A stretch of 64,000 nucleotides of DNA from Candidatus Levyibacteriota bacterium (GTDB taxonomy: Bacteria > Patescibacteriota > Microgenomatia > Levybacterales > UBA12049): contig JAUSEW010000002.1 of assembly GCA_030651475.1 (NCBI GenBank), positions 83,927-147,926 of the forward strand, written 5' to 3'. Both the position numbers and the translations under genes were made by a program. How positions within the stretch are numbered: position 1 is the stretch's first letter; every line of letters starts with the position of its first letter. This document shows positions 1 through 64,000 of this stretch, piece after piece. Under the pieces are notes generated by a model. The model was not told the origin of the DNA and did no database searches. It saw only the letters and a program-made list of their open reading frames with translations.

Positions 1-693
1 TTAATTCTTGTTTTTTGCACATTTATATTTCTTTTTTGCCTTCATTATTTAGCAAAGGACGACTTCGTTCTTTTGAGAAAAGACATCTCGGTTGAAAGGG
101 TTTTCAATATAGCTATTTTAGTTTCCTTGGGAACATTATTTTTCGCCAGATTCGGCTACGCGGTTTTAAATCCTAGCGCTAATTTTCTCAATCCATTTGT
201 ATTTTTTCTTTTTCCCTATTTTCCCGGACTTTCTTTGGTTTCATCAGTTGTAGGAGGATCGATGATATTTTTCCTAATCTCGGATTTTAAAAAAATGCCC
301 ACAGGCCACTTATTTGATTTATTTTCAATATCTTTTTTAAGCGCTTTCCCAATTGGCTTATTTGGTTACTTTTTGCTTTCCCGCGTCCATTTATTGGCTA
401 TAAAACCAATTCTTATATTTCTGATTGCTGTTTTGATGTTTATATTTTTCCTCAAAGTTCTTTTGCCGAAAAAACATAAAAACAAATTTCAGGACGGGTC
501 ATTGGGATTTATGTTTTTAGCTCTATTTTCCCTAGTGCTTTTCATAGAAAGCATTACCGGGATATTCAAAGTAGTAAGCGTATTAAAAATAGAAGAGCTT
601 ATTGTTTTAGGGGCAACATTTACAATTTCTCTTGTTCTTCTTATAAAACAAGAAAACCTCTTATCGAAAACAAAAGGTCTGAAAAAAAACTAG
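1..693 (+). CDS. Lgt-like polytopic membrane protein (prolipoprotein diacylglyceryl transferase family?), 5' end truncated by the window edge
   Basis: Frame 1 is open from base 1 and the listed TTG start at 73 is internal. The protein is hydrophobic and multi-pass. Its FARFGYAVL and FPIGLFGYFL segments resemble the Lgt GGRIGYVLFY and GLGAGRLGNF regions, but the canonical G-R-x-G-N-F-x-N-x-E signature is degenerate. Confidence 0.4.
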   Translation, partial: LILVFCTFIFLFCLHYLAKDDFVLLRKDISVERVFNIAILVSLGTLFFARFGYAVLNPSANFLNPFVFFLFPYFPGLSLVSSVVGGSMIFFLISDFKKMPTGHLFDLFSISFLSAFPIGLFGYFLLSRVHLLAIKPILIFLIAVLMFIFFLKVLLPKKHKNKFQDGSLGFMFLALFSLVLFIESITGIFKVVSVLKIEELIVLGATFTISLVLLIKQENLLSKTKGLKKN

Positions 694-1355
694 CTATTCT
701 TTTGCGTTTTTTGTTGGGGGAATTTAGTAACGAGCATTAAATTTAGAATCGCAGTTAGAAGCGAGAACCTTCTTTCCAGAGGAAGATCGGGATCTCTCAT
801 TATTTCTCGTAAGCGGTGTATGGTTACCTCCTTGCTCAAGGAAAGCGCTTCTTCCATATTGAGCAATACTTTCTTTTTGAAATCCTTAGAGAATTTTTTA
901 AGTTGGTCCCTAATAAGTGAAATGTCACGATTTCTCATGCCATTAACGGCAAGCATATCGGCTGCCTCTCCTTCTCTTCCTCTAATCAATCCCAACAATA
1001 TATCAGATGGCTCAGTTTGCGTTTTTCCTTGCTCTCTCGCTTCATCTACGGCGAAGTCGATAACACGTTTTGCTCTAGGTGTAAAGTCGAGAATTCGTTC
1101 GGGCGATAGTTCACCCCCTTCAGTATTTTTAATAAGACGTAACATGGAATTCTCCATATCTTCAGGACTATCTTGACGCCTACTTCTCATAAAGCCTAAA
1201 ATTAGAGGATCTTCCAATGAGGCCAACAGAATATGGCTAGGCGAAACATACTCATGATTTAGAGATACAGCAAGTTCGTGAGCTCTTGCCACAATCTGTC
1301 TTGTGTCATCCGAAAATTTGAGTTGTGTTTCTACTTTTCGATCTTCTTTTCCCAT
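690..1355 (-). CDS. Clp N-terminal (Clp_N) double-repeat domain protein
   Basis: There are two Clp_N-like repeats, TRQIVARAHELAVSLNHEYVSPSHILLASL and TPRAKRVIDFAVDEAREQGKTQTEPSDILLGLI. No AAA+ domain is present. Confidence 0.5.
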   Translation of the reverse strand: MGKEDRKVETQLKFSDDTRQIVARAHELAVSLNHEYVSPSHILLASLEDPLILGFMRSRRQDSPEDMENSMLRLIKNTEGGELSPERILDFTPRAKRVIDFAVDEAREQGKTQTEPSDILLGLIRGREGEAADMLAVNGMRNRDISLIRDQLKKFSKDFKKKVLLNMEEALSLSKEVTIHRLREIMRDPDLPLERRFSLLTAILNLMLVTKFPQQKTQKNS

Positions 1356-1372
1356 AATTTAATTTGGCGTTT

Positions 1373-1867
1373 CTATGTCTCCCTAAGACTTTCCTCTAGT
1401 CTTATTGAGGCTTTTAATGCGGATACAAGACCTACGCTTCTTTCGCCACTGACGGATATTAAAGCTTCCCTGAAAGCTTCTCCACCCTCTGTAGGAGAAC
1501 TATAAATTGCCATCAGCCAATCGCCTGCTCTAATTTGGGGAGATCCAGACTCCATTCTATTTTTATCTGCGACAATAAATATATCTTGGATTGATCCAGC
1601 AGGCTTATTTTTATTTAGACCACTTTTTATAATTTCTTCGAAAGTTTTACGTGCTCGTTCGTAGTCTATGTCGGCAGTTTCTAATTCTGCCCGTGTTGTG
1701 GTATTCCAAAATATAGCATATACCATATCCGATACTTCTGGTTGGTCGTGTCTATGGCGTTGAGCAAACCATCTGGCTGACTTTACGAGTATTTTTCCGC
1801 TTGGGGAACATTGTGATTCAATTTCCTCTATGGTTGGAATTCCTGTCTTTTTTTCCGCAGTAGTCAT
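1373..1867 (-). CDS. hypothetical protein
   Basis: 164-aa ORF in the same operon orientation as the upstream Clp_N gene. No recognisable motif. Confidence 0.3.
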   Translation of the reverse strand: MTTAEKKTGIPTIEEIESQCSPSGKILVKSARWFAQRHRHDQPEVSDMVYAIFWNTTTRAELETADIDYERARKTFEEIIKSGLNKNKPAGSIQDIFIVADKNRMESGSPQIRAGDWLMAIYSSPTEGGEAFREALISVSGERSVGLVSALKASIRLEESLRET

Positions 1868-1909
1868 ATCGGGGAAATTATAGTAAATTAGAGCCTATAA
1901 GTCAACTGT

Positions 1910-2698
1910 TTGTGCTATGATATCAAGATGGAGGCGAAAATTATTTTTGAGGATGAGCAGATTTTGGTTTTGGATAAGCCGGCAGGGATGATTGTTAATC
2001 GGTCTGATACAACGAAAGGGGAGACAACTCTGCAGGATTTCGTGGAAAAACATTTAAACATTCCAACTCCGAAACCCCAAGCGAAAACGGAAGTTCAGGA
2101 TGGAGATTATGCTGCTCAAACAGAACAGAATTTTATTTCCAGATCGGGGATTGTGCATCGGCTGGATAAGGAGACTTCGGGAATTATTTTGGTTGCCAAA
2201 ACGCTTGGTGCTTTTATGAATTTACAAGCTCAATTTAAAGAGCGAAAAGTACAAAAAACCTATCTTGCACTTACTCATGGGAAAATAGAGCCAGAAGCAG
2301 GCGAAATAAATGTTGCAGTTGGACGGCTGCCTTGGAACAGAAAAAGATTTGGAGTTTTGTCAGGCGGACGAGAAGCAATAACGCGTTACCGCGTAATTTC
2401 AAATTTCAAATTTCAAATTTCAAATTCTCAAGAGGACTTGAGTTTGGTAGAGCTTAGTCCTAAGACGGGGAGGACGCATCAGATAAGAGTTCACTTGCAA
2501 TACATCAAACATCCTATTTTCGCTGATCCTTTATATGCCGGACGTAAAACATCAAGAAACGATAGGAAATTTTTGCCTCGGGTTTTCCTCCACGCCAGTA
2601 AAATTTCATTTTTCCACCCCGCAAGCGGAGAGTTACTCTCCTTAGAAAGTCCCTTACCCGACGAGCTAAAGAATTTTTTGTCTGCTCTTAAATCTTGA
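1910..2698 (+). CDS. RluA-family 23S rRNA/tRNA pseudouridine synthase
   Basis: It carries the HRLDKETSGIILVAK catalytic-Asp motif and the TGRTHQIRVH motif typical of the RluA/RluD family. The coding sequence contains an (AATTTCA)x4 tract at 2395-2422. Confidence 0.85.
   Translation: MCYDIKMEAKIIFEDEQILVLDKPAGMIVNRSDTTKGETTLQDFVEKHLNIPTPKPQAKTEVQDGDYAAQTEQNFISRSGIVHRLDKETSGIILVAKTLGAFMNLQAQFKERKVQKTYLALTHGKIEPEAGEINVAVGRLPWNRKRFGVLSGGREAITRYRVISNFKFQISNSQEDLSLVELSPKTGRTHQIRVHLQYIKHPIFADPLYAGRKTSRNDRKFLPRVFLHASKISFFHPASGELLSLESPLPDELKNFLSALKS
2395..2429. repeat. heptanucleotide tandem repeat (AATTTCA)x4 plus a degenerate fifth unit, inside the rluA coding sequence
   Basis: Four perfect 7-nt units read directly from the sequence. 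An identical 26-nt stretch occurs again at 28436-28463. Confidence 0.9.
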
Positions 2699-2714
2699 TT
2701 TTATTCACCAGACT

Positions 2715-2737
2715 TCCCACATTCCATGTGGGAGCAC
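2715..2737. repeat. GC-rich hairpin (tcccaca ttcca tgtggga) with arm gtgggagcac, flanking the 3' end of RAYT copy 1
   Basis: The hairpin is read from the sequence. gtgggagcac (2728-2737) is the exact reverse complement of gtgctcccac at 3426-3435. Confidence 0.7.
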
Positions 2738-2746
2738 GACTTTTTA

Positions 2747-3406
2747 CTATTTTTCTTCGTCTGGATCTATAAGCAAGCTATAAATCTCTGGATTATCGGT
2801 TTCGGTTTCCTCTTCCTCTACAAATGATTGGTAGCTTAAGTTGGGGATAGTTTTTGAGAAATAAGACAGGATAAATTCCGTATTGCAAAAAGGATGCTTA
2901 TCCTTAGATAAATAATAGCTGTATGAGGAATAAGGATAGAGATTAAGACTTTCTTTATGCAACTTCAAGGGATTACGATGAATATACTTTGACACTTGCA
3001 ATAAATATCCGTCATTTTCAATAAGCTTAGCCTTAAATGTACCTTGAAAGAGGGGCCCGATACGATCATACTTGGTATTGAAATATCTAGTATAGCTATT
3101 GGCAAATTTCCTTATGAAATTTGTTATTCCGCCATCTGCGTTTTGTTTTAGCAGAAAGTGAAAATGGTTAGGCATTAAGCAGTAGGAATAAATCTCTACC
3201 AATTCAATTTGGTTTTCGATCTTTTTAGCTTTTTCTATTCCTCTTTTAAAATCGGAAAGTTTTGCCGGCAGCGGAGCTTTGCGATAGAAATCCATAGTTA
3301 ATAAAAACTGTTGATAGTCACGTTTGCCAATAAAAATATTTCTCTTTTCTACTCCTCGGTTATAGATATGATAATAGTTGCCGTTAACAAAAGGAGGATT
3401 AGTCAT
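2747..3406 (-). CDS. REP-associated tyrosine transposase / IS200-like Y1 (HuH) transposase, copy 1
   Basis: It has YHIYNRG, the HuH motif CLMPNHFHFLL, and a downstream Tyr in YIHRNP. The paralog at 20151-20750 shares these blocks. The start is placed at the internal Met (MTNPPF...) because the annotated N-terminal 12 codons overlap a flanking hairpin. Confidence 0.7.
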   Translation of the reverse strand: MTNPPFVNGNYYHIYNRGVEKRNIFIGKRDYQQFLLTMDFYRKAPLPAKLSDFKRGIEKAKKIENQIELVEIYSYCLMPNHFHFLLKQNADGGITNFIRKFANSYTRYFNTKYDRIGPLFQGTFKAKLIENDGYLLQVSKYIHRNPLKLHKESLNLYPYSSYSYYLSKDKHPFCNTEFILSYFSKTIPNLSYQSFVEEEETETDNPEIYSLLIDPDEEK

Positions 3407-3425
3407 TATTAGATGATAAATATTC

Positions 3426-3449
3426 GTGCTCCCACTTGTCAAGTGGGAG
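3426..3449. repeat. GC-rich hairpin (ctcccact tgtca agtgggag) flanking the 5' end of RAYT copy 1, in inverted orientation to 2715-2737
   Basis: 8-bp stem hairpin. It shares an inverted 10-mer with the other flank. Confidence 0.7.
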
Positions 3450-3605
3450 AGGGAGAGGGTGAGCTAGTTCGGCATGCGAATAGCTACAAACTGATTCAAA
3501 GACTAAAAGATGAGATTTTGTTTTGGGATGGGGAAGCTTGATTTTATTAGCGAATTATTGGTATTATTTGTAGTATTGACAGTATTTCAAGGACGGTGAT
3601 TATTT

Positions 3606-3746
3606 ATGGCTGGTTTCGGAGGATTTTACAAAGGAGAAAAAAAGAAAAAGAAGAAAGGTTCCGCGAAAAGTAATTTCGTTTCTCCATTGGGCGCACCAAC
3701 GCTTACGATGCCCGAAATTATATCTAAAAAGAAAAAATACGAATAA
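3606..3746 (+). CDS. small lysine-rich ORF (46 aa), hypothetical
   Basis: An ATG at 3606 precedes a 46-codon frame, MAGFGGFYKGEKKKKKKGSAKSNFVSPLGAPTLTMPEIISKKKKYE. It is not in the ORF track because it is under 60 aa, and it lies in an otherwise empty 300-bp gap. Confidence 0.2.
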   Translation: MAGFGGFYKGEKKKKKKGSAKSNFVSPLGAPTLTMPEIISKKKKYE

Positions 3747-3751
3747 AATTT

Positions 3752-4567
3752 ATGAGGAGAAAAAAGACCGATTCCGGTTTCGGAAGGGCGAAGGTCGCCA
3801 TATTTTTCGCAGTTTTCGTAATCTTGGTGGTATTATTCTCGCTAATTTTTAAAGTTCTTAAAATAGTAGAGCAAAGCAAGTTTGATAACTACCACCGTTT
3901 TACCATAAGCGTTGCCAATAACAGGAAGACAGAAGTTATATCGTTTCTTCCAAGCGACAAAAAGATATGGGTTATAAAAATTGATGGAGATTTGCAAAGC
4001 AATTCCCAAAATGACCTGAATAGATTTTTGGAAATTACAACAGATGCAAGAGTAGAGAATAGCTCCCTAAATCTTGATAACGAGGTTCCTGTTCTGATGT
4101 CAAGTGTACTTACGGGTTTTGGAAATTTCAAAACAGATTTGACGATAATAGATGCATTTAGGCTTTTCCTTTTTTCGAAAACTATCCCGAAAGACTTTAT
4201 TGGCACAAAGAATATTTCTACTTCTTTGCAAAGCCTAGAAGTTGACAAGACAATTTCTTCTCTTTTCGCAGATGCAGAGCTCGTGAAAGATATAAAAACC
4301 ATAGAAATCACCAACGCAGCAGACGTTCCAAATCTTGGAGGACGGTTGGCAAGACTAATTACGAATATGGGCGGAAATGTGGTTTTAATAACCACGGATA
4401 ATGCTGTCGGAAAAGAGTCCAGTATTTTCTATACAGGCAAAAAAACCTATACTGTAGATAGATTATCCAGGATTTTGGGTTTTAAAAGCGTTGAGAGTCA
4501 GAATTTGGGGATAGCGGATATAAAAATCGTCATTGGGACAGATTCTTTGCCAAAACTCGTTTTTTAG
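3752..4567 (+). CDS. hypothetical membrane-anchored protein (single N-terminal TM helix)
   Basis: N-terminal hydrophobic segment VAIFFAVFVILVVLFSLIF followed by a soluble domain. Any LCP-family relation is unproven. Confidence 0.3.
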   Translation: MRRKKTDSGFGRAKVAIFFAVFVILVVLFSLIFKVLKIVEQSKFDNYHRFTISVANNRKTEVISFLPSDKKIWVIKIDGDLQSNSQNDLNRFLEITTDARVENSSLNLDNEVPVLMSSVLTGFGNFKTDLTIIDAFRLFLFSKTIPKDFIGTKNISTSLQSLEVDKTISSLFADAELVKDIKTIEITNAADVPNLGGRLARLITNMGGNVVLITTDNAVGKESSIFYTGKKTYTVDRLSRILGFKSVESQNLGIADIKIVIGTDSLPKLVF

Positions 4568-4569
4568 AA

Positions 4570-5358
4570 TTACTCTTGGTCTTCTATGATTTTTTCCGCT
4601 TCATCCATAATGTCTTCATCCTCATTGTGGATTTTAATATGCCTAGCTTTATCTTTTTTATCGGGATTATTTTTATCAAGACTTAAATTTTTGATGCTTT
4701 CTTCCAGAAAAGAAGGCTGGTTTTTGAACCGGGGAGCCATCTTAACCTCTCGTAGAAAAACAACCACACGATTGTTGTTAGTTGATTTAACATAAGCTTC
4801 GTAGATACTTCCTCCTTTGATGAATTTAATGAGCCTTTTTCCCACATCATCAGGCAGTACTCCTATGTATTGCTCTTGGTTTTCGATAAATACTTTTAGC
4901 CTTTTGACAATAAGATTGAGCACCTGTCCGGTTATCAATCCGGAAACTATTTTGGGTTGTGCCACGTTAACAAGCTCGATAATTTTGGTTTTTCCAGGCG
5001 TCTCAATGAAAGATTTAGAGTATACTCCGGAAAATCCGTTTAGCTTTTTCCTGTTCGGTTCTTCCTTAAGACGTTTTAGATTGCGTAGGGCAATAGGATT
5101 GACAGAATCAATTTTGAGCACTTTTCTATACGTGGCTTTGGCTTCTTTTATCTTGTCCAGAAGCGTGAAAGCGAAAGCTAAGCGGTTCAAAGCTCCAATA
5201 TCGTTTGGATTTGCAGAAAGCAGGGATTTATTAAGCGACGTCGCGTTTTTCCAATTGCCTTGCAGTGCCGTTTGTATTGCTTGATTTTTTGATGATATCA
5301 TGAGTGGAATCCCTATGGAGTTGGGGAAAATTTTACTACTATTTCTTGCAAAAGTCAA
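4570..5358 (-). CDS. hypothetical protein with N-terminal TPR-like repeats
   Basis: TPR-like ALNRLAFAFTLLDKIKEAKATYRKVLKIDSVNP region. No other recognisable motif. Confidence 0.3.
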   Translation of the reverse strand: MTFARNSSKIFPNSIGIPLMISSKNQAIQTALQGNWKNATSLNKSLLSANPNDIGALNRLAFAFTLLDKIKEAKATYRKVLKIDSVNPIALRNLKRLKEEPNRKKLNGFSGVYSKSFIETPGKTKIIELVNVAQPKIVSGLITGQVLNLIVKRLKVFIENQEQYIGVLPDDVGKRLIKFIKGGSIYEAYVKSTNNNRVVVFLREVKMAPRFKNQPSFLEESIKNLSLDKNNPDKKDKARHIKIHNEDEDIMDEAEKIIEDQE

Positions 5359-5464
5359 GATGGAAAGCTATAATTGGAGAGCGTTTAGAGGAAAATAGCG
5401 TTTAGTTATCATAAGTTTGTCGAACCTAACTATACGCTAGACGCTAACAAACTGAACGCTATCT

Positions 5465-6196
5465 ATGAGCGGACATTCTAAATGGGCTACGATAAAAAGA
5501 GCAAAAGGAGCTGCGGATGTCAAACGAGGCTTAGCTTTTACGAAGCTTTCAAACGCCATAACTATTGCTGTAAAACAGGGTGGGGGAATTGGCGATCCGG
5601 CACAAAATTTTAAATTAAGACTGGCTGTTGAGGCTGCAAGGGCTTTGAACATGCCAAAAGAGAACATTGAGCGGGCCATAGGAAGAGCTGCGGCCAAAGG
5701 AGAAAAGATAGCAGAAGAAGTAACCTATGAAGGGTTCGCGTCTGAAGGAGTCGCAATAATCGTTGAAGCGGCGACGGATAATCCCCAAAGAACAAGCGCC
5801 GAGATTAAAAATATTTTCAATAAGTCGAATGCCAGCTTTGGTCAGCCCGGATCTGTTTCCTATCTTTTTAAACAGGTAGGGAAAATCGTCGTAGTTAAGG
5901 ACGGGAAAACTTTCGATGACATCTTTGCTCTGGCAGTAGAAAGCGGCGCGAATGATATAGAGGAGGGAGTGGAGGATAGGTGTACTATGTATACGGATAC
6001 TACCTCTTTGTTCAAAGTCAAAGATGCGCTTGTTGCTAAGGGATTAAAGGTTGAAGACGTAGGGCTCGTAAGAAAGCCAATCAATGTCATTCCGATAGCG
6101 GATGCTGCTAAAAAACAGCAGATTTTTGATTTTATAGGTAAATTAGAGGAAATGGACGATGTACAAAAAGTTTATTCAAATATCTCTTTAAATTAA
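5465..6196 (+). CDS. yebC: YebC/PmpR family probable transcriptional regulator
   Basis: MSGHSKWATIKRAKGAADVKRG matches the near-universal N-terminal signature of the family. Length is the usual ~243 aa. Confidence 0.9.
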   Translation: MSGHSKWATIKRAKGAADVKRGLAFTKLSNAITIAVKQGGGIGDPAQNFKLRLAVEAARALNMPKENIERAIGRAAAKGEKIAEEVTYEGFASEGVAIIVEAATDNPQRTSAEIKNIFNKSNASFGQPGSVSYLFKQVGKIVVVKDGKTFDDIFALAVESGANDIEEGVEDRCTMYTDTTSLFKVKDALVAKGLKVEDVGLVRKPINVIPIADAAKKQQIFDFIGKLEEMDDVQKVYSNISLN

Positions 6197-6197
6197 G

Positions 6198-7004
6198 ATG
6201 CGACGCTCTTTTTTCAGACGCAGTAATTTCATTTTGGCAATTTCCAAACGGCAGAAATTTATAATAACGGTTTTGGTTTCTTCTCTGATGCTTTTTTTCG
6301 CCGAGAGTATCTTCGGCAAATCGGGAATTCTTCTCGCGTTTTTGCTCTCAATATCAACATCCTTGTTGTTTCTTTGGTCGGAATATGACGATCTGAAGGG
6401 AAATTTTTCCTTGCAAGTTTTTATTCTGCTTTTTTTCTACAGCCTTTCTTTTGCCTTATTTTATTTTTTGGTTCCGGCACGTTTTCTTACCAGAATTACG
6501 ATGACTTCTTTATATGGAATAGGACTTTATTCCTTATTTCTTGCGCAAAACATTTTTGTAGTTTCTTCCATAAGGACCATTGCTCTTCTATCTTCGGCGC
6601 GAACAGTAGCTTTTTCCATGACGATTCTAACGTACTTTTTCCTTTCCAACGTGGTTTTTTCGCTTCATTTTAATATCTTTATAACTCTTTTGATATTTTT
6701 TCTTTTTTCTTTCCCCCTAATACTTGAGTCACTTTGGACATATACATTGGAGAGTAAATTATTAGCCTATTCATACTGGGAATTGCCTTTGACAATATGT
6801 TTAGTTGAGACTGCGTTAGTTTTGTGGTTTTGGCCGGTAATGCCGACTATAGCAGCCCTTTTTATGACAGGTTTATTTTATATCATGATTGGTATTTCCC
6901 AAGTGTGGTTCGAGAGAAGGCTTTTTAAAAGCGTAATGTGGGAATATGTTTGGGTTGGGGCTTTGATCTTCTTAATTTTTATCTTCTTCGCAATCAGAGG
7001 CTAA
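6198..7004 (+). CDS. polytopic integral membrane protein, hypothetical
   Basis: 268-aa ORF with many hydrophobic helices. It starts 2 bp after yebC. Confidence 0.4.
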   Translation: MRRSFFRRSNFILAISKRQKFIITVLVSSLMLFFAESIFGKSGILLAFLLSISTSLLFLWSEYDDLKGNFSLQVFILLFFYSLSFALFYFLVPARFLTRITMTSLYGIGLYSLFLAQNIFVVSSIRTIALLSSARTVAFSMTILTYFFLSNVVFSLHFNIFITLLIFFLFSFPLILESLWTYTLESKLLAYSYWELPLTICLVETALVLWFWPVMPTIAALFMTGLFYIMIGISQVWFERRLFKSVMWEYVWVGALIFLIFIFFAIRG

Positions 7005-7166
7005 AAAATATACTTCAAGGCGGGGGAAAGGGGAGGGATATAGTTTGATATAGTAATTAATTAAATATTATAGGACACTTCGTCGCTTCGTTCCTCAGTG
7101 TGGATAACTTCTAGTTTTCACAAGCTTAGCCTCTACTTTTCACAGGTTTACTCTTTGCTCATTCAT

Positions 7167-7260
7167 CGGGGGCCTGCCTCGGACTTTCCCTCCCGCCAGT
7201 GCTCCTTTGACTTCGTCAAATATGCGCGCTGTCGGGAACCCTTCCAGTCGAGTCACCCCT
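7167..7260. repeat. structured ~95-nt palindromic repeat, copy A (intergenic)
   Basis: Roughly 88% identical to 11640-11735. It has terminal GGGG/CCCC and CTCGGAC/GTCGAG stems plus an internal TTTGAC-ttc-GTCAAA hairpin. Confidence 0.8.
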
Positions 7261-7777
7261 CTTCCTTATTTGAGGGATCGCAAACTGCTTCTAGCGAATA
7301 AAATACGAATGTCCGAATTGATGGTTTTTGAAGCTAAAACGATACGTTTAGGCTGATTTATCAATCTAAATTATGGTATAGGCAGATGCCCTCGGGGAGG
7401 GAGGCGTTAAAACGAAATTAAAAATTAAAAATGAAAAATTAAAAGCTAAGACAGCGGAGGACATAGGCTCTTATAAGACGGGAAACGAAATAGTCCTCTT
7501 CTGTTAAGGATTGGTCGAAAAAGGTTTTTGACGGGAAAATAGCACTGGAAGTAGAGGAAGTGATTACGTCGTACAATAATACTTTTACGACGTCAGCCAG
7601 CTTCAGTTATTCGGAGAAGTGGCCTAAACCTTGCCGAAATTTTCAATTTTTAATTCTCAATTTTCAATTACGCTACTTACTTCTCTTAATTTTGCGGCTT
7701 ATTTTTCTCCCAAAAAATGCCTATTTAATCCCCCACTATAGGGCTACATAGAGAAAATTTCATGAAGCTATTCGAAG

Positions 7778-8266
7778 CTATTCTTTAATCTTTCTTGCTA
7801 GTTTCGCTAATTTTTTATCATCAGCTCTTTTATGATCATGGGACGAAATGTAGCCTTCGTATTTTTCAAAGAATTTATCAATGCCGGAGCGAAAAGGTTT
7901 CCATTTGCCCATTTTGGTGCCGTGCATGGGGAAAAGTTTGGCATGAACATGATCTACGCCAAAACCCTCAAGAATCATGCCGGTTCTGCCAACGTTTTCT
8001 AGCTTCTTGTCTAACAATTTTCCTACTTTTTTGGCAGCAACAGCCAGATCTCTGAAAACTTTTTCCGGCAGATCGAATGCGTAGCTTGGGTAATGCCTTT
8101 TGGTCGTTATAACGGAGAAGCCTTCTGTATTTGGGAAAATTGACAGAAAAGCAAAATGGCTGGCATCCTCCCAAATTTTGTGACTCGGAGATTTACCGCT
8201 GACAATATCGCAAAAAATACACCCTTTCACATTTTGAATATAGCAAAATTGCCAAACTCTGTCCAA
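7778..8266 (-). CDS. HIT (histidine triad) family hydrolase
   Basis: It has the N-terminal CIFCDIV...HFAFLSIFP HIT fold signature and a GVDHVHAKLFP histidine-triad-like motif. Confidence 0.75.
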   Translation of the reverse strand: MDRVWQFCYIQNVKGCIFCDIVSGKSPSHKIWEDASHFAFLSIFPNTEGFSVITTKRHYPSYAFDLPEKVFRDLAVAAKKVGKLLDKKLENVGRTGMILEGFGVDHVHAKLFPMHGTKMGKWKPFRSGIDKFFEKYEGYISSHDHKRADDKKLAKLARKIKE

Positions 8267-8311
8267 TTGACAATGTTATTTTCCGTATATGTATGATATT
8301 ATACGTGCTGT

Positions 8312-8971
8312 ATGGAAATTGGAACAAGCGAGGGAAAGCCATCTGGTCTCAATCGTGAAATTTCAGAAGGAGAAGCAAGAGAATTTATCCAATCATTACC
8401 TCCAGAAGGCATAATGTTACACGGTACATTTCGTAGGAACATTAAAGACATAAGAAAGAAGGGTTTACTGCTATCTCCACAGCTTAGAAGTGTATACGGC
8501 CTCTTCTTAAAAATTAACATAAACCCATCCTCCGATGAATATTCTCCAAATGACATAGAGAAAATTATGAAGGATTTAAAAACAGCAGTCTGGAATTGTA
8601 CAGGGTATGGAATGCGAGGTACGGGGCATGATAATAAAGATGATAATATGCCAGCTGTAGTGATAGCTAAACTACCTTCCGGGATCATTCCATTAAGGAT
8701 GAGCCATTCGGGACTTCCCGAAGGTAGATCTGATAAATTAATTCCAGCTGGAGATATATTAGCAATAGAGTCCCTTACTCTTCAAGAGTATCTGCAGATT
8801 CCCAAGGAAGAGAAATTTTGGCCAAAACCAGAATTAATAAATATTATGGTAAAGAAAATTATAAACAGCATAATCAACGAGAATAAAAATAATATAAAAC
8901 CAGCAGGAAATATTTTACAAAGGGTTATTGGGAAGCTTTCGAAACAACTTTCTTCTGCACATCTTCATTGA
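8312..8971 (+). CDS. hypothetical protein
   Basis: 219-aa ORF with no recognisable motif. Confidence 0.3.
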   Translation: MEIGTSEGKPSGLNREISEGEAREFIQSLPPEGIMLHGTFRRNIKDIRKKGLLLSPQLRSVYGLFLKININPSSDEYSPNDIEKIMKDLKTAVWNCTGYGMRGTGHDNKDDNMPAVVIAKLPSGIIPLRMSHSGLPEGRSDKLIPAGDILAIESLTLQEYLQIPKEEKFWPKPELINIMVKKIINSIINENKNNIKPAGNILQRVIGKLSKQLSSAHLH

Positions 8972-9024
8972 CAATTTTATTTCCGCGTCGCATAATATAA
9001 TAATCCACGTCGCAAAATAATTTT

Positions 9025-9957
9025 ATGACAACTTCTCTGCCCGCCTTGATTGACCAATTCTTGGAATACCTTGAGATAGAAAAGAATTGTTCGAAGCTGA
9101 CGATTCGAGATTACAGGCATTATTTAGAAGTTTTTGCAAATTGGCACTCTTCCACCCAAGGCGATAAATCCATAGGAAGCCTGGATTTGGCAACGGTTAG
9201 GAAGTATAGGGTTTACCTTGCCAATCGAGTTGATGCGAAAGGTTTGACTTTGAAAAGAGTTACCCAGAACTATTATGTTATCGCGCTTCGGTCATTCTTG
9301 AGATTTTTAATTAAGAACGATATCAAAACTCTTGAGCCTTCCAAAATTGATTTGCCCAAAACCGAAAGCAGAAGCCTTAAGTTTTTGGAAAAAGAGCAGG
9401 TCGATAGGCTTGTTACTGCCTGCGATACATCCAAAGAAGAAGGCATAAGAGACAGAACGATTCTGGAGCTTTTGTTTTCAACAGGACTTCGTGTTTCAGA
9501 GCTTGTAAAGTTAAATCGAGACCAAATAAATCTGGACAGACGCGAATTCGGGGTAATTGGCAAAGGAGGGCGGGCAAGAATAGTATTCGTGTCGGATCGG
9601 GCGGCGCAATGGATAACAAATTATCTGAAGAAACGGGAAGATGTGTTTAAGCCCTTATTTATCCGCTATTCGGGAAAAGTAATTGAAGACAATGGCGGAG
9701 AAAAAATGAGATTAACAGCCAGAAGTATCGAGCGGATTGTCAAAAAGTATGTTCGGGCAGTCCGGCTGCCGGTAGATGCGACTGTTCACACGCTTCGCCA
9801 CTCTTTTGCGACCGATCTCCTGACGAATGGCGCCGATATAAGATCGGTTCAGGAAATGCTCGGACATAAAAATATCGCCACAACCCAAATCTACACCCAC
9901 ATTACGAATAAACAGCTTCGCGAGGTCCACCAAGCCTTCCACAGTGGGAATAAGTAA
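9025..9957 (+). CDS. tyrosine site-specific recombinase, XerC/XerD family
   Basis: The C-terminal catalytic box HTLRHSFATDLLTNGADIRSVQEMLGHKNIATTQIYTHI is present, with the R...HxxR...Y residues. Confidence 0.85.
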   Translation: MTTSLPALIDQFLEYLEIEKNCSKLTIRDYRHYLEVFANWHSSTQGDKSIGSLDLATVRKYRVYLANRVDAKGLTLKRVTQNYYVIALRSFLRFLIKNDIKTLEPSKIDLPKTESRSLKFLEKEQVDRLVTACDTSKEEGIRDRTILELLFSTGLRVSELVKLNRDQINLDRREFGVIGKGGRARIVFVSDRAAQWITNYLKKREDVFKPLFIRYSGKVIEDNGGEKMRLTARSIERIVKKYVRAVRLPVDATVHTLRHSFATDLLTNGADIRSVQEMLGHKNIATTQIYTHITNKQLREVHQAFHSGNK

Positions 9958-10006
9958 AGCGCTATTGGTGATTAATGTTGGTTTTGTGATATAATCCTAC
10001 TTAAAT

Positions 10007-10201
10007 ATGACAGAGGCTGATTTTGCATCTACTACGGTAAAGCCGGAAAAAGCTGTTACACCAGAATTCGATAAATTGGTTAGAAGACTAACGCCACAGG
10101 CCGACAAAAATGTGGAGCGAGTAGATCAAATTGCTGTTGGACTAACAGTTGCTGCGAATCATTTGGCTGCTAAAGCGCAAAGAGTAGAACCTAAAAAATA
10201 G
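10007..10201 (+). CDS. small hypothetical protein
   Basis: 64-aa ORF between xerC/D and pyrB. No motif. Confidence 0.2.
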   Translation: MTEADFASTTVKPEKAVTPEFDKLVRRLTPQADKNVERVDQIAVGLTVAANHLAAKAQRVEPKK

Positions 10202-10209
10202 TCAATTCC

Positions 10210-11205
10210 TCACCCATTTGTTTTGCCCAAAACTAATGATATGATCGCCATTCGAACATACATTCCGTTTCTAATCTGATTCCTTAAGTATACTGCTCGA
10301 GGATCATCGTCAACCTCTTCTAATATTTCTCCAACTCGAGGAAGCGGATGCATCAAAATCATATCCTTATTTCCGTAATTCCCTAGGAGTTGCTTGTTTA
10401 CTACAAAACTATGTTTGAGTTTTTCGTACTCACTGGGATCTGCAAATCTTTCCTTTTGCGTTCTTGTCCAGTATCAAAAATTACAATCTCTTGGAATTTC
10501 TTCCACGTCTTCAATCTCAATTATTTTTAATCCTTTGCTTTTAAGTTTTTCCAGCAAATCTGTTTGCAGCTTAAGCTCTCTTGGAGAAAGAAGATAAACT
10601 GTACTGTTGGGATATAAAGACAAACCTTTAAGTAGTGAATGTACCGTTCTTCCATTTTTTATATCTCCGGCAAAGAGTCCTTTTAATCCCGAAAGTGTTC
10701 CTATCTTTTCATGGATTGTATAAAGATCTAGAAGCGCCTGGGTTGGATGTTCGTCTATTCCGTCTCCAGCATTTATAACTGGAACAAATTTTGCAATATC
10801 TGCCGCTTTTTGTGCGCTTCCTACTTCTGGGTGTCTTAGGATAATTGCATCTGAATATGCTTCGAAAACCCTAATTGTGTCTTTAAGTGTTTCCCCTTTT
10901 GAGACAGAGGAAAATTGTTGAGGATTCTCAACTACAATTGTTGATCCTCCTAATCGTTTGGTTGCCGCATCAAATGATCCCCTTGTTCTCGTTGACGGTT
11001 CATAGAAAAGAAGCGTAATGATATTTTCTCTAAGTAGGTCATTTGGCTTAGCATTTTTGACAACTTCTGCCATTGCCGTGGTTAGATGGAATAAATAAGA
11101 TATGGATGCAGGATTAAATTGGTCAATTGACAGGATATCTTTTCCCTTGAAGTCCCCGTTTATTTTTTCTGGACGGAAATCTGGTAAAACTAATCTCTCT
11201 GGCAT
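10210..11205 (-). CDS. pyrB: aspartate carbamoyltransferase catalytic subunit, interrupted by an in-frame TGA at 10474-10476 (pseudogene or readthrough/recoding candidate)
   Basis: The upstream part has the STRTR and HPTQAL motifs. Continuing the same frame past the TGA gives YWTRTQKERFADPSEYEKLKHSFVV...MILMHPLPRVGEILEEVD...RMAIISLVLG, which aligns to the conserved ATCase C-terminus (E. coli ...ILYMTRVQKERLDPSEY...VLHPLPRVDEI...). Total length 331 aa is normal for PyrB. Confidence 0.8.
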
Positions 11206-11232
11206 TTCTAAAGAAGTTTATATTGATTGTTT

Positions 11233-12162
11233 TTATTTGTCAATACTGTTTTTAGTAGCTCCTATGAGGTTTTTCAAAAGCATGGCGACGTTAATCGGGC
11301 CGATTCCCCCAGGGCTTGGAGTGTAAAAAGAGGCAATGTTTTCTATGTCTTTTTCCTCGTAGTCTCCGTGAAGTTTTCCATCGTTACCTTTATGTAGGCC
11401 AACACTTACAAGAATTACTCCTTTCTTAATCATCTTCGAATTTATGATATTTTCTTGCCCGACAGCGGAAATAATAATGTCGGCATTTTTGGTTAATAGC
11501 TCATGGTCTATAGTCTTGCTATCCACAATTAGGGGTTTAACCTCTAATTGTTGCAAAGCGTTAATTATTGGTTTTCCTCCTGTTTCTCCTTTGCCAATAA
11601 CGACTATTTTTTTGGATTTTAGCCAATCTTCAAAAGCTCGGCGGGGTCCTGCCGAAACTTTCCCTCCCGCCAGTGCTCCTGCGACTTCGTCTTCGATGCG
11701 CGCTGTCGGGAACCCTTCCAGTTTCGTCACCCCTCGCATATATATCTCCTGTAAAATTTTCATAGCTGCCAAGCTAATTGGTGATTGGAATTCGGATTTG
11801 GGATTAAATCCGTCGATATCTTTTTTAGGATTTACAGCCAAAGTTATTGCTTTTATATCAATATGGGAAGGAAGCGGTTGTTGGACAATAATTCCGTGAA
11901 TTTCGGGGTTTTTATTTAATATGCCAATCTTTTCCAATAACTCCGCGTTCTTAATTCCGGAATCTAAATTATATAAAGTTGTTTTAATTCCGACTGTTTC
12001 CCCTTTTAGTATTTTCTGTTTAACGTATGCTTTTGAAGCAGGATCTGTTCCAACAAGAATAATTGCCAAATGGGGGAAGATATTTCTTTTTTTAAGATTT
12101 TCTACTTTTTTCTGAAGTTCTTTTAGGATTTCTCCGGCGATTTCTCTTCCGTCAATCTTCAT
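11233..12162 (-). CDS. folD: bifunctional methylenetetrahydrofolate dehydrogenase/cyclohydrolase FolD carrying a ~35-aa in-frame insertion
   Basis: Conserved FolD blocks are present (KQKILKGETVGI, DIDGF, VVIGKGETGGKPI, PSPGGIGPINVAMLL). An extra segment YMRGVTKLEGFPTARIEDEVAGALAGGKVSAGPRRAFEDW is encoded by repeat copy B. Confidence 0.85.
   Translation of the reverse strand: MKIDGREIAGEILKELQKKVENLKKRNIFPHLAIILVGTDPASKAYVKQKILKGETVGIKTTLYNLDSGIKNAELLEKIGILNKNPEIHGIIVQQPLPSHIDIKAITLAVNPKKDIDGFNPKSEFQSPISLAAMKILQEIYMRGVTKLEGFPTARIEDEVAGALAGGKVSAGPRRAFEDWLKSKKIVVIGKGETGGKPIINALQQLEVKPLIVDSKTIDHELLTKNADIIISAVGQENIINSKMIKKGVILVSVGLHKGNDGKLHGDYEEKDIENIASFYTPSPGGIGPINVAMLLKNLIGATKNSIDK
11640..11735. 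repeat. structured ~95-nt palindromic repeat, copy B, inserted in-frame within folD
   Basis: Aligned to copy A (7167-7260). The GGGG...CCCC and CGAAAC/GTTTCG closing stems co-vary relative to copy A. Confidence 0.8.
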
Positions 12163-12163
12163 T

Positions 12164-12799
12164 TTATAGAATTTTATTTTCGATCAAATAATTTTTGACA
12201 ATTTCAAAAAACTGCTTATGTCCTTCGGAAGTCATATGTACTCCGTCTGCCAATAGTTTCGTATAATCTTTTTTGATAAATTCTTGATAAATCTCTATAA
12301 AATGAACTTTATTTTTATTGCTTACCTTTTTCATAATCTTGTTAAACTCGGCAACATATTTATCTTTATAAGATCTTCCAGGTGACCAAGGTATTGGATC
12401 AACTCGTGTGTCAACAGGCATGGAACCGATAACTATAATTTTTTTTGAATATTTTTTGGCAAGCAGTATTAATTGAGTAAGATTTGCTTCAAATTGCCTG
12501 GGGCTACGTTCTGGATTGCTGATTTTTTGATTAAAAATAGTGTCGTTTATTCCCGTCTGAAACAAAAATATTGTTTCTTCGTTGTTGTCAATTCTAGCCT
12601 TTGTTTCTTGTTCGAATCTTTTCAGTACCTCATCGGTTTTGTCGCCTGAAACACCAAGATTATAAACAAGGTGAGAATGGGCATAGTTAGAGGTGATTAT
12701 TTTTTCATCCAAAAATTTTCTAAGCCGCTGAACCCAACCGTCTTCAATATCCCAAGCGCCATAAGTTGTACTCGTCCCAAAGACTAAAATATGCGCCAT
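12164..12799 (-). CDS. SGNH/GDSL-family hydrolase (lipase/esterase-like)
   Basis: GDS-like block ILVFGTSTTYG near the N-terminus and the catalytic DGVH (DxxH) motif near the C-terminus. Confidence 0.7.
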   Translation of the reverse strand: MAHILVFGTSTTYGAWDIEDGWVQRLRKFLDEKIITSNYAHSHLVYNLGVSGDKTDEVLKRFEQETKARIDNNEETIFLFQTGINDTIFNQKISNPERSPRQFEANLTQLILLAKKYSKKIIVIGSMPVDTRVDPIPWSPGRSYKDKYVAEFNKIMKKVSNKNKVHFIEIYQEFIKKDYTKLLADGVHMTSEGHKQFFEIVKNYLIENKIL

Positions 12800-12804
12800 A
12801 ATAT

Positions 12805-15261
12805 TTAGATTTCAATACAGGTTGCAGATGCGACTCGATCGGCTGAATTTGAAAACCTCATCAGGATTACGCCTTGAGTATTCCTGGATAATCTTGGCAT
12901 TGACGTAATTCCCAATTTCACAACCTGTCCTTTATGCGATGTAATTATAACTTCTTCGCAATTTGAAGGAATGACTTGCGCAAATGCAACTTTGCCGGTT
13001 TTGGCTGTTACCTTCGCTACTTTTACTCCTTGTCCTCCCCTGCCTTGTCCTCTGAATAGCGATGTGGCTGTTTTCTTACCAAGGCCATTTTCCATAATTG
13101 TCAGAAGATCGCGTTTTTCAGTTGCGGCAATAATATCCATACCGATAACCTTATCGGCTTCCCCAATTCTTATTCCTCTGACTCCCATTGTGTTTCTTCC
13201 CATTGATCTGACGGATTTTTCCGAGAATCTGATAGCTTTTCCGTTTAAGGTTGCCAAAAGCACATCGTCACTGCCGCTGGTAAGCTTACTCCAGGCAAGT
13301 TCATCGCCTTTCTCTAAATTTATCGCAATAATTCCGCTTTTTCTGATATTGTCAAATTCGGATAATTTGGTTTTTTTGACAGTGCCTTTTCTGGTGGTTA
13401 AAAATACATATTTTTCTTCCTGGCCTTTTCCGTAATTAATAAGCGATTCTACTATTTCTCCCTGCTCGATACTTAAAAGATTGACTATTGCAGTTCCCTT
13501 GCTAATTCTGCTTCCTTCTTGGATTTCAAAAACTCTTAGTTTGTAGCATTTTCCTTTGTTGGTAAAGAAAAGTAAATTGTCATGGGTTTGAGCAGATTGG
13601 ATAAGATATATCTCATCGCCTTCTTTGGTAGTCATTCCTTTTATGCCTTTTCCTCCCCGATGCTGGATCTTAAAACTGGTAAGGCTTTGGCGCTTGACGT
13701 ATCCGGTGTTGGTAAGAGTTATGACGGTTGGTTCATTAGGGATAAGGTCCTCGTCGGAAAACTCACCAACTTTACTTTTAAATACTTTTGTTCTGCGTTC
13801 ATCGTGATATTTTTCCTTGATGTTCAGAACTTCATCTTTTATAACAGTTAGGATTTTTATGGGGTGCATAAGCAGATCTTCAAGGTAAGCGATAGTTTCC
13901 TTAACCATTGCGTATTCGTCTTCAATTTTCTGTCTTTCCAAAGCCGCAAGACGGCGAAGCTGCAAATCCAAAATCGCAACTGCCTGGATTTCGGAAAGCT
14001 TGAATTTGCTAATCAAATTATTTTTGGCGTCTTCTTGGGTCTTGGAAGATTTTATAGTTTTTATTACGGCGTCAATATTATCAACTGCAATTCTAAGGCC
14101 CTCTAGGATATGAAGCCTTGCTTTGGCAGCTCTTAGCTCGAACTCGGAGCGTTTGGTGATGATTGAGTATCTATGTTTTAAATATTCCTCAAGAATAATT
14201 TTAAGGTTTAGGATTTGAGGTGTTCCGTCAATAAGACCGACTAAATTTGCAGGGAAAATTGTCTGAAGAGCAGTATGTTTGAATAAATTGTTCAATACTT
14301 TTCTTGGCGTCGTATCTCTTTTTAATTCAACCACCACTCTTATTCCGTGTCTGTCCGACTCATCCCGTAAGTCTGAAATTCCTTCTATTTTTTTGTCTTT
14401 CGCCAGTTCAGCAATGCGGGCAACCAAAAGAGCCTTATTTACTTGATATGGAAGTTCCGTAATAATGATTGCAGATTTGCCGTTTCCGATATCTTCTATA
14501 TCTGCTTTTCCCCGAATTATTATTCTTCCCCGTCCCTGGGTGTAGACGTTTTTTATTTCAGCTATATCGTATATCGCTCCATATGTTGGGAAATCAGGGC
14601 CTTTGATAAATTCCAAAAGTTCATCTACTGTGGTGCTGGAGCTTAATTTTCCATCCGTTACTTTGGTTTTGCCAATCGTAAATACAATTGCGTCAATGAC
14701 TTCGGACAAATTATGAGGAGGAATTTTTGTTGCCATACCAACGGCAATTCCTTCGGATCCCATCAGCAAAAGATTTGGAAGTTTCGCGGGAAGAAATACC
14801 GGTTCTTTTAAAGTTGAGTCGAAATTCTCTATAAGACTTACCGTTTCTTTGTCAATATCAAAAAGCATCTCAGATGTTATAAGGGCAAGCCTTGCTTCGG
14901 TATACCTCATTGCAGCCGGAGGATCTCCGTCCATTGACCCGAAATTTCCCTGCCCGTCAATTAAGGGATAGCGCATAGAAAAACCTTGAGCAAGTCTGAC
15001 TAAAGCATCGTAAATCGGAAGATCTCCGTGGGGATGATATTTACCCATTACTTCTCCGACGATTTTGGCGCTTTTTGAATATCTTGCGCTATGCGTTAAG
15101 CCCATTTCATGCATAGCAAAGAGTATGCGTCTATGAACGGGTTTTAATCCGTCTCGAACATCGGGGAGCGCTCGGGATACTATAACAGACATGGCATAAT
15201 CCAAATACGCCCGTTTCATTTCAACTGTTATTTCTGTCTGTTTAAGTTGTCCAATATTCAT
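12805..15261 (-). CDS. gyrA: DNA gyrase subunit A
   Basis: 818 aa with [10 protein letters not shown] around the active-site Tyr, the QRD region and C-terminal beta-pinwheel repeats. Confidence 0.95.
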
Positions 15262-15278
15262 TTAAAATTGCAGGATGT

Positions 15279-17312
15279 CTATATCAGAAAGGGAGCAATC
15301 AAAAGCGCTACGATATTTAATACCTTAATCATAGGATTGATTGCGGGACCGGCAGTATCTTTATATGGATCTCCGACAGTATCTCCTGTAACTGCTGCCT
15401 GGTGAGCGAAACTTCCTTTTCCTCCCAAATTTCCCTCTTCAATATATTTTTTGGTATTATCCCAGGCAGCGCCCCCGGTGGTCATAGAAATTGCCACGAA
15501 CAGTCCCGTAACAATGCTGCCAACCAAAAGTCCTCCGAGCGCTTTTGGACCAAGCAGAAATCCTACCAGAATCGGAGCAAGAACCGGAATTAGCGCGGGA
15601 ACAATCATCTGCTTTATAGCAGCTGTTGTTACTATGTCAACAGCTTTTCCGTATTGCGGTTTGGCTTTTCCTGTCATTATGCCTTTTATTTCCTTGAACT
15701 GTCGTCTTACTTCATTTACCACTGAAACAGCGGTTTTACCAACTGCCTCCATTGCCAAAGCGCCGAAGAGATATGGAAGTGCGCCTCCGATGAAAAGACC
15801 AACTACGACACTTGGATCGGAAAGAGAAAAGAAAGCTGCAGAAACGCCCTTAGCACCTCTGGCTAATTCTTGAGTATAGCTTGCGAAAAGAACCAAAGCC
15901 GCAAGTCCGGCAGATCCTATGGCATAAGCTTTGGTAATGGCTTTCGTAGTATTTCCGACCGCATCTAAAGGATCCGTAACTCGTCTTACTTTTTCATCAA
16001 GTCCTGCCATTTCCGCAATTCCTCCGGCATTATCTGTTATCGGACCGAATGCATCTATCGCTACGATAATTCCCGTTAAGGAAAGCATGCTCATTGCAGA
16101 AAGAGCTATTCCGTAAAGTCCGGCGAGATTATAGGAGACTAAAATTCCGGCAGCAATTAAAAGAATCGGAGCAAAAGTAGATTTCATAGAAACTGCCAGA
16201 CCGGCAATAACATTGGTGCCGTGTCCGGTAGTTGAGGCGTTCGCAATAGCTTTAACAGGCCCAAACTTTTTGGAGGTAAAATATTCGGTAATGATAACCA
16301 TGCCAACAGTAATTGCTATGCCAATTGCCAAAGTATAAAAAAGGTTAATTGTCGAAATCCCGTTTAATCCGTTGGGAAATGCGGAATTTGTCAGAAAATA
16401 AAAACCGACAAGCGCTACGATTATAGAAACACCAAGTCCTTGATATAAAGCACCCATTATGTTTTTTCCAACCCTCACAAACCAGCTGCCGATAATACTT
16501 GCGGCAACGGATATGGAGCCGATAAGCAAAGGATAAAATAGAACTGTCAGGTTTTCTCCGAAGGTTAATTTGCCTAAAATCATTGCGGCAACAACGGTTA
16601 CAACGTATGTTTCAAAAAGATCAGCTGCCATTCCCGCATCATCTCCGACATTATCCCCTACCAAATCCGCGATTACCCCCGGATTTCTCGGATCATCTTC
16701 AGGAATTCCCTTTTCAATTTTCCCAACCATATCTGTTCCGACATCAGCGCCTTTGGTAAATATTCCTCCGCCAAGCCTGGCGAAAACAGAAATTAAGCTC
16801 CCTCCGAAGCCTAAAGCAACTAACGGCTGAAGGCTTGATGTTCCGCTTCTGGAAAGCAAGAAATAAAAACCTCCGACTGCCAAAAGAGCCAGACCGCCAA
16901 CCATCAGTCCGGTTATTGATCCTCCCTGAAAAGCCAAAGAAAAAGCAGAAGATAAGCCTTTTTTAGCGGCTTGAGCTGTTCTGATATTGCTTCTTACGGC
17001 AATATTCATTCCCACAACTCCGGCTATGGTGGAAAAAACAGCTCCGATAGCAAAACCAACTGCGGTTATAGGATTGAAAACAAAATAAAGAACGGCAAAA
17101 ATAAAAATTCCGATAACTGCAACAACACTATATTGCTTTTTCATATAGGCAGCTGCTCCTTCTTGGATAGCATCGGCAATGTCATTCATTTTTTTGTCAC
17201 CTCGAGGTTTAGATAAAACATTAAAAGCAAGAAGAACGCTGTAGGCAACCGAGATAAAACCTGCTACAAAAGTAGTCCAAAGGGCGTGGTTTACCAAAAG
17301 AGATAAATTCAT
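15279..17312 (-). CDS. hppA: membrane-bound proton/sodium-translocating pyrophosphatase
   Basis: [17 protein letters not shown] and DNVGDNVGD motifs, 677 aa, many TM helices. Confidence 0.9.
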
Positions 17313-17357
17313 ATTAACCTTACTATTATAGAATAATCAACCCTCCTTTTCAAGATA

Positions 17358-19496
<2,139 letters not shown>

Positions 19497-19508
19497 CTAC
19501 CAAAATTT

Positions 19509-20063
19509 CTAGTGTGAGCGTGAGACCTGGTTTGATCTTTTTATAAGTTTTGCGTTGAAAAAGTCAAAGCCTGGATGTCTCCTTCGGATTCTTACTAGAT
19601 GATTTCGATACAATACTAGAAACGTTAGGCTCTCCACATGCATTTGTCGTATAATTTCACAATGTGCTTCCTGCATAATCCTTTTTTGTTTTTCTTTAGG
19701 GTCCTTACCGTTGTTGCGCTGCGTGGTAATTTCTAAAATAATGAGTCTTTTGCTATCCGGCTTTTCCAACATAAAATCTGGTTTAGTTCCCTTTTTGGTG
19801 CCGTCCGGATTTATAATCCAAGCGATCAGCGGTTCATAGGTAATTTTCCAGCCGGGAAGCATCTCTTTTAGTAGTAGAAACATTTGTTGTTCCGAAGGGC
19901 TTTTAATTCTTACAACATCTGTTGTTCCGCCATCTGATCTTTTCATCACATCTACTTTTTTGCCATTTGGGTTAGGAAGATGCCCGTTAGGAGACATTTC
20001 TATTTTAGGCATAAAATTATTGGGGCAGAAAGATATAAAATACAATATTTTCTCCTTTCGCAC
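19509..20063 (-). CDS. hypothetical protein
   Basis: 184-aa ORF. A possible PD-(D/E)xK-like stretch (PDFMLEKPDSKRLIILEITT) is speculative. Confidence 0.3.
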   Translation of the reverse strand: MRKEKILYFISFCPNNFMPKIEMSPNGHLPNPNGKKVDVMKRSDGGTTDVVRIKSPSEQQMFLLLKEMLPGWKITYEPLIAWIINPDGTKKGTKPDFMLEKPDSKRLIILEITTQRNNGKDPKEKQKRIMQEAHCEIIRQMHVESLTFLVLYRNHLVRIRRRHPGFDFFNAKLIKRSNQVSRSH

Positions 20064-20075
20064 AAGGGGTGTTTC

Positions 20076-20118
20076 TGACCCCTGATTCTGACCCCAGGGG
20101 TCAACCCGCGGGGTTGAC
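20076..20118. repeat. cluster of GC-rich palindromes (gaccccaggggtc; gtcaacccgcggggttgac) upstream of RAYT copy 2
   Basis: Read from the sequence. The inverted partner aacccctggggtc lies at 20756-20768 and a third copy at 20543-20555 inside the gene. Confidence 0.7.
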
Positions 20119-20150
20119 GCATGTAAATTCCTCCACTATTATATTAGAGT

Positions 20151-20750
20151 ATGGCAACTCCAGTAAGATATTTCCAAAAGGGTTCCTATTACCATGTATA
20201 TAATAGAGGCAATAGGAAGCAGAATATTTTTCTTTTTCCTCCTGACTATGAGCGTTTCCTAAAAAGGGTAAGGGAATACAAGGAAAAATTTAGGATAACC
20301 ATCTTAGGTTATTGCCTTATGCCAAACCATTTTCATTTCCTATTGAGACAAGATTCTGACGTGCCGTTAACATCTTTTATGTTAAGGTTAGGGACAAGCT
20401 ATGCGAAATATTTTAATATAAAATATAGACAAGTCGGTAGTCTTTTTCAGGATCGTTTTAAGACAAAGCTCGTTGAGAATGACGAATACTTATTGCAGCT
20501 ATCTCGATATATCCATCGTAACCCCAAGGAAATTTTGCCCTCGACCCCTGGGGTTGAACTCGCCAGTTATCAATGGTCAAGCTATCCTTCGTATTTAAAG
20601 TTAGCAAATGATGAATTGACGGAATCAGCATTTATTCTTAATTATTTTTCCAAAGCAAATCCAGCTAAAGACTATAAAAAGTTTGTGGAATATGATTCTA
20701 ACGAAAAAGAGCAGTCATTGACAAGCGATTTAATCTTAGAAGATTCCTAG
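20151..20750 (+). CDS. REP-associated tyrosine transposase / IS200-like Y1 (HuH) transposase, copy 2
   Basis: YYHVYNRG, CLMPNHFHFLL (HuH) and YIHRNP Tyr motif. About 45% identical to copy 1. Confidence 0.7.
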   Translation: MATPVRYFQKGSYYHVYNRGNRKQNIFLFPPDYERFLKRVREYKEKFRITILGYCLMPNHFHFLLRQDSDVPLTSFMLRLGTSYAKYFNIKYRQVGSLFQDRFKTKLVENDEYLLQLSRYIHRNPKEILPSTPGVELASYQWSSYPSYLKLANDELTESAFILNYFSKANPAKDYKKFVEYDSNEKEQSLTSDLILEDS

Positions 20751-20755
20751 CTTTC

Positions 20756-20768
20756 AACCCCTGGGGTC
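20756..20768. repeat. inverted copy of the accccaggggt palindrome downstream of RAYT copy 2
   Basis: Reverse complement of 20090-20102. Confidence 0.6.
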
Positions 20769-20791
20769 GGAATGTTACTGAAAAGCAATTC

Positions 20792-21580
20792 TTACGAAGA
20801 GAGGAGGAGGGTTTCCAGAGAAAAACGCTGGCTGACATTGGTATTTTTAACAGTTGTATATGTTTTTTGCGAAGTTTTTAAAACATTGAGTAGCCAAGCA
20901 GTATCTAAATCTTTGTTATTTTCGTTTTGAAGATTAATTTGTTTAAGCAAAACTTGCCTTGCGACAAAAGTTATTTTTTCCAGAAAACTATTTGCCTCTT
21001 CTCTGGTTTTGCCGTAAGTCTCGGCAATTTTAAGTTTGTCTCCTGCTTCGTATTTTGGCAAATTAGATAAAATATCTACAAAACGTTTTAACTCTTCTTC
21101 CGATAATTTCAAGTCTTCGTCTTTTAGCTCAATAAGCACGCATCTAGAAAGAACAGTTGGCAGAAATAATTCTTTGTTGGCACTAACTAATACTATAATA
21201 GTATTGTTTGGCGGTTCTTCCAGAACTTTCAAAAGCGAATTTTGCGCCTCTATTGTTGCGCGGTCAAGTATCGCAATTACCATTGCCTTTGTCTTGCTCT
21301 TGAAAGGTTTAAGATATAGTCTTTTTCGTAAAGCCCTTACGTCATCAATCCCTAAGGTTTTCTCAAAAGAGTTAATATCTATGTCCAGAACGTCAATCTC
21401 TTCTTTCTTGCAAATTTCCATGGCACGATCTATCCCCTTTTGCACATCCTTGGAAATAATTAGAAGCGTCTGCATATTTTGAAATGAATATATTGACCCC
21501 TCTGCAACGTTTATCCCGCTCGGCGGAAAGCGTGTATTCGGGGCCTTCGCAGTTCCGCCAAAGGCGGAACTGCTTGACAT
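20792..21580 (-). CDS. holB: DNA polymerase III delta-prime-like clamp-loader subunit, short form lacking the N-terminal Walker A region (true start probably the internal Met near 21475)
   Basis: LLKVLEEPPNNTIIVLVSANKELFLPTVLSRC is the sensor/SRC box of delta-prime and tau clamp-loader subunits. The N-terminal 35 codons of the ORF overlap a perfect palindrome and are probably not coding. Confidence 0.55.
   Translation of the reverse strand: MSSSSAFGGTAKAPNTRFPPSGINVAEGSIYSFQNMQTLLIISKDVQKGIDRAMEICKKEEIDVLDIDINSFEKTLGIDDVRALRKRLYLKPFKSKTKAMVIAILDRATIEAQNSLLKVLEEPPNNTIIVLVSANKELFLPTVLSRCVLIELKDEDLKLSEEELKRFVDILSNLPKYEAGDKLKIAETYGKTREEANSFLEKITFVARQVLLKQINLQNENNKDLDTAWLLNVLKTSQKTYTTVKNTNVSQRFSLETLLLSS
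21549..21573. repeat. perfect 11-bp-stem palindrome gcagttccgcc-aaa-ggcggaactgc in the holB/pilB divergent region
   Basis: Read from the sequence. No T-run follows on either strand. Confidence 0.8.
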
Positions 21581-21601
21581 TATAATTCATTTTTCCTTAT
21601 T

Positions 21602-23341
21602 ATGGAAGTAATGCCCAACGATGATTCTAAGTTTGTCACAGAGAATAAAACGCTTTTAGATGTTTTGCTTTCGGAACGTCTTATAACCCCGTCGCAATAC
21701 GAAGAAATAAAGGTAAAAAGCGCCAGTCAAGGATTATCTTTAGAGTCGGTGCTTGCGTCTTTAAATATAGTACCGGAAGAAAAAATAACAGAGGCCAAAG
21801 CGAAGCTTTTGGGTATTCCTTTTGTGACTTTGGAGGGAACATCATTTTCCCCTCAAGCTTTGGGCTTAATGCCAAGAGCCGTAGTTGAGCGCTTTTTTCT
21901 TGTGCCATTTTCTTACGACGAAAAAACGAAGACCCTTTCCATTGCGATGAGTAACCCGGTCGATTTGGAAGCAATTTCGTTCGTGCGCCAAAAAACAGGG
22001 CTTAATATAAAAGTTTTTGCGGCATCTTCAAAAGACGTAGAAAAAGCGATAAACGAGCAATATCGTCAGGAGCTGGTTGGAGAAGTTGGGGAAGCTTTAA
22101 AAGAAACGGAAAGTCTGCATAAAACTCAAACCATTGACAGCAAAAAAATAGCAGAAATTATCAAAGAAGCTCCGATTGCCAAAATCGTCTCGACAGTTTT
22201 GGAATATGCAGTTACCAGCCGCGCTTCCGATGTTCACATCGAACCTCAAGAAGATAGGGTTAGGGTTAGGTATAGAATCGATGGAATTCTTTATGACAGA
22301 TTGAGTCTTCCCAAAAATGTTCAGGAGGCAGTTGTGTCGCGGATTAAAATTTTGTCCGATATGAAAATAGACGAGCATCGTACTCCTCAAGACGGAAGGT
22401 TTAATTTCAAAGTTGCAGACAAAGAAGTAGATCTGCGTATTTCTGTTCTGCCAACAACCTTTGGAGAAAAAATCGTCATGAGGCTTCTTCGGAAATCCGG
22501 CGGAATACCTACTCTTCAAGAATTAGGCTTAATGGGAAGTTCTTTGAAGAATTTGGAAACTGCGATACTGCGGCCGCACGGAATTATTATTGTCTGCGGT
22601 CCAACCGGAAGCGGAAAAACAACCACTCTTTATTCTGTTTTGTCCAAGCTCAACACCACCAGAGTTAACATAGTGACACTTGAAGATCCCGTTGAATACC
22701 AAATGCCCGGAATTAACCAGGTGCAAATAAATCCGGGGGTAGGGCTTACTTTCGCAACCGGACTTAGAGCGTTTCTTCGCCAAGATCCCAATATTATACT
22801 GGTTGGAGAAATACGAGACTCGGAAACAACAGAACTGGCTATTCAGGCCGCGCTAACAGGACATTTAGTATTTTCAACTTTGCATACTTCAAACGCCAGC
22901 GGTGCTTTGCCTAGACTGATAGATTTAGGCGCCGAAAGGTTTTTGCTTTCCTCTACTCTGAACGCGGTTTTGGCGCAAAGAATAGTTAGGAAAATTTGCA
23001 CCAATTGCAAAGAAGAATATATTCCCCTGCCCCAAATAATTCAGGAAATTAAGAATGGGTTGGGCAATCTTTTTCCGGCAACAGGAGAAACTGTTAAGCT
23101 ATACAAAGGTAAGGGTTGTGATGAATGCGGAGGTTCGGGATACTTGGGAAGGATTGGTATTTTCGAAACGCTTCCTGTCTCGGAGAAAATGTCAACGCTT
23201 ATTTTGCAAAATGCCGATAGCAATTCCATAGAAAAAGAAGCGATTTCGGAGGGTATGATTGTTCTAAAACAAGATGGGTATCTCAAAGCTCTTCAGGGGA
23301 TAACCACAGTTGAAGAAGTGCTAAGGGTGGCGCAGGAATAG
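21602..23341 (+). CDS. pilB: type IV pilus assembly ATPase PilB (GspE family)
   Basis: N-terminal T2SSE_N domain, Walker A CGPTGSGKTTT, a His box, and the tetracysteine CTNC...CDEC motif. Confidence 0.9.
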   Translation: MEVMPNDDSKFVTENKTLLDVLLSERLITPSQYEEIKVKSASQGLSLESVLASLNIVPEEKITEAKAKLLGIPFVTLEGTSFSPQALGLMPRAVVERFFLVPFSYDEKTKTLSIAMSNPVDLEAISFVRQKTGLNIKVFAASSKDVEKAINEQYRQELVGEVGEALKETESLHKTQTIDSKKIAEIIKEAPIAKIVSTVLEYAVTSRASDVHIEPQEDRVRVRYRIDGILYDRLSLPKNVQEAVVSRIKILSDMKIDEHRTPQDGRFNFKVADKEVDLRISVLPTTFGEKIVMRLLRKSGGIPTLQELGLMGSSLKNLETAILRPHGIIIVCGPTGSGKTTTLYSVLSKLNTTRVNIVTLEDPVEYQMPGINQVQINPGVGLTFATGLRAFLRQDPNIILVGEIRDSETTELAIQAALTGHLVFSTLHTSNASGALPRLIDLGAERFLLSSTLNAVLAQRIVRKICTNCKEEYIPLPQIIQEIKNGLGNLFPATGETVKLYKGKGCDECGGSGYLGRIGIFETLPVSEKMSTLILQNADSNSIEKEAISEGMIVLKQDGYLKALQGITTVEEVLRVAQE

Positions 23342-23342
23342 T

Positions 23343-24410
23343 ATGGAAATACAAGAATTATTAAATTTAACAATTCAAAATAAAGCATCGGATCTGCATT
23401 TGCTGGCAGGTATTGTTCCGACAATACGTGTTGACGGCTCATTGGTATTCTTGCCGAATTACCCGGCAGTAACCAAAGAAGATGCGGAGCGAATGATATT
23501 TTCCATACTTACGCCATCCCAAAAAGAACTTTTGCTGGCGAATAAGGAATTGGACTTTTCCTTTGGATTCGGCGGAGGGACTTATGGCAATTTAGGCAGA
23601 TTTAGGGTTAATTTGTATTTTCAAAGAGGAATTCTTAGCGGGGCATTTCGTTTTCTGGAACCAAACATCAAGACAATTGATGATCTTCATTTGCCAAAAA
23701 TCGCTCACAATTTTGCTGCACTCAAGCAAGGATTTATTCTGGTTACAGGTCCGACAGGTCAGGGGAAATCAACAACTTTGGCGGCAATTATCAACGAAAT
23801 AAATGCCAATAAAGCAAACCATATTCTGACGATAGAAGATCCGATAGAATATATCTATCCAAGCGGAAAAAGCATTATTTCCCAACGTGAGATGGGTTCC
23901 GATACCCACTCCTGGGGAATGGCTCTAAAATCCGCGTTAAGAGAAGATCCGGATGTGGTTTTGGTCGGAGAAATGAGAGATCCCGAAACTATCTCATCCG
24001 CGATTACGGTGGCGGAAACAGGACACTTGGTGTTTTCAACTTTGCATACAAATTCTGCTTCCCAAACAATAGACAGAATTATTGATTCTTTTCCTTCCAG
24101 TCAGCAAACTCAAATAAAAATTCAGCTGGCATCAACCCTTAAAGGCATTATCTCCCAGCGTTTAGTCCCCATGATAAATGGCGGAAGAGTGCCTGCGGTT
24201 GAAATACTGATCGGTACTCCTGCGGTTGCCAACAATATCAGGGAAGGAAAAACACATTTGATTGATTCGATAATACAAACGTCTTCGGATGAAGGAATGA
24301 TTACTTTGGAGTCTTCGCTGGCTTCTCTAGTTCTGGCAGGCAGCATCAGCCTTGAGACCGCAAAGGAATATGCTCTGCATCAAGACGATCTTTTGCGTCT
24401 TGTTGGTTAA
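23343..24410 (+). CDS. pilT: type IV pilus retraction ATPase PilT
   Basis: GPTGQGKSTT Walker A, HLVFSTLHT motif, ~355 aa. Confidence 0.9.
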   Translation: MEIQELLNLTIQNKASDLHLLAGIVPTIRVDGSLVFLPNYPAVTKEDAERMIFSILTPSQKELLLANKELDFSFGFGGGTYGNLGRFRVNLYFQRGILSGAFRFLEPNIKTIDDLHLPKIAHNFAALKQGFILVTGPTGQGKSTTLAAIINEINANKANHILTIEDPIEYIYPSGKSIISQREMGSDTHSWGMALKSALREDPDVVLVGEMRDPETISSAITVAETGHLVFSTLHTNSASQTIDRIIDSFPSSQQTQIKIQLASTLKGIISQRLVPMINGGRVPAVEILIGTPAVANNIREGKTHLIDSIIQTSSDEGMITLESSLASLVLAGSISLETAKEYALHQDDLLRLVG

Positions 24411-24413
24411 CTT

Positions 24414-25622
24414 ATGAGATTATTGTATCAAGCTGTAACTAGAGAAGGGAAAAAAGTCAGAGGAGTAATTAATGCCAACGATACTAATGAGGCGACAGCC
24501 TATCTTCGCAGCAAGAATTTCATCCCGATAAGCATTTCCAAGGAAAGCAAAAGTAAATTTTTAGACGCTCTTCCCATGTTTTCCCAAAAAATTACCGCTT
24601 CGGATTTAGTGATTTTTACCAGACAATTATCTTCAATGCTGACAGCAGGGCTTACTCTGATTAAATCTTTGGAAATTCTTAAGGAGCAGTTGGAGAAAGA
24701 GGCGATGATAGAAATTGTCGATAATATAATTACCGATATAGAGGAAGGGTCAACTTTTTCCTCTGCAATTGCCAAATATCCGCAGGTTTTTTCATCGATA
24801 TACGTTTCTCTTATAAAAGCGTCCGAAACATCCGGACTTTTGGATAGATCCCTTTTGAGGCTTGCCGATAATTTGGAAAAACAGCAAAAATTAAAAGGGA
24901 CCATCAGATCCGCTCTGATGTACCCAATTATAGTTATAATTTTGATGGTTGTGGTAGTTGCGATTATGATGGTTTTTGTTATTCCCCAGCTGTCTGTCTT
25001 GTATAATGATCTGAATATTCCTTTGCCTTTGCCTACGCAAATAATCGTGAGTCTTTCCAACTTCGTTATAATTTTCTGGCCTGTTATATTGGCAGCAATA
25101 GTATTGAGCGTATTTTTTTACAAGCGTTGGCACAAAACAGAAAACGGACAGCTGATTATTGATAATTTGCTTCTCAAACTTCCGGTTTTTGGTGTTCTTA
25201 TCAGGAAAACAATTCTTGTGGAATTTTCAAGAACTTTGGGGTTAATGATAGGAACAGGAAGCTTGGTTGTGGAGTCTTTGATAAAAACATCAGACATAAG
25301 CGGAAATATTCATTATAAAAATGCGATTTTGGATGTTGCCAGGAGAGTGGAAAAAGGAGTAACTGTCGGAGATGCAATGGCAGCTTATACTTTATTCCCG
25401 CCGGTTCTTGTTCAGCTGGTGAAAATCGGGGAACAGACAGGAAAGCTTGATGAAACTCTGATTAGAGCGTCTGAATATTTTGAAGGGGAAGTAAATGAGA
25501 CTGTTAAAGCCTTAACAACCGCGCTTGAGCCATTCATTATGGTAGTTTTGGGAATCGGCGTTGCCTTTTTAATTATTTCCGTCATAACACCAATTTACAG
25601 CTTAACCTCGTCTATTCAATGA
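24414..25622 (+). CDS. pilC: type IV pilus platform protein PilC (GspF family)
   Basis: 402 aa with two GspF repeats and three TM segments. Confidence 0.9.
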   Translation: MRLLYQAVTREGKKVRGVINANDTNEATAYLRSKNFIPISISKESKSKFLDALPMFSQKITASDLVIFTRQLSSMLTAGLTLIKSLEILKEQLEKEAMIEIVDNIITDIEEGSTFSSAIAKYPQVFSSIYVSLIKASETSGLLDRSLLRLADNLEKQQKLKGTIRSALMYPIIVIILMVVVVAIMMVFVIPQLSVLYNDLNIPLPLPTQIIVSLSNFVIIFWPVILAAIVLSVFFYKRWHKTENGQLIIDNLLLKLPVFGVLIRKTILVEFSRTLGLMIGTGSLVVESLIKTSDISGNIHYKNAILDVARRVEKGVTVGDAMAAYTLFPPVLVQLVKIGEQTGKLDETLIRASEYFEGEVNETVKALTTALEPFIMVVLGIGVAFLIISVITPIYSLTSSIQ

Positions 25623-25689
25623 TTGCTATTCTACTTTGCCCCCTTGACAAGGAAAATATAATGTGTTCTACTAAATATATAGGCAAATA

Positions 25690-26286
25690 ATGAAAAGAAT
25701 TTATAACAAGCTTTTTTCTTTCGGTTCTAAGGGTTTTACTCTAATTGAGCTACTTGTGGTTATAGGTATCCTAGGCATTCTTGCTTCAGCTCTTATCGCT
25801 ACCATTGACCCCTTCGAACAGCTCAAGAAAGCAACAGATGCAAAAATAAAAAATATTACCGTAGAGTTCCAGACAGCGTTGGTAAGGTATTACACAACAC
25901 ATGGTAAATTCCCTTGGAATGATCAAGCTAGCATAGATAACAATACTAATCCGGCTTGTACGGCGCTTAGTTCAGCTGTGATATCAGGTCAAAAACTTAA
26001 CGTTGCAGCAGTAAAATCATGTATTGATAATGCAGGTGGTGCAAGCTTGATTGCAGAGGGAGAGCTAAAAAGTTCATTCACGTCTAGCGTAGATGATCTT
26101 GGCCAAGTGTATCTCACTTGGGATCCGGCCAATGCCACAAATGCAGTTATTTGCTTCAGTCCAACATCAAAATCTCAAAAAGGCGCTCCGGATACGAAAT
26201 GGACAGATGCACAGGGAGCCACAACCGGAGCAACTTGTCCAAGTTCAACAGCAGCAGACAATGTATGTTTCTGGTGCACACAGTAA
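25690..26286 (+). CDS. type IV (major) pilin, PilA-like
   Basis: Class III signal peptide KGFTLIELLVVIGILGILAS with Glu+5, and C-terminal Cys pairs. Confidence 0.8.
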   Translation: MKRIYNKLFSFGSKGFTLIELLVVIGILGILASALIATIDPFEQLKKATDAKIKNITVEFQTALVRYYTTHGKFPWNDQASIDNNTNPACTALSSAVISGQKLNVAAVKSCIDNAGGASLIAEGELKSSFTSSVDDLGQVYLTWDPANATNAVICFSPTSKSQKGAPDTKWTDAQGATTGATCPSSTAADNVCFWCTQ

Positions 26287-26347
26287 ACTTCATATATCCT
26301 CTTAAATAAATAATTTGCTATACTAAATTAAACTTTGATTTTATTGG

Positions 26348-27136
26348 ATGAATAGCTTATTCGCTTTTTATATTTTTGTCATCGGTTTATTTATCGGGTC
26401 GTTTTTAAATGTCTTAATCGATAGGATTCCCAAAAGAAATTTATTCCGAAAGAAAAGGTCGTATTGCGACTCGTGCAAGAAAACTCTCAAATGGTATGAT
26501 TTAATTCCTGTTTTTTCATTTATTTTTTTGCAAGGAAAATGCCGTTATTGCCGCTTCCCTATTTCACTTTATTACCCTATCGTTGAGTTGATTACGGCGT
26601 CTTTATTTGTACTGACGTTTAATTTTATTTCTTCAGGCGGAATAATGAATCAAGAATTAAGAATCATGGACGCAATAGGACTAGTATATTACCTATTTAT
26701 AATTTCTTCTTTCATCGTTGTTTTTTTTACAGACTTAAAATATGGAATTATTCCGGATAAAGTTTTATTGGCCGCAATTTCGCTTTCTATTTTTTACTTA
26801 TTCTTTATTCACAATTCATTATTCATGATTCATCTTTTGTCTGGCGTTGGAGCGTTTTTATTATTCTTACTGTTGCACTTAATTACCAGAGGTAAAGGGA
26901 TGGGATTTGGAGATGTAAAGCTTGTTTTCTTGATTGGTCTTTTTTTGGGCATTCTTAATGCAATTCTAGCTTTATACTTAGCATTCTTGACAGGGGCTGT
27001 GGTTGGGCTCATACTAATTTTATGGGGAAAAAGAAAGTTTTTTGGGGGGAAAATTCCCTTCGGTCCGTTTTTGGTTTTGGGAACATTTATAAGTTTATTT
27101 TTGGGAGAAAAAATAATCAAGGTTTTACTCTGGTAG
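26348..27136 (+). CDS. pilD: prepilin peptidase / N-methyltransferase PilD (A24 family)
   Basis: N-terminal CDSC...CRYC zinc-binding tetracysteine and a GMGFGDVKL catalytic-Asp region. Polytopic. Confidence 0.85.
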   Translation: MNSLFAFYIFVIGLFIGSFLNVLIDRIPKRNLFRKKRSYCDSCKKTLKWYDLIPVFSFIFLQGKCRYCRFPISLYYPIVELITASLFVLTFNFISSGGIMNQELRIMDAIGLVYYLFIISSFIVVFFTDLKYGIIPDKVLLAAISLSIFYLFFIHNSLFMIHLLSGVGAFLLFLLLHLITRGKGMGFGDVKLVFLIGLFLGILNAILALYLAFLTGAVVGLILILWGKRKFFGGKIPFGPFLVLGTFISLFLGEKIIKVLLW

Positions 27137-27891
27137 AGCTTGTTGTTGTGCTGGTAATTTTGGCAGTTCTTGGAGGCATAAGCCTAACCCTACTTAATCC
27201 TAAGAAATATATTGATCAGGCAAAGGATGCGAAAAGAGCTCATGATTTAACTCAAATTCAGAGCGCGCTGGATACGTATTATAATGATTACAATTATTAT
27301 CCTACGTTATTAAGTCAATTAAACAACGATCCGACTAAAATTTATATGAAAGATATTCCTACGGATCCGGATACAGGTTTTTTTTATCCTTATGAAATTA
27401 ATGTTGATGAAACTCTTCCGCAATGGAACATACTATTTGCAAAAGTTTCTACGAAGTCAAACATGCGGTCGGCTTGTCCGTTAGATCAGTTTTCTGACTC
27501 CGGTTGCATACCACCAAACTATGACTCTTCATATATCTGTGTTTTATCAGGGAAAATTGATTGCGATTATGTTAAAGCCGCAATAGTTCTGCCGCCCATA
27601 GTTCCAACTGGCGCTCCAACTTCAATACCAACGCTTAATCCTACGCCCACTACTCCTTTTGGCGGTCCGACAAATACTCCGACTCCGACCGGATTCTTAA
27701 CGCCAACTCCAACAGGCACACTTAACCCAACTCCAACGTCTATTTTTACTCCAACGCCCACATTTCCTCCGCCTCCCACACCTACTCCTACCCCTTGTTC
27801 TAAGGATTGGGCTTGTAGGCCAGGATGCAATAATGTGCCAGCGAATACCGGAGATTTTTGCTCACCGACTTGTAATGGAGCTTGCCAATGA
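27022..27891 (+). CDS. pilin-like protein with a Pro/Thr-rich linker and a Cys-rich C-terminal knot (start uncertain; ORF overlaps the pilD 3' end by 115 nt)
   Basis: GFTLVELVVVLVILAVL prepilin motif at codon 34, then a (PTxT)n linker PTPTTPFGGPTNTPTPTGFLTPTPTGTLNPTPT...PPPPTPTPTPC, then CSKDWACRPGCNNVPANTGDFCSPTCNGAC. Confidence 0.6.
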   Translation: MGKKKVFWGENSLRSVFGFGNIYKFIFGRKNNQGFTLVELVVVLVILAVLGGISLTLLNPKKYIDQAKDAKRAHDLTQIQSALDTYYNDYNYYPTLLSQLNNDPTKIYMKDIPTDPDTGFFYPYEINVDETLPQWNILFAKVSTKSNMRSACPLDQFSDSGCIPPNYDSSYICVLSGKIDCDYVKAAIVLPPIVPTGAPTSIPTLNPTPTTPFGGPTNTPTPTGFLTPTPTGTLNPTPTSIFTPTPTFPPPPTPTPTPCSKDWACRPGCNNVPANTGDFCSPTCNGACQ

Positions 27892-28424
27892 GAACAAAAA
27901 AAGGTTTTACTCTTATAGAGCTGATTGTTGTTATAGGTATTTTGGCTGTGTTGGCAAGTGCTTTGATAGCTATCTTTAATCCGTTTACGCAGTTTCAGAA
28001 AGCCAACGATGCCAAAAGGAAATCCGATCTTTCTCAAATCCAAAAAAGCCTGGAAGTTTATTATCAGGATAATGGCAGATATCCTTCGAATACAGCAAAT
28101 TACGGAAGTGGCATAGCCGATTATCAGATTATTAGCCAGGATGCAAACGATCCTGTAAAAGAATGGGGTACTTCTTGGCAGCCATATATAAATATTTTAC
28201 CCAAAGATCCAAATAGTGCAAAACGATATGTATACTATGTTTCGCCTGCAAGCAATGGACAAGGTTATTATTTGTATGCTAGTCTGGATAGAGCAGGCAA
28301 AGATCCGCAGGCATGCAATACTTCAGGAACGGATTGCGTAAATGTCCCGGCTCCTATGTCTTGCGGATATAACAATGACTATAATTGCAATTATGGAATA
28401 TCAAGTCCGAATTTAAGCCCATGA
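27882..28424 (+). CDS. type IV pilin-like protein
   Basis: MPMRTKK|GFTLIELIVVIGILAVLAS class III signal. Confidence 0.7.
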   Translation: MPMRTKKGFTLIELIVVIGILAVLASALIAIFNPFTQFQKANDAKRKSDLSQIQKSLEVYYQDNGRYPSNTANYGSGIADYQIISQDANDPVKEWGTSWQPYINILPKDPNSAKRYVYYVSPASNGQGYYLYASLDRAGKDPQACNTSGTDCVNVPAPMSCGYNNDYNCNYGISSPNLSP

Positions 28425-28894
28425 CAACAATTTTAAATTTCAAATTTCAAATTTCAAATTCGAAGAGGGGGTTTACTTTGATAGAACTCTTGATTGTAGT
28501 TTCTATTATCGGAGTATTGGCAACTTTGCTGATGACAAATTTTATAGGCATCAGACAGCGTGCAAGGGACGCCCAACGCAAAGGAGATCTCAAGCAGATT
28601 CAATCATCGCTTGAGCTTTACAGAGCAGATCAAGGAAGTTATCCCGCATCTCCTTTAGCAGCATGTGGAGTATCGAAACTTGAGGGAGGGAATCCCCCGG
28701 TTACATATATGCAAAAAATTCCATGCGATCCATTAAATGTCGCACCATATGCATATACCTATCTTTTAAACGGCGATGGTACATATAGCATACATTCATG
28801 TTTAGAAAACGTAAGTGATTCACAGAAAGACGCAGTAAATAGTAGCCCTTGTGATGGAACAAATAATTGGTCTTTTACAGTTCAAAATCCATGA
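28421..28894 (+). CDS. type IV pilin-like protein with an (AATTTCA)n tract in its leader (alternative start 28385)
   Basis: MTTILNFKFQISNSKR|GFTLIELLIVVSIIGVLAT. The leader is encoded by the heptanucleotide repeat. Confidence 0.65.
   Translation: MTTILNFKFQISNSKRGFTLIELLIVVSIIGVLATLLMTNFIGIRQRARDAQRKGDLKQIQSSLELYRADQGSYPASPLAACGVSKLEGGNPPVTYMQKIPCDPLNVAPYAYTYLLNGDGTYSIHSCLENVSDSQKDAVNSSPCDGTNNWSFTVQNP
28436..28463. repeat. heptanucleotide tandem repeat (AATTTCA)x3 plus a degenerate unit, between the pilin ATG and the prepilin cleavage site
   Basis: Read from the sequence. Shares an identical 26-mer with 2395-2429. Confidence 0.9.
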
Positions 28895-29382
28895 AAAATT
28901 ATGGTTTTACTCTTATTGAGCTTATCGTTGCGTTTTCCGTAATAGCTTTATTGTCAACAGTTGGAATAGCATCTTTCGTAAGCTACAGCCGTAATCAAGC
29001 TCTTGTCGTAAGCGCTAAAGATTTGGTAAATACTCTTAATCTTGCGAAATCCCGCAGTCTGTCTCAAGTTCTGGAGCCTTCGCAGTGTTCAGGACAGAGT
29101 CTTATCGGTTACGAAGTCAGATTGTGCGGTCTTCTAACATCAAGCTGTCCTCCGCTAGCAGACTATAGTTACGAACTAAACGTAGTATGCTCGGGAATTA
29201 TCGTTCCGCCGATAGAAACAAAAAAGTTACCACCCGGTGTTAGTTTTGATAATGCAACTCAAACTACATCGTTTCTCTTCCCAATTCTAACAGGCGGAGT
29301 GAAGGGCAGCGGGGCAATTGTTTTATCGGGATATGGACAAACAAAAACAGTCACAGTTAGTAATTCCGGTGTTATCCAATGA
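28891..29382 (+). CDS. minor pilin / pseudopilin
   Basis: MKNY|GFTLIELIVAFSVIALLST. Confidence 0.6.
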   Translation: MKNYGFTLIELIVAFSVIALLSTVGIASFVSYSRNQALVVSAKDLVNTLNLAKSRSLSQVLEPSQCSGQSLIGYEVRLCGLLTSSCPPLADYSYELNVVCSGIIVPPIETKKLPPGVSFDNATQTTSFLFPILTGGVKGSGAIVLSGYGQTKTVTVSNSGVIQ

Positions 29383-29870
29383 AAATAAAAAAGCTACTTT
29401 TCAACAGGTACGAACGCGGGCAGACTTTAATTGAAGTTTTAGTTGCTTTGGGCGCGGCAGTGGCAGTTCTTTTTGGCATAACAGTTGCGGTTATCTCCTC
29501 GCTTAATAATGCGCAGTTTACTCAAAATCAAAATCTAGCTAATAAATATGCTTCGCAGGGAATGGAAATCGTAAGACAGCTTAGGGATTCCAGCTCTTCC
29601 GGTCTTTCCCAGTATTCAAATACTTACTATTGTTTGGGTCAGGATGGAGAATTAAAGGCGAAAGGCTTGGGGTGCGGACAAAACGTGGGAGTTTTTGTAC
29701 GGGAAGTTAATTTGGATCAAAATTCTTCTTCATGCGGCGAAACCGGTGTTTTGTCAACAGTATTAGTTTCATGGTCAGATAGTGCTTGCGCAAACATTTC
29801 CAATCCCTATTGTCACCAAGTGAAATTAATTTCCTGTTTTTCTAATCCTGCTACAATATCAGCACCATGA
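29379..29870 (+). CDS. pseudopilin (GspI/PilV-like)
   Basis: ERGQTLIEVLVALGAAVAVL N-terminal hydrophobic helix with Glu+5. Confidence 0.55.
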   Translation: MKIKKLLFNRYERGQTLIEVLVALGAAVAVLFGITVAVISSLNNAQFTQNQNLANKYASQGMEIVRQLRDSSSSGLSQYSNTYYCLGQDGELKAKGLGCGQNVGVFVREVNLDQNSSSCGETGVLSTVLVSWSDSACANISNPYCHQVKLISCFSNPATISAP

Positions 29871-30430
29871 GAAAAAATAATAGGGGTTTTACTCTCGTAG
29901 AGCTTTTGGCTGTTTCTGCGGTTATGGTTGTAGTTAGCGTCATAGTAACGGCTACGATAACGTCTTCTCTTCGCGGAACTACCAAGACGAATACGATTAA
30001 TGATGTCAGGCAAAACGGCAATTATGCAATTGCTCAAGTTTCAAAAATGATTGAATACGCCAAAAGTTTTGGCGGAGTTAGCAATGATTATAATGGACCT
30101 TTCGATTCAAACTGTACTAACTTAACGCCTCCCTTAACTCCAACACCTACGCCCTCACAGTTTAGCTATATTAAGATAACAGGATTTGACAATGGACAAA
30201 CAATTTTTGGCTGTTCTTCGACAATTGCGTCCAATAGCGCATCTTTGATAGACACTAATTTAGTTTCCGTAGATTCATGCTCATTTACATGCGAGCGCGC
30301 AAGGATTACTGATTCTCCAATCATTGGAATAAACTTTTCTCTTAGCAAGAAAACAACCAGTAGTTTATTCGAGAACAAGGCTTTCGTCCCATTTAAAACC
30401 TCGGTTAAAATGAGAAATTTAAGTAATTAA
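29867..30430 (+). CDS. minor pilin
   Basis: MRKNNR|GFTLVELLAVSAVMVVVS. Confidence 0.6.
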   Translation: MRKNNRGFTLVELLAVSAVMVVVSVIVTATITSSLRGTTKTNTINDVRQNGNYAIAQVSKMIEYAKSFGGVSNDYNGPFDSNCTNLTPPLTPTPTPSQFSYIKITGFDNGQTIFGCSSTIASNSASLIDTNLVSVDSCSFTCERARITDSPIIGINFSLSKKTTSSLFENKAFVPFKTSVKMRNLSN

Positions 30431-30477
30431 GGTACGTTTTGTTGACAACTGGATTTAACAGCTGTTATTCTTAAAAT

Positions 30478-31263
30478 ATGCACAAAAACGAAAAAGGACA
30501 AATACTTCTTATAGTAGTTTTAGTAATGATAGTTTCTCTGACCGTGGGTTTGTCTGTTGCTTCAAGAAGCATTACAAACTTACGTACTTCAACAGAAGAG
30601 GTTAGTTCCCAAAAAGCCTTAGCTGCAGCTGAAGCAGGAATTGAGCAGTCCATATTATCAAATGCTTCTATAGCAAGCGGTGAAATTTACATAGGCACTA
30701 CATATTCAACAACCGTTACGGAAGTTAAGGGAACAAGCTTTTTGGTTAAGGGGGGGAATACGATTGCGCAGGATGAGGGAGCAGATATTTGGCTATCAGA
30801 TTATTCTAAAGATTCTGCCAAACTATATTTAAATCCCTGGAACGGCAATCTGACAATTTACTGGGGAAATTCTTCGGACTCTTGTTCAAATCCCGCTTTG
30901 GAAATAGTTATTGTTTCCGGGACGAAAATTTCTCCGAAGATTAACCGTTATGCATTCGATCCGTGTTCTTCGCGAGCAAGTAATAATCATTTTACCCCGG
31001 CGTTATCAGGCGGAAGTGTTGAAGGTGTGAATTTTTCATCCTCAACTCCTCCTATTAGTATTGCATCAGGATTAATTGCCAAAATTATTCCTCTTTACTC
31101 GTCAGGACAGATAGGAGTTGTTGGGGATGTTGCTTTACCTTCTCAAGGTTTTATTACTGACTCAACCGGTAAATCCGGTAATACTGTTAAAAAAATTAAT
31201 GCTTTTCAAGGTTATCCGCAGCTTTCGGCACAATATTTTTCCTATGGCCTTTTCTCGCATTAA
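30478..31263 (+). CDS. PilX-like minor pilin
   Basis: KGQILLIVVLVMIVSLTVGLSVASRS N-terminal segment resembling the PilX N-terminal domain. Confidence 0.5.
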   Translation: MHKNEKGQILLIVVLVMIVSLTVGLSVASRSITNLRTSTEEVSSQKALAAAEAGIEQSILSNASIASGEIYIGTTYSTTVTEVKGTSFLVKGGNTIAQDEGADIWLSDYSKDSAKLYLNPWNGNLTIYWGNSSDSCSNPALEIVIVSGTKISPKINRYAFDPCSSRASNNHFTPALSGGSVEGVNFSSSTPPISIASGLIAKIIPLYSSGQIGVVGDVALPSQGFITDSTGKSGNTVKKINAFQGYPQLSAQYFSYGLFSH

Positions 31264-31274
31264 TAGAATAAATT

Positions 31275-32330
31275 ATGAGTAATTCATCTTTTGGATTAGA
31301 CATCGGAGTAACCAATACCAGAGCCGTCTGGTTGGATTACGCAAAGGAGGGATTTTTATTAAAGGCATCTGCTATTGCCCCTACTCCTCCCAAAAGCGTT
31401 CTTTCCGAGTCCCCCTTGGATCAGGAAGAAATGGCTCAAGCTATAAGAAACGTTGTAGATAAAGCCAAAATAACAGTAAGAAACGTTAATATAGCATTTC
31501 CGGAAAATCAGGTCTATACGAAAGTTATAGATATGCCGGTTCTTTCCGATAAAGAGCTTGCATTTGGCATATATTGGGAGGCGGAGCAATATATTCCTGT
31601 GCCTCTTTCCACAATAACTTTGGTTTGGAGCGTCTTAAAAAAACCGCAAAAGATAGAGGTAGGATCAACAGAGAAAATGCAGGTTCTGATGGTAGGGGCG
31701 CCAACGGCGCTTATAAATAAATATCAAAAAATACTCTCAATGGCCGGGCTGAATATCGTGTCAATTGAAACGGAGATATTGTCTGCAATAAGAGCTCTAG
31801 TTCCCTTCAAAGCAAATGTAAATATTGTTCCGCCTACAACAGTGATAATTAGTATCGGAGCAGTTAGCACCTCTCTCGCAATTATAAAAGAAGGGATATT
31901 GGTTTTTACGTATTCTATACCAATAGGAGGAATAGCAATCAACCGAGCCATCGAGTCTGATTTCGGACTAACTTTGCCCCAAGCAGAAGAATATAAGAAA
32001 ACCTACGGTTTTTCCAAAGAAGGCGTCGGAGGAAAAATTGGGAAATCTATAGAACCTATTCTGACTTCGATTGCGGCAGAGGTAAAAAAATCTTTAGCGT
32101 TTTATGCGCAAAAATACAATAATCAATCCCCTATTCAGCAGATCTTGCTTTCAGGAGGAACGGCGAAACTACCAGGAATCGATCTTTTCTTTGCGCAAGA
32201 TACAGGTATAGAAACTGCTATCGGCAATCCCTGGAAAGTTTTAACAAGTCAGGAAGTACCTAAAGATATAATAGACCAAGCTTCCGATTATTCGGTAGCC
32301 GTAGGTTTGGCTATGAAGGGCTATGATTAA
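31275..32330 (+). CDS. pilM: type IV pilus assembly protein PilM (actin-like ATPase fold)
   Basis: FGLDIGVTNTRAVWL N-terminal phosphate-1 motif. 351 aa in the conserved pilMNO position. Confidence 0.85.
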   Translation: MSNSSFGLDIGVTNTRAVWLDYAKEGFLLKASAIAPTPPKSVLSESPLDQEEMAQAIRNVVDKAKITVRNVNIAFPENQVYTKVIDMPVLSDKELAFGIYWEAEQYIPVPLSTITLVWSVLKKPQKIEVGSTEKMQVLMVGAPTALINKYQKILSMAGLNIVSIETEILSAIRALVPFKANVNIVPPTTVIISIGAVSTSLAIIKEGILVFTYSIPIGGIAINRAIESDFGLTLPQAEEYKKTYGFSKEGVGGKIGKSIEPILTSIAAEVKKSLAFYAQKYNNQSPIQQILLSGGTAKLPGIDLFFAQDTGIETAIGNPWKVLTSQEVPKDIIDQASDYSVAVGLAMKGYD

Positions 32331-32856
32331 CGACATTAATCTTCTGGTAGGAAAGGACGCTAACTATTTACGGCAGAAAAAATTACTGTCGTTGGTAAGG
32401 CTAATGGCATTTGCTTCATTAGGAATAGTTGCTTTACTTTCGGTAATTGCTTTTTTTCTAAATAGCCAATTCTCCCCGACCGAAGTCAAAAAGGAAGAAG
32501 ACGTAATTCTGCAGAATCTTTCCACACTTAGCAAAAAACAAGCAAAACTTTTTATAATAAACAACAGAATTCAGAACATTACAACGATATTAAATAGCAG
32601 GGTGGATTATTATAAAATTTTGAATTTTATTATAGGTAAGATTCCGGCAGAAGTTTCCATAGATAGGATAGAGGTTGATAAGAAAAAGATTTCACTGACG
32701 ATATCTTCCAATTCTTTAATCCCGATAAATACATTAATTAACAATTTCGTAGATATGGTAAGAAAAAAAGAAACAATTACTTCGTTAACGCTTAATTCCT
32801 TAACCTTGAGCGTAAAGACAAGTAAATATTCAATCTCTTTAGATGCGAGTTTATAA
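32323..32856 (+). CDS. pilN: PilN-like bitopic pilus assembly protein
   Basis: N-terminal INLL motif followed by one TM helix. The gene overlaps pilM. Confidence 0.65.
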   Translation: MINDINLLVGKDANYLRQKKLLSLVRLMAFASLGIVALLSVIAFFLNSQFSPTEVKKEEDVILQNLSTLSKKQAKLFIINNRIQNITTILNSRVDYYKILNFIIGKIPAEVSIDRIEVDKKKISLTISSNSLIPINTLINNFVDMVRKKETITSLTLNSLTLSVKTSKYSISLDASL

Positions 32857-32859
32857 ATT

Positions 32860-33570
32860 ATGAATAATAAAGTAAATATCGACGCTGACACTCTAAAATT
32901 TCTCTACACAAAATATAAAGAATTTCTGGTTCCGGTAATGGTAATGATTGTCTCTATAATTCTTCTGATCGTGTTTGTAGTTCCTCAATTCCTAATTTTT
33001 TTATCAAATATAGATACAATGAAAACAGAAAACTCCAAACTTTCCGTATTAAAAAATAATTTAAATATTATTACAAGCGCTAACGATTCAATTCTGGATT
33101 CGCAGCTAAAAATTACAAGTGCAGCTTTACCCTTAACTAAAGATTATACGGGAATACTAAACGCGCTCGCTACCTCCTCAAGGATATCGGGAGCGTCTTT
33201 AGGGACTTTTGAGTTTCAGGTTGGGGACGTATCTCAAACACAACAAAATCAATCCGGTTTCCCATTTCTAAAAATGACGTTAAATGTAGGCGGAGATATG
33301 AAAACTATTAACAATTTTATTAATTCACTTTCGCAAACACTTCCCTTATCCGAAATTACAGGAGTAATTATCAATAATGACTTTTCAACTATCAACCTTT
33401 CTTTTTACTACAAACCTGTTCCCGCTAATGCTATCAGTAATAATTTACCTATTAATGCAGTTTCGAAAGAAGGTTTTAATCTAATTAGCAAGCTGTCTTC
33501 ATTTAGCAATTCTTCTGTGAGTTTGCCTTTATATAATGCGTCTCCAAGTAGCAGAACTAATCCTTTTTAG
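32860..33570 (+). CDS. pilO: PilO-like bitopic pilus assembly protein
   Basis: Single TM helix and its position after pilN. Confidence 0.5.
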   Translation: MNNKVNIDADTLKFLYTKYKEFLVPVMVMIVSIILLIVFVVPQFLIFLSNIDTMKTENSKLSVLKNNLNIITSANDSILDSQLKITSAALPLTKDYTGILNALATSSRISGASLGTFEFQVGDVSQTQQNQSGFPFLKMTLNVGGDMKTINNFINSLSQTLPLSEITGVIINNDFSTINLSFYYKPVPANAISNNLPINAVSKEGFNLISKLSSFSNSSVSLPLYNASPSSRTNPF

Positions 33571-34249
33571 ACGGTTTTCTTAGAAGATCAGGGCGAAGCT
33601 TTTTAGTAATTTTCAGCGATTGATTCTTTCTCCAATTATCAATTTCCGCATGATTGCCCGAAAGAAGTACTTTTGGAACCGTCAATTTTTTATATTCTTG
33701 CGGTCTAGTGTATTGAGGATATTCGAGATAATCGGAAAAAGATTCCGTATCGGTAACGCCTTTCTTAAGAACTCCAGGTAATAGCCTAATCACGGTATCC
33801 GCCACAAGCATTACGGGAATTTCTCCTCCGGTAACGATAAAGTCCCCGATTGAAATTTTCTCGTCGATAAATTTTTCTATTCTTTCATCTACTCCTTCGT
33901 AATGTCCGCAGACAAGAATTAAATGCTTAAGTTTGGATAATTGTTCTGCTTTTTTCTGATTAAGGGTTTTGCCGTGCGGATCAAGAAGAATTACTTTCTG
34001 CTCATCCTTTTTTAGTGTTTTATTCTTAGCGTTTTCTATTGCTTTTGCCAAAACATCAACCCTTATCACCATTCCCAATCCCCCACCGTAAGGCTTATCG
34101 TCAACGCTTTTATGCTTCCCGATTCCGTAATCCCGAATATCGACAAAATTTATTTTGACCTTTTTTTCCGCAATTGCATTTTTGATAATTGAGTAAGCAA
34201 AAGGAGAACTAAACATTTCGGGGAATAAAGTAAGAATTGAGATAGTCAT
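33557..34249 (-). CDS. trmD: tRNA (guanine37-N1)-methyltransferase
   Basis: MTISILTLFPEMF N-terminus and SPOUT-fold motifs (GGGLGMV..., GHYEGVDERI). Confidence 0.9.
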   Translation of the reverse strand: MTISILTLFPEMFSSPFAYSIIKNAIAEKKVKINFVDIRDYGIGKHKSVDDKPYGGGLGMVIRVDVLAKAIENAKNKTLKKDEQKVILLDPHGKTLNQKKAEQLSKLKHLILVCGHYEGVDERIEKFIDEKISIGDFIVTGGEIPVMLVADTVIRLLPGVLKKGVTDTESFSDYLEYPQYTRPQEYKKLTVPKVLLSGNHAEIDNWRKNQSLKITKKLRPDLLRKPSKKD

Positions 34250-34252
34250 CTT

Positions 34253-34495
34253 TTACTGTTTGGGGGTTTCAAAAAGAGAAACATTTATTCTTTTGTTTTG
34301 TTTTATTGCCGGTATCCTCATAAGATTTCTGATAGCTCTGATGACTTTGCCATTTTTCCCTATAATTTTTCCCATATCTTCCTCAGCGACTTTAATCGTG
34401 AAGGTTATCATTCCATCTACCTCTTCCTCGTTTATCTCTATCTCTTTTGGATTATCCACTATTGAAGATACGATGTATTGTAAAGCTTTTTTCAT
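34253..34495 (-). CDS. KH-domain RNA-binding protein (YlqC/UPF0109 family)
   Basis: IIGKNGKVIRAIRNLM GxxG KH motif. Sits in the conserved position between rpsP and trmD. Confidence 0.8.
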   Translation of the reverse strand: MKKALQYIVSSIVDNPKEIEINEEEVDGMITFTIKVAEEDMGKIIGKNGKVIRAIRNLMRIPAIKQNKRINVSLFETPKQ

Positions 34496-34722
34496 GATTT
34501 CAATAATTGCGTAACGCTTGGAGTAGGTTGGGCTCCTTTAGAAATCCAATAATCATATCTTGCTTTGTCTATCTTCTTATTCATTGAGTTAACTCTTTTT
34601 TCGTACCAACCCAATGTCTCAATAGGCTTCCCATTACGTCTAGATCGTTTTTCCTTAACGACTACACGAAATCGGTTTTCGCCTTTTCTTCCCATCTTTG
34701 CTAATCTAATTACAACTGACAT
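34492..34722 (-). CDS. rpsP: 30S ribosomal protein S16
   Basis: MSVVIRLAKMGRKGENRFRVVV. Confidence 0.9.
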   Translation of the reverse strand: MSVVIRLAKMGRKGENRFRVVVKEKRSRRNGKPIETLGWYEKRVNSMNKKIDKARYDYWISKGAQPTPSVTQLLKS

Positions 34723-34737
34723 AAGCTAATTTTACCA

Positions 34738-35421
34738 TTATTTGCCGATCTTCTCAAGGGCTTCCTTTGCAGCATTTTCTTCTGCCTCTTGTTTTGATTT
34801 TCCGGTTCCTTCCCCGTATATTTTTTCTTTCACGAAAACAGCTACGCTGAATAATTTTGCATGAGAAGGACCGGCTTCCCTCATTACTTTATAAATTGGT
34901 GAACTTTTCATTTTTGATTGGACTAATTCCTGAAGAAGGCTTTTAGGATCTTTAAGAGAACCCTCTATCAGATCTTCCAGCTTATTCAATAAGACATTTT
35001 TTATAAATTCAGATACGGTTTCTAAACCTTGATCTATGAAAAGCGCGCCGACAAATGCCTCGAAACTGTCTGCCAAAAGGCTTTGGTTTTGTCTTCCTTT
35101 TGATTCTTCTTCCCCTTTTGATAGCAATAGCAATTCTCCGAAATTCAATTCTTTGGCTGCTATGGCCAAGCTTTTGGTATTCACGATAAGAGAACGCAGA
35201 TTGGTTAGCTTGCCCTCATCATAATCTTCGTATTTCTTAAAAAGAAAATTCGATACGACAAGAGATATTATGCTATCCCCCAAGAATTCCAAGCGTTCGT
35301 TGGAAGGAATTTTTTCTTTTGCCTCATTCAAGTATGATCGATGCGTAAAAGCCTGTTTAAAAAGTTTAGAATTATTTATTTTTGGAAGATTCATACAGAA
35401 CAACCTTTCCCAGCGCCCCAT
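34738..35421 (-). CDS. rnc: ribonuclease III
   Basis: ERLEFLGDS signature plus a C-terminal dsRBD. Confidence 0.9.
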   Translation of the reverse strand: MGRWERLFCMNLPKINNSKLFKQAFTHRSYLNEAKEKIPSNERLEFLGDSIISLVVSNFLFKKYEDYDEGKLTNLRSLIVNTKSLAIAAKELNFGELLLLSKGEEESKGRQNQSLLADSFEAFVGALFIDQGLETVSEFIKNVLLNKLEDLIEGSLKDPKSLLQELVQSKMKSSPIYKVMREAGPSHAKLFSVAVFVKEKIYGEGTGKSKQEAEENAAKEALEKIGK

Positions 35422-35737
35422 TAATAAATGATGGGCCGGTATCTCCGGAATATTCTTTGGCCAATTCTATTGCTTCATCAATGATTACTTTTGGTGGTTC
35501 TTTCTTCTCTACCAAAAGTTCAAATACCGCCAGTCTTAGAATTGCCAGATCAACTTTATTGATTTTGTCAATTGGAAATTCAGGTGCTGCTTCTACGATT
35601 GTCTTATCAATAAGCGTTTTTTCTAGAAAAATAGCTTTGGCTAATTCGCTTGATCTTTGTTTATGGAAATCTATCTTAAATAATTCTTCGACAAGCTTCT
35701 GGCGTTTTTTATGTCGGGGGTCTAGAGCGCTTTTCAT
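35372..35737 (-). CDS. nusB: transcription antitermination factor NusB
   Basis: IIDEAIELAKEYSGDTGPSFINGALGKV matches the NusB C-terminal block. Confidence 0.75.
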   Translation of the reverse strand: MKSALDPRHKKRQKLVEELFKIDFHKQRSSELAKAIFLEKTLIDKTIVEAAPEFPIDKINKVDLAILRLAVFELLVEKKEPPKVIIDEAIELAKEYSGDTGPSFINGALGKVVLYESSKNK

Positions 35738-35946
35738 GCGGTTTTATCTTCTTTGCTCTTTTCTTTTTCCTTGAGAGCAACAACTCTTTTACCTTTGTAG
35801 AAACCGCAGTATTTGCAGATAACATGGGGCAAAATTACTTCTTTGCAGTTTAGACAACGGATGAAACTCGGGCGTTCAAGCTTTATAACTGCTCTTCTTT
35901 TGCCCTGTCTTGCCCGTGAATGTCTTTTTTTCGGTTCTTGCGGCAT
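35734..35946 (-). CDS. rpmF: 50S ribosomal protein L32
   Basis: KKRHSRARQGKRRA N-terminus and a CxxC...CxxC zinc ribbon. Confidence 0.8.
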   Translation of the reverse strand: MPQEPKKRHSRARQGKRRAVIKLERPSFIRCLNCKEVILPHVICKYCGFYKGKRVVALKEKEKSKEDKTA

Positions 35947-35988
35947 GCCTATTATTGTATATTATTCCCTATATTTTCGCAATACCTT

Positions 35989-38154
35989 TTAGTCGGGAGA
36001 TATTGTTTTGTTTTTAGCGCTTAAGATTTTCGCCAGAAGCAGCGGATATGCATCTAGTTTGGGGAAGATTTTTTCTGCTTCTTTTTTGGCCTTTTCAATT
36101 AAGGCAAAATCCGAAAAACTGGCTATTTTAAGCAAGGGTTGTCCGTGCTGCATAGTGCCGTATAATTCCCCATGGCCTCTTAATTTTAAATCCAGTTGGG
36201 CAAGTTCGTTGCCCAAAGACAAGGTTTCCATAGCTTTTAATCTTTCAACAGTTTTTGGATTTTTTGATTGAGTGAATAACAAACAATATGCTTGAGCATC
36301 GCTTCTTCCTACTCTTCCGCGCAGCTGATGCAATTGGGCAAGTCCGAAGCGTTCGGCTTCCTCAATGAGAATGATATTGGCATTTGGAATATCAATTCCA
36401 ACTTCTACAACTGGCGTTGCTACCAGAATATCTAATTTTCTATCCTTAAATTTCTTAAGTACTTCTTCTTTTTCTTTTGCCTTTAACCTGCCATGCAAAA
36501 TACCTAATTTCAAGTTCGGAAAAACAGTATTTTTAAGCAGTTCATATTCCTTAGTTGCTGCCCTGACGGTTTTTAGAGTTTCGGATTCTTCTATAAAAGG
36601 GCAAATGATAAAAGCTTGCATTTTTGTATTTTTGATTTGTTTCTCAATCCATAAATAAGCATTTTTTCTTTTTTCCGCAGGAACAAGCCAAGTTTTTGTC
36701 TTTCTTCTTCCTTTCGGCATTTCGTCCAAGAAAGACAGGTCCAGATCTCCATACATAGTTAAAGCAATAGTTCTTGGTATTGGCGTTGCAGTCATAGAAA
36801 GAAGATGGGGATTTTTGCCTTTTTTTCTGATTATTGCTCTTTGCTCCACTCCGAAACGTTGCTGTTCATCAATTACAACCAAGCCCAATTTGTCCATGCT
36901 CCTTTTGTCGTATAGCAATGCGTGTGTTCCAACTAATATATCAGTCTTGTCTTTTGAATCATGAATCACGAATTGTGAATTATGGTTTGTCTCGTTCTTT
37001 ATCTTTATTCCTGATTCTTTATTCATAATTCTTTTCCTCGTAGATCCTGTTACTAAGCCTACTTTTACGTCAAATGGAGAAAGAAGTTTGGAAATAGTGT
37101 CGTAATGCTGCTGCGCCAGGATTTCCGTAGGCGCCAGAAGAACAGATTGAAAACCGTTTAAGAACGCTACGTACATGGTAATTGCAGAAACTACAGTTTT
37201 ACCGCTTCCCACATCTCCTTGCAAAAGTCTGTTCATTGGTTTCGTAGACGCAATATCTGCAAAAATTTCTCTTAACGTTCGTTTTTGGGCATTGGTTAAT
37301 ACAAATGGCAGTTTGGCATAAAATTTATCTATCTTATCTTGGTATAAATCTATTTTGAAAGGGTTACCGGCTAAATTTTGCTTCCACTCTTTTCTTCTGC
37401 TTAATGCGCCAATCTGCATAAGAAAAAGCTCGTCGAAAGATAAACGAAGCCTTGCTTTTTCTGCCAAATCCAAATTTTTAGGAAAATGAATTTCTTTAAT
37501 TGCCTTAGGGAACCCTAGCATTTGATTATCCGAAATTATTGAGTAAGGAAGATACTCGAATAGTTTATGTCTGCAATCACTAATTATTTTATTAACTTGA
37601 CGGCGTAACCACTTAGAAGAAATACCTCTTGTTTCCGGATATATCGGAACCAATCTCCCCGTGTGAATGGTTTCATCTTTGTAGTTTAGCAGTATTTCGT
37701 ATTCAGGCGATTGCAGCAGCAGTTTATTTCTATAAATATCGGCTTTGCCGGAAACAGAGATCTTGTCTTCCTCTTTCATTAAATTTAATAAAAATGGCTG
37801 GTTAAACCAGATAATATCTAATTCTCCTGTTCTGTCTTTCATTCTTGCTTTTTGCAGTGTTTTCCAATTTCTCGTGCGTTGGTTCTTAATTTCCAGAACC
37901 TCGCCTTTTACAGTAACTGTTTCTCCTGCTTGGATATTGGCGATACTTGAGATTATTGAAAAATCTTCATACCTGGAAGGAACGTGATAAAGAAAATCTT
38001 CCAAGGTTTTAATGCCAAGCTTCTCTAGTCTTTTGGCGTACATTGTGTAGGCTTTGGAAACTTCCCTAACCGGCGTTTTTAATTCCATACACTGTCTAAA
38101 GGGCAAGGAATGGAAGAATGGATGTCGCAATAAGCGCAATGGAAGCAATAGCAA
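35989..38154 (-). CDS. recG: ATP-dependent DNA helicase RecG
   Basis: N-terminal wedge domain, QGDVGSGKT Walker A, DEQQRFG, TATPIPRT, and QLRGRVGR motif VI. Confidence 0.9.
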   Translation of the reverse strand: MLLLPLRLLRHPFFHSLPFRQCMELKTPVREVSKAYTMYAKRLEKLGIKTLEDFLYHVPSRYEDFSIISSIANIQAGETVTVKGEVLEIKNQRTRNWKTLQKARMKDRTGELDIIWFNQPFLLNLMKEEDKISVSGKADIYRNKLLLQSPEYEILLNYKDETIHTGRLVPIYPETRGISSKWLRRQVNKIISDCRHKLFEYLPYSIISDNQMLGFPKAIKEIHFPKNLDLAEKARLRLSFDELFLMQIGALSRRKEWKQNLAGNPFKIDLYQDKIDKFYAKLPFVLTNAQKRTLREIFADIASTKPMNRLLQGDVGSGKTVVSAITMYVAFLNGFQSVLLAPTEILAQQHYDTISKLLSPFDVKVGLVTGSTRKRIMNKESGIKIKNETNHNSQFVIHDSKDKTDILVGTHALLYDKRSMDKLGLVVIDEQQRFGVEQRAIIRKKGKNPHLLSMTATPIPRTIALTMYGDLDLSFLDEMPKGRRKTKTWLVPAEKRKNAYLWIEKQIKNTKMQAFIICPFIEESETLKTVRAATKEYELLKNTVFPNLKLGILHGRLKAKEKEEVLKKFKDRKLDILVATPVVEVGIDIPNANIILIEEAERFGLAQLHQLRGRVGRSDAQAYCLLFTQSKNPKTVERLKAMETLSLGNELAQLDLKLRGHGELYGTMQHGQPLLKIASFSDFALIEKAKKEAEKIFPKLDAYPLLLAKILSAKNKTISPD

Positions 38155-38250
38155 CTATAATTTTCCAAATCCATTGATGTTTTCTAAACATTTCCATAAG
38201 TATATTCTAGCATAAGGTTGGTAATTTTGCATTTCGGATCTAGATTTCGG

Positions 38251-39816
38251 TTAATGCCAGAAGGCGCGGCGGTTGGTGAAAACCATTACCATTTTGCACT
38301 TATTAGCAGTATCAATGGACATTTTATCATTGATTGATCCCCCTTGTTGTATAATTGCCGAAATTCCTTTTTTAGCAGCCAATTTTATTGAATCATCAAA
38401 AGGGAAAAAACTATCGCTTGCCAGAATTGCTCCTTTGGCGTATTTTCCTGCCTGCTCAAGGGCAATTTTAGTACTTCTTACTCTTGATGTTTGTCCTGAA
38501 CCGATACCTCTGGTCATGGGTAAATTTTTATCAACAATAATAACAGCATTAGAACGGATTCTGGAGATAAAGTTCCAAGCAATTTTCATGAGCGTCAATT
38601 GTTTTTTTGTCGGCTGTATTTTCGTAACGGTTTTCCAATCTTTAAATCCTTTTTCAAGATGGTTGTCTTCTGTTTGTATTACCAATCCGCCGTTGACCCA
38701 TTTGATATTTTCCTGATACTTTCTCTTTTGATAAATTTCCCCAAAGGTATAAATGCCCATAGATTTCCTAATCTTTTTAAGATATCCAAGGGCATTTTGA
38801 TTGATTTTAGGTACGGCGACAATGTCAATGTTAGAGCGTCTTAAGTCTTTAAAATCTCCAATAATTTTTGCGGTAGCTAAGTCCATATTCTTATTGATTA
38901 CAATAATTCCTCCGAATGCAGATTCTGGATCTGCCTCAATTGCCCTTGATAAAGCTTCTTTTGTTGTCTTCCCCAACGCAATACCGCACGGACTATTATG
39001 TTTAATAACTACAGCGGCAGGTTCTCTAAAAAATCTCAAAGATTCCAATCCAGCATTGATATCGGTAATGTTAACCAAAGATAATTCCCTGCCCCATTGG
39101 CGCTTTAGATTATTTAACGGAGAATTATTGTTAGGATACATATAGAGCGAAGCTTTCTGATGAGGGTTTTCTCCGTAGCGAAGATTTATTTTTTTTCGAA
39201 GAGCAATACTTAGCTCTTGAGGAAATAACTCTTTGTTAAAAAATCTTGCAATCTGTGAGTCATAAAAAGACAGATGATAGAAGGCTTTAGCCGCTAGTTT
39301 TTGGCGGAACGTTTCAGTGATAGATGTTTTTGAAAGTATGCTGCCGATTCTTTGGTAATCTTTTGGATCGACAATTACCAGGACATTTCTGAAATTTTTT
39401 GCCGCGGCTCTGACCATCGTTGGTCCGCCAACATCAATATTTTCTATGGCGTCAGCAAATGTAATTTTTGGATTTGCAATAGTTTGTTCGAAGGGATAAA
39501 GATTGCAAACGACAATATCGATAGGTTTAATATCCAACGCCTTCGCCTCTTTTATATGTTTTGGGTTTTTTCTGTCAAATAAAATTCCTCCTTCAGTCTG
39601 AAAGCTTATCGTTTTCATTCGCCCATCAAAACTCTCCGGATTGCCAGTAATTTCTTGAATCGGGATAACAGGAATTTTATTCTCGGACAAAACTTTGGCT
39701 GTTCCGCCGGTTGAAATAATTTTATAGTCTAGGGAGACTATTAAGCGGGCAAAATCAACAATCCCTGTTTTATCATAAACGCTCAAAAGCGCGTATCTTG
39801 CAGTTCGTTTTGCCAT
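38251..39816 (-). CDS. purH: bifunctional AICAR transformylase / IMP cyclohydrolase
   Basis: ALLSVYDKTGIVDFAR MGS-like N-terminus and the AICARFT domain. Confidence 0.9.
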   Translation of the reverse strand: MAKRTARYALLSVYDKTGIVDFARLIVSLDYKIISTGGTAKVLSENKIPVIPIQEITGNPESFDGRMKTISFQTEGGILFDRKNPKHIKEAKALDIKPIDIVVCNLYPFEQTIANPKITFADAIENIDVGGPTMVRAAAKNFRNVLVIVDPKDYQRIGSILSKTSITETFRQKLAAKAFYHLSFYDSQIARFFNKELFPQELSIALRKKINLRYGENPHQKASLYMYPNNNSPLNNLKRQWGRELSLVNITDINAGLESLRFFREPAAVVIKHNSPCGIALGKTTKEALSRAIEADPESAFGGIIVINKNMDLATAKIIGDFKDLRRSNIDIVAVPKINQNALGYLKKIRKSMGIYTFGEIYQKRKYQENIKWVNGGLVIQTEDNHLEKGFKDWKTVTKIQPTKKQLTLMKIAWNFISRIRSNAVIIVDKNLPMTRGIGSGQTSRVRSTKIALEQAGKYAKGAILASDSFFPFDDSIKLAAKKGISAIIQQGGSINDKMSIDTANKCKMVMVFTNRRAFWH

Positions 39817-39818
39817 TT

Positions 39819-41009
39819 CTATTTGGGGGCAGTTTTTATTTTTACAAATTTTCTTTTACCCACTCGAATAAACGCCTCGCCATTTTTTGTTAATGAGTTA
39901 AAAATTACGGTTCCATCCGTTACCTGCTTGTCGTTTACCGTAACTCCTTTTTGTTCAAGTAGTCTTTTCGCTTCTGACTTGCTTGAGACCAAACCGGATT
40001 CAATTAGAACGTCAACAACCGTTTGAGTTTCGTTTATTACTTTCGTTTGAATATCATTAGGCATTTCTTTATTTTGAACAGTTTTTTCAAAATTTTCTTT
40101 CGCGCTTAACGCTTCTTTTTCGTTGTGCAATTCGGTGACGATAATTTTCGCCAATTCCTTTTTTACTTCCATTGGGTTTTTTCCGGACTGAATTTCTTTT
40201 ATCTTTCTAATATCTTCATTTGTTCCGAGAATAAAATATTGGCTGATCAAATCATCATTTATCGCCATAACTTTAGCAAACATATCGTTAGGATTGTCAT
40301 CCAGCCAAATTGCGTTTCCCCAAGTCTTACTCATTTTTCTTCCGTCGGTTCCCATAAGAAATTCCATAGCGATTATAAAAGATTCTTTATTTCTCCAGTT
40401 TTTCTGCAAAGTCCTGCCGGCTTGCATATTAAAAGTTTGATCTGTTCCGCCAATTTGAATGTCGGTATCTAAGAAATAGCTGTCATATCCTTGCATTGCA
40501 GGATATAAAGCTTCATGTAAACCTACCCGTTTTCCCGCATCTATCCGTTTTCTTATTAACTCCCGAGATCCGAAATCTCCGAAAGAAAATTGCTGTGCCA
40601 ACTTTACAATTTCCGGAAATGATAATTTGTTAAGCCATTCGGAATTATAGCGTATCGTAACTTTGGAAAAATCCAAGATTTTTTCTGCCTGTTTTTTGTA
40701 AGTTTTGAAATTCTCCTGTATCTGCTCTGATGTTAGAACAGGCCGTTCGGTGTCTTTATCCGAAGTATCCCCTATCAAAGCTGTAAGGTCGCCGATTAAA
40801 AAAGTGACATTGTGCCCTAATTTAGCGAATTCTTCAAGTTTTCGCAAAACTACAGCATGTCCTAAATGAATTCTGGTTGCTGTTGCATCAATCCCCAAAT
40901 AAACATTCAGTTTTTTGTTGGAAGACAAAGCTTTTCTTAGTTCTTCCTTATTGGAGATAATGTTTGCGACTCCCCTTGTCAATAATTCGTCAATCTTATC
41001 CATATTCAT
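39819..41009 (-). CDS. tyrS: tyrosine--tRNA ligase
   Basis: HIGH-type RIHLGHAVV, KMSKS-type KMSKTWGN, and a C-terminal S4 domain. Confidence 0.9.
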   Translation of the reverse strand: MNMDKIDELLTRGVANIISNKEELRKALSSNKKLNVYLGIDATATRIHLGHAVVLRKLEEFAKLGHNVTFLIGDLTALIGDTSDKDTERPVLTSEQIQENFKTYKKQAEKILDFSKVTIRYNSEWLNKLSFPEIVKLAQQFSFGDFGSRELIRKRIDAGKRVGLHEALYPAMQGYDSYFLDTDIQIGGTDQTFNMQAGRTLQKNWRNKESFIIAMEFLMGTDGRKMSKTWGNAIWLDDNPNDMFAKVMAINDDLISQYFILGTNEDIRKIKEIQSGKNPMEVKKELAKIIVTELHNEKEALSAKENFEKTVQNKEMPNDIQTKVINETQTVVDVLIESGLVSSKSEAKRLLEQKGVTVNDKQVTDGTVIFNSLTKNGEAFIRVGKRKFVKIKTAPK

Positions 41010-41084
41010 ATATTACATTTTTTTTGAATTTATGGCAATTATTAAGTCCCTTGATAGGTTTGCTATAGTTAGTTATAATTACTT

Positions 41085-43419
41085 TATGGCTACCTACAGG
41101 TACCGTAGACTTCTCCGAGGTCAAGGCATCAACATTTTCGTCTTAAGCAACCTGGCAAGATTTACATTCTTCGGACTTATCGGATTAATTTTCTTAACTT
41201 TCATTTTATTTATTTCGTATGGCCGTGATTTGCCGACTCCCGGAAAATTAAACTCCTCTAATCTATCTCAATCTACGAAAATTTATGACCGAAATGGAAT
41301 CGTCCTATACGATATTTACCGTACGGAAAATAGAACTTACGTATCCTTAGATATAATTCCGAAAATCCTACGAGAGGCTACGATTGCTACTGAAGATAAG
41401 AATTTTTATCAAAACCAAGGATTTTCGATAACAGGATACTTAAGAGCTATCAGAGACATTATTGTGTTTAGAAAAATTTCCGGAGGATCTACGTTGACAC
41501 AGCAGCTGGTTAAAAATACTCTTTTAACTCCCGAAAGGACGATACCTCGCAAGATTAAAGAGTTTATTTTGTCAACACAGGTTGACAGGAAATACACCAA
41601 AGATCAAATCTTGGAACTTTATCTTAATGTGGCGCCGTATGGGGGTACGATGGTGGGAGTAGAGTCTGCCTCGGAGGGATATTTTGGCAAAAAAGTTAAA
41701 GATCTAAATCTGGCTGAATCGGCTATTTTGGCAGGATTACCGCAAAGGCCATCTTACTATTCTCCATACGGACAAAATCCTAAAGCATATATAGCTAGAG
41801 CCCAAGAGGTGTTAAGGCGGATGCAGGAAGACGGTTATATTACGAAAAAACAAGAGTTGGATGCTGAAAAAAATCTTTCCAGCATAGACTTTTTGTCTCA
41901 AAGTCAATCCATAAAAGCTCCGCACTTTTCCTTTTACGTTAAGGATTTGCTTATTAAGCAGTTTGGAGAAAATCTTGTTGAGCAAGGAGGCCTTCAGGTG
42001 ACAACAACGCTTGACTATAAACTTCAGCAAAAAGCAGAACAGATAGCAAAAGAAGAAGTTGATGCAGCTAAATATCTTAAGGTTGGAAATGGTGCGAGTA
42101 TTGTTTTGGACACGAAAACAGGTGAGATTTTGGCGATGGTTGGGAGCCGCGACTTTTTTGCTACGAAATCAGCAACCGATACCCAATTTGAAGGCCAATT
42201 TAACGTCGTAACTCAAGCTCTTCGTCAGCCCGGTTCATCTATAAAACCCGTAGCCTATGCTACTGCTTTGGAGCGCGGATATACAGCAGCTACTCTTATA
42301 ATGGATGCAAAAACTGTTTTTCCAAATCAGGGAGGCAAAGATTATATTCCTGAAAATTATGATGGAAAATACCATGGGCCGTTGCAGCTTCGTTTCGCTC
42401 TCGGTTCATCAATCAATGTTCCTGCCGTAAAACTTCTAGGTCTTATTGGCGTTAAAAATATGCTTACAACAGCTTATAGGCTAGGGCTTACAACTCTTGC
42501 TCCGACAAAAGAAAACGCAGATCGTTTTGGGCTTTCTTTGACCTTGGGGGGTGGAGAAGTAAAGCTTATTGATCTTGCTTCGGCTTATTCGGCTTTTTCC
42601 AATGGCGGATATCATGTTGAACCCATAAGCATACTTAAAGTTACAGATTCGAAGGGTAATGTTCTTTTTGAACAAAAGTCGGTATCAAAAACGCGCGTTA
42701 TAAGTAGTGAGGTTGCTTTTATAATTTCCCATATGCTTTTGGATAATAACGCCAGGCTTATAACATTTGGAGTTAACAGCTATTTAAATATTCCCGGCAA
42801 AACTATCGCAGTTAAAACCGGTACGACGGACGACAAGAGGGATAATTGGGCAATAGGATGGACGCCGAGCATTTTGGTAGCGGCTTGGGTTGGTAATAAC
42901 GATAATAGTCCAATGGGGAATATAGCTTCCGGAGTTACAGGGGCAACGCCTATTTGGCGCCGCATAATACTTGAGGCTTTGAAAAATAAACCAAATGAGG
43001 ATTTCCAAAAACCGGATAATGTTGCAGCGGTTACCATAGATGCGTTAGGCGGAGGTCTGCCGGTAGATGGACAGTCTACGCGTACGGAATATTTTATAAA
43101 GGGGACAGAGCCGCAAGGCTCAAGCCCGATTTACCAGCAAATAAAAGTTTCCAAAGCCGATTCAAATAAAATAGCCAGTCAAAGCGAACTTGATAAAGGA
43201 GAATATGATACCCGTAATTTTATTGTCTTTAAGGAAAGCGATCCGATATCAACAGATGGTAAGAACCGTTGGCAGGAAGGAATAGATGGGTGGGTGAATG
43301 AAAATCATAAAGATGACCCCTTGTATCACCCGCCAACAGAAGTTTCAACGAGAATAGTTTCCGACACGCCTACCCCTACTTTGTCTCCTGCGCCAACTGC
43401 ATCTGCATCAGCTCAATAA
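41085..43419 (+). CDS. class A penicillin-binding protein (glycosyltransferase + transpeptidase)
   Basis: GT51 motifs (EDKNFYQNQGF, GGSTLTQQLVKN) and transpeptidase SxxK (SSIKP), SxN and KTG (KTGTT). The start is moved to ATG 41085 because the track ORF starts inside tyrS. Confidence 0.85.
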
Positions 43420-43422
43420 GTT

Positions 43423-45306
43423 TTATTCTTTTTGCGTTGCACCAAATTTACTTTTGAGGGTTTTTAATATTTTTTCGCGAATCTTTGAAACATCTTCATT
43501 AGATAAATTACCGTTTTTATCTTGATAAACAATATGGAACGTTTTTGTTTTTTCAAATTGACTCAACAAAGATACGTTGATTATTTTTTCACTTTGTTCC
43601 TTGATGGTTTTTATTAATTCCCCAATTGCTATTCGCTTATCAATTATTAAAGATAAATCTTCAAATACAGGCGGATATTTTGGAATTGGCACAAATGTTC
43701 TGTTAAGATTTATTTTTTCCAAAAGTTTGGAAAAGTTTAGTTCGAAAACAATAGTGTCATCTTCAGATTGGATAAGCCCGGATGGATCATCGGTAATTCC
43801 CAGTTGGTCAAATAATTCTTCCAATAATCCTTTAATCTCAAAAAACGTTTTTGAATTAGAAATTCCGGAAAGAAAGTAAGCTTCTTCCGCATTATCCAAA
43901 CTTTTACCTAGATATGCCTTGCCTAGCTCGAAAAGATTTATTTTTTCAAAATTAGGCTTGTTTTGTATTAAAGCTTTTTTAAGACCTATCTTAAGAGTTG
44001 AACGTAAATATTCAAAATCGCGGCTGATCGGATTATCAATGCGTAAAATATTTTCAGGGTCAAACCCCGCATCGGCAATATCGTTTTCACTTAGCAAGCT
44101 GTAAGTGTATATTTCTGAAAATCCGCAAGACGTAAAAATATTCTTGACTTTTTCTTCCAATTTATAATCTTTAAAATATGGGATTTGTTTGATAGGGATT
44201 TGTCCCAACGGTAAAGCTTTTGGAAATTTATTGTACCCATATAGTCTGGCTACCTCCTCTATTAAATCTTCTTCTATTTTTAAATCATTTCTGTATGTTG
44301 GGATAATAGTTTCTATTAAATTTTTATCAGCAATTTTTTTAGGTGATAAATTTAAGGAGTCTAAAATACTTAAAACATTCTTTTCCGGAATATTAACTCC
44401 AAGGATTTTTGCTAGTCTGTCTAATCTAAGCTCAAGTTTCCAGGGAGAGAAGTCAGACTTCTTAAGATCGTATAAATTGCTTGCTATTTCCCCGCCTGCC
44501 AATTTCAATACCAAGTCAACACATCTTCTCAATGTCTCGATTGTCCCGCCGCTATTAACTCCTCTTTCGAAAATAGCACTTGCCTCCGATCGAAGACCAA
44601 GCGCTTGAGAAGTTTTTCTTATAAAGGTGGGCACCTCTATAGGGACTCTTATGAAGATAGTTTTGGTTTCGTTAGAAATTTGACTGTTAAATCCTCCTTT
44701 AATTCCGCAGAGATCTATAATTTTTTCGCTGTCTTTTATAACAACTGCGTCTTTTGGAAGATGATAAGTTACACTATCTACACTTTTGAATTCTTCTCCG
44801 CCATTGGTTTGTGTAACATTAAGTACGCTACCTTTTATTTTTTCATAATCAAAAGCATGAAGGGGGTTGCCCAATTCGAGCATTACGTAATTTGTAATAT
44901 CAACGATATTATTTATCGGCCTAAGGCCTACTTTTTGTAACCTTTTTTTCAGCCAAACAGGAGATTCTTTAACCGTTATCCTGTCAATAATAATTCCCGT
45001 GAATCTCGGATTTATTTTATAATCAGCATTGATTGTTAATGATAGGGATTTTTGTGGCTTTGAGATATTAGGTAATTTAGGGAGTTTAATAGTTTTTTTT
45101 TCAATTGCGGCAATTTCTCTGGCAATTCCTATTATTGACAATAAATCCGGACGGTTTGGGGTTATTTCAAATTCAAAAATTGTGTCGTCATCAGCTTTTG
45201 AAATCCGCTCTGTTCCTAAGCCCACTTCAGTTAATCGCTCGCCCAATTCTTTGGGGCTAAGCGTTATATCTACATATTCTTTAAGCCATGAAAGCGGTGC
45301 AATCAT
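43423..45306 (-). CDS. pheT: phenylalanine--tRNA ligase beta subunit (short, 627 aa)
   Basis: B3/B4 and B5 regions are recognisable and the gene is coupled to pheS. About 170 aa shorter than typical bacterial PheT. Confidence 0.85.
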   Translation of the reverse strand: MIAPLSWLKEYVDITLSPKELGERLTEVGLGTERISKADDDTIFEFEITPNRPDLLSIIGIAREIAAIEKKTIKLPKLPNISKPQKSLSLTINADYKINPRFTGIIIDRITVKESPVWLKKRLQKVGLRPINNIVDITNYVMLELGNPLHAFDYEKIKGSVLNVTQTNGGEEFKSVDSVTYHLPKDAVVIKDSEKIIDLCGIKGGFNSQISNETKTIFIRVPIEVPTFIRKTSQALGLRSEASAIFERGVNSGGTIETLRRCVDLVLKLAGGEIASNLYDLKKSDFSPWKLELRLDRLAKILGVNIPEKNVLSILDSLNLSPKKIADKNLIETIIPTYRNDLKIEEDLIEEVARLYGYNKFPKALPLGQIPIKQIPYFKDYKLEEKVKNIFTSCGFSEIYTYSLLSENDIADAGFDPENILRIDNPISRDFEYLRSTLKIGLKKALIQNKPNFEKINLFELGKAYLGKSLDNAEEAYFLSGISNSKTFFEIKGLLEELFDQLGITDDPSGLIQSEDDTIVFELNFSKLLEKINLNRTFVPIPKYPPVFEDLSLIIDKRIAIGELIKTIKEQSEKIINVSLLSQFEKTKTFHIVYQDKNGNLSNEDVSKIREKILKTLKSKFGATQKE

Positions 45307-45309
45307 AAT

Positions 45310-46344
45310 TTAAAATTGTTCCAGAATTCTCATATCCGGATTAGTCAAAAGCCGAAGATCATCCATTTGGTAGCGTAAAGTTGCAAGCCTTGATAGTCCA
45401 ACTCCAAAGGCGAAACCATGATATTTATTGGGATCGATATTGACGTTTCTTAAGACATTAGGATGTATCATTCCTGCTCCCAAAATTTCTACCCAGCCGG
45501 AATTTTTACAGAACGTGCAGCCTTTTCCTTTACAGACATTGCAGCTAATATATGCTTCTGCTCCCGGTTCTACGAAGGGAAAGTTATGGCAAACGAAACG
45601 AACTTTAGTTTTTTCCCCGAAAAACTTTTTAAAGAAATATTCAATAACCCCAAATAAATCTGTCATTTTAATATTCTCATCAACTGCAAATCCCTCAAAT
45701 TGCTGGAATTCAAATCCGTGAGAAACGTCCACCTGTTCGTATCGAAACACCTTTCCAGGAACTATAATTCTAAAAGGCGGTTTAATTTTTTCCATTATTC
45801 GTCCTTGCATGTTTGACGTTTGAGTTCTTAACAGTGTTTCTCCGGCAGCGATTCTACTATTTCTTGTATCAACATAGAGTGTTTGTTGAGTATCTCTTGA
45901 CGGATGGTCTTTTGGGATATTAAGAGCTTCGAAATTATAATAATCGGTTTCGATTTCAGGACCATCAGCTACCTGGAATCCTATTCTTTTGAATATATCC
46001 ACAACTTCATACAAAACCTGCGTCATTGGGTGCAAATGTCCGATGTCTGGTTTTATTCCCGGAATAGTTGTGTCAATATCTATTTTATTTTGAGAATTTT
46101 GATTCGAAAGTTTTTCTTGTGCTTGGGAAATTGTTTCTTCTATTGTCTTTTTTACTTCGTTAGCCAGTCTTCCGATCTCCCCTCTTTTTTCCAAAGGAAG
46201 TTTGGGAAGTTCTTTCAGAAGAAGCGTCAATTTGCCGCTTCGCCCCAAGAATTGCAGTTTTAATTCCTCTAATTCTTTTAAATTATCGCAATCAAGAATT
46301 AAAGATAAAGCCGAATTTTTAACACCAATCAATTCTTCTCCCAT
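45310..46344 (-). CDS. pheS: phenylalanine--tRNA ligase alpha subunit
   Basis: Class II motifs, GAGMIHPNVLRNVNIDP and GFAFGVGLSRLATLRY, plus the Cys4 knuckle found in Bacillus-type PheS. Confidence 0.9.
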   Translation of the reverse strand: MGEELIGVKNSALSLILDCDNLKELEELKLQFLGRSGKLTLLLKELPKLPLEKRGEIGRLANEVKKTIEETISQAQEKLSNQNSQNKIDIDTTIPGIKPDIGHLHPMTQVLYEVVDIFKRIGFQVADGPEIETDYYNFEALNIPKDHPSRDTQQTLYVDTRNSRIAAGETLLRTQTSNMQGRIMEKIKPPFRIIVPGKVFRYEQVDVSHGFEFQQFEGFAVDENIKMTDLFGVIEYFFKKFFGEKTKVRFVCHNFPFVEPGAEAYISCNVCKGKGCTFCKNSGWVEILGAGMIHPNVLRNVNIDPNKYHGFAFGVGLSRLATLRYQMDDLRLLTNPDMRILEQF

Positions 46345-46371
46345 AACTTAAGAATACCATAATTATTAGTA

Positions 46372-46395
46372 TAAAAAAACCTCCCTTTTGGGAGG
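46372..46395 (-). terminator. Rho-independent terminator after rplT
   Basis: On the minus strand, an ACCTCCC-aaaa-GGGAGGT stem-loop is followed by a run of seven T. Confidence 0.7.
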
Positions 46396-46420
46396 TCATC
46401 CTATCTCTATATAGCTAATA

Positions 46421-46771
46421 TCAAACATTTTTGACTTTGTCAACGATGGTTTTGAAAGCGGCCGGATCGCTAATCAAAAGATTGCTTAATATCTTCCTAT
46501 CAAGTTCAATATTTGCTTTCTTAAGCTTGTTAATAAAAACGCTGTAAGATATCCCTTCTTGTTTTACGGCTTGGGAAATTCTGGTTATCCAAAGCTGCCT
46601 GAAATCTCTCTTCTTGAGTTTCCTTCCGGCGAACGCGTAAGCTCCGGCATGAAGAGCCGCATCCCGCGCAACTGTTATTAGACGGCTTTTTGTCGCCCTA
46701 AAGCCTTTCGTGAGACTTAGTGCTTTCTTATGTTTTCTTTTTACTACAAGTCCTCTTTTAACTCTTGTCAT
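46421..46771 (-). CDS. rplT: 50S ribosomal protein L20
   Basis: MTRVKRGLVVKRKHKK. Confidence 0.9.
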   Translation of the reverse strand: MTRVKRGLVVKRKHKKALSLTKGFRATKSRLITVARDAALHAGAYAFAGRKLKKRDFRQLWITRISQAVKQEGISYSVFINKLKKANIELDRKILSNLLISDPAAFKTIVDKVKNV

Positions 46772-46820
46772 AGATTCGAATTCCTCACTATGACCCTGAA
46801 TTTATTGAACGGGTCATAGA

Positions 46821-47018
46821 TTAAGCTCTCCCTAACATCTTTTTTATTCTTCTCGCAAATGCGCCTTTTAACATTCCCGGTTCTTTATGCCGTCTGCTTC
46901 GGCTTGCGGATTTGTTGATTTTCAAATGCCCGGCATACTGATGCGAGAACATCACTTTACCTGTTTTGGTGACCTTAAACCTTTTTGATACCGATTTCTT
47001 TATTTTCTTTTTTGGCAT
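46821..47018 (-). CDS. rpmI: 50S ribosomal protein L35
   Basis: MPKKKIKKSVSKRFKVTKTGKV. Confidence 0.9.
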   Translation of the reverse strand: MPKKKIKKSVSKRFKVTKTGKVMFSHQYAGHLKINKSASRSRRHKEPGMLKGAFARRIKKMLGRA

Positions 47019-47565
47019 ATTCTTTTTTCCTTTCCGGCGACAATAAAGTTATTAATTGCGGCCCTTCGAAATGTACTTCTCTATCAACCTTTGAAACGTC
47101 AGATACCGCCGCAACCACTTTTTGCATGATCTCTTTTCCAAATTCGGGATGCGCGATCTGCCGTCCCCTAAACTTCAATACCAATCTTACTTTGTCATTA
47201 TCTTCTAAAAATTCCCTTGATCTCCTGATCACGACTTGCAAATCATGTTCGTTCATGAAAGGACCAAGTCTTAATTCTTTGGTTTCCGAAATTTTACTTT
47301 TTTTCTTTTCTTCCTTTTTTTTCTTGGCCTCTTGATATATAAATTTTTTAAAGTCAATGATTTTGGCTACTGGTGGTTTTGCCATCGGGGCAACTTCTAC
47401 CAGATCGAGTCCTTCTTGTCTTGCCTTTGTCAGTGCTTCAAATTTAGATAGTACTCCGATTTGCTTACCAAGACTATCTAAAACACGAAGGGTGTGAGCG
47501 AAAATCCGCTCGTTCACCCTATAAAATTTTCTTTCTTCCTGTCTTTTTTTAAATCTTCTTATCAA
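46975..47565 (-). CDS. infC: translation initiation factor IF-3
   Basis: RVNERI...VRLV and KELRLGPFMNEHDLQ blocks, in the conserved thrS-infC-rpmI-rplT order. Confidence 0.85.
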   Translation of the reverse strand: MIRRFKKRQEERKFYRVNERIFAHTLRVLDSLGKQIGVLSKFEALTKARQEGLDLVEVAPMAKPPVAKIIDFKKFIYQEAKKKKEEKKKSKISETKELRLGPFMNEHDLQVVIRRSREFLEDNDKVRLVLKFRGRQIAHPEFGKEIMQKVVAAVSDVSKVDREVHFEGPQLITLLSPERKKEYAKKENKEIGIKKV

Positions 47566-48757
47566 TTTCTTCTTTTACCCTTTGTAAAAATTTGGAAACT
47601 TCAATTGGTCCTAGATCTTTGCCTTCCCTTGTTCTTACGGAAATCGTTTGATTTGCGATTTCTCTATCTCCTATTATACCCATAAAAGGCACTTTTTGTA
47701 AAGTAGCATTCCTGATTTTTGCCTGAAGAGTTTCCTGCCGATTATCAAGCTCCACTCGGATATTCTCCTTCTTAAATTTCTCAACCAAATCTTGCGCTCC
47801 TTTTGTTTGTCTGTCTGTAATCGGCAATATCTCGACTTGCACAGGCGAAAGCCATAATGGAAAAGCTCCCTGATAATGCTCGGTTAAAATTCCTATAAAT
47901 CTTTCAAAAGATCCGAAGATAGCCCGATGAATCATTACCGGCCTTTTTAGCGTTCCGTCTTTATCAGCATATTCAAGCTGCATTTTTTCCGGGATTTGAA
48001 AGTCGAGTTGAATTGTCGCCAATTGCCAATCTCTGTCTTGGGAGTCTTTAATGTGGATGTCTATTTTCGGGCCATAAAAAGCTCCGTCTTTTTCTTTTAT
48101 TCCGTATTTTACTTTGGCAGTTTTCAATGCCCCCTCTAGGTCTTTTTCTGCTTTTTCCCAAAGCTTTGGATCACCCATTGCCTTCTCAGGTTTAGTAGAA
48201 AAATAAAATTCAGGTTTAAACGCCAGAGATTTATAGAAATTGATTACTAATAATATTAGTTTATGAATTTCTTCTTGGATTTGGTCAGGCTGAACGTAAA
48301 GATGGGCATCGTCAATCGTAAATTGTCTGACTCTAAATAATCCTCCCAAAACGCCGGAAAGCTCGCGCCGATGAAGTATCCCGTAATCGGAAAATTTAAT
48401 TGGAAGGTCTTGATAACTCCTTGTCCTTGATGAATAAATAAGTGTTGATTCAGGGCAATTCATTGGTTTTAAAGAATAGGTTTCTTTTTCCAGTTCCAGG
48501 TTGAACATATTCTGCTCGCCAAAATGTTCCCAGTGTCCGGATTGTTTAAAAAGCGTATTCTTAACCATTACAGGTGTATTAATTTCTTTATAGCCTTCAT
48601 CTTCTGTTATTTTCCTAACATACTCCTGAAGAGTTTTGTAAATTACCCAGCCCTTAGGATGCCAAAAAACTGCTCCCGGAGCAACATCATGAAACGAAAA
48701 TAGATCAAGTTCTTTGCCAATTTGCCTGTGGTCTTTAAGTGCTGTTTTGCTGTCCAT
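47549..48757 (-). CDS. thrS: threonine--tRNA ligase, catalytic plus anticodon-binding domains only (no N-terminal TGS/editing domains)
   Basis: Class II motifs HRRELSGVLGGLFRVRQFTIDDAHLY and GSFERFIGIL. 402 aa versus ~640 aa for canonical ThrRS. Confidence 0.85.
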   Translation of the reverse strand: MDSKTALKDHRQIGKELDLFSFHDVAPGAVFWHPKGWVIYKTLQEYVRKITEDEGYKEINTPVMVKNTLFKQSGHWEHFGEQNMFNLELEKETYSLKPMNCPESTLIYSSRTRSYQDLPIKFSDYGILHRRELSGVLGGLFRVRQFTIDDAHLYVQPDQIQEEIHKLILLVINFYKSLAFKPEFYFSTKPEKAMGDPKLWEKAEKDLEGALKTAKVKYGIKEKDGAFYGPKIDIHIKDSQDRDWQLATIQLDFQIPEKMQLEYADKDGTLKRPVMIHRAIFGSFERFIGILTEHYQGAFPLWLSPVQVEILPITDRQTKGAQDLVEKFKKENIRVELDNRQETLQAKIRNATLQKVPFMGIIGDREIANQTISVRTREGKDLGPIEVSKFLQRVKEEIDKKI

Positions 48758-48783
48758 AGAAATTATTTTATCAGGTTAAGACT

Positions 48784-49386
48784 TCAAAGTCCAAGAGTAC
48801 TACTTATTGATTGCATTGCGGTTAGCGTTATTAAGATAAATTCGGGAAGAGGAATTCCCAGCTTTAACTCGCACATTTTTATCGCTTCCCTATTGGCGCC
48901 TTTGGCAAAAGAATTGTCGTTAAATTTCTCCAAAATAAATTCCGATGTGACCGTAGCAAGCATTTTACCTTGCCCCGCCGAAGTCTCTGACGAAGGTGGG
49001 TCGGGACGGACAAGCGTTGCTGCGACAATTAATCCTGTTAGCTGGTCGGCGCAATAAATACTCCAATCCATAAGACTGATTGGTTCTATTTTGGTATTTT
49101 CGAAGTTATGAGATTTTATCGCATAAGCAATATCTGGCGGAATGAGCGGCTGTTTTTCGCAGATTAACAAACCGTGAATTTCCGGATTGCCTTTGCTTAA
49201 CTGGTAATCAGCATCATGCAATAATCCCGTAATTCCCCATTTTTCTTCAGCTAAAATATCGTAAGGTTGAGGGTTCAATCTTCGGTATAGCGTTTTCATT
49301 ACCGTTTCAGCAGCCAAACAATGTTTGATAAGATTGGGATTGGTTAAATAAGTTGTTAAGATTTGATACGCTTCATCTCTAGTCAT
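48784..49386 (-). CDS. HD-domain phosphohydrolase
   Basis: H...HD motif (KHCLAAE...GLLHDADY). Confidence 0.6.
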   Translation of the reverse strand: MTRDEAYQILTTYLTNPNLIKHCLAAETVMKTLYRRLNPQPYDILAEEKWGITGLLHDADYQLSKGNPEIHGLLICEKQPLIPPDIAYAIKSHNFENTKIEPISLMDWSIYCADQLTGLIVAATLVRPDPPSSETSAGQGKMLATVTSEFILEKFNDNSFAKGANREAIKMCELKLGIPLPEFILITLTAMQSISSTLGL

Positions 49387-49468
49387 AGGATTATAATATC
49401 ATCTTTTGGATGATAAGAATGCTAAATTGTTTTACGAGATAAATTTTGTTACAATCTTAATGTAGTTT

Positions 49469-49545
49469 GGGTTCGTAGCTCAGTTGGTTAGAGCGTTACA
49501 TTGACATTGTAAAGGTCAGAGGTTCGACTCCTCTCGGGCCCACCA
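49469..49545 (+). tRNA. tRNA-Val (anticodon GAC)
   Basis: Manual cloverleaf: acceptor GGGTTCG/CGGGCCC with two G-U pairs, D arm GCTC...GAGC, anticodon stem TTACA/TGTAA with loop TTGACAT, T arm AGAGG-TTCGACT-CCTCT, discriminator A plus encoded CCA. Confidence 0.85.
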
Positions 49546-49772
49546 TTCTGGAGGCCGCCGTTTTCTGAAGTTTTTCAGCTGAGATTTTCTATATCAAACC
49601 ACAGAAATTAATTTGCGTTGATGGCGACATATCAAAATGTTTCATTTTTTAACCTTGTCAAGAGGCAATTTATATTGAAAAATCATACTAACTTGGTAAT
49701 TAAGCAATTTTGCTGATATAATGAATTTATCCAAGTCCTCGCTTTGCCTATCTCCAGCTTCCGCTGGGGGAT

Positions 49773-50528
49773 TTACTTAGCGAGGCAAATTTTTTTCCAA
49801 TAGAACACGTTTATTTTCTGATACTCAAAACTTGGCCAGTAATAGTTAGCTTTCATCTTGCATTTTTCAGCTATCCCCGGACACTTACTTAAAAGTGCTT
49901 TGCGGTAGATATTTTTATGTTTTTCCGCTCCCGTTAGAATTTTTCTATGGACATCTGCAAAGCTCAATATCAAACCGGTTAAAAAATCGGTTGCTTGAAT
50001 CATATTGGAAACGCCTGTAAATTCTCCGTTTTTTGCCCTATTTTTAGAATCCCGCCGATACACTTGTACAATAGTTGTATCTTTTTGTTTCAAAAAAGTC
50101 GGCAAAATAACATTACCTTGAAAACCTTTGTCGTCAATATTCAAGAGTTTCTTGTGTTGTTCATATTTTTCAGGACTGATCGAACGGCAAAGTTCGGCGT
50201 AGGCGGAAACGTATGCCATATCCTTTTTATCTAAACCATAATGGTTATCTTCAAAATAATCTTTGTTAGAAAAAAGGTTATCTTTAATGAGTATTTTAAA
50301 ATAAATATCTTCTGTTAAGAGAAAATAATCTATGAGTCTGACGGCGTAAAGAATCTGGGAATAATCTGTTGAGGAGTATTTCAACTCTCTTTTTTCATAT
50401 CCGCACTCTTTTCGGATTTTTTGAATATTTTGCATGTGGATGGTAGGCGTAGTAGTGAATAAGAAACCGACAGCCCAAATTTTGTCAGCGCCTGGAGTAT
50501 TTGATTCATCGCCGTATAGATATAACAT
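49773..50528 (-). CDS. DUF3800-family protein
   Basis: N-terminal LYLYGDES... matches the DUF3800 Y-x-DES start. It is the last gene of the defense-like operon. Confidence 0.55.
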   Translation of the reverse strand: MLYLYGDESNTPGADKIWAVGFLFTTTPTIHMQNIQKIRKECGYEKRELKYSSTDYSQILYAVRLIDYFLLTEDIYFKILIKDNLFSNKDYFEDNHYGLDKKDMAYVSAYAELCRSISPEKYEQHKKLLNIDDKGFQGNVILPTFLKQKDTTIVQVYRRDSKNRAKNGEFTGVSNMIQATDFLTGLILSFADVHRKILTGAEKHKNIYRKALLSKCPGIAEKCKMKANYYWPSFEYQKINVFYWKKICLAK

Positions 50529-50596
50529 CTTCTTATCTTATCACTTTCTACTGTCTCAATTTCCTCGGAGGGAGGGTCGTAGGGTTTATAAACTAC

Positions 50597-50968
50597 CTAA
50601 TCGATCTTGCCATAGAAAGCTAGACTTCCCTTTGTAATTCTTTTGTACTTCCATCCTTGTCGCTTACAATACGCTTTGGCACTTTCACCCTTTAATTTTG
50701 TAGAAACCCATAAAAGTAAAGGCAAACCTTTTGTCTCGTGCAACTCTTTTGACCCATCTTGATATTCCACTAAAAAATCCGGTAAATAATTGTGAGTAAA
50801 ACCAAGCAGCTTATAAGGAATTCTAATCCCATGTTTTTTAGTCCAGCTTTTTACTGCCGGATCTCTTTCTAGTTCCACCATATACTCTCGTTCTAATGCT
50901 GAATCGTAACTTTCCCAACCACTAGAACTTTTTCTTAACTGTGTTAATCTTCCATGCTTTGTTATCAT
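50597..50968 (-). CDS. small TnsA-N-like PD-(D/E)xK endonuclease-fold protein
   Basis: YLPDFLVEYQDGSKELHETKG fits the D...E-x-K core of TnsA_N and restriction-endonuclease-like folds. Its start overlaps the helicase stop by 4 bp. Confidence 0.45.
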   Translation of the reverse strand: MITKHGRLTQLRKSSSGWESYDSALEREYMVELERDPAVKSWTKKHGIRIPYKLLGFTHNYLPDFLVEYQDGSKELHETKGLPLLLWVSTKLKGESAKAYCKRQGWKYKRITKGSLAFYGKID

Positions 50969-53013
50969 TTACTGGTTAATATCCCTTCAATTAGTTCAGG
51001 CCTTAAGAAAATATCATGTACTTGGTCAATCATTGCCCAGAGAATTCTTAGTTGTCTTTCATCGGCTTCCTCAATTGCCTTACCAAGCAAAAACCTTTTT
51101 GTTATATGCTGTCTAATAATTTTTATTAAATATGCTTGTCTATCATCAGGATTTCTATCATATTCAAGTAAGGAAGCTATCGCAATATTATGTGTCTGTT
51201 TAATTATTTGTTTTTTTATCTCATCTAGGCTCCAATGGTCTGTATTAGTAGCCTTCGCTAAATTCCTTACATCGATTTCAGGGAGATTTTTATCCAAAGT
51301 TGTCATATCAGAATCAAGATTTAAACTTTTAATCTGGGCAACATCTTCAGATATATTCATTTTGTGCGGGTCATATTCATACTGATCAAGGTATTTTTGC
51401 CATTCATAAATTGGTTCAACAACTTCCGGTGGTTCGGGAGTCGCTGGAATTTTTGACATATCGAGTTTTTCCTCTGCCTCTCCTATTGTCTGCTCACCTT
51501 CTTCAACGGTTTCTATTGTTTCTTTCTCTGTCGGAATTTTTGCTTCATCGATGATAATGTTTGCTGGATCAAGCTGATCCGGATATTCAGTTGCTCTTAA
51601 ATTTTCCCAAAGCCATTTATGCTTTAAGATTGGGTGATCCACTACGAATAATGATTCCCATTCCTCTGTACTTTTTCCCATTCTTCGAAGTCCTCTTCCG
51701 ATTACTTGCGGGCCATAAACAGAAAACTTTTGTCCGCCAACCTCTTTATAGCTAAACTTTCTAAACAGAACCTCAACTGCAATATTTCTTACGTCCCATC
51801 CTTCCCGAAGCATTAAAACAGAAATCACAGCATCAAATTCGGGATGTGGATTTTGATTAAGAGTTTTTGCTTGATCGACTAACTCATCATTTTGTTCATT
51901 ATGAACCAATAAAGTCTTATTGACTTCGTATTTTGGGCCGATCTCCTGCAATGCCCGATCAATATTTTCTGCGTCTGCAATTGATAGAGCAATAACAAAA
52001 AGTAATGGCTTGAATCTTGGTTGACCATCCTTTCCTCTTGGCACGGCTAATCTTTGCTTTGCTAAAAGCTCTAACCCTATGGCTAATTGTTGACGCATTG
52101 GTTTAGCGCTGGTGATATATCTTCTGGCTGGTATTTTTCTTTTTTCAATTTCTTCCCAAGGCATCTCTTCTTCCGAAATAGTTTTACCAGTTATTAAATC
52201 CTCATATGTTAATTTCACTTTCCTAACGTCAGGATGAAAAACTACAATCCTTTTAATGATTTTATCCTTCATTGCTTCGGCAATTCCGTACACAAAGATC
52301 ATCTCGCTATCTGGATGCAAACCATCCAGTCTATCCGGTGTAGCAGTTGTATCCAAGCGGAAAAATCTTTTTGGTTTCAATTTATTTATTAAATCATTAT
52401 AGATTTCTGCTTTTGTATTATGAGCTTCGTCATTAAAGATAACTATGGAATCAATATTTTCCATCAAAACTTTCCAGTTATCTCTTTTTTCGTAGATCTG
52501 CTGTATGTTTCCAATTAAAATATTATTTGCCCTAACGCCAGCAGAGCTTGCTCCTGCTTCCATAACATGATGGGAAAGTCTATCTTTAAGAGGTAAATAC
52601 GAGTTGAAGAAGAACGGAAAAATATTGTAAATATAAATATAGGAGTTCGGATCAAACTCATCTACTAACCTTGATCTGACTATTGTATTTGGCGTGAGAA
52701 CTAAAAATTTATTTTGATCATGCACAATCATCATGTAAGCAATCATTGCGCCAATGACTGTGGTCTTGCCTCCACCTGTAACTATATTTGTTAGAACATC
52801 TTTAAGCCCCAATATTTCAAAAGAATAAACGCATCTCTCAATCGCTTCAATTTGCACTTTCTTCCATTGTTTTTCGTTCCAAAGTTCAAGATTTGGTTTA
52901 AAGTGTTGAGAATTAAGGTGTTTCAAAAAAGCAATACCAGCATCAGGAATCCCTTCATAGGTTTTTCTCCACTGCTTAAAATTCGCCTCATGTGGCTTAA
53001 AAAAATACTGCAT
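50965..53013 (-). CDS. Type III restriction Res-like SF2 helicase (ResIII domain, DEAH box), apparently without its own nuclease domain
   Basis: Motif I TGGGKTT, motif II IIFNDEAHNT, motif III TATPDR, motif VI QVIGRGLRR. No PD-(D/E)xK motif is seen in the C-terminal ~200 aa. Confidence 0.75.
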   Translation of the reverse strand: MQYFFKPHEANFKQWRKTYEGIPDAGIAFLKHLNSQHFKPNLELWNEKQWKKVQIEAIERCVYSFEILGLKDVLTNIVTGGGKTTVIGAMIAYMMIVHDQNKFLVLTPNTIVRSRLVDEFDPNSYIYIYNIFPFFFNSYLPLKDRLSHHVMEAGASSAGVRANNILIGNIQQIYEKRDNWKVLMENIDSIVIFNDEAHNTKAEIYNDLINKLKPKRFFRLDTTATPDRLDGLHPDSEMIFVYGIAEAMKDKIIKRIVVFHPDVRKVKLTYEDLITGKTISEEEMPWEEIEKRKIPARRYITSAKPMRQQLAIGLELLAKQRLAVPRGKDGQPRFKPLLFVIALSIADAENIDRALQEIGPKYEVNKTLLVHNEQNDELVDQAKTLNQNPHPEFDAVISVLMLREGWDVRNIAVEVLFRKFSYKEVGGQKFSVYGPQVIGRGLRRMGKSTEEWESLFVVDHPILKHKWLWENLRATEYPDQLDPANIIIDEAKIPTEKETIETVEEGEQTIGEAEEKLDMSKIPATPEPPEVVEPIYEWQKYLDQYEYDPHKMNISEDVAQIKSLNLDSDMTTLDKNLPEIDVRNLAKATNTDHWSLDEIKKQIIKQTHNIAIASLLEYDRNPDDRQAYLIKIIRQHITKRFLLGKAIEEADERQLRILWAMIDQVHDIFLRPELIEGILTSK

Positions 53014-53065
53014 ATTTACTCAATATTAAGATAGGGTCTAATTTAATTATTACTATTGATATTTC

Positions 53066-54796
53066 TTAAACTTCATAGATCGTATTTATTTTATCTATTA
53101 TTGTGTCATAAACATACTCGAAGTTAGCGTGTGTTTTTTTAGATAACTTTTTTAGTATTGCCTTTACTTTTTTTGAAAAATAAAGAGTGGCAATAGTCTT
53201 TTCGAATGACGTATTATTTGGAATAGCTAGCTCGCTTCTAATTAATCTAATATCCTGCCCTTCAAAAAGATCCTGAAGTATTGTTTTTTTTCTTGATTTA
53301 GAATTAAGTGGTAACAACAGAAATTTTTTTCCCTCTTCATCGCCAAAAAACTTCATTGAATTCTCGAATTCCCTCTGACCTTCAACATCATTATCCCACA
53401 TAGCCAAGTATTTCAATCTCCATCCTATTGAAATTGATATAAAGTACGAAATACTTTCAGCATTTACTGATGGTAAAAATCCTAAATTTAATGTTTTTGG
53501 TTTAAATAATTCAAAACAATAGAAATCATATATTCCCTCAACTATGCATATTGATTCAAAATTAAAGTCTGTTATAAACGGTTTGATTTTGAGAGCATCA
53601 ATAATTGGTTGAACAGCCAGTCTTTTCTCTTTACTATTGTCTTTATATTCCAAAAGAGAAAGAATGCTTATTGATCCATTACTGCTTTTTTGTGCAACTC
53701 TCACGGAATTAAGCGGTATCTGCGATGGATCAAGTAAATAATGAGAATGTGTGCAGTAAATAACGACATTATTGCTAGACAAGTACGAAAGCTTCTCGCA
53801 TAATTTAGATTGAGCACTGGAATGCAGATACGACCCTGGCTCATCAAGTAAATATATAGTATCCTTATCTTCCATACTTCTAACTTTTGGGTTAAATTCA
53901 AGTTTCATAACGAAATTAAAAAACCAGTAAAATCCTTTACTTCGATCACGAATCCCAAAATATCTCTCTTTCCCCTCTATAGTTTCCTTTACAAGAAGCT
54001 TTAAGAATGGTCTCTCCTCTTTAAGGCTATAGTCAATTTGTACATCCAATCTTGCTCCTTTTTCTAAAGTAAATTTTTCCCACTCTTTTGCTAAAGTTTG
54101 ATTTAATACCTTACATGCATCTCCCAAGATACTTTGTCTTGTTAACTCTTCAATCTCCTTTAATTTAAATACTGAATAGTCATTATTTGTTTTTCTGAAT
54201 AATTGTTCAATAATTTCTAACCATCCCTTAGCTTGATTATTCTCACCTACTATTTCCATTTCTTCTTGGACAGTATCCCTGAAGTCATCGAAATATAAAA
54301 TATGCGGAGTTTTCCGAAGTATTGTATCTATCAAAAGCGTATTAATATTTGAGTAGTTTTCAAGTTCTTGGTTCTTAATCGAGTACTGTTTATTTATAAG
54401 ATCTCTCTTGATAAATAAATAGCATGTTTTCTGATCAACCCTAGAAACAAACTCTTTAAATTCTGTTAGTTCTCGTACAGCGTCTTCAGATAATCCTGAT
54501 ACATTTCCTAGTTGTTCGTGTATACTTAGGCATTCTTCTTTGCTTATCTCTATTTTTGCTGTTACTGAAGGCACTCCCTGATCGGTAGTTTTGTATAAAT
54601 TCCGGACATTTATTAACTGTCGCCCATCGTTTAGGCTATCGTTCGAAAGATCAAAAGCAAAAATTGCCCATAAAATACTAGTTTTCCCGCTTTCATTTAT
54701 GCCAATTATAGGAAGCAAGCTCCTTTTAGAGATATCTACCTCTAAATTTCCTGAAATAGCTTTATAATCAGATATTGTAAAGCTTAAATACCTCAT
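53066..54796 (-). CDS. OLD-family nuclease: ABC-type ATPase (AAA_15/21) fused to a C-terminal Toprim domain (GajA-like architecture)
   Basis: Walker A GINESGKTS, Walker B IYLLDEPGSYLHS, H-loop CTHSH, then Toprim E (CIVEGIYD) and DxD (AMWDNDVEG). 576 aa. Start overlaps the methyltransferase stop by 4 bp. Confidence 0.7.
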   Translation of the reverse strand: MRYLSFTISDYKAISGNLEVDISKRSLLPIIGINESGKTSILWAIFAFDLSNDSLNDGRQLINVRNLYKTTDQGVPSVTAKIEISKEECLSIHEQLGNVSGLSEDAVRELTEFKEFVSRVDQKTCYLFIKRDLINKQYSIKNQELENYSNINTLLIDTILRKTPHILYFDDFRDTVQEEMEIVGENNQAKGWLEIIEQLFRKTNNDYSVFKLKEIEELTRQSILGDACKVLNQTLAKEWEKFTLEKGARLDVQIDYSLKEERPFLKLLVKETIEGKERYFGIRDRSKGFYWFFNFVMKLEFNPKVRSMEDKDTIYLLDEPGSYLHSSAQSKLCEKLSYLSSNNVVIYCTHSHYLLDPSQIPLNSVRVAQKSSNGSISILSLLEYKDNSKEKRLAVQPIIDALKIKPFITDFNFESICIVEGIYDFYCFELFKPKTLNLGFLPSVNAESISYFISISIGWRLKYLAMWDNDVEGQREFENSMKFFGDEEGKKFLLLPLNSKSRKKTILQDLFEGQDIRLIRSELAIPNNTSFEKTIATLYFSKKVKAILKKLSKKTHANFEYVYDTIIDKINTIYEV

Positions 54797-56799
54797 TTTG
54801 TTACCTCCATTTTTTTACTTAAAATTGTCTCTCCTGCTAAATTATCTTGTACTTTGCACGCAACAACATACTCTCTCTCTTTATCAAATTTATGCTTCGC
54901 TTTTAACACTGCCTCAAAAATCTCTCCACGCTTTTTACCTGCCCCGTTGCGCAGCTTTACGGGGTCCTTTTTCTTTTCTCGAGATAAAACATAATCTTTA
55001 TCTGCAGAAAAATGTCCTTCCTGATAATCAAAATCCCATTGAGCATTTACAAGCCAGCCATCTTCATTTGTTGAAATTGCATCCACTGCTTCAAACTCAT
55101 ATTCCAAAAGCCCAATTTTTTTAATCTTAATATCTCCAATTACAGGAGGTTTGGAAAAACGAAGGAATAATTCCGCATCTTCAACATCGGGCATTCTTTG
55201 TAAAATCCTTTGCCTAAAGGCTTTGGAATCTAACGGAATTGCTTCCAATTCTATAGGCAGATTATATTTTTGTGAATAATTTTGCAGAGCTTTAACATAA
55301 GCCAATACTTGTCTGGAAAATCTCCAAGCAACAATTTTTGCACGGATCATTTGATTTACTTGAACTTTGGCTTTTATTTCATCGAAAAACGTTTTAATAT
55401 CCTTTACGTCAATTGATTCATTTGGATTGGGATGCCCAATATAAATTGGTTCTTGTTGCGCAGGCGGTCTATAGCCATGAGTAACTCCTGCTCCGGTATT
55501 TCGGCTCGCTCCATAAGCAGTTAAAACAAAATTTATAAATTCTTCTTGATTTAAGTTTTTAAACTTCTCAACTGGGTAAACTCCCAAATAGTAAACTTCA
55601 ATATTGGGAACTTTCTCAAAAGTGCCTTCCGTCTGTAACCCCAACTGAAAGGCTTTATTGTCAGTTGAAATATTACTTTTAACCCCGCTCATTTCCTCCC
55701 CAACTTTTACCAACCTATCTAAAGTAACGGAAACAGCCACTCTTGAAGAATCACAGCCAATAAATTTTCTTTTCAATTTCTGAGCTACAGCTAATGTTGT
55801 TCCACCTCCCACAAAAAAATCTGCTACTACCTCGCCTTCGTTTGAAGAGGCTTTTATAATTCTTTCTAAGAGAACTTCTGGTTTCTGAGTCGGGTAACCG
55901 ATTCTTTCTTTGTGAACTGCTGGAATAGTAGGGATATCCCAGACATCCTCGGGATACTTTCCTTCATCTAAATAATATTTATAGTATTTACCCATTTTAG
56001 AACTCCATTTTTTTCTAAATCTCCTTCCTTCTTCATCTTTATAGTGAAAGTTTTCCTCTGCAGAAGATTCCTTAAATGGGACTTTTACTCTTTCTATTTC
56101 AAATGTATATTTTTTGGATTTGGAGTAAAGAAAAATAATATCATGCTTCTTGCTAAAATCCTTTTTTGATTTTGCTCCCATGTGATACCACCAAATAACT
56201 TCATTTACAAAATTTTCATATCCAAAAATCTTATCCATCTCTGTTTTAATATAATGACTAGCATGCCAGTCGCAATGGACGTAAATACTGCCTGTATTTT
56301 TTAAAACTCTTCGCATTTCCCAAAGCCTAGCGTTAAGCCAAATCAAATAACTCGTTATTCCACCTTCCCAAATATCCTCAAAAGTTCTTACTTCGTTACT
56401 GTCTCCCCAAATAACGTTGTAATTTCTGCCAGAGAAAAAGGGAGGATCAATATAAATTAAGTCTATTGAATTGCTTGGAAGAGTACGTAAGACCTCTAAA
56501 TTATCCCCAAGATAGAGTTTATTAGCCGGAGATTGTGGGTCATTAAATATTACCGTATCTCCATGATTTTTAGGATGAAGTGCAGGAATATTAATATAAG
56601 GAAATACCCTATCAAATGCTTTATGGTCATCATAACCAAGAGGCGGATTTGTCGGGTCTGGTAAATTATGTAAGCGTTTCCTAAGTTTTGAAGAAACAGA
56701 AATAACACTCTTTTGATCTGGGCGTTCCTGCCCTTCGGATTCTTTCTGTATTTTCTCTAATTCCTCTTTGTCAATTACTGATTTATTCTGTGTGTGCAT
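54793..56799 (-). CDS. beta-class DNA N6-adenine/N4-cytosine methyltransferase (Type III Mod-like) with an extra C-terminal domain
   Basis: Motif IV IYIDPPFFSG comes before motif I VVADFFVGGGTTLAVA, which is the permuted order typical of Type III Mod and N4/N6 methyltransferases. A ~300-aa C-terminal extension follows. Confidence 0.8.
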   Translation of the reverse strand: MHTQNKSVIDKEELEKIQKESEGQERPDQKSVISVSSKLRKRLHNLPDPTNPPLGYDDHKAFDRVFPYINIPALHPKNHGDTVIFNDPQSPANKLYLGDNLEVLRTLPSNSIDLIYIDPPFFSGRNYNVIWGDSNEVRTFEDIWEGGITSYLIWLNARLWEMRRVLKNTGSIYVHCDWHASHYIKTEMDKIFGYENFVNEVIWWYHMGAKSKKDFSKKHDIIFLYSKSKKYTFEIERVKVPFKESSAEENFHYKDEEGRRFRKKWSSKMGKYYKYYLDEGKYPEDVWDIPTIPAVHKERIGYPTQKPEVLLERIIKASSNEGEVVADFFVGGGTTLAVAQKLKRKFIGCDSSRVAVSVTLDRLVKVGEEMSGVKSNISTDNKAFQLGLQTEGTFEKVPNIEVYYLGVYPVEKFKNLNQEEFINFVLTAYGASRNTGAGVTHGYRPPAQQEPIYIGHPNPNESIDVKDIKTFFDEIKAKVQVNQMIRAKIVAWRFSRQVLAYVKALQNYSQKYNLPIELEAIPLDSKAFRQRILQRMPDVEDAELFLRFSKPPVIGDIKIKKIGLLEYEFEAVDAISTNEDGWLVNAQWDFDYQEGHFSADKDYVLSREKKKDPVKLRNGAGKKRGEIFEAVLKAKHKFDKEREYVVACKVQDNLAGETILSKKMEVTK

Positions 56800-57017
56800 G
56801 TAGACTAATTTTACCAGAAAACCAAGATTATAAAAAGAAGAGAATTCCTTTTCGTGTGGAGGAAATTTATAATGGATAGGGAAAATTAAACTTTAAAGAA
56901 TTGAGCAAATCTCAATTTATAAAGATTCTCCAGGAAATCTGTCCCGGCATATCCTGCTAACAAAGATATTTTCCCCCGCATAATCTTGCTTTTCGCCTTT
57001 TCACTACTATTCGTAGA

Positions 57018-57039
57018 CGGCTCCCTCCAGAGGCGGGCA
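57018..57039. repeat. left 22-bp inverted repeat (gctccctccagaggcgggcagg) bracketing the Bro-N gene. The gggcaggcaaa motif recurs at 57033-57043 and 57059-57069.
   Basis: 21 of 22 positions match the reverse complement of 57950-57971. Confidence 0.8.
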
Positions 57040-57095
57040 GGCAAAGAGCGATTTGAGCGGGGCAGGCAAATCATTGTTGGCAATAATTCCGGACA

Positions 57096-57917
57096 TTATG
57101 AAAGTTGCTTAGCCCTTTGTTTCTTAGGTAAGTAATTCTTTTTGGAAACTATTGACCTTCCAAGACGTTTTTCAAGCTTTCTTCTTGCACCGCCGGCAAT
57201 ATCACCACCTGCTTTGGCATCACTTTTAAGTTTAGGCATTCCTTTTGAATCTTCGTTGCGATGAATTTCAGTAGTAGCCCTTTCCCCAAGCATGGTAAAA
57301 ATTAACTCAAAGTCATCCATGTGATCTCTTAAGTTTTGCCGCTTTAATCCCTTTAACTTTTTGTACTGACTTGGAGTTACACCAAACATTGCTTTGGAGA
57401 TTTCAGCCGTGAGAATTTCATAATCCCTCTGTATCCTTGCTCCTCTTTTTTGCCATTCATCAGTTAATTCTTCGCGGATAGCAATACCTCTCATCCGTTT
57501 CTCTATCCAATCATCAGAATAACCTTTTGCTTTATACAAGGCTCTTGTTCTTTTGGTTGCCAGTTCAGGATCTTCTATTTCTTGGATTCTTTCATATCCA
57601 ACTCTTGCCAGCCATCTTTTGAAAGGCTCAGCTTTGGGAGAAGGGATAGACTGGATGATACGAAAAACTCCTTCGGTATTGGCACAGCTTATTTTTTGTT
57701 TTCCTCCTTTTGTTTCAATTAAAAGGGGGGTGGCAATTTGCCTCCACCCCTTGGAGATCTCGGGGTCACGTCGGCGCATATCTTTGATATACCCTTCGGG
57801 TTGAACAGAATCGGTAAGTGCTGCAACTACATCAACAATAACAAACCACCATTCATGGTGATGGATAGTCTTACGGATTTGCTTATTTCTAAAAATAGCA
57901 ATTTTGGTATCAATCAT
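57096..57917 (-). CDS. Bro-N (KilA-N-like) domain protein, phage antirepressor / DinD-like
   Basis: IDTKIAIFRNKQIRKTIHHHEWWFVIVDVVAALTDS matches the Bro-N consensus (..IR....G..WF...DVA..L). The start is set at the internal Met (MIDTK) because the upstream 48 codons include the right inverted repeat and a hairpin. Confidence 0.55.
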   Translation of the reverse strand: MIDTKIAIFRNKQIRKTIHHHEWWFVIVDVVAALTDSVQPEGYIKDMRRRDPEISKGWRQIATPLLIETKGGKQKISCANTEGVFRIIQSIPSPKAEPFKRWLARVGYERIQEIEDPELATKRTRALYKAKGYSDDWIEKRMRGIAIREELTDEWQKRGARIQRDYEILTAEISKAMFGVTPSQYKKLKGLKRQNLRDHMDDFELIFTMLGERATTEIHRNEDSKGMPKLKSDAKAGGDIAGGARRKLEKRLGRSIVSKKNYLPKKQRAKQLS

Positions 57918-57949
57918 GAATTTCAGTATAGCATGTCTGAAGAAAGGAT

Positions 57950-57971
57950 GGCCAAAGTGCCTGCCCGTCTC
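57950..57971. repeat. right 22-bp inverted repeat (cctgcccgtctctggagggagc)
   Basis: Reverse complement of 57018-57039 with one mismatch. Confidence 0.8.
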
Positions 57972-57997
57972 TGGAGGGAGCAGAAGCGACCGACTGT

Positions 57998-58019
57998 GCC
58001 CTGAGCGAAGTCGAAGGGC
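57998..58019. repeat. hairpin with the conserved loop GAGCGAAGTCGA, copy 1 (gccct-gagcgaagtcga-agggc)
   Basis: Member of a 4-copy family. Other copies at 60361-60396, 60816-60837 and 60948-60977. Confidence 0.7.
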
Positions 58020-58223
58020 TACCTTTAAAAGCAGTTCGGACTTTTTCATAAACGTCCACAAAATTCACCCTGTTATTTTAGGCATTCATCATGTCCACAA
58101 ATTCTTGCTGCTCTGTTTGCTTCAGCAATTCTTTTATCTGTATTAAAACCACAACAGTGATAATATGCGGAGCTATTAGTTGATTTTTTGCAGGTTCTTC
58201 TCTTTTGAAATTTTCTCTTTCCA

Positions 58224-58247
58224 TAAAAAAACCCGCCTATTGGCGGG
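58224..58247 (-). terminator. Rho-independent terminator (minus strand CCCGCC-aata-GGCGGG followed by T7)
   Basis: GC stem and T-run read from the sequence, downstream of the 58469-59704 gene. Confidence 0.6.
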
Positions 58248-58468
58248 AATTTGCAATCTGTTTTTAACTAACAGAAATTCTCCGCCCTTTACGGGTTAGT
58301 AAGGAGAGTCTCGTTAGCTAAAAATTTTACTTGATTCATCTTTAAATTATTTTATCAATTAATTTTTATCTTTGTCAATAACTAAATTAAAACTTTTAAT
58401 TTATAGGAATTTTTACTTGATGAGTGGGAAACGAACGAGATTGGGTAGGGCAATCTCTATTGATTATC

Positions 58469-59704
58469 TTATGTTTTCTTCATAGCTTTTAACGCGTCAA
58501 GTTTTATTCGCCTAGCAACTTGTTTTTCTCGCTTAGTTTTATTTTTTTCGTTTCGCCATGCTTCGAGCATCTTTCTAAGTGTCGTTGTCAAAGCAAGGTC
58601 ATCAGAGAACTCTTTGATAGCCCCTTCTACTAATTGAACGTCTTTATTATCATAAATAATGAAAGCGTTTCCTTTTATTTGGTGGATTAAAAACTTACGT
58701 TTCAAATCACCTTCAAGCATGCGTAATGTTCTGTTGCCCAGGAAAGAATCCACAAGAATAGGTTCGTTTGTAGTTAATATGAATTCCAATTCTTTTAGGT
58801 AAAACTCTTTGCTTACGGGCAATTCTCCTCTATCGTTAGTCATAGATCCAAGTATTACGGCATATGAATAAGCAGTATGGAACCCATTTGGACTAGAGGG
58901 ATTTTGATTTTTTTCTTCTTCATGAATTATTTCATGCATTTTGTTTGCCGCTTTACGTTTCCACGATTCGTCAACGGAGGTATTGTCGTATAGGTCGCTT
59001 AACGGTTTGTATTTATCAATGTCACGAATGTCAAAACCAAACAACATTCTTAACACAGACTCAATATATTCAGAAGATATGGGATGATTATGAATAGTAA
59101 AATGCGCGAATAGTTCCTCCGCTTGTTTAGTATCTAAGGCAGTAAGTAAATGAGGGATAAGCATATTATAGGTCTTTAATGACGTAGCGTAACGTCCGAT
59201 CAGATTAATTATGGCCATACGCTCTTCTTCCGTTGGTGTTCCTTTTTCTTCTATTCCTACTTCTATTGTTTTTACCGCTTTTTCCGTTTCTTTGACGTAG
59301 TCTGGAAGTTTAGAAGCAACAAAATTTGCTTGTTCTTTGCTTAGTTTTCCTAACAGTCTCTTTACCCGACCCTCTTTATTTTCATCAGCATCTCTTCCAT
59401 ATGAAATGTACGAAATAAATAAACCGAGATTGCCGTGGCTGTTTTCCGCATCAACGCTTACTAAGAAAGGGAGTTTTGTAATATCGGGTGCAAAAAGCAC
59501 TTGTAATGCTCTTTGTTGATATTGCGGATCAACATCTTCTCTTAAAAGAGCAACCATATCGTCTTTGGTTCTTTTGACACCCATAAACTGATCCCAAGCG
59601 GCTTCTTGAGGACCTTCGGGGAAAAACCTATGAATAGTTTCTTCTAAGAAATTATCAACGCGTGGATCTAGGGGCGGAGTTCTTTCTTGTTTTGATCCTG
59701 CCAT
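58469..59704 (-). CDS. hypothetical protein
   Basis: 411-aa ORF with no recognised motif. Lies within the accessory island. Confidence 0.3.
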   Translation of the reverse strand: MAGSKQERTPPLDPRVDNFLEETIHRFFPEGPQEAAWDQFMGVKRTKDDMVALLREDVDPQYQQRALQVLFAPDITKLPFLVSVDAENSHGNLGLFISYISYGRDADENKEGRVKRLLGKLSKEQANFVASKLPDYVKETEKAVKTIEVGIEEKGTPTEEERMAIINLIGRYATSLKTYNMLIPHLLTALDTKQAEELFAHFTIHNHPISSEYIESVLRMLFGFDIRDIDKYKPLSDLYDNTSVDESWKRKAANKMHEIIHEEEKNQNPSSPNGFHTAYSYAVILGSMTNDRGELPVSKEFYLKELEFILTTNEPILVDSFLGNRTLRMLEGDLKRKFLIHQIKGNAFIIYDNKDVQLVEGAIKEFSDDLALTTTLRKMLEAWRNEKNKTKREKQVARRIKLDALKAMKKT

Positions 59705-59707
59705 ATG

Positions 59708-60346
59708 TTATCCGACTTGCGTGGCGACGACGCGTTCGTTAGAAAGACCAAAGGTTGTGCCGTGTTTCTTGAACATTGACCAATATTCTTTTTTAGCTTT
59801 CTTGCTTTTGAACATAGATAGCCAAGCTTTGGAATCTTCAACTTTAGCTCGGGCCTGGCGAATAGTAACAAGCATCCATTCAAAAAACGATTGATGATAT
59901 TTTCCGGGTTTTGCAACTCTTTGCTCTACTGTAATTTCTCTAAATTCCGTTCTTAATTCTTCAGAGCTCTCAACAAGCTTTTTTAACTCAACAATTATTT
60001 GCTGAATTTGAGCTTTTGTTTCTTGGTTTTCTTGGGAAACAACCCGTTCTTGAGCATGAACTATCTCTGCCGTATAATTAATCCCCGGTGTAATATCTTT
60101 TTTCTTTTCTTGCTCTTCCTTAAGTTTTTTTAAATTAAGTTCTTTCCCTTCCGCAAGATCTCCGCTTAGATTTTGGGCTTCCTCTTTTGCGTATTTATTA
60201 ATTCCCAGAAACTGTTCCCAGATATCTCCCAGCGCATCTTGAGTATTTTTAGCTATGGATTGGGGAACAGCTGACAGCGTATCTCGTACAGCTTCTACTG
60301 GATTTCGATCTACATATTGTCTGGCTTTGGATTTCGTTCTTTTCAT
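59708..60346 (-). CDS. hypothetical protein (coiled-coil rich)
   Basis: 212-aa ORF located 3 bp from the upstream gene. Confidence 0.3.
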   Translation of the reverse strand: MKRTKSKARQYVDRNPVEAVRDTLSAVPQSIAKNTQDALGDIWEQFLGINKYAKEEAQNLSGDLAEGKELNLKKLKEEQEKKKDITPGINYTAEIVHAQERVVSQENQETKAQIQQIIVELKKLVESSEELRTEFREITVEQRVAKPGKYHQSFFEWMLVTIRQARAKVEDSKAWLSMFKSKKAKKEYWSMFKKHGTTFGLSNERVVATQVG

Positions 60347-60360
60347 ACATTCGATAAACT

Positions 60361-60396
60361 CAGTATGATTCTGAGCGAAGTCGAAGAATCATACTG
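60361..60396. repeat. hairpin with conserved loop, copy 2: 11-bp perfect stem cagtatgattc / gaatcatactg around ctgagcgaagtcgaa
   Basis: Read from the sequence. Lies between tig and the downstream gene. Confidence 0.8.
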
Positions 60397-60404
60397 TCAC
60401 ATTA

Positions 60405-61283
60405 TCACAAGTCTCTCAAAAAATCAAGGGTTTTCTGTTGTCTTAAGATACTGGTCAGAAGATACCGATTGGCTTCTAAGTTCTTACGCTCTTGATCGTC
60501 CTTCGCTTTATTGATAGCTTCATCCACTTCTTTCTGATCAACAGTGATATTCTCTTTATCGGCGATTTGCTGAAGAGCGAACTCAAATTTGATATCGTTT
60601 TCCGCTTTTTGCTCATAGTCTTTCCTAACAGATTCAGGCGTTTTGCCCGTGGATGCCAGATACTGATCTAAGTTTAACCCGAGCTTTTTTACCTCATCGA
60701 GAAGCTGGGAAAGAGATCTATCTACTTCCTGATCAATAAGAATTTTTGGGATCTGACAATTAACACTATCTAAAAGAGCCTTAATGGTCTCTTCGGATTT
60801 TGGTTTTTCTGGCTTGCCCTGAGCAACGTCGAAGGGTTCTTTTCCCGGAACTATGATTTTGCTCTTGGCATTTATTTTCTTAACGTTTTCTTTATATGAG
60901 CCTAGTTCAATGTTTGGAGCTTCGCAGGTAAGTGCCGTAAACGTCCAACCCTTCGACTCACTTTGTTCGCTCAGGGTCGACAAGTCTTCGAACTTGTCGA
61001 CATGAATTTTGGGATTAATGATTGGTTTTAATTTATTTTCCGAAACTGCGTCAACATAAAATTTAGGTAAAAGTTTTTTTAAGACTTCTTCTTGAATAGC
61101 TGCCTTATCGAGCTTTTCTTCAACGAGTTTTCTTGGAGCCTTGCCTTTGCGAAACCCGGGCAAAGTAGTATTTTGAATCATTCCCTCTACGACTTCGTTT
61201 TTGGTTTTTACAACCTCATAGGAAGGAATAGTTATTGTCAGTTTTATTGTTCCGTCTTTTTCTTTAGTTATTGCAGATATCAT
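60405..61283 (-). CDS. tig: trigger factor, short form (N-terminal ribosome-binding plus C-terminal domain, no PPIase domain)
   Basis: GFRKGKAP ribosome-binding signature. 292 aa versus ~430 aa canonical. Conserved-loop hairpin copies 3 and 4 lie inside the coding sequence. Confidence 0.6.
   Translation of the reverse strand: MISAITKEKDGTIKLTITIPSYEVVKTKNEVVEGMIQNTTLPGFRKGKAPRKLVEEKLDKAAIQEEVLKKLLPKFYVDAVSENKLKPIINPKIHVDKFEDLSTLSEQSESKGWTFTALTCEAPNIELGSYKENVKKINAKSKIIVPGKEPFDVAQGKPEKPKSEETIKALLDSVNCQIPKILIDQEVDRSLSQLLDEVKKLGLNLDQYLASTGKTPESVRKDYEQKAENDIKFEFALQQIADKENITVDQKEVDEAINKAKDDQERKNLEANRYLLTSILRQQKTLDFLRDL
60816..60837. repeat. hairpin with conserved loop, copy 3 (gccct-gagcaacgtcga-agggtt), inside the tig coding sequence
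   Basis: Read from the sequence. One substitution in the loop relative to copies 1 and 2. Confidence 0.6.
60948..61001. repeat. conserved-loop hairpin copy 4 (reverse orientation, loop split by a 9-nt insert) abutting a perfect 10-bp-stem palindrome gtcgacaagt-cttcga-acttgtcgac, inside the tig coding sequence
   Basis: Read from the sequence. Encodes ...VDKFEDLSTLSEQSESKGW... on the minus strand. Confidence 0.6.
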
Positions 61284-61296
61284 ACATTTAATTACG

Positions 61297-61383
61297 TGCC
61301 CAAGGGGAGACTCGAACTCCCAATCCCGTTTAAAGGGAACTAGGTCCTAAACCTAGCGCGTCTACCAATTTCGCCACCTGGGC
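61297..61383 (-). tRNA. tRNA-Leu (anticodon TAG), class II with long variable arm
   Basis: The reverse complement folds as acceptor GCCCAGG/CTTGGGC, D arm GCGAAATTGGTAGACGC, anticodon stem CTAGG/CCTAG with loop TTTAGGA, long variable arm, T arm TGGGAG-TTCGAGT-CTCCC, discriminator A. CCA is not encoded. Confidence 0.85.
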
Positions 61384-61415
61384 AAATTGCCCAGTTTAGT
61401 GGCATTATACAAGAT

Positions 61416-61979
61416 TTATAAGGAAAGAGAAAGAGTTTCTCTTGCATTTGCCAGCTCAAATTCCTGTATTCTATTCATAATTGACTCCACTCTTACTGCC
61501 CATGTAGGAGAAGATGCGTAGAATTTGCCTATTTCATATACATCTTGAGCCTTCCATTTATTGATATAGTTTTCTCTTAACCCCTTAGACACAGTCTGAA
61601 TTCCTTCATCCCAAGAAGAAAATCTTATGATATTGTCACCATAAATTCCCCATCCCCAGCCGTTGTAAGAATTGTATGGTATTTGCTGGCCAAAAGTTGA
61701 TTCAAGGCCTGAAATAGCTGCAACCAATCTCCAATCAAGATCATATTTCGTAGCATTATCTACGAAACTTTCAGCGTATGGAGTTAAAGGAGAGGAATAT
61801 TTTTCTAAGAATTTTTTTAATATTCTGATATGGCTATTTTCTTCCTTCACTTGCATTAAGGTTGTTAAAGCAGCAGAAGAACCGGATGCATTCTGCATAG
61901 CATAAACTTTATAAGGAAATAATTGGTACAAAAATAATGCTGTAAGTATAATGACAAAACGTCTCATAGTATTTGGCAA
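61416..61979 (-). CDS. secreted or membrane-anchored protein with a glucosaminidase-like (FlgJ C-terminal domain-like) peptidoglycan hydrolase domain
   Basis: N-terminal hydrophobic segment. AISGLESTFGQQIPYNSYNGWGWGIYG resembles the glucosaminidase Q..ESgwG...N.fG block. Confidence 0.4.
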   Translation of the reverse strand: MPNTMRRFVIILTALFLYQLFPYKVYAMQNASGSSAALTTLMQVKEENSHIRILKKFLEKYSSPLTPYAESFVDNATKYDLDWRLVAAISGLESTFGQQIPYNSYNGWGWGIYGDNIIRFSSWDEGIQTVSKGLRENYINKWKAQDVYEIGKFYASSPTWAVRVESIMNRIQEFELANARETLSLSL

Positions 61980-62099
61980 TTAAGCCATAAAAAAATCCTA
62001 ACGTATACATTTGGAAACGCATACCTTAGGATCTAGGTAGTACTATATCATAAGACTATAGGTTTGTCAAGTCCCTTACTATAAGTCAGGTTTTGAGGA

Positions 62100-62693
62100 T
62101 TAGAGGTTGGAAGGAAGCCTTAAGTAGTCCATAAAATGAGATACTGCGAATTCCCATTTGCCATTATCGGTTGGGGTATATTTGCTCACGATTTCTTTAG
62201 GAGTCTTAAGTCCTTGATCCTTATATTCATAAGCTAAGGTTTTAGCAACCGCATCTATTGCTTGAGAAAAACCTGGAAACTTTTTGACATTACTGCCATA
62301 TATTCCATATCCCCAGCAGTTGTATGAATTTGGCGGCATTTTTTTGCAGAGATTTGATTCTTGCATAGCTATAGCAGGAAGCAAACGATAGTCTATGCCA
62401 TAAGTGTCGGAAGCTTTGATTATCTCGGAAGCAAAAGGCGTAAGAGGAGAATTATAAAGACTAAAGAATTGAGAGACAACATCTATTCGGGCGTCTTTTT
62501 GCGAAACAGAGTCAATCCAAAAATTTTCCGTAGACGGCAAAGCGGCGAACGCAACAGAACGGGTACTATTGAATGATATGAATCCCCCATTATGGTTTTG
62601 ATTGTAAGACAGAAATGACAGGTACAGGATATTAAAGACCAGAAAAATGGGGGTGATTATAAAGAAAGACGTGAGCAGAAAAATCCTTCTCAT
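62100..62693 (-). CDS. paralog of 61416-61979 (glucosaminidase-like secreted protein)
   Basis: AIAMQESNLCKKMPPNSYNCWGYGIYG and the same overall architecture. Tandem duplication. Confidence 0.4.
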   Translation of the reverse strand: MRRIFLLTSFFIITPIFLVFNILYLSFLSYNQNHNGGFISFNSTRSVAFAALPSTENFWIDSVSQKDARIDVVSQFFSLYNSPLTPFASEIIKASDTYGIDYRLLPAIAMQESNLCKKMPPNSYNCWGYGIYGSNVKKFPGFSQAIDAVAKTLAYEYKDQGLKTPKEIVSKYTPTDNGKWEFAVSHFMDYLRLPSNL

Positions 62694-62792
62694 GTAAAAC
62701 TATACTGACATACTCTGGATTTTATGTCAAGTTTTTGAAGCTAATTTGAGCGGGCCGCCTTTGGCGAGCCTCGCTCTGAAATCAGATTTGTG

Positions 62793-62864
62793 AGCGGGAG
62801 ACGGGAATCGAACCCGCTACCTTCTCCTTGGCAAGGAGACGTTCTACCGATGAACTACTCCCGC
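62793..62864 (-). tRNA. tRNA-Gly (anticodon GCC)
   Basis: The reverse complement folds as acceptor GCGGGAG/CTCCCGC, D arm GTTC-ATCGGTA-GAAC, anticodon stem TCTCC/GGAGA with loop TTGCCAA, T arm GCGGG-TTCGATT-CCCGT, discriminator U. Confidence 0.85.
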
Positions 62865-63181
62865 TTCCTCACTTCGTTCGTCAGCGCAAGCGCATCACTT
62901 GTTATACCATGCGCATTTTTTATTAATGCTAATTTCTTCTTCCTATTCCACCCTTTAATCTCTATTTCCCTTCTTAACGCTTCTGCTTTCGTAGTATATG
63001 TTTCCGAATAAACTAATTCAACTGGTAATCTTCCCTTAATCGACTTCGCTCCCCACTTACTAAAATTATGTTCAAATATTCGTCTTTTTATATTCCTAGT
63101 GTATCCAGTATAGAGCGAACCATCCTTGCATCTAATTATATAGATATAATAATTCACATTCGTTTCGCTCAGTGCAAGCAT
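62855..63181 (-). CDS. GIY-YIG nuclease-family small protein (UPF0213-like)
   Basis: YYIYIIRCKDGSLYTGYTRNIKRRIFEH GIY-YIG motif. The start is set at the internal Met because the upstream part of the ORF is a stack of palindromes. Confidence 0.7.
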   Translation of the reverse strand: MLALSETNVNYYIYIIRCKDGSLYTGYTRNIKRRIFEHNFSKWGAKSIKGRLPVELVYSETYTTKAEALRREIEIKGWNRKKKLALIKNAHGITSDALALTNEVRKRE

Positions 63182-63235
63182 AACCTGCGCTAGAATTTTT
63201 AAAAATTCTAGCACTGAGGTCGCTCGTTGGCGACC
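63168..63235. repeat. nested palindromes upstream of the GIY-YIG gene
   Basis: ctcagtgc...gcactgag (63168-63175 with 63211-63218) encloses gctagaatttttaaaaattctagc (63189-63212), followed by ggtcgc-tcgttg-gcgacc (63218-63235). Confidence 0.7.
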
Positions 63236-63373
63236 GAAGTGCCGAGAGTCAGAATCGGACTGACATAGCCTGTTCTTCAGACAGGTGCCTTGACCAACTT
63301 GGCTATCTCGGCGTGGATATAATAATATCAATTTTCGTAGCCGATGTAAATATGAAAATGTTATAATTGCTCT

Positions 63374-64000
63374 ATGGCAATAAGTAAAAAAGCTTACTCA
63401 ACTTACACCTTATTGAGCGAATTTCATCACAAGGCGAATGTTGCCCGTGAAGAAGATAAACATCTCGAAGCGTTAAAATTAATGGAAGAAGCGCTAATAG
63501 AATACTCAAGGAAAAATGACAATAGCGGAATTGCAATGGCGATAGCCGATCGCGCATTAATATATAAACATTTATTCTTGCTATCTTCTCAAAAAGCATT
63601 TGCCCTATTGATGAAGAAAGATGCGCAAGCGTGTTTGGATATCGCCCAAAATTTCAGCCTTAGAGAATTGTATGGGGTGGCTTATTTTAGGCTTGGAGAA
63701 GCAGATATGCTTTTTGGAGATTATGAGAAAGCAGCAGGAAATTATCGAAAATCCTTGGAGAATTACTTCGGAACCAATGCGGAAAAAGGAGATTTTAAAT
63801 ATCATTTAGGAGAAGCTGTATATAAAACAGGAAAAAAAGAGGAAGGAATGCGTTTGCTTCTTAAAGGATTAAAAGAAATTCAAGAAAATAAGGATGAAGT
63901 TAATGATTTCGTAGCGCATGTTTGGGAATCCGGTTGCTATATGAGATTAGCGGAACTTTTAAAAGAAGATAATCCAAGTCAGGCGAAAATGTATTTGAAA
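63374..64000 (+). CDS. hypothetical TPR-like protein, 3' end truncated by the window edge
   Basis: ATG at 63374 opens a 209-codon frame with no stop that runs to the last base. It is absent from the ORF track only because no stop lies in the window. Confidence 0.35.
   Translation, partial: MAISKKAYSTYTLLSEFHHKANVAREEDKHLEALKLMEEALIEYSRKNDNSGIAMAIADRALIYKHLFLLSSQKAFALLMKKDAQACLDIAQNFSLRELYGVAYFRLGEADMLFGDYEKAAGNYRKSLENYFGTNAEKGDFKYHLGEAVYKTGKKEEGMRLLLKGLKEIQENKDEVNDFVAHVWESGCYMRLAELLKEDNPSQAKMYLK

What the first reader, a model, noticed from the sequence alone, without database searches (positions are those of the whole stretch)
10210..11205. pyrB interrupted by a single in-frame TGA with conserved, in-frame sequence on both sides
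Translation stops at TGA (10474-10476) after residue 243. The same frame continues for 88 more codons that align to the ATCase C-terminus (YMTRVQKERL...HPLPRV...ARQALL in E. coli) and end at a second TGA. The internal TGA sits where other ATCases have a hydrophobic residue (Leu/Val). TGA is a genuine stop elsewhere in the window, for example at rluA. So this is a very recent nonsense mutation (incipient pseudogene, plausible in a genome with little other pyrimidine biosynthesis in view), a sequencing error, or programmed stop-codon readthrough.
Basis: seen in the sequence. Interest (0 to 1): 0.6.

Follow-up and report, generated by a model that had tools for sequence, protein, structure and literature searches.

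The report
Fresh Trp-to-stop mutation in pyrB
The aspartate carbamoyltransferase gene (pyrB) of this uncultured Levybacteria genome carries one base change that turns a conserved tryptophan codon (TGG) into a TGA stop, which is an ordinary, very recent gene-breaking mutation and not a special decoding signal.

Summary
pyrB lies on the minus strand (ATG at 11205). It has an in-frame TGA at 10474-10476 after codon 243. Another 87 conserved in-frame codons follow, up to the natural stop at 10210-10212.

The stop replaces a tryptophan, not Leu/Val. All 26 closest relatives have W at this column, and the two nearest have TGG with identical flanking codons. The change is therefore one G>A transition (C>T at + strand 10474).

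An independent Logan assembly of run SRR13727527 is 100% identical over 6,567 bp and includes the TGA, so an assembler artefact is unlikely. Read-level polymorphism could not be checked.

The organism uses the standard code:
- 15 of 60 ORFs end in TGA, four of them as ATGA stop/start overlaps.
- 58 other ORFs contain 159 TGG codons and no in-frame TGA.

Nothing points to programmed recoding. There is no SECIS-like or stimulatory structure, no Rfam hit, a +4 U context, and no other TGA at this codon in relatives.

The downstream part shows no decay (dN/dS 0.16; one lineage-specific change in 86 codons), so the mutation is recent. The 243-residue product lacks the equivalents of E. coli R229, Q231 and L267 and should be inactive. 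Basal UGA misreading by tRNA-Trp would restore the ancestral protein at a low level.

Verdict: ordinary, low interest.

The parts
10477..11205 (-). pyrB codons 1-243. Holds the carbamoyl-phosphate-binding domain and the first third of the aspartate-binding domain. NCBI annotates this stretch alone as a 243-aa protein (MDO8620775.1).
   Evidence: ORF list. Pfam OTCace_N 3.5e-46 plus OTCace profile positions 2-60. The exact 243-aa product is in NCBI and Logan. The equivalents of E. coli S52, R54, T55, S80, K84, R105, H134, Q137 and R167 are all present.
10474..10476 (-). Premature in-frame TGA at codon 244, derived from the clade-invariant Trp codon TGG by one G>A transition (+ strand C>T at 10474). 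It is followed by U (UGAU).
   Evidence: Sequence and translation. W in 26 of 26 relatives. TGG with identical flanking codons in L002 and L003. The TGA form of the motif occurs only in the window and its identical Logan contig, while the TGG form occurs in 13 relatives' loci. There are 0 TGA hits in JGI metagenome contigs.
10213..10473 (-). pyrB codons 245-331. Same frame, intact, and not translated unless the TGA is read through. Carries the aspartate-binding residues R248 and Q250 (E. coli R229, Q231), the HPLPR loop and the C-terminal helix.
   Evidence: Pfam OTCace profile positions 86-156, E 3.2e-15. 29 clade-invariant residues are kept. dN/dS against P0001 is 0.16. One lineage-specific change in 86 codons. 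Residue mapping to E. coli.
10210..10212 (-). Natural pyrB stop codon (TGA), at the same place where close relatives end.
   Evidence: Translation. The alignment shows relatives ending within a few residues of LVLGK.
11233..12162 (-). folD, directly upstream, co-oriented, with a 27-nt gap. The folD-pyrB pairing is conserved in relatives, so pyrB is probably co-transcribed with it.
   Evidence: Pfam THF_DHG_CYH and THF_DHG_CYH_C. The same order is seen in L084 and L085.

Best explanation
A single recent point mutation (TGG>TGA, Trp244>stop) is present in the sequenced population of a Candidatus Levybacteria bacterium that uses the standard genetic code.

Release factor 2 should terminate at this UGA (inferred). 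That would give a 243-residue fragment lacking the aspartate-binding residues (equivalents of E. coli R229 and Q231), the HPLP loop and the C-terminal helix that packs back onto the carbamoyl-phosphate domain. The fragment should therefore have no ATCase activity (inferred from established ATCase structure-function).

The gene is an incipient pseudogene or a strain-level loss-of-function allele. The mutation is so recent that no second lesion has accumulated.

The only route to active enzyme is basal near-cognate decoding of UGA by Trp-tRNA-Trp. That would re-insert exactly the ancestral tryptophan, but probably in only a small fraction of translation events. The level is unmeasured.
For: - Real at the stated coordinates.
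- One gene, split in two by the stop, and a bona fide ATCase: best solved relatives are ATCases at 5e-83 to 2e-75, against OTCases at about 1e-31.
- The ancestral codon is TGG: W in 26 of 26 relatives, and TGG with identical neighbouring codons in the two nearest.
- The other 119 listed homologs are all full length, 317-373 aa.
- The W-restored protein is absent from a 15-billion-protein collection.
- An independent assembly is 100% identical over 6,567 bp.
- Standard code: stops are TAA 31, TGA 15, TAG 14. There are 159 TGG and 0 in-frame TGA in 58 other ORFs. Four ATGA stop/start overlaps occur. No other gene is interrupted.
- Recent: the downstream part has dN/dS 0.16 against 0.28 upstream. 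Lineage-specific changes number 1 of 86 downstream and 9 of 243 upstream.
- Six of the 11 lineage-specific changes in this gene, including the stop, are G>A on the coding strand. This fits ordinary AT-biased mutation.
- The truncation removes R248, Q250 and L288, the equivalents of E. coli R229, Q231 and L267.
- UGA readthrough in E. coli is set by competition between the Trp-tRNA-Trp ternary complex and RF2 (PMC10570021).
Against: - No reads were available. The base could be a strain polymorphism or, less probably, a shared read-level error, because both assemblies may derive from the same run.
- The complete absence of downstream decay fits 'very recent', but it fits equally well a gene that is still being translated through the stop.
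- Close relatives keep pyrB under purifying selection, so loss is not obviously neutral.
- Whether the rest of the pyrimidine pathway or a salvage route exists in this genome is unknown. Only 64 kb was visible.
Confidence: 0.62

Rival explanations
1. Artefact or minor allele. The organism's real or dominant sequence has TGG. The T at + strand 10474 is a consensus or sequencing error, or a low-frequency strain variant that the assemblers happened to keep.
For: - Single-base difference from the ancestral codon.
- The gene is otherwise perfectly intact and conserved.
- The MAG comes from a metagenome in which strain mixtures are usual.
- Both assemblies may use the same reads.
Against: - Two different assembly pipelines (the NCBI MAG and Logan) agree base for base over 6.5 kb.
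- A substitution error surviving in a consensus is rare for short-read data (general knowledge).
- No TGG version of this protein exists in the protein collection.
Confidence: 0.2
2. Tolerated leaky stop. The mutation is real, but UGA at this site is read as Trp often enough to supply sufficient full-length wild-type ATCase, so the gene remains functional and selected. [quoted passage not shown]
For: - The stop sits exactly on a Trp codon, the one amino acid that near-cognate decoding of UGA inserts.
- The downstream part shows purifying-selection-like values.
- 4-bp anticodon-stem tRNA-Trp(CCA) gives UGA readthrough in E. coli and occurs in 34 of 142 phyla. A UGA>Trp reassignment exists in Patescibacteriota family JAKLIH01 (PMC13092985).
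Against: - TGG>TGA is one of only two single-step nonsense routes from Trp, so the coincidence is expected.
- The +4 base is U, which reduces readthrough, whereas +4C is the leaky context (PMC5289835).
- There is no stimulatory structure (z = -0.47).
- No relative carries TGA here.
- TGA is a working stop in 15 ORFs of the window, so high global readthrough would be costly.
- JAKLIH01 belongs to a different class, Minisyncoccia.
- The low dN/dS mostly reflects history before the mutation.
Confidence: 0.13
3. Programmed recoding of another kind: selenocysteine insertion, genome-wide UGA reassignment (code 4 or code 25), a prfB-like frameshift at UUU UGA, or a naturally split two-polypeptide ATCase.
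For: - UGA is the codon used for Sec and for the known Patescibacteria reassignments.
- The local sequence U UUU UGA U is slippery in principle.
Against: - Homologs have W or L at this position, never C or U.
- There is no SECIS-like hairpin and no Rfam hit.
- No in-frame TGA occurs in 58 other ORFs, and there are ATGA overlaps.
- The conserved C-terminus is in the zero frame, so a frameshift would lose it.
- The first in-frame ATG/GTG/TTG after the stop is at codon 282. It gives only a 50-residue peptide without R248 and Q250.
Confidence: 0.03

Closest known systems
Aspartate carbamoyltransferase catalytic chain (PyrB; Pfam PF02729 + PF00185), Microgenomates/Levybacteria clade with the FWYWTR(V/T)QKERF motif
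   Same: - 84% identical to the nearest intact homolog (P0001) and 60-73% to over a hundred others.
- All catalytic residues are conserved.
- folD-pyrB synteny is shared. So is the downstream xerC, yebC, lytR-C, rluA neighbourhood.
   Different: It is the only member seen with a stop at the invariant Trp. As written, the reading frame yields 243 residues instead of about 331.
Unitary pseudogenes created by a single nonsense mutation (Trp TGG>TGA/TAG transitions) in AT-biased, reduced bacterial genomes
   Same: - A single G>A transition at a Trp codon.
- Orthologs are intact.
- An AT-biased substitution pattern in the same gene.
   Different: - No secondary lesions and no relaxed constraint are visible yet.
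- It cannot yet be told apart from a transient strain-level allele.
Natural UGA leakiness / near-cognate suppression by tRNA-Trp (E. coli, PMC10570021), and 4-bp anticodon-stem tRNA-Trp readthrough (PMC13092985)
   Same: The codon is UGA and the ancestral residue is Trp, so any readthrough would restore the wild-type protein.
   Different: - The context is UGA-U rather than the leaky UGA-C.
- The stop is not conserved in relatives.
- The tRNA-Trp of this genome is outside the window.
- No measurement of readthrough exists.
UGA>Trp (code 4) and UGA>Gly (code 25) reassignments in Patescibacteriota (JAKLIH01; Gracilibacteria/Absconditabacteria-type class JAEDAM01)
   Same: Same phylum-level radiation and the same codon.
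   Different: - Here TGA terminates 15 of 60 ORFs and never occurs in frame in the other genes.
- The reassigned lineages belong to other classes.

Membership tests
ATCase catalytic chain (PyrB) | N-terminal carbamoyl-phosphate-binding domain (PF02729) with the STRTR motif | tested here: met
   OTCace_N E 3.5e-46 covering profile positions 1-148. S71, T72, R73 and T74 align to E. coli S52-T55.
ATCase catalytic chain (PyrB) | C-terminal Asp/Orn-binding domain (PF00185) with HPxQ, R167, R229/Q231 and HPLP | tested here: met
   The domain is present but split by the TGA: profile positions 2-60 lie upstream and 86-156 downstream. The H153, Q156, R186, R248, Q250 and L288 equivalents are all present.
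ATCase catalytic chain (PyrB) | Closer to ATCases than to ornithine carbamoyltransferases | tested here: met
   Solved ATCases score 5e-83 to 1e-62. The best OTCase scores 7e-31.
ATCase catalytic chain (PyrB) | Uninterrupted reading frame giving a roughly 310-360-residue chain | tested here: not met
   In-frame TGA after codon 243. All 119 other listed homologs are 317-373 aa.
Recent unitary pseudogene (nonsense) | Disabling mutation absent from orthologs and derived by a single step | tested here: met
   TGG in L002 and L003 against TGA here, with identical flanks. W in 26 of 26 relatives. TGA form found 0 times and TGG form 13 times in fetched relatives. 0 TGA hits in JGI contigs.
Recent unitary pseudogene (nonsense) | Relaxed constraint or further lesions downstream of the stop | tested here: not met
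   dN/dS is 0.16 downstream and 0.28 upstream. One of 86 lineage-specific changes downstream. If this is a pseudogene, it is therefore very young.
Recent unitary pseudogene (nonsense) | Mutation fixed in the population (not a minor allele or an error) | not testable with these tools
   Only consensus assemblies are available. Two assemblies agree, but reads cannot be inspected.
Programmed stop-codon readthrough | Stop codon conserved in orthologs with a conserved downstream extension | tested here: not met
   No ortholog has a stop at this codon.
Programmed stop-codon readthrough | Leaky context or a stimulatory downstream RNA structure | tested here: not met
   The +4 base is U; +4U lowers readthrough (PMC5289835). 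The 91-nt downstream fold has z = -0.47. No Rfam match.
UGA>Trp genetic code (table 4) | In-frame TGA at Trp positions across many genes, and TGA not used as a terminator | tested here: not met
   0 in-frame TGA against 159 TGG in 58 ORFs. 15 of 60 ORFs end in TGA. Four ATGA overlaps.
UGA>Trp genetic code (table 4) | tRNA-Trp(UCA) or a 4-bp-stem tRNA-Trp(CCA), and loss of RF2 | not testable with these tools
   The window holds only tRNA-Val, Leu, Gly and Phe. No prfB was found among the annotated ORFs. The rest of the genome is not available.
Selenocysteine recoding | SECIS hairpin just 3' of the UGA, and Cys/Sec at the homologous position | tested here: not met
   No significant structure and no Rfam hit. 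Homologs have W, L or V.

The most novel reading that the evidence does not exclude
The TGA is real and fixed, yet the gene is still functional. Levybacteria ribosomes or tRNA-Trp would misread UGA as Trp at an appreciable rate, making this a natural snapshot of the 'ambiguous intermediate' stage on the way to UGA>Trp reassignment. Such a reassignment has already happened in another Patescibacteriota lineage (JAKLIH01).
Probability: 0.06. Interest if true: 0.55.

Novelty: new member of a known kind. Interest (0 to 1): 0.15.

Why it matters
Mostly as an annotation and quality-control point. The NCBI record lists the 243-residue fragment as 'aspartate carbamoyltransferase' (MDO8620775.1). A metabolic reconstruction of this MAG would therefore wrongly credit it with ATCase activity.

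Biologically it is one example of ongoing gene loss, or strain-level loss-of-function variation, in a reduced CPR genome. The lost step is in de novo pyrimidine synthesis, which sister lineages still maintain. That would imply dependence on salvaged pyrimidines.

It would become interesting only if the stop proved to be efficiently read as Trp.

Tried and rejected
- **Code 4 or code 25 reassignment.** Rejected from stop usage, ATGA overlaps and the absence of other in-frame TGAs.
- **Selenocysteine or a structured readthrough signal.** Rejected: the fold z-score is -0.47, Rfam gives nothing, and homologs have W or L.
- **prfB-like +1 or -1 slippage at U UUU UGA.** Rejected because the conserved C-terminus is in the zero frame.
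- **Split gene with re-initiation.** Rejected. The first in-frame start after the stop is codon 282, and the 47-50-aa product lacks R248 and Q250.
- **Exact 35-nt search of JGI metagenome contigs for the same species with either TGG or TGA.** No hit.
- **Degenerate search of JGI metagenome contigs for a TGA version of the motif.** No hit. The pattern was validated locally.
- **Genome-contig scan.** It returned only relatives of 63% identity or less, not the source genome, so the rest of the genome could not be inspected.
- **Paper searches.** SRR13727527, Levybacteria with nucleotide biosynthesis, and ATCase complementing fragments all returned nothing. The one hit for CPR, pyrimidine and ATCase mentioned the terms only in its methods.
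- **ATCase fragment complementation.** I recall from memory that ATCase fragments can complement in vivo (Schachman laboratory, 1990s). I could not verify this here, and it would not apply without a start codon next to the break.

Full report
**1. Observation**

The feature is on the minus strand. An ORF starts at ATG 11205 and runs 243 codons to a TGA, which reads 'tca' on the + strand at 10474-10476. The same frame then continues for 87 sense codons to a second TGA at 10210-10212.

Pfam puts the carbamoyl-phosphate-binding domain OTCace_N (E 3.5e-46) and the first 60 positions of the Asp/Orn-binding domain OTCace in the upstream piece. Positions 86-156 of the 157-position OTCace profile fall in the downstream piece (E 3.2e-15). 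The joined sequence matches solved aspartate carbamoyltransferases at 5e-83 to 1e-62, and ornithine carbamoyltransferases only at about 1e-31.

I scanned all six frames for single stops flanked by at least 70 open codons on both sides. This is the only such case that lies in a real gene. The other cases are gene junctions or antisense frames.

**2. What the stop replaced**

A search of 5.8 billion protein clusters found the exact 243-residue product (P0003). It is annotated 'MAG: aspartate carbamoyltransferase [Candidatus Levybacteria bacterium]', accession MDO8620775.1, on a 158-kb contig. The other 119 listed hits are all full length, 317-373 aa, and the nearest is 84% identical.

In an alignment with 26 of them, the column under the stop is Trp in every sequence, in the motif CNF-W-YWTR(V/T)QKERF. 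I fetched the DNA of the two nearest relatives (L002, L003). Both read GAT TGT AAT TTT TGG TAC TGG ACA AGA, where the window reads GAT TGT AAT TTT TGA TAC TGG ACA AGA. The lesion is therefore a single G>A transition at the third codon position, which is C>T at + strand 10474.

Among 61 motif-bearing loci from GTDB genomes the codon encodes 50 Leu, 2 Val and 9 Trp. It aligns with E. coli L225 (the E. coli sequence was recalled from memory and checked by the canonical numbering of 13 residues).

**3. Is it in the organism or in the assembly?**

A Logan contig assembled independently from run SRR13727527 (L001, 6,975 bp) is 100% identical to window 7639-14205 over 6,567 bp and includes the TGA. 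The Trp-restored 331-residue protein is not present anywhere in a 15-billion-protein collection.

This argues against an assembler artefact. It cannot exclude a strain polymorphism or an error shared by the same reads, and I could not inspect reads.

**4. Genetic code and recoding signals**

The window has 38% G+C. Sixty non-overlapping ORFs of at least 100 aa end in TAA 31, TGA 15 and TAG 14. Four TGA stops are ATGA stop/start overlaps with the next gene. The 58 other ORFs contain 159 TGG codons and no in-frame TGA. The organism therefore uses the standard code, and TGA terminates.

- The 91 nt from the stop onward fold no better than shuffles (z = -0.47).
- Rfam finds nothing in 9900-11400, even at E ≤ 1.
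- The base after the stop is U. +4U reduces readthrough, whereas +4C is the leaky UGA context (PMC5289835).
- No relative has a stop here. A degenerate search of 241 million JGI metagenome records for the TGA form of the motif found nothing.
- The local U UUU UGA is slippery in principle, but the conserved C-terminus is in the zero frame, so frameshifting cannot rescue it.
- The first in-frame start after the stop is codon 282. It gives only a 47-50-residue peptide.

**5. Age of the lesion**

Against the nearest relative, dN/dS is 0.28 for the 243 upstream codons and 0.16 for the 86 downstream codons.

I also counted changes specific to the window's lineage, meaning sites where P0001 agrees with the majority of 25 outgroups. 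There are 9 of 243 upstream and 1 of 86 downstream, and that one is in the variable tail. All 29 clade-invariant residues after the stop are kept. So there is no sign of decay. Either the mutation is very recent relative to the divergence from P0001 (dS about 0.3-0.4), or the downstream part is still translated.

Six of the 11 lineage-specific changes in the gene, including the stop, are G>A on the coding strand. This is the expected signature of AT-biased mutation.

**6. Consequence**

Mapping to E. coli ATCase shows that the equivalents of S52, R54, T55, S80, K84, R105, H134, Q137 and R167 lie upstream of the stop. R229, Q231 and L267 (window R248, Q250, L288) lie downstream.

From established ATCase structure-function (my knowledge), R229 and Q231 bind aspartate. 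The C-terminal helix returns to complete the carbamoyl-phosphate domain. The 243-residue fragment should therefore be inactive. This step is inferred, not shown.

UGA readthrough in E. coli is set by competition between the Trp-tRNA-Trp ternary complex and RF2 (PMC10570021). Rare readthrough events would then regenerate exactly the ancestral protein. The level in this organism is unknown.

**7. Context**

The window is a typical Microgenomates/Levybacteria chromosome segment. It carries gyrB, gyrA, folD, a type IV pilus cluster, several aminoacyl-tRNA synthetases, purH, a PBP and trigger factor. No other pyrimidine-biosynthesis gene is in the 64 kb.

A 65%-identical relative on long contigs has gyrB - PPase - gyrA - folD - pyrB - carA - x - carB. 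Nearer relatives (P0002, P0008) share the window's arrangement: pyrB followed by xerC, and in the longer P0008 contig further on by yebC, a LytR_C protein and rluA, without carAB. Both still have an intact pyrB.

Absence of carAB next to pyrB therefore predates the stop and did not remove selection on pyrB. The 'little pyrimidine biosynthesis in view' argument cannot be evaluated further without the whole genome.

**8. Comparison with known systems**

[quoted passage not shown] That makes a 'tolerated leaky stop' conceivable. However, the window's own evidence speaks against it: TGA is a working terminator, the stop is unique, and the context is UGA-U. The tRNA-Trp gene is not in the window.

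**9. Verdict**

It is best explained as an ordinary, very recent TGG>TGA nonsense mutation (confidence 0.62). The alternatives are:
- a read-level artefact or minor allele (0.20);
- a tolerated leaky stop that keeps the gene functional (0.13);
- other recoding (0.03).

Interest is low. The practical value is that the deposited 243-residue 'aspartate carbamoyltransferase' should be treated as a probable pseudogene fragment.

Noticed in passing
window 15279-17312 (-); compare L084 4350-4880: A 677-aa membrane H+-translocating pyrophosphatase (PF03030, 855 bits) sits between gyrB and gyrA. A Levybacteria-type relative has a 176-aa soluble inorganic pyrophosphatase (PF00719) in exactly that slot. 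This looks like a non-orthologous replacement at a conserved locus.
   Followed up: partly
window 10007-10201 (+); L002 1333-1524 (-): A 64-aa ORF with no Pfam match lies convergent to pyrB, ending 8 nt from pyrB's stop. It is conserved at 52% identity (tblastn E 5e-14) in the same position in the nearest relative. It is probably a real small protein of unknown function between pyrB and xerC.
   Followed up: partly
window 2747-3442 (-) and 20151-20750 (+): Two IS200-like Y1 transposase (PF01797) ORFs, with no adjacent tnpB-like ORF noted. A similar gene also lies near xerC in relative L086. They may be domesticated or REP-associated tyrosine transposases.
   Followed up: no
window 50965-58061 (-): A probable defence island. 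It holds a ResIII helicase-type restriction subunit (50965-53013), an AAA_15/AAA_21 ATPase (53066-54796) and an N6/N4 DNA methylase (54793-56799), joined by ATGA overlaps. A Bro-N domain protein follows (57096-58061).
   Followed up: no
window 21602-33570 (+): A long type IV pilus / T2SS-like cluster: two T2SSE ATPases, T2SSF, a prepilin peptidase, at least six N_methyl pseudopilin-like ORFs (several ending in overlapping TGA stops) and PilM.
   Followed up: no
window 10477-11205 (-), codons 60 and 151: Two window-specific substitutions sit at positions where all 25 other clade members (all but P0001 in the 27-sequence alignment) have Gly: G60E (GGA>GAA) and G151D (GGC>GAC). Both are G>A changes like the nonsense mutation. 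E. coli has H and N at these positions, so they are probably tolerable. They could also hint at slightly relaxed constraint on this lineage's pyrB.
   Followed up: partly
L002 300-1322 (protein P0001): The nearest intact homolog carries a locally aberrant stretch (QQSSSVSRREILEDAISRVRVFEAY, with a 3-residue insertion) where all other relatives are conserved. It also has 21 lineage-specific changes. This may reflect assembly errors in that short Logan contig or compensating frameshifts.
   Followed up: no

Follow-up and report, generated by a model that had tools for sequence, protein, structure and literature searches.

The segment that interrupts folD in the window (the whole 64-kb stretch of DNA analysed here) is probably a copy of a dispersed, non-autonomous hairpin repeat family of CPR bacteria that resembles the Rickettsia palindromic elements (RPEs). 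The first-pass annotation had proposed a REP/MITE-like structured repeat, tolerated in-frame as RPEs are, and this proposal is supported by the existence of a multi-copy family, by the covariation of its stems and by the frame-keeping of the copies that lie within genes. Under this explanation, copies would have spread to many sites by transposition, with an enzyme acting in trans, and the mobilising machinery would recognise them by the conserved core. Copies would be retained by selection where they are located between genes, or where they are in-frame in a surface loop of a protein that permits them. The folD copy would be transcribed and translated with its gene, so that FolD would gain a loop of about 31 residues, hydrophilic and rich in Gly, Ala and Pro, between its catalytic and Rossmann domains; this loop leaves the fold intact and would be tolerated rather than useful.

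Two copies in the window and the FolD insert

Both copies of the element lie where they had first been reported, and in the same orientation. Copy A is a 92-nt intergenic hairpin at 7168-7259 (minus strand; fold and covariance model), located in an ORF-free stretch (7005-7777), and copy B is a 91-nt hairpin at 11643-11733 (minus strand; sequence, covariance model and fold) inside folD. Over 79 ungapped nt their identity is 89%. The similarity ends at the hairpin foot, beyond which the sequence around copy A shows no relation to folD. The GGGG/CCCC terminal pairing described for them is real, and in copy B it joins 11730-11733 to 11643-11646 (minus strand). The complementary difference in the second stem, P2, holds as well: this stem reads CTCG(G)ACT/AGTCGAG in copy A (arms at 7178-7185 and 7246-7252, minus strand) versus CGAAACT/AGTTTCG in copy B (minus strand), where the arm that spells CGAAACT on the plus strand (11653-11659) pairs with AGTTTCG (11720-11726) in the fold, in columns that covary across the family. 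An RNase P-like string in copy A (GGGAAAGUCCGAG) is a coincidence of its variable P2 stem. The conserved core of copy B (11664-11712, minus strand) consists of a helix, P3, with fixed mismatches (sense strand, CUCCCGACAGCGCGC / GAGCACUGGCGGGAG) around a variable tip, and its core blocks are identical in both window copies and in the folD copies of relatives. The tip of copy A does form the TTTGAC-TTC-GTCAAA hairpin that had been noted (7207-7221, minus strand). Core blocks of 22 and 25 nt occur exactly twice in the window, versus zero occurrences expected by chance from shuffled sequence, and the GC content of the element is 0.62-0.64 versus 0.38 for the window. A covariance model of the family scores copy B at 107.5 bits (11629-11745) and copy A at 92.3 bits; it finds no third copy in the 64-kb window, which is part of a contig of at least 158 kb, the next-best match scoring 12.8 bits. 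Both strands of the copies fold into a long hairpin (-36 to -38 kcal/mol), and the purine-rich strand, which yields the better-behaved hairpin, is the minus strand of the window and thus the sense strand of folD.

The host gene (folD, 11233-12162, minus strand) encodes a protein of 309 aa with both Pfam domains intact. Translation of copy B yields the peptide at residues 143-175 (RGVTKLEGFPTARIEDEVAGALAGGKVSAGPRR), the codons of which span 11638-11736 (minus strand). In solved FolD structures, residues 123-174 match only 25 residues, which leaves approximately 27-31 extra residues between the last catalytic-domain helix and the VVIGKG strand; the presence of additional residues ahead of the VVIG loop is confirmed. 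An AlphaFold model of FolD with the insert, computed as the first-pass annotation had suggested, has a mean pLDDT of 89.7, with both domains predicted at high confidence and only residues ~141-175 forming a low-confidence excursion (47-70) between flanks above 90. An identical FolD protein (P0001) is present in an NCBI MAG, and a Logan assembly deposited separately (L125) contains the same folD sequence. Candidatus Levybacteria provide the nearest FolD proteins.

In an alignment of 28 FolD proteins, the interdomain loop spans from 0 to ~65 extra residues, and peptides homologous to the insert, such as EG(F/L)PTAR...AGP, are found in several relatives. In the folD DNA of three relatives the element occupies this site too, with its orientation and frame unchanged, its core blocks identical and its P2 and tip sequences different, and a further relative (L126) harbors a diverged subfamily member, in which the core helix is altered on both sides (GUCCCAUC/GAUGGGAC). 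The segment that relatives carry at this site hence belongs to the same repeat family, and is not the ordinary lineage-specific sequence that would have argued against a repeat. The element is absent from the closest FolDs (62-68% identity) and present at the same site in more distant ones; the string TPRVEPQ in the closest FolDs is possibly what is left of its 3' end. In four FolD lineages with ~55% protein identity, the 22-nt and 14-nt core blocks show no synonymous differences. A scan of metagenomes for an empty-site folD allele found none, and no pair of filled and empty alleles. The 44-aa insert had no match in a set of 5.8 billion proteins, an unreliable result, since the search likewise did not recover FolD itself. 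An exhaustive HMMER search with the 33-aa peptide returned only two matches and is uninformative on prevalence: one is a spurious ORF over the orthologue of copy A, and the other a surface protein of 3588 aa, one repeat of which resembles the peptide by chance.

Distribution, anatomy and covariation of the family

The search for further copies that the first-pass annotation had called for returned many of them in related genomes. A scan for a pattern built from the invariant blocks, two in number, covered a single genome for each species and identified at least 118 loci; approximately 85 of those listed are true elements. The covariance model yielded 99 matches in 647 kb, including core variants missed by the pattern. 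Among the matches listed, approximately 95 are further copies beyond the window, essentially all of them in CPR/Patescibacteria genomes, and the taxa with copies comprise Levybacteria, Roizmanbacteria, Doudnabacteria and Saccharimonadia. The number of copies per genome ranges from 2 to at least 14, the latter in one Roizmanbacteria MAG, and a 1.23-Mb contig carries at least 6. In the Roizmanbacteria MAG, seven copies have a common P2 and tip and four others have a different common P2, with outer flanks that differ in each case, a pattern of shared interior and unique surroundings that fits what is expected for recent copying.

True copies come from contigs of CPR type, and none of those among the matches listed is labelled as Rickettsiales. 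Apparent instances of wider spread did not withstand inspection of the contigs. A contig labelled 'Nanoarchaeia', which would have implied spread across domains, carries a bacterial recO, and the proteins of contigs labelled 'uncultured Gammaproteobacteria' are up to 55-79% identical to proteins of Levybacteria and Roizmanbacteria loci, several of these contigs also sharing gene clusters with CPR-labelled loci. Matches in GC-rich genomes reflect chance coding similarity, the rest of the element being absent. Since the labels from other phyla fail, the family is assigned to CPR/Patescibacteria. Searches of phages, plasmids and IMG/VR returned zero true copies and three partial, GC-rich chance matches. 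Rfam 15 gave no relevant match for the whole window at the gathering threshold, or for the region of copy A at E-values up to 10 and up to 1, and neither topical searches nor a full-text search for the core strings found a published description of the family.

The unit is approximately 90-110 nt long. Read 5' to 3' on the purine-rich strand, its consensus consists of the P1 foot (GGGG or CGGG), UGRC, P2 (6-7 nt of free sequence), GGAAGGG, CUCCCGACAGCGCGCA, a variable tip (5-30 nt, rarely more), GAGCACUGGCGGGAG, GGAAA, P2', GRCAGGA and P1'. The corresponding parts are P1, a short helix containing one mismatch (G.A or A.G), a P2 of 6-7 bp in which only pairing is needed, an internal loop that is rich in purines and includes a conserved GGG, and the irregular helix P3, capped by the variable tip. 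P3 appears nearly invariant, in part because the search pattern required the core, which biases the sample; copies found by the model include one A-U for G-C exchange in this helix.

Selection on secondary structure, which had been put forward on the basis of the two window copies, is supported by strong covariation across the family. The RNAalifold consensus comprises 21 pairs, 11 of which show compensatory changes. In 88 copies among the matches listed, 95.5% of cells are paired, versus 34-45% when partners are slid, and 216 cells are changed on both sides versus 66 in shuffles. The covariation score for the same copies is 0.318 versus 0.131 for shuffled alignments, and was reached by none of the 500 shuffles. 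Other regularities concern non-canonical features: UGGC..GACA interchanges with UGAC..GGCA among copies, a recurrent CGAG/CGAG motif would form tandem G.A pairs, and in a Doudnabacteria variant the internal loop becomes a UUUU/AAAA helix in which the G bulge is kept. G-U pairs are concentrated in the purine-rich orientation. These regularities favor a single strand that folds over a simple duplex site. Discrete tip types also recur across genomes with different P2.

Genic copies, conservation and competing explanations

Among the matches listed, 29 of the 89 copies lie in-frame inside long ORFs, with no stop codon through the element, and none breaks a frame, the four candidates for this being elements located between neighbouring genes. 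A test of whether coding-region copies keep a length of 3n had been proposed in the first-pass annotation, and all 29 genic copies preserve the frame. The length of the hairpin as a multiple of three is not an informative test, because its ends cannot be fixed to the nucleotide. The hosts are FolD, DnaX (three times, in three genomes), TGT (twice, at two different sites), LeuRS, TopA, RecJ, RadA, DprA, MurJ, PRPP synthetase, ribosomal protein L1, transketolase and glycosyltransferases, and the host proteins show domain matches on both sides of the element. Fifteen of the genic copies listed are in sense and 14 in antisense orientation, and without exception the 14 antisense copies are read as ..FPPASA..RAVG.., in one and the same frame, while the two unused antisense frames, which would encode hydrophobic or Cys-rich peptides, are stop-free in 74 and 70 of the 89 copies. 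By our own calculation, the probability of finding 14 out of 14 in one frame through openness alone is about 6e-7.

These observations bear on two alternative explanations. According to one, raised in part by the first-pass annotation as a small excised RNA, FolD protein would lack the insert because the element does not persist in the folD transcript, being taken out like an intron or processed into a small RNA, or because translation bypasses it. The compact, stable and covarying structure, the ends of which are joined by the P1 foot, lends itself to such a process, and introns are described as frequent in CPR genomes in one report (PMC13011429). It is countered by the frame-keeping of all 29 genic copies, of which only about 25% would be expected, on our estimate, to look in-frame by chance if the frame did not matter; by the confinement of the antisense copies to one of three mostly open frames; and by the lack of any Rfam match to group I/II introns or ribozymes in the searches described above, even at E-values up to 10. 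Because genic copies occur in both orientations, in near-equal numbers, a strand-specific RNA reaction is excluded. The frame-keeping and the use of a single antisense frame therefore argue that genic copies are translated rather than spliced out, and we regard removal from the RNA as very improbable. Translation of the FolD insert predicts tryptic peptides such as LEGFPTAR and IEDEVAGALAGGK. The other explanation treats the insert as a lineage-specific protein insertion or a module mobile at the peptide level, with the DNA similarity to 7168-7259 as a by-product, for instance of a gene fragment. The variable length of the FolD loop and the recurrence of EG(F/L)PTAR would suit this explanation, which nonetheless has to contend with a homology that stops exactly at the hairpin ends, with copy A flanks that bear no relation to folD, with stems that covary at the nucleotide level and with the reading of the element DNA in three frames and on both strands across host genes, two thirds of the copies being intergenic. 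We give it hardly any credence.

The conservation and orientation of the copies bear instead on whether the element is purely a passenger. A relative that is ~85% identical (L127, from groundwater of Hainich well H14) has an orthologue of copy A that matches it at 91 of 94 positions (96.8%), versus 67%, 82% and 76% for its flanks, and the folD and dnaX copies are 62-81% alike between genomes, versus 55-67% for the adjacent coding DNA. Decay would be expected of a copy that is dead and purely selfish, and such conservation between orthologues counts against that view. Among the matches listed, 61 of 82 copies, when read in the sense orientation, have flanks of negative GC skew (p ~1e-5), a bias that is pronounced for intergenic copies (50 of 60) and slight for genic ones (18 to 11). 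GC skew correlates with gene direction (r = 0.61), and between co-directional genes 25 listed copies are antisense versus 7 sense. A neutral passenger would not need such an intergenic orientation bias. Possible causes of the conservation and bias are host function, conversion or re-insertion from other copies, and orientation-dependent counter-selection. The sense strand carries GGAGG-like runs, an observation that bears on the last of these. In the 8 nt past the stem, antisense copies average 3.3 T versus 1.75 for sense copies, and at least 5 T in these 8 nt are found in only 12 of 59 intergenic copies among the matches listed. A role as intrinsic terminator was considered and set aside, given that the T-rich tail is weak and no less common in genic copies.

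Host function amounts to a competing explanation. The element would be a domesticated module, its core serving as an RNA or ssDNA binding or processing site for a conserved CPR factor. By analogy, it could possibly act like REP/BIME gyrase or IHF sites, as an mRNA-end stabiliser or terminator, or as an uptake or recombination signal. Purifying selection would then operate wherever the module is located, genic copies would be tolerated by-products, and a mobile origin would be compatible with this role. The better-than-flank conservation of copy A and of the folD and dnaX copies, the lack of synonymous differences in the core blocks of FolD lineages, the non-canonical features that are conserved or swap in step (UGGC..GACA/UGAC..GGCA, the GGG bulge and the tandem G.A pairs), the recurrence of tip types in different genomes with different P2, the intergenic orientation bias and the T enrichment after the antisense stem all speak for it. 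Against it, one third of the copies lie in unrelated genes in both orientations, copy number varies from genome to genome, the closest FolD relatives do without the element, the case for a terminator is weak, no partner protein was found next to the copies, and the conservation could stem from gene conversion or re-insertion. On balance we consider host function unlikely, though a contender to be taken seriously. A bolder reading combines a CPR-wide RNA or ssDNA module, under locus-level purifying selection that includes essential genes and with a conserved partner, and/or an undescribed mode of movement that leaves inverted target duplications; it is speculative, and we doubt that it applies.

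Further observations concern the ends of the element and its mobilisation. Many copies show a perfect, copy-specific inverted repeat of 6-12 bp outside the foot. In a single case (L004), the 5' arm of this repeat aligns with homologous glycosyltransferases and is therefore host sequence, and the 3' arm resembles its inverted copy. We infer from this one case that the inverted flanks may be a later addition, made once the element has inserted, in which intramolecular template switching extends the hairpin; such a process would replace sequence at constant length and so keep the frame. Flanking direct repeats of at least 2 nt (RA, mostly GA/AA) are present in 26 of 84 copies versus 12.7 in shuffles, although these could be closing G.A pairs, and target-site direct repeats longer than 2 nt are not enriched in 84 copies among the matches listed. 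No transposase or other ORF linked to the copies was found in 650 kb of loci, and neither was an autonomous version with an ORF in the tip or with split halves around an ORF, the largest tip insert being 117 nt. The lack of a linked ORF, of a clear target-site duplication and of a pair of filled and empty alleles counts against the explanation that we prefer, a mobile repeat of RPE-like behavior.

Relation to known repeats and significance

The RPEs (Ogata et al. 2000, 2002) comprise, by the account of a 2024 review of prokaryotic MITEs (PMC10969869), ten families (RPE-1 to RPE-10) of ~100-150 bp, nearly half of whose copies lie in-frame in unrelated genes with compatible folds; the review presents them as the extreme case, with no mention of Patescibacteria. 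The CPR family is likewise a dispersed, multi-copy hairpin repeat, short, gene-less and palindromic, in a small AT-rich genome; a large share of its copies is in-frame and fold-compatible, many of these in housekeeping genes, and the rest are intergenic. It differs from RPEs in its CPR/Patescibacteria host, in being GC-rich relative to the genome with a core that is nearly invariant across several CPR classes, and in occurring in both orientations with defined frames and often with copy-specific inverted flanks. The likeness is one of behavior, and with a different host the family is not filed as an RPE.

Bacterial MITEs that enter genes, such as ERIC, Correia/NEMIS and Coxiella QMITE1/2 (PMC10969869, PMC5896051), are similarly small, non-autonomous, foldable and multi-copy, and occasionally in-frame with ORFs. 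The CPR family is unlike them in that no parent insertion sequence with matching ends was identified, no ORF recurs next to its copies, its terminal inverted repeats amount to the GGG/CCC foot, and it shows no clear target-site duplication. With REP/REPIN elements mobilised by RAYT (Y1 HUH) transposases, and with IS200/IS605-derived palindrome-associated elements, it shares imperfect hairpins with conserved mismatches that would be readable in ssDNA. It also shows the orientation bias relative to GC skew; single-strand transposition of the IS200/IS605 type would entail a strand bias relative to replication, but the skew is correlated with gene direction and the bias is slight among genic copies. 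REPs, however, are 20-40 nt long, extragenic and flank a RAYT gene, whereas the CPR element is ~90 nt long and often genic (one third of its copies). The window encodes two Y1_Tnp proteins (2750-3391 and 20151-20750) and a relative (L002) encodes two more. A link to these RAYT/IS200-like genes was rejected: the covariance model finds no element beside the Y1 genes of the window or of L002, the hairpins that flank them are other and unrelated ones, and no Y1 gene lies near other copies. A last comparison is with the GC clusters and 'byp' elements of yeast mitochondria, reportedly treated by Lang et al. in 2014, in which byp is said to be skipped by the ribosome. Both systems involve GC-rich, palindromic mobile sequences that can sit in coding regions of an AT-rich genome; unlike byp, the CPR copies have frame statistics that would indicate ordinary translation.

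To our knowledge, coding palindromic repeats are unreported in CPR/Patescibacteria. In-frame 'coding palindromes' have so far been treated as a peculiarity of Rickettsia, and the same phenomenon now appears in a vast and unrelated radiation of ultra-small bacteria, where the repeats affect core enzymes of replication, translation and one-carbon metabolism. The family accounts for some of the unexplained insertions in CPR proteins, and serves as a marker for the mis-binning and mislabelling of contigs. It also cautions those who annotate genomes or predict structures that inserts of this kind derive from repeats. Should the element be a functional module, its nucleotides would have a second task inside essential genes, that of encoding a peptide which the protein tolerates. 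In either case, a compact, conserved and covarying hairpin, the orthologous copies of which are conserved better than neutral sequence, makes the factor that recognises it worth seeking.

Putative replication terminus and neighbouring genes

The cumulative GC skew of the window reaches its maximum near 10 kb (region about 8000-11000), where the genes also change over from plus-strand to minus-strand orientation and which adjoins a gene for a XerC/D-type recombinase (9025-9957). The region spanning about 8000-11000 is probably the replication terminus. The intergenic copy of the element (copy A, 7168-7259) and the copy inside folD (copy B, 11643-11733) lie on opposite sides of this putative terminus, on the same strand.

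The pyrB gene, encoding aspartate carbamoyltransferase (10210-11205, minus strand), is broken by a single in-frame TGA at 10474-10476 (local translation ..DCNF*YWTRTQKERF..), a position occupied by a sense codon in relatives. Relatives L001 and L002 carry an intact pyrB of 318-319 aa, and L125, a separately deposited assembly with an identical folD, presents a pyrB split identically to the window copy. Loss of gene function, read-through of the TGA or a base-call error common to both assemblies could each account for the interruption.

Conserved intergenic DNA and a putative pilin-like gene cluster

About 90 nt (7535-7625) lying in an ORF-free interval (7005-7777) and including the hairpin ACGTCGTA...TACGACGT are approximately 100% identical in L127, a relative from Hainich groundwater, versus approximately 76% for the surrounding intergenic DNA; positions 7290-7410 are likewise well conserved between the window and this relative. 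A search of Rfam returned no match for the 7535-7625 block, which may represent a regulatory region or a small RNA not yet described. Farther along the window, the genes of a cluster at 25725-29944 share a conserved stretch of 35-76 nt at their 5' ends (..GGTTTTACTCT..GAGCT..), which we read as the putative N-terminal signal of type IV pilin or pseudopilin genes; the cluster fits a CPR surface-appendage locus.

Transposase-associated hairpins and organism labels

Two Y1 transposase genes (IS200/RAYT-like, HUH) were identified in the window, in regions 2716-3450 and 20085-20773. The first (2750-3391, minus strand) has inverted REP-like hairpins, CTCCCAC-N7-GTGGGAG, on either side, and the second (20151-20750, plus strand) is flanked by GACCCCAGGGGTC-type hairpins. 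The hairpins beside both genes are unlike the folD/intergenic element. Relative L002 carries two further Y1 transposase genes, each of which is bordered by hairpins of its own.

The organism labels of the MAG records behind L046 and the "uncultured Gammaproteobacteria" loci (e.g. L007, L025, L091, L094, L111, L116) look wrong. The "Nanoarchaeia" contig (L046) codes for a bacterial RecO. The contigs labelled "Gammaproteobacteria", which include one of 804 kb, have a GC content of 36-45%; they encode proteins matching those of CPR-labelled loci at identities of up to 55-79%, several of them in gene clusters common to both.

Variant element copies and insertions in the FolD loop

Variant copies of the element occur at L077 1899-2051, L107 509-625, L008 1702-2236 and L034 88-295. 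In two of the variants a second small palindrome (CGCCTGCTTGACAGGCG) interrupts the element, and the tip of one copy contains a 117-nt insert. A single 501-aa ORF holds two element copies 381 nt apart, each with an extra internal-loop hairpin.

The interdomain loop of FolD carries unrelated low-complexity inserts, reading ..SNFEFRYSNF.. or ..NQNSN.., in homologues from other Levybacteria (P0009, P0014, P0058 and P0082; FolD alignment A2, columns about 190-250). These low-complexity inserts may be translated from AT-rich simple repeats resembling AATTTCAAATTTC, a type of repeat present in the window (2395-2454 and 28429-28488). The FolD loop seems to act as a general insertion sink.

Follow-up and report, generated by a model that had tools for sequence, protein, structure and literature searches.

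The 64,000-nt stretch of DNA analysed here (hereafter the window) derives from a Candidatus Levybacteria MAG, a member of the Microgenomates within the Candidate Phyla Radiation (CPR), and carries a pilus locus with seven or eight pilin-like genes and with genes for a prepilin peptidase, secretion ATPases, a platform protein and PilM (Table 1). The locus had been predicted to hold eight pilins; seven have clear prepilin N-termini, and the eighth is a weak PilX_N-like gene. Six consecutive pilin genes are joined by 4-nt ATGA overlaps at 27888-27891, 28421-28424, 28891-28894, 29379-29382 and 29867-29870.

Table 1. Coordinates of the genes and repeat features discussed in the text (positions in the window)
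Feature	Positions	Strand	Evidence
Prepilin gene with the tract, 157 aa, now in the ON frame	28421-28894	+	PF07963 N_methyl, PF08334 T2SSG
Leader-coding stretch of the pilin, MTTILNFKFQISNSKRG, ending at the G-1 codon	28421-28471	+	Direct reading, motif parse
33-nt heptamer array; five AAATT-type cores, of which the first is degenerate	28430-28462	+	Alignments
Three perfect AAATTTC units in the pilin	28435-28455	+	Exact pattern match
ATGA overlap of the pilin start with the stop of the preceding pilin	28421-28424	+	Direct reading
Prepilin peptidase	26348-27136	+	PF06750, PF01478
RluA-family pseudouridine synthase gene, second array host	1928-2698	+	PF00849; P0123, 256 aa; PDB relatives 11wx_A, 1xpi_A
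33-nt array encoding ISNFKFQISNS, codon phase as in the pilin copy	2396-2428	+	Direct reading

A heptamer array in a pilin leader

The pilin gene under study encodes a product identical to the NCBI protein MDO8620791.1 (P0001). Its ATG (28421-28423) overlaps the TGA of the upstream pilin (28422-28424), and its own stop codon occupies 28892-28894. The leader spans 17 codons and agrees with that of the 157-aa NCBI product; it ends in G and is followed by an N-methylation motif of the FTLIEL type, which together with a prepilin peptidase in the same locus identifies a type IV pilin or T2SS pseudopilin with a class III signal peptide. Because of the ATGA overlap, and since no Shine-Dalgarno-like sequence was visible upstream of the ATG at 28421, initiation of this pilin is probably coupled to the termination of the upstream one.

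Codons 4-14 of the pilin (28430-28462) read ATT TTA AAT TTC AAA TTT CAA ATT TCA AAT TCG and are followed by AAG AGG, the G-1 codon GGG (28469-28471) and the codons for FTLIEL. The three perfect AAATTTC units fall in codons 5-12 of the 157-codon gene; a degenerate unit precedes them, AAATTC follows, and the perfect repeat run measures 26 nt (28435-28460). The array sits between the only usable start codon of the pilin and its prepilin cleavage site. Downstream of the tract, no other ATG, GTG or TTG was found before the cleavage site is reached. The tract is thus translated, and would be removed with the leader that the prepilin peptidase of the locus cuts off.

The original prediction held that the gain or loss of a unit would frameshift the pilin, and a simulation in which the three perfect units were swapped for 0-7 units bore this out. 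The ATG was in frame with 0, 3 or 6 units, and 1, 2, 4, 5 or 7 units gave a product of 16-73 aa; a change by one or two units in either direction thus put the only ATG out of frame. The out-of-frame states had no in-frame ATG, GTG or TTG, leaving ATT codons as the sole candidate starts.

The same repeat in rluA and elsewhere

The second array lies in a gene for an RluA-family pseudouridine synthase, for which the NCBI start at 1928 gives the product of 256 aa, and reads ATT TCA AAT TTC AAA TTT CAA ATT TCA AAT TCT. It differs from the pilin copy at two positions (31/33 identical), has the same length and codon phase, and is likewise built of AAATT cores at 7-nt spacing; TRF detects both arrays (scores 65 and 57). 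The identical 26-nt stretch predicted for the two genes is present as the 26-mer AATTTCAAATTTCAAATTTCAAATTC at 2402-2427 and 28436-28461. Beyond the array, the only sequence that the two copies have in common is AAGAGG, after an offset of 1-2 nt, and neither terminal inverted repeats nor a target-site duplication were found at either copy.

Such arrays exceed chance expectation in the window. A 21-mer search allowing up to three mismatches returned nine overlapping matches (0.14 expected), and strict arrays, defined as at least three copies with at most one mismatch, numbered three at period 7 (0.04 expected) and two at period 6 (0.34 expected), with periods 4, 5 and 8-12 at chance level. The period-7 excess fits the heptanucleotide class of long simple sequence repeats (SSRs), which in bacteria is over-represented more strongly than any other class of long SSR and for which polymerase slippage has been invoked, according to Mrazek 2007 as quoted in PMC4679880 and PMC4692102. 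No intermediate lag-7 runs or array lengths were found in the window.

The unit itself is widespread. Over 119 genome contigs contain (AAATTTC)3, typically as arrays of 3-5 units and frequently near other heptamer arrays; they represent Acidobacteriota, Nitrospirota, Planctomycetota, Verrucomicrobiota, Bacteroidota, CPR and further groups, and 120 genomic copies have unrelated flanking sequences. Arrays preferentially begin with AAATTTC and end with AAATT, that is, they have the form core-(spacer-core)n. AAATTTC is among the few AT-rich heptamers that are free of stop codons in all three frames (checked by hand); its reverse complement contains TGA in all three frames, which explains why ORFs contain the unit in the forward orientation only. 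Unrelated CPR proteins or loci, at least 13 in number, contain the in-frame peptide x-ISNFKFQISN-x; their putative identities, judged by sequence context, include LeuRS, MetRS, GatA, RecJ, RlmN and thioredoxin reductase. A composite array, GAATTATGAATCAAGAATCAAGAATTAAGAAT, recurs in the leader of a pilin of the related lineage L212, in the RecG gene of the window and in its prepilin peptidase gene.

In rluA, the array is an insertion in a beta-hairpin between YRV and LVEL..GRTHQIR, where the solved structures have a gap of ~8 residues. This loop is hypervariable across 119 RluA orthologs, and its peptides repeatedly look heptamer-derived: ISNFKFQISNS occurs at the same loop in at least eight orthologs of 64-76% identity, other orthologs have IKNLKLKIKNS, ITNYKLLITN or INNLQLTINN, some with long inverted pairs, and a short form, ISNSQQDL, is also found. 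At the DNA level, a 2-core allele, GTA ATTTCAA ATTC TCAA (L207 and L208), and a 5-core allele, GTA (ATTTCAA)4 ATTC TCAA (L209-L211), differ by exactly (ATTTCAA)3 and are present in the same samples on syntenic contigs, and the long array equals that of the window base for base although the proteins are only 72% identical. Since orthologs hold an array at this loop with both 2-core and 5-core alleles, the rluA array is an old resident of the loop, neither a recent copy of the pilin tract nor its source. This ortholog series lends no support to the suggestion of a small mobile or copied sequence in rluA; the lack of inverted ends, target duplication and shared flanks, together with the distribution of (AAATTTC)3 over many phyla, speaks against such an origin as well, and on the same grounds an element of the MITE or RPE type (Rickettsia palindromic element) was rejected.

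Turnover of leader arrays among relatives

The tract was compared at the DNA level in four lineages. One of them (L206) matches the window over 11,184 nt (22708-33891) at 100% identity; a contig of the read set SRR13727527, which appears to be the source run, it belongs to the same population and is not an independent observation. In L002, ~83% identical overall, the array is likewise 33 nt long, and three substitutions break up its units. L001, which is 95-97% identical to L002, lacks exactly the 33 nt corresponding to 28430-28462 and has the leader MKTKKG. L212, the closest syntenic relative (85-89% identity over ~15 kb), has an entirely different leader (MNQESRIKNIKKNNIIHKSRG) with other heptamer arrays and no ATGA overlap, and two of its adjacent pilins have near-identical leaders. 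In a further lineage (L213), a scaffold gap spans the tract region. The leaders of two distant homologs, MRIISNSRG (P0003) and MIKISNSKRG (P0096), resemble the tract leader minus FKFQISN, which amounts to minus three units, and look like its 2-core allele.

No variant of the tract by ±7 or ±14 nt (±1 or ±2 units) was found among the four lineages, a gapped pattern for such variants had 0 matches in metagenome contigs, and a search with anchor genes for further strains of the window lineage added only L206. The turnover seen at the tract consists of whole-tract loss, replacement or three-unit steps. A slipping tract had been predicted to vary in length among relatives; the 33 nt retained in L002 count against this, and the pilin tract looks short and stable in length.

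Heptamer arrays are a recurrent feature of homologous leaders. Identity runs of at least three residues at an offset of seven residues were found in 14/122 homologous leaders, and every other offset gave 0-2; seven residues correspond to 21 nt, i.e. three units. As a negative control, 145 pilin N-termini of unrelated taxa, taken from a generic pilin scan of metagenome contigs and representing distant relatives of 30-57% identity, contained no lag-7 array. The modal leader length among the homologs is 17 residues, consistent with a decomposition into a base of ~6 residues and an array of 11 residues. The leader peptides ISNFKFQISN, IGNWKLEIGN, IKNLKLKIKN, IIHHSSFIIH, NQESRIKN and DLRFKIYDLR each derive from a different heptamer. 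Within clusters of 90% identity, leaders either differ by exactly seven amino acids, namely IGNWKLE in each of two clusters, or are exchanged altogether; in cluster 6, the leaders are replaced wholesale between strains that are >90% identical in the mature pilin.

A related CPR lineage shows unit polymorphism in its orthologous pilin: four ~96%-identical strains have 5, 3, 2 and 2 cores in an array of the form GAATT-GG-(AAATT-GG)n-AAATT-CC. The alleles with five or two cores keep the frame. The L202 allele, with three cores, has its ATG 34 nt upstream of the G-1 codon and out of frame, and its sole in-frame start is a TTG within the array. This array is the largest indel in the 6.5 kb aligned, and two of the four strains have a duplication of the heptamer ATTTATG, which contains the start codon. 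Pilin leaders or their immediate surroundings also harbour the strongest lag-7 arrays of L204 and L205. Across eleven clusters of 90% identity, out-of-frame alleles were found in 1/36 members, a count skewed to ON because the members were retrieved through called ORFs. N-terminally truncated ORFs of a paralogous pilin family were considered as further OFF alleles and discarded; the truncation of P0306 was an artefact of ORF calling, its leader being intact and in frame.

Origin and possible function of the arrays

On balance, we consider the pilin tract to be probably a heptanucleotide microsatellite at a permissive coding site, which acts at most as a slow and incidental switch of the pilin. 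Such a microsatellite, consisting of AAATT cores with a 2-nt spacer, would grow and shrink by slipped-strand mispairing, a mutational mechanism suggested by the sequence pattern: the core-(spacer-core)n ends are the expected product of slippage between two AAATT copies, and the period-7 excess without intermediate lag-7 runs in the window agrees with the microsatellite reading. Intragenic arrays would survive only where the encoded peptide is unimportant, such as the cleaved pilin leader and the surface hairpin of RluA, and only at frame-keeping lengths of two cores (12 nt) or five cores (33 nt). The equal length and phase of the two window copies could then be accounted for because the next in-frame state of a 12-nt seed is 12 + 21 = 33 nt. 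If one or two units were gained or lost by slippage, most likely within the three perfect units, the only ATG would leave the reading frame and the pilin would not be made. A polar effect on the downstream minor pilins is probable as well, as the ATGA chain of termination and reinitiation would be interrupted. The array would thus be a latent ON/OFF switch, which probably flips rarely. The idea of a frame switch is mechanistically sound and has a natural precedent, given the simulation and the out-of-frame 3-core allele of the orthologous pilin.

Some observations run against simple slippage. The 5-core cassette is in-frame in putative LeuRS, MetRS and GatA genes, which are essential in model bacteria, and stepwise slippage should be lethal there because of its out-of-frame intermediates. 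The whole-tract loss in L001 and the different leader of L212 are events of deletion or replacement rather than of unit slippage. Copying between arrays, or single steps of 21 nt, may thus be possible, in view of the in-frame cassettes, the recurrence of the composite array, the shared leaders of L212 and the lack of intermediates. As a microsatellite, the array resembles other bacterial heptamer SSRs, such as the cyanobacterial STRR, TAACTGA of Beggiatoaceae and GGGAATC of Xanthomonas, in having 2-6 units and a period-7 excess, as well as a wide, patchy distribution and a length that varies between close relatives (PMC4679880, PMC4692102). It differs from them in that theirs are mostly intergenic, whereas those described here are in-frame in genes, at permissive sites, with two or five cores.

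It is rather unlikely, in our estimation, that the tract is a dedicated contingency locus, i.e. an array selected for high-frequency ON/OFF switching of the pilin and the coupled downstream pilins, which would diversify the pilus. This was the original prediction, which was supported in part: the array directly follows the ATG of a gene for a surface structure, its unit is not divisible by three, its frame effect is as expected, and units are polymorphic among strains of the orthologous pilin, with one allele (L202) out of frame. Pilin leaders also hold one third of the strong arrays of the window, in addition to the strongest ones of L204 and L205, while making up <1% of the sequence, and arrays occur in about a quarter of homologous leaders. 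The reading is weakened by the tract itself, which has only three perfect units, shows no ±7 or ±14 variant among the lineages compared and is stable in length across ~17% nucleotide divergence (L002). Housekeeping genes such as rluA contain arrays that are just as perfect, and there they cannot serve for switching; mere tolerance predicts enrichment in leaders too, because the leader is cleaved off. N-terminal SSR enrichment has been read as a signature of tuned phase variation or as structural tolerance (Lin and Kussell, PMC3315296), and the same ambiguity applies to the pilin tract.

The closest precedent of the pilin tract is neuO of Escherichia coli K1, carried by the CUS-3 prophage, in which (AAGACTC)n in the 5' coding region varies by slipped-strand mispairing and full-length translation occurs only at copy numbers divisible by three (PMC13001214). 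Both are translated 7-nt repeats just past the start codon that permit a full product in one of three copy-number classes. They differ in that the repeat peptide of neuO stays on the enzyme, whereas that of the pilin would be removed by the prepilin peptidase. Copy numbers of neuO range from 3 to 53, 65.6% of genomes are OFF and heterogeneity within cultures is measurable (PMC13001214), whereas the pilin arrays have 3-4 units and almost all alleles are ON in the ORF-called sample (1/36 out of frame). There are parallels, too, with SSRs whose position lets slippage switch a pilus or adhesin protein or modulate it. In Neisseria pilC, a poly-G tract lies in the region coding for the signal peptide. 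The hmw1A and hmw2A genes of Haemophilus influenzae have heptamer repeats in their promoters (PMC2651432). In contrast to the tract described here, these are a homopolymer (pilC) and a promoter repeat of 13-38 copies (hmw) in host-adapted pathogens, in which switching has been shown experimentally.

Less probable still is that ~33-nt and longer composite arrays were pasted as cassettes into permissive in-frame sites, a shared source thus accounting for both window copies. The routes would be ectopic gene conversion, template switching or a mini-element, by analogy with the spread of RPEs in Rickettsia. RPEs measure 100-150 bp, have a conserved non-repetitive palindrome and are inserted in-frame at tolerant sites. 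Like them, the CPR arrays are short and lie in-frame at sites where many unrelated genes, including essential ones, tolerate them; unlike RPEs, they are 33-nt simple repeats without conserved flanks. The near-identity, equal length and equal phase of the window copies would fit copying, as would the in-frame recurrence of x-ISNFKFQISN-x in unrelated CPR proteins, the sharing of the composite array between L212 and two window genes, the near-identical leaders of the adjacent L212 pilins, the wholesale leader replacement in cluster 6 and the lack of intermediate array lengths in the window. Against it, the similarity stops at the repeat, without inverted ends or target duplications, and the array ends obey the core-spacer-core logic of slippage. 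The 2-core alleles at the same RluA and pilin positions are a prediction of in-situ expansion, and frame quantisation (12 + 21 nt) explains the 33-nt size. The unit is, moreover, common across many phyla and stop-free in three frames.

It is highly improbable that the array is a cis-acting signal, whether its phased AAATT cores serve as binding sites or it acts as an enhancer of translation (AU-rich and unstructured), as a hairpin or attenuator, or as a -1 site of ribosomal frameshifting. Unit sequences vary freely among orthologous leaders, and arrays lie deep within unrelated genes. The arrays do start and finish with complete AAATT cores, that of RluA is base-perfect in diverged lineages, and regulator binding has been proposed for TAACTGA repeats by start codons (MacGregor 2015, PMC4679880). 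A hairpin or attenuator was rejected, as the array folds no better than shuffles (-3.3 kcal/mol, z = -0.9), its self-complementarity stemming from the palindrome AAATTT, and the fold of the 136-nt RNA context was likewise not beyond shuffles (z = -0.4). The first unit does present a slippery pattern, A_AAT_TTC, in X_XXY_YYZ phase, but a -1 ribosomal frameshift site was rejected too: no significant stimulatory structure follows it, and the shifted frames end after 16-73 codons, so that a -1 shift would give a short dead-end product. Rfam searches of the whole window, and at E ≤ 1 of 6950-7850, matched four tRNAs only.

With the microsatellite as the preferred reading of the tract itself, a wider one can be entertained for the group, although we regard it as rather unlikely: that in Levybacteria and related CPR lineages, the heptamer arrays of leaders are frame switches of pilins (ON with two or five cores, OFF with three or four), drawn from an array family that colonises housekeeping genes in 21-nt steps by copying or expansion. 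Even without switching, the arrays represent a clean natural case of frame-quantised microsatellites within genes, with the caveat for annotation that ISNFKFQ, IGNWKLE and NQESRIK are repeat-encoded peptides rather than protein motifs. CPR bacteria rely on type IV pili for host contact and probably for DNA uptake, and we know of no work on the variation or regulation of individual CPR pilins; our literature search for links between CPR or Patescibacteria and SSR-mediated variation returned none. If leader arrays do switch pilins, metagenomic reads would allow pilus 'phasotypes' of uncultured episymbionts to be determined. If the wider reading is true, a phase-variation system would be on record for the Candidate Phyla Radiation for the first time, and the switching would act on the very organelle that these episymbionts need for attachment and DNA uptake.

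Period-7 DNA inside coding sequences

The RluA genes of L207 and L209, ortholog contigs with a 2-core and a 5-core allele, respectively, contained a second hypervariable site near the N-terminus (residues ~40-80), where the heptamer-derived peptides read SIFNFQFSI and KIRNPKSEIRNKSQIQNS...NSFEFRDSNFEF; at the corresponding N-terminal site, the RluA of the window contained no array. Degenerate period-7 DNA was also present in the genes for RecG and the prepilin peptidase (see the table), and the RecG array is similar at the DNA level both to the pilin leader of L212 (L212:7990-8075), the closest syntenic relative, and to a stretch within the prepilin peptidase of the window. Beyond this locus, the ISNFKFQISN cassette, or either of its other two reading phases, NFKFQISNFK and FQISNFKFQ, occurred as an in-frame insertion in unlike proteins of different CPR phyla (genome contigs L023, L031, L034, L057, L060 and L040, among others). 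From sequence context only, the cassette-bearing proteins look like LeuRS, GatA, RecJ, RlmN, MetRS and thioredoxin reductase.

Period-7 arrays and gene overlaps in the window
Feature	Position	Strand	Context
Degenerate composite heptamer array	36955-37034	-	Inside RecG (35989-38154), in-frame; encodes IMNKESGIKIKNETNHNSQFVIHDS
Degenerate period-7 stretch	26640-26670		In-frame within prepilin peptidase gene; IMNQELRIM
Degenerate period-7 stretch	26798-26833		In-frame within prepilin peptidase gene; FIHNSLFMIH
Heptamer array pair, opposite orientations	7414-7445, 7637-7669		Inside non-coding gap 7005-7777
Overlap of 289-aa pilin and prepilin peptidase genes	27022-27136		115 nt
ATGA overlaps of pilin genes	27888-27891, 28421-28424, 28891-28894, 29379-29382, 29867-29870		Join six consecutive genes

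Arrays in non-coding DNA

In non-CPR phyla, (AAATTTC)n arrays, with up to 8-11 units (contigs L026, L077 (Kuenenia), L037, L084, L006, L020 and L053), directly adjoined arrays of other heptamers (AGATTTG, CAAATCC, CAATCTC and CTCATTT), so that intergenic DNA there contains extended mosaics of period 7. A non-coding gap of the window holds a pair of inverted arrays, one of them (AAATTAA)4 and the other (AAATTGA)4 read as its complement; ~190 nt of non-coding DNA lies between them, in a layout like that of terminal inverted repeats. The two arrays pair with each other in the fold, with an overall z-score of only -0.4, and an Rfam search at E<=1 returned no match.

Start codons and overlaps of the pilin genes

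The heptamer ATTTATG, which holds the start codon of the orthologous pilin, was duplicated in two of the four related strains (L204:5994-6003 and L203), resulting in two ATGs that lie 7 nt apart in different frames; reading from the first ATG meets a TAG after four codons. The sole in-frame start of the 289-aa pilin is located 33 codons upstream of the cleavage site, so its leader is encoded, in another frame, within the 3' end of the gene for the peptidase, and L212 keeps the same arrangement. One ORF caller instead placed the start of this pilin after the cleavage motif (P0272). The ATGA overlaps joining six consecutive pilin genes suggest a termination-reinitiation chain, and therefore a frameshift in one pilin leader could also reduce the expression of the genes behind it.

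Follow-up and report, generated by a model that had tools for sequence, protein, structure and literature searches.

A probable layered defence locus in Candidatus Levyibacteriota: a divergent OLD-family gene in the cargo slot of a Type III-like restriction-modification operon

Gene content and boundaries of the island

The window (i.e. the whole stretch of DNA that was analysed) comprises 64,000 nt of the forward strand of contig JAUSEW010000002.1 (positions 83,927-147,926) from the Candidatus Levyibacteriota bacterium assembly GCA_030651475.1 (GTDB lineage Bacteria; Patescibacteriota; Microgenomatia; Levybacterales; UBA12049). Five minus-strand ORFs reported in a first-pass annotation were confirmed exactly at their coordinates. 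Together with the adjoining features, they are:

49469-49545, plus strand: tRNA-Val(GAC) (ARAGORN; Rfam tRNA, 70 bits), the island boundary on the 3' side of the operon
49773-50528, minus strand: DUF3800-like gene, 251 aa (Pfam DUF3800, 18.5 bits; PADLOC PDC-M04A, 1.5e-6)
50597-50968, minus strand: core gene 3, res small subunit, a TnsA-like PD-(D/E)xK endonuclease (NUC), 123 aa (Tn7_TnsA-like_N, 1e-9; RE_endonuc, 4.5e-3)
50965-53013, minus strand: core gene 2, res large subunit, an SF2 DEAH helicase/translocase (HEL), 682 aa (ResIII, 6e-20; DEAH motif)
53021-54792, no strand assigned: foreign cassette delimited by DNA homology breakpoints (ATPase ORF plus the AT-rich spacer 53014-53065)
53066-54796, minus strand: embedded cargo, a predicted divergent OLD-family ATPase/Toprim protein, 576 aa (AAA_15/AAA_21, Toprim residues, fold matches)
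54793-56799, minus strand: core gene 1, mod, a beta-class N6/N4 DNA methyltransferase (MT), 668 aa (Pfam N6_N4_Mtase, 9e-52)
57096-58061, minus strand: upstream neighbour, a Bro-N domain protein (Bro-N, 2e-12; PDC-S13, 4e-109 over residues 51-318)

The flanking genes are of the housekeeping type (PheST, L20, IF3, and an aaRS; on the other side, trigger factor), and the switch in gene content that had been reported beside tRNA-Val is therefore real. Neither an integrase nor att-like repeats were found; no second copy of the tRNA-Val 3' end was present elsewhere in the window. Three junctions had been described as ATGA overlaps. Those of methyltransferase with ATPase and of helicase with nuclease are genuine, but ATPase and helicase are separated by a 52-nt AT-rich spacer (53014-53065). 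A gap of 68 nt lies between the nuclease and DUF3800-like genes.

The Bro-N protein, which probably begins close to residue 49 of the listed ORF, belongs to the PADLOC candidate family PDC-S13. No homolog of its gene was present in any related locus examined; it is an independent gene of the island, separate from the restriction-modification (R-M) genes. The earlier assignment of the 251-aa protein to DUF3800 was sustained in part. The protein carries the hallmarks of that family, namely an N-terminal DE motif (GDES, residues 6-9) and a C-terminal QxxD motif (QATD) (PMC7736814), and it matches PDC-M04A; however, its Pfam score lies under the 21-bit cutoff of PF12686. Its own family comprises 87 proteins, almost none of which are annotated in Pfam (PF12686 was found on the most distant member only). 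In the family alignment, Q178 and D181 are invariant, as are the counterpart residues Q203 and D206 in bona fide DUF3800 proteins from related R-M loci. When the two groups were compared using hhalign, just 28 N-terminal columns aligned (79% probability). Homologs occupy housekeeping neighbourhoods in 3/3 relatives, in three different contexts, and the DNA ceases to be homologous to related R-M loci at 50557-50575, before the gene is reached. The DUF3800-like gene does not belong to the conserved trio; it is probably a small mobile gene in its own right.

The conserved trio and the slot within it

The methyltransferase was assigned to the beta class because DPPF precedes FxGxG in its sequence. 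MTase_II was the top PADLOC model (8e-70), followed by MTase_III (2e-52). Among PDB sequences, RsrI, CcrM, and MboIIA matched residues 99-355, contiguous with these compact methyltransferases of 249-319 aa; EcoP15I Mod matched partially, over residues 92-232 only. The catalytic core is compact (residues ~93-372). It is followed by a C-terminal extension of ~300 aa in which no Pfam match was obtained, likely a target-recognition or docking region.

The helicase has no nuclease domain. It matches the NCBIfam model of the BPTD_3080-family restriction endonuclease at profile positions 529-629, with the small nuclease falling at positions 845-922 of that 970-aa model. The nuclease motifs (E..PD..ExK) are located at ALEREY, LPDF, and HETKG, and the protein can be aligned to the nuclease motifs at the C-terminus of the fused, 831-839-aa Res proteins from two other loci (L029 and L030). 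More than 2,800 helicase homologs were obtained, and nearly all among the matches listed are ~680 aa long; in related loci, the small nuclease gene is always next. The nuclease is translationally coupled to the helicase through the ATGA overlap. The earlier domain calls for all three proteins were borne out by the Pfam matches.

Recurrence of the gene order was assessed in roughly 45 loci with the helicase and roughly 35 with the ATPase, a limited and partly redundant sample that contains several near-identical metagenome contigs. The order methyltransferase, slot, helicase, nuclease was kept in 43/43 related loci with enough sequence, with identities to the window orthologs of 59-80% (methyltransferase), 66-93% (helicase), and 68-90% (nuclease). 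A methyltransferase ortholog preceded the helicase in all related loci that span the interval, and a nuclease ortholog directly followed the helicase in all loci reaching that far. The two-polypeptide form of Res is ancient and has been conserved. The trio, so far as its sequences permit an incomplete classification, would be a Type III-like R-M system with a Res split in two; the same proposal in the first-pass annotation is supported.

The interval between methyltransferase and helicase varies from 5 to 1949 bp across related loci. It is empty in 4/38 and occupied in 34/38, by same-strand ORFs of about 20 unrelated gene families or clusters. DUF3800 genes were found there in 13 loci; the remaining contents include AbiTii, YaaC, UvrD/GajB-like, PIG-L, DUF4258+DUF2283, membrane proteins, and unknowns, and the cargo as a whole is enriched for Abi- and defence-type families. 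The ATPase of the window was present in none of the 38 related loci. Even L032 and L037, whose helicases are 93% identical to that of the window, carry different cargo. The interval is a cargo slot whose occupants, unrelated accessory genes, are exchanged between loci.

The limits of the exchanged segment were located using blastn against L032, L037, and L033. Homology stops at the methyltransferase stop codon (54793-54814) and restarts at 53013-53020; the breakpoints are thus the stop codon on one side and a point 0-7 nt before the helicase ATG on the other. In the converse comparison, with the ATPase genes of L029 and L030, the homologous segment is confined to 54798-53057. The GC content of the ATPase gene is 31.8%, versus 35.5-36.6% for the genes of the trio. 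The cassette is essentially the ATPase ORF; no recombinase or repeats that could explain the exchange were found.

The embedded ATPase/Toprim gene and readings of the locus

In the 576-aa protein, an ABC ATPase at the N-terminus is followed by a C-terminal Toprim nuclease domain and a helical tail. The ATPase residues G32..G37-K38-T39, D318-E319, and H350 (Walker A, Walker B, and H-loop) are invariant in 53 homologs, and TsOLD, GajA, PtuA, and SMC heads were matched in Foldseek (E 1e-13 to 1e-11). The C-terminal 200 aa had no Pfam match at E<=10. The Toprim assignment is supported by residues invariant in the homolog alignment (E420/D424 and D468xD470), which supply the Glu after beta1 and the DxD after beta3 of OLD-type Toprim domains, and by similarity in fold to OLD, to GajA, and to the Toprim domain of retron Ec67. 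The catalytic residues of both domains are invariant in more than 50 homologs from many phyla, so the activity is evidently under selection. As judged from its motifs and predicted fold, the protein is a genuine but divergent OLD-family member, and the earlier placement was upheld. The accompanying description “Gabija GajA-like” applies at the level of the fold only; no UvrD/GajB partner is present.

The top PADLOC match of the protein, AriA (8e-15), is restricted to the generic ATPase region, and the C-terminal 200 aa contained no AriB/DUF4435 signal (PADLOC E<=0.1, Pfam E<=10). The identification of the protein as a merged PARIS (AriAB) was rejected on these grounds. More than 1,100 proteins from many phyla make up the family, and no conserved partner gene was found for the homologs. 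Those of L029 and L030, which are 73-81% identical to the ATPase of the window, are set between Mod and Res genes unrelated to the window's (methyltransferase about 29% identical; fused Res without a BLASTP match). Including the host in the window and this second one, the family is nested in at least four unrelated R-M families; the third is from Saccharibacteria (Fic-Mod-ATPase-RhuM-Res) and the fourth from Pacebacteria (HsdR-ATPase-M/S). Other members stand alone. The ATPase gene behaves as an autonomous single-gene module that is independent of any one partner.

As a separate observation, in four independent R-M families the ATPase gene lies exactly between modification and restriction genes, and start/stop coupling to mod is present in the window and in L029. 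This recurrent position and coupling could mean functional dependence on R-M and not mere insertion tolerance.

We consider it quite probable that the locus is a layered defence, in which an R-M trio with a split Res carries an autonomous OLD-family gene in its cargo slot, and not one five-gene machine. Gene content, folds and motifs, co-conservation of the trio, variability of the slot, limits of the cassette, and lack of a fixed partner for the ATPase are shown by the analysis; the enzymatic activities, trigger, and abortive outcome described next are inferred. In the first layer, the beta-class methyltransferase would mark host DNA, and helicase and small nuclease would jointly fill the role of Res, i.e. 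travel along unmethylated DNA, powered by ATP, and then cleave it. The second layer would be the OLD-family protein, a self-sufficient combination of ABC ATPase sensor and Toprim nuclease effector that is presumably co-transcribed and translationally coupled with mod and that most likely acts alone, as a back-up. By analogy to P2 Old, PARIS, and Gabija, a phage cue (candidates are an anti-restriction protein and DNA of aberrant structure) may free the Toprim nuclease, the cutting of tRNA or DNA would ensue, and the infected cell would be arrested. The DUF3800-like and Bro-N genes are separate neighbours within the same small island.

The first-pass annotation had offered two options. The first, restriction combined with an abortive-infection-type effector, is supported; the second, a five-gene system using methylation for self-marking, is not supported, in view of the slot contents of the related loci and the contexts of the DUF3800-like gene. 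The circumstance said to count against a joint system, neighbours that are never co-conserved, was largely found for the ATPase: it is missing from the 38 loci, and its partners in L029 and L030 are unrelated.

The OLD-like protein might also be a dedicated guardian functionally wired to its host R-M system, in the manner of PrrC in EcoprrI. The helicase-type restriction complex, or the DNA products of that complex, would keep the protein inactive or be monitored by it, and the Toprim nuclease would fire when a phage blocked restriction. PrrC and PARIS, which are guardians of R-M (PMC12707154), provide precedents. The family recurs between the modification and restriction genes of four unrelated helicase-containing R-M families, and its genes are tightly coupled, by ATGA or otherwise, to the gene upstream; 3/3 members of the clade with 73-100% identity are embedded; and AriA heads the PADLOC matches. 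However, the partners are unrelated across hosts while the ATPases are 73-81% identical, which argues against a specific protein-protein interface. Since many family members are also far from any R-M genes, the slot takes about 20 unrelated cargoes, and the C-terminal domain has no DUF4435/AriB signal, a guardian role is regarded as unlikely.

It is more doubtful still that the gene is a passive hitch-hiker, i.e. a selfish or addiction-type element that gains transfer and expression from a slot tolerant of insertions and adds no phage defence. The invariant catalytic residues in more than 50 homologs from many phyla speak against it, as do the abundance of Abi- and defence-type families in the slot and the validation of related ABC-ATPase/Toprim proteins, including the embedded HEC-04, as defences. 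The very heterogeneous cargo (including a toxin-antitoxin pair and a PIG-L deacetylase) would suit such an element; the ATPase family has no known defence phenotype, and a selfish benefit of embedding has been discussed by Payne et al. (10.1101/2024.01.29.577857). An integrated machine of four or five obligate genes, with the ATPase as a structural subunit of the restriction complex and methylation as the self-mark, is very improbable and, on the comparative data, appears largely refuted already: the compact single-strand arrangement, two ATGA overlaps, want of a convincing internal terminator, and intact catalytic motifs in every gene are outweighed by the absence of the ATPase from all 38 related loci (four without any insert), cassette breakpoints that coincide with ORF ends, the spacer in place of an overlap at the ATPase/helicase junction, and the housekeeping contexts of the DUF3800-like gene.

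Comparison with known systems

The first-pass annotation could not match the locus to a described system. [quoted passage not shown] 2024, 10.1101/2024.01.29.577857). As in the “guilt-by-embedding” of that study, the cargo in the window shares the strand of a methylation-based system and is nested between its genes, varies between related hosts, also occurs non-embedded, and is of the ABC ATPase class; the window's ATPase shows each of these features. Two neighbouring genes match PADLOC candidate families (PDC-M04A and PDC-S13) that are named in the PDC series used for the study's candidates. The window differs in its host (a Type III-like methyltransferase, helicase, and small nuclease, outside the surveyed hosts) and in its ATPase, a distinct family whose best PADLOC matches, to AriA, Old, and GajA, are weak. 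HEC-04, an embedded single-chain ABC ATPase-TOPRIM protein and a validated defence in the same study, was not among the 25 best PADLOC matches of the ATPase.

Class 1 OLD proteins (P2 Old and Thermus scotoductus OLD, 6P74) likewise combine, in a single polypeptide of about 520-590 aa, an ABC ATPase at the N-terminus with a C-terminal Toprim domain bearing the catalytic Glu and DxD, and they have no obligate partner; TsOLD was the best full-length structural match. The structural alignments have 10-15% identity, however, and the Pfam OLD-like_TOPRIM model fails to detect the window protein. Published descriptions have Class 1 OLD genes standing alone, apart from other defence genes, whereas members of this ATPase family are repeatedly nested in R-M operons. 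Gabija (Class 2 OLD) was rejected. GajA ranks with the best structural matches to each half of the protein, but its PADLOC similarity is marginal, the adjacent helicase is of the SF2 ResIII/DEAH type without a UvrD match, and there is no GajB. Hma, which requires the m5C methyltransferase HmaB with HmaA and HmaC (PMC8565338), was also rejected: the window methyltransferase is of the N6/N4 type, and Hma models were absent from the five PADLOC matches of the helicase and from the 25 best listed for the methyltransferase and for the ATPase.

PrrC (Type Ic EcoprrI locus) and PARIS (AriA/AriB) share with the window an ABC-ATPase effector genetically tied to restriction and a plausible back-up logic once restriction is blocked. 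The ATPase of the window has neither the anticodon-nuclease domain of PrrC nor the DUF4435 signature of AriB. P2 Old and PARIS are tRNases, their nucleases having tRNA as target.

The trio resembles Type III R-M (EcoP15I Mod/Res), in which mod lies upstream of res on one strand and a beta-class methyltransferase is combined with an SF2 ResIII helicase; the small PD-(D/E)xK endonuclease is related to the Res C-terminal domain. In Type III systems, and in single-chain BPTD_3080 (NF046055), Res is one polypeptide, whereas throughout the window family its domains are on separate proteins (682 aa and 123 aa in the window; ~680 and ~122 aa generally). In addition, the methyltransferase core is compact and Type II-like, a C-terminal extension probably takes the place of a central TRD, and a variable slot parts mod from res. 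The window thus provides a fresh example of the recently described embedding pattern, extended to a Type III-like host.

The locus in the window is an instance of a known embedding phenomenon in a new setting: a Type III-like restriction-modification (R-M) system with a split Res, in CPR bacteria, that carries a divergent OLD-family gene as cargo.

Gene content of the locus and its flanks

The following features were considered, with window coordinates and Pfam matches where applicable.

49469-49545, plus strand: tRNA-Val(GAC)
49773-50528, minus strand: DUF3800-like ORF (DUF3800 at 18.5 bits, below the cutoff of 21 bits)
50597-50968, minus strand: NUC, TnsA-like PD-(D/E)xK nuclease (Tn7_TnsA-like_N, 1e-9)
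50965-53013, minus strand: HEL, DEAH helicase (ResIII, 6e-20)
53066-54796, minus strand: OLD-like ABC ATPase (AAA_15/AAA_21)
54793-56799, minus strand: MT, beta-class methyltransferase (N6_N4_Mtase, 9e-52)
57096-58061, minus strand: Bro-N gene

The first-pass annotation of this locus was largely correct, and all five of its minus-strand ORFs (DUF3800-like through MT) were found at the coordinates it reported. The ATGA overlaps that it described at the MT/ATPase and HEL/NUC junctions are present, but the one between ATPase and HEL is not; a 52-nt AT-rich spacer lies there. The island is flanked by housekeeping genes (PheST, L20, IF3 and an aaRS; trigger factor). A tRNA-integrated island was rejected, as searches for an integrase and for att-like repeats matching the tRNA end were negative. 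No DUF3800-associated RNA motif (Weinberg et al. 2017) was matched by Rfam over 48500-59000.

The DUF3800-like gene is best treated as an independent neighbor. Its family is tight (87 proteins, 58-95% identity) and almost devoid of Pfam annotation, with PF12686 being detected in the most distant member only. The window ORF has the DE and QxxD motifs that have been reported for DUF3800 proteins (PMC7736814). Profile-profile comparison with genuine DUF3800 proteins from related loci aligned just 28 N-terminal columns at 79% probability, and an ad hoc HMM built from those proteins did not convincingly recover the window protein. All three relatives on long contigs (L079, L081 and L082/L083, loci from other genomes) are located amid differing housekeeping genes with no R-M genes nearby; despite the high conservation of the family, these differing sites suggest a small, mobile, stand-alone gene. 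The Bro-N protein is a strong member of the PADLOC candidate family PDC-S13 (4e-109) and is absent from the related loci.

Several other features were noted upstream of MT. A 411-aa ORF (58469-59704, minus strand) has no Pfam or NCBIfam match and adjoins the gene for a DUF5660 protein (59708-60346). Between this ORF and the Bro-N gene is a candidate small RNA (58225-58378, minus strand) with a near-consensus promoter (TTGACA-18-TAAAAT, 11/12), a predicted transcript of ~115 nt that would form a long hairpin (MFE -38.4 kcal/mol, z = -5.5 vs. shuffles), and a clean intrinsic terminator (58247-58232), directly after which a ~47-aa ORF starts; its Rfam matches were all sub-threshold. The 16-nt repeat CTGAGCGAAGTCGAAG was found three times, twice exactly and once at 88%, at 58001-58016 (5' part of the Bro-N ORF), 60371-60386 (DUF5660/trigger-factor intergenic region) and 60819-60834 (within the trigger-factor gene).

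The conserved trio and its variable slot

The conserved unit is MT, HEL and NUC only, i.e. three genes and not five, and the proposal of a new, integrated five-gene system is unsupported. The related trio loci comprised five with gene calls and 42 from a metagenome scan. In every one with sufficient sequence, the order was MT, a gap, HEL and a NUC of ~122 aa; identities to the window proteins were 59-80% (MT), 66-93% (HEL) and 68-90% (NUC). HEL and NUC match positions 529-629 and 845-922, respectively, of a single 970-aa NCBIfam model (BPTD_3080-family restriction endonuclease), and NUC aligns with the C-terminal E...PD...ExK motifs of fused, 831-839-aa Res proteins. The pair thus constitutes a conserved split Res rather than a broken gene. 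A frameshifted or pseudogenized Res was also ruled out by the more than 2,800 HEL homologs, of which those listed are almost all ~680 aa long, and by the separate ~122-aa nuclease gene in each locus examined.

Compact beta-class enzymes, among them RsrI and CcrM, align to the MT core (residues 99-355) without interruption, and EcoP15I Mod does so only in part; the core is followed by a 300-aa C-terminal extension with no assigned domain. For these reasons, the system is termed "Type III-like" instead of Type III. Hma was ruled out: its defining methyltransferase is of the m5C type (PMC8565338), a class to which MT does not belong, and no Hma model was among the PADLOC matches listed.

Across 38 loci, the MT stop and the HEL start lay 5-1949 bp apart. 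The slot between them was empty in four loci (L033, L041, L055 and L056); in the other 34 it was filled with same-strand ORFs that fell into about 20 BLASTP clusters. DUF3800 proteins were the most frequent occupants (13 loci, six clusters, Pfam E-values of 1e-7 to 3e-15). Further occupants were AbiTii, a YaaC-like protein, a UvrD/GajB-like helicase, a PIG-L deacetylase, a DUF4258/DUF2283 pair, small membrane proteins (e.g. in the 660-bp slots of L042 and L062) and unannotated proteins. The window-type ATPase was found in none of the 38 slots. In the two loci whose HEL is 93% identical to that of the window, the cargo nevertheless differs: an unknown gene and a DUF3800 gene in L032, and a 285-aa protein with no family assignment in L037. 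When the window DNA was compared to L032, L037 and L033, homology stopped at the MT stop codon, restarted 0-7 nt ahead of the HEL ATG, and was lost again 20-40 nt past the NUC stop. The first two breakpoints delimit a foreign segment of ~53021-54792, i.e. the ATPase ORF plus the spacer. A seemingly exotic five-gene system thereby becomes interpretable as a split-Res, Type III-like R-M system with an exchangeable cargo slot.

The only gene in the slot of L043 (3547-5484) encodes a UvrD-type helicase; it matches GajB models of PADLOC (8e-32), and GajA is not adjacent. The region directly 3' of NUC is also variable and defense-like in appearance: L033 (10463-14823) has DUF5655, an unknown gene, a different 541-aa AAA_15/AAA_21 ATPase and TerB_N, and L034 (11415-12677) has a short RVT_1 protein and PDDEXK_1.

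The OLD-like ATPase as a roving module

The ATPase belongs to a family of more than 1,100 members in many phyla; an NCBI protein from Candidatus Levybacteria, the CPR organism whose metagenome-assembled genome includes the window, is 100% identical to it. Its Toprim domain was not detected by sequence alone (Pfam at E<=10, phmmer against the PDB, domain profile against PDB sequences) and was resolved solely in the predicted structure. Gabija was ruled out because there is no UvrD partner, and merged PARIS because the C-terminal domain has no DUF4435/AriB signal.

The ATPase is a roving single-gene module. No conserved partner was present in 25 genome loci, where neighbor families were shared only within one Saccharibacteria lineage. 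In the loci of the nearest relatives (L029 and L030; 81% and 73% identity), the ATPase gene is preceded by Mod and followed by Res; this Mod is only about 29% identical to MT, the fused 831-839-aa Res has no BLASTP match to HEL or NUC, and DNA similarity to the window is confined to the ATPase ORF (54798-53057). The Saccharibacteria loci read Fic, Mod, ATPase, RhuM, Res (ResIII + RE_endonuc), and a homolog with 48% identity, from a Pacebacteria genome, has an HsdR-like gene on one side and a fused N6_Mtase/Methylase_S gene on the other. Other homologs are located beside Fic and PEP-utilizer genes, after an HTH_17 gene in a recombinase-bearing element, or beside housekeeping genes. A distant homolog is borne on a spirochaete plasmid; no relative of more than 31% identity was found on annotated plasmids. 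Taken together, these contexts indicate that four or more unrelated R-M families have captured the ATPase family, which has co-evolved with none of them. In the main rival explanation, the ATPase is a guardian dedicated to R-M enzymes of the helicase type and wired to them; this would account for the recurrent position between mod and res but is weakened by the partners being unrelated and by the many free-standing copies.

Some homologs have other company. In L031 (814-11611) and in L001 and L002 (around 8400-18800), ATPase homologs (~62% identity) lie after a gene of ~350 aa, which is called Fic in L031 and lacks annotation in L001 and L002; in L031, PPDK_N/PEP-utilizer proteins alternating with His_Phos_1 phosphatases follow. 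In L011 (Crocinitomicaceae, 1456-11265), a Type III-like R-M system (Res, 962 aa; Mod, 623 aa) is followed by a 151-aa gene and two different ABC ATPases, one SMC/AAA_23-like (823 aa) and the other the OLD-like homolog.

Proposed function and relation to embedded defense genes

We propose that the window locus provides two layers of defense. The comparisons above show its gene architecture, the protein folds, their conservation and where the cassette begins and ends; the enzymatic activities, the trigger and the abortive outcome are inferred. Methylation-guided restriction would be performed by MT, HEL and NUC, and the OLD-like protein would act autonomously as both sensor and effector, arresting cells that have been infected; because it would be transcribed together with the R-M genes, the two layers would have regulation and horizontal transfer in common. 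A broader proposal, to which we assign a low probability, is that the OLD-like family is a generalist guardian of helicase-type restriction enzymes, in which a signal that Type I and Type III-like systems share (e.g. stalled translocating complexes or phage-protected, restriction-derived DNA ends) unleashes a Toprim tRNase/DNase. If true, it would explain the repeated capture of one cassette at the junction of modification and restriction genes, in four or more unrelated R-M families. Under this proposal, the MT-HEL-NUC family would also be a previously unrecognized and highly productive host of embedded genes in CPR bacteria, with DUF3800 as the main partner.

To our knowledge, almost none of the immunity of CPR/Patescibacteria has been studied experimentally. 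The embedding principle for defense-gene discovery is here widened to these bacteria and to Type III-like systems. The locus is of value for its slot, which supplies defense candidates (about 20 families, DUF3800 foremost, several without any annotation), and for an abundant OLD-like family that R-M operons have captured repeatedly and that current Pfam Toprim models miss. That family lends itself well to testing whether ABC-ATPase/Toprim genes, when embedded, serve as restriction back-ups. Such modules are able to do so in the cases of PrrC and PARIS (PMC12707154), and tRNA cleavage after triggering of an ATPase sensor is known for PARIS and also for P2 Old (2026 preprint). Embedded defense genes have been described in operons of Hma, BREX, DISARM and Type I R-M systems; ABC ATPases were the most frequent cargo there, about 97% of the embedded genes had the same orientation as their host system, and the single-chain ATPase-TOPRIM HEC-04 was validated by experiment (10.1101/2024.01.29.577857). 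The window locus matches this pattern.
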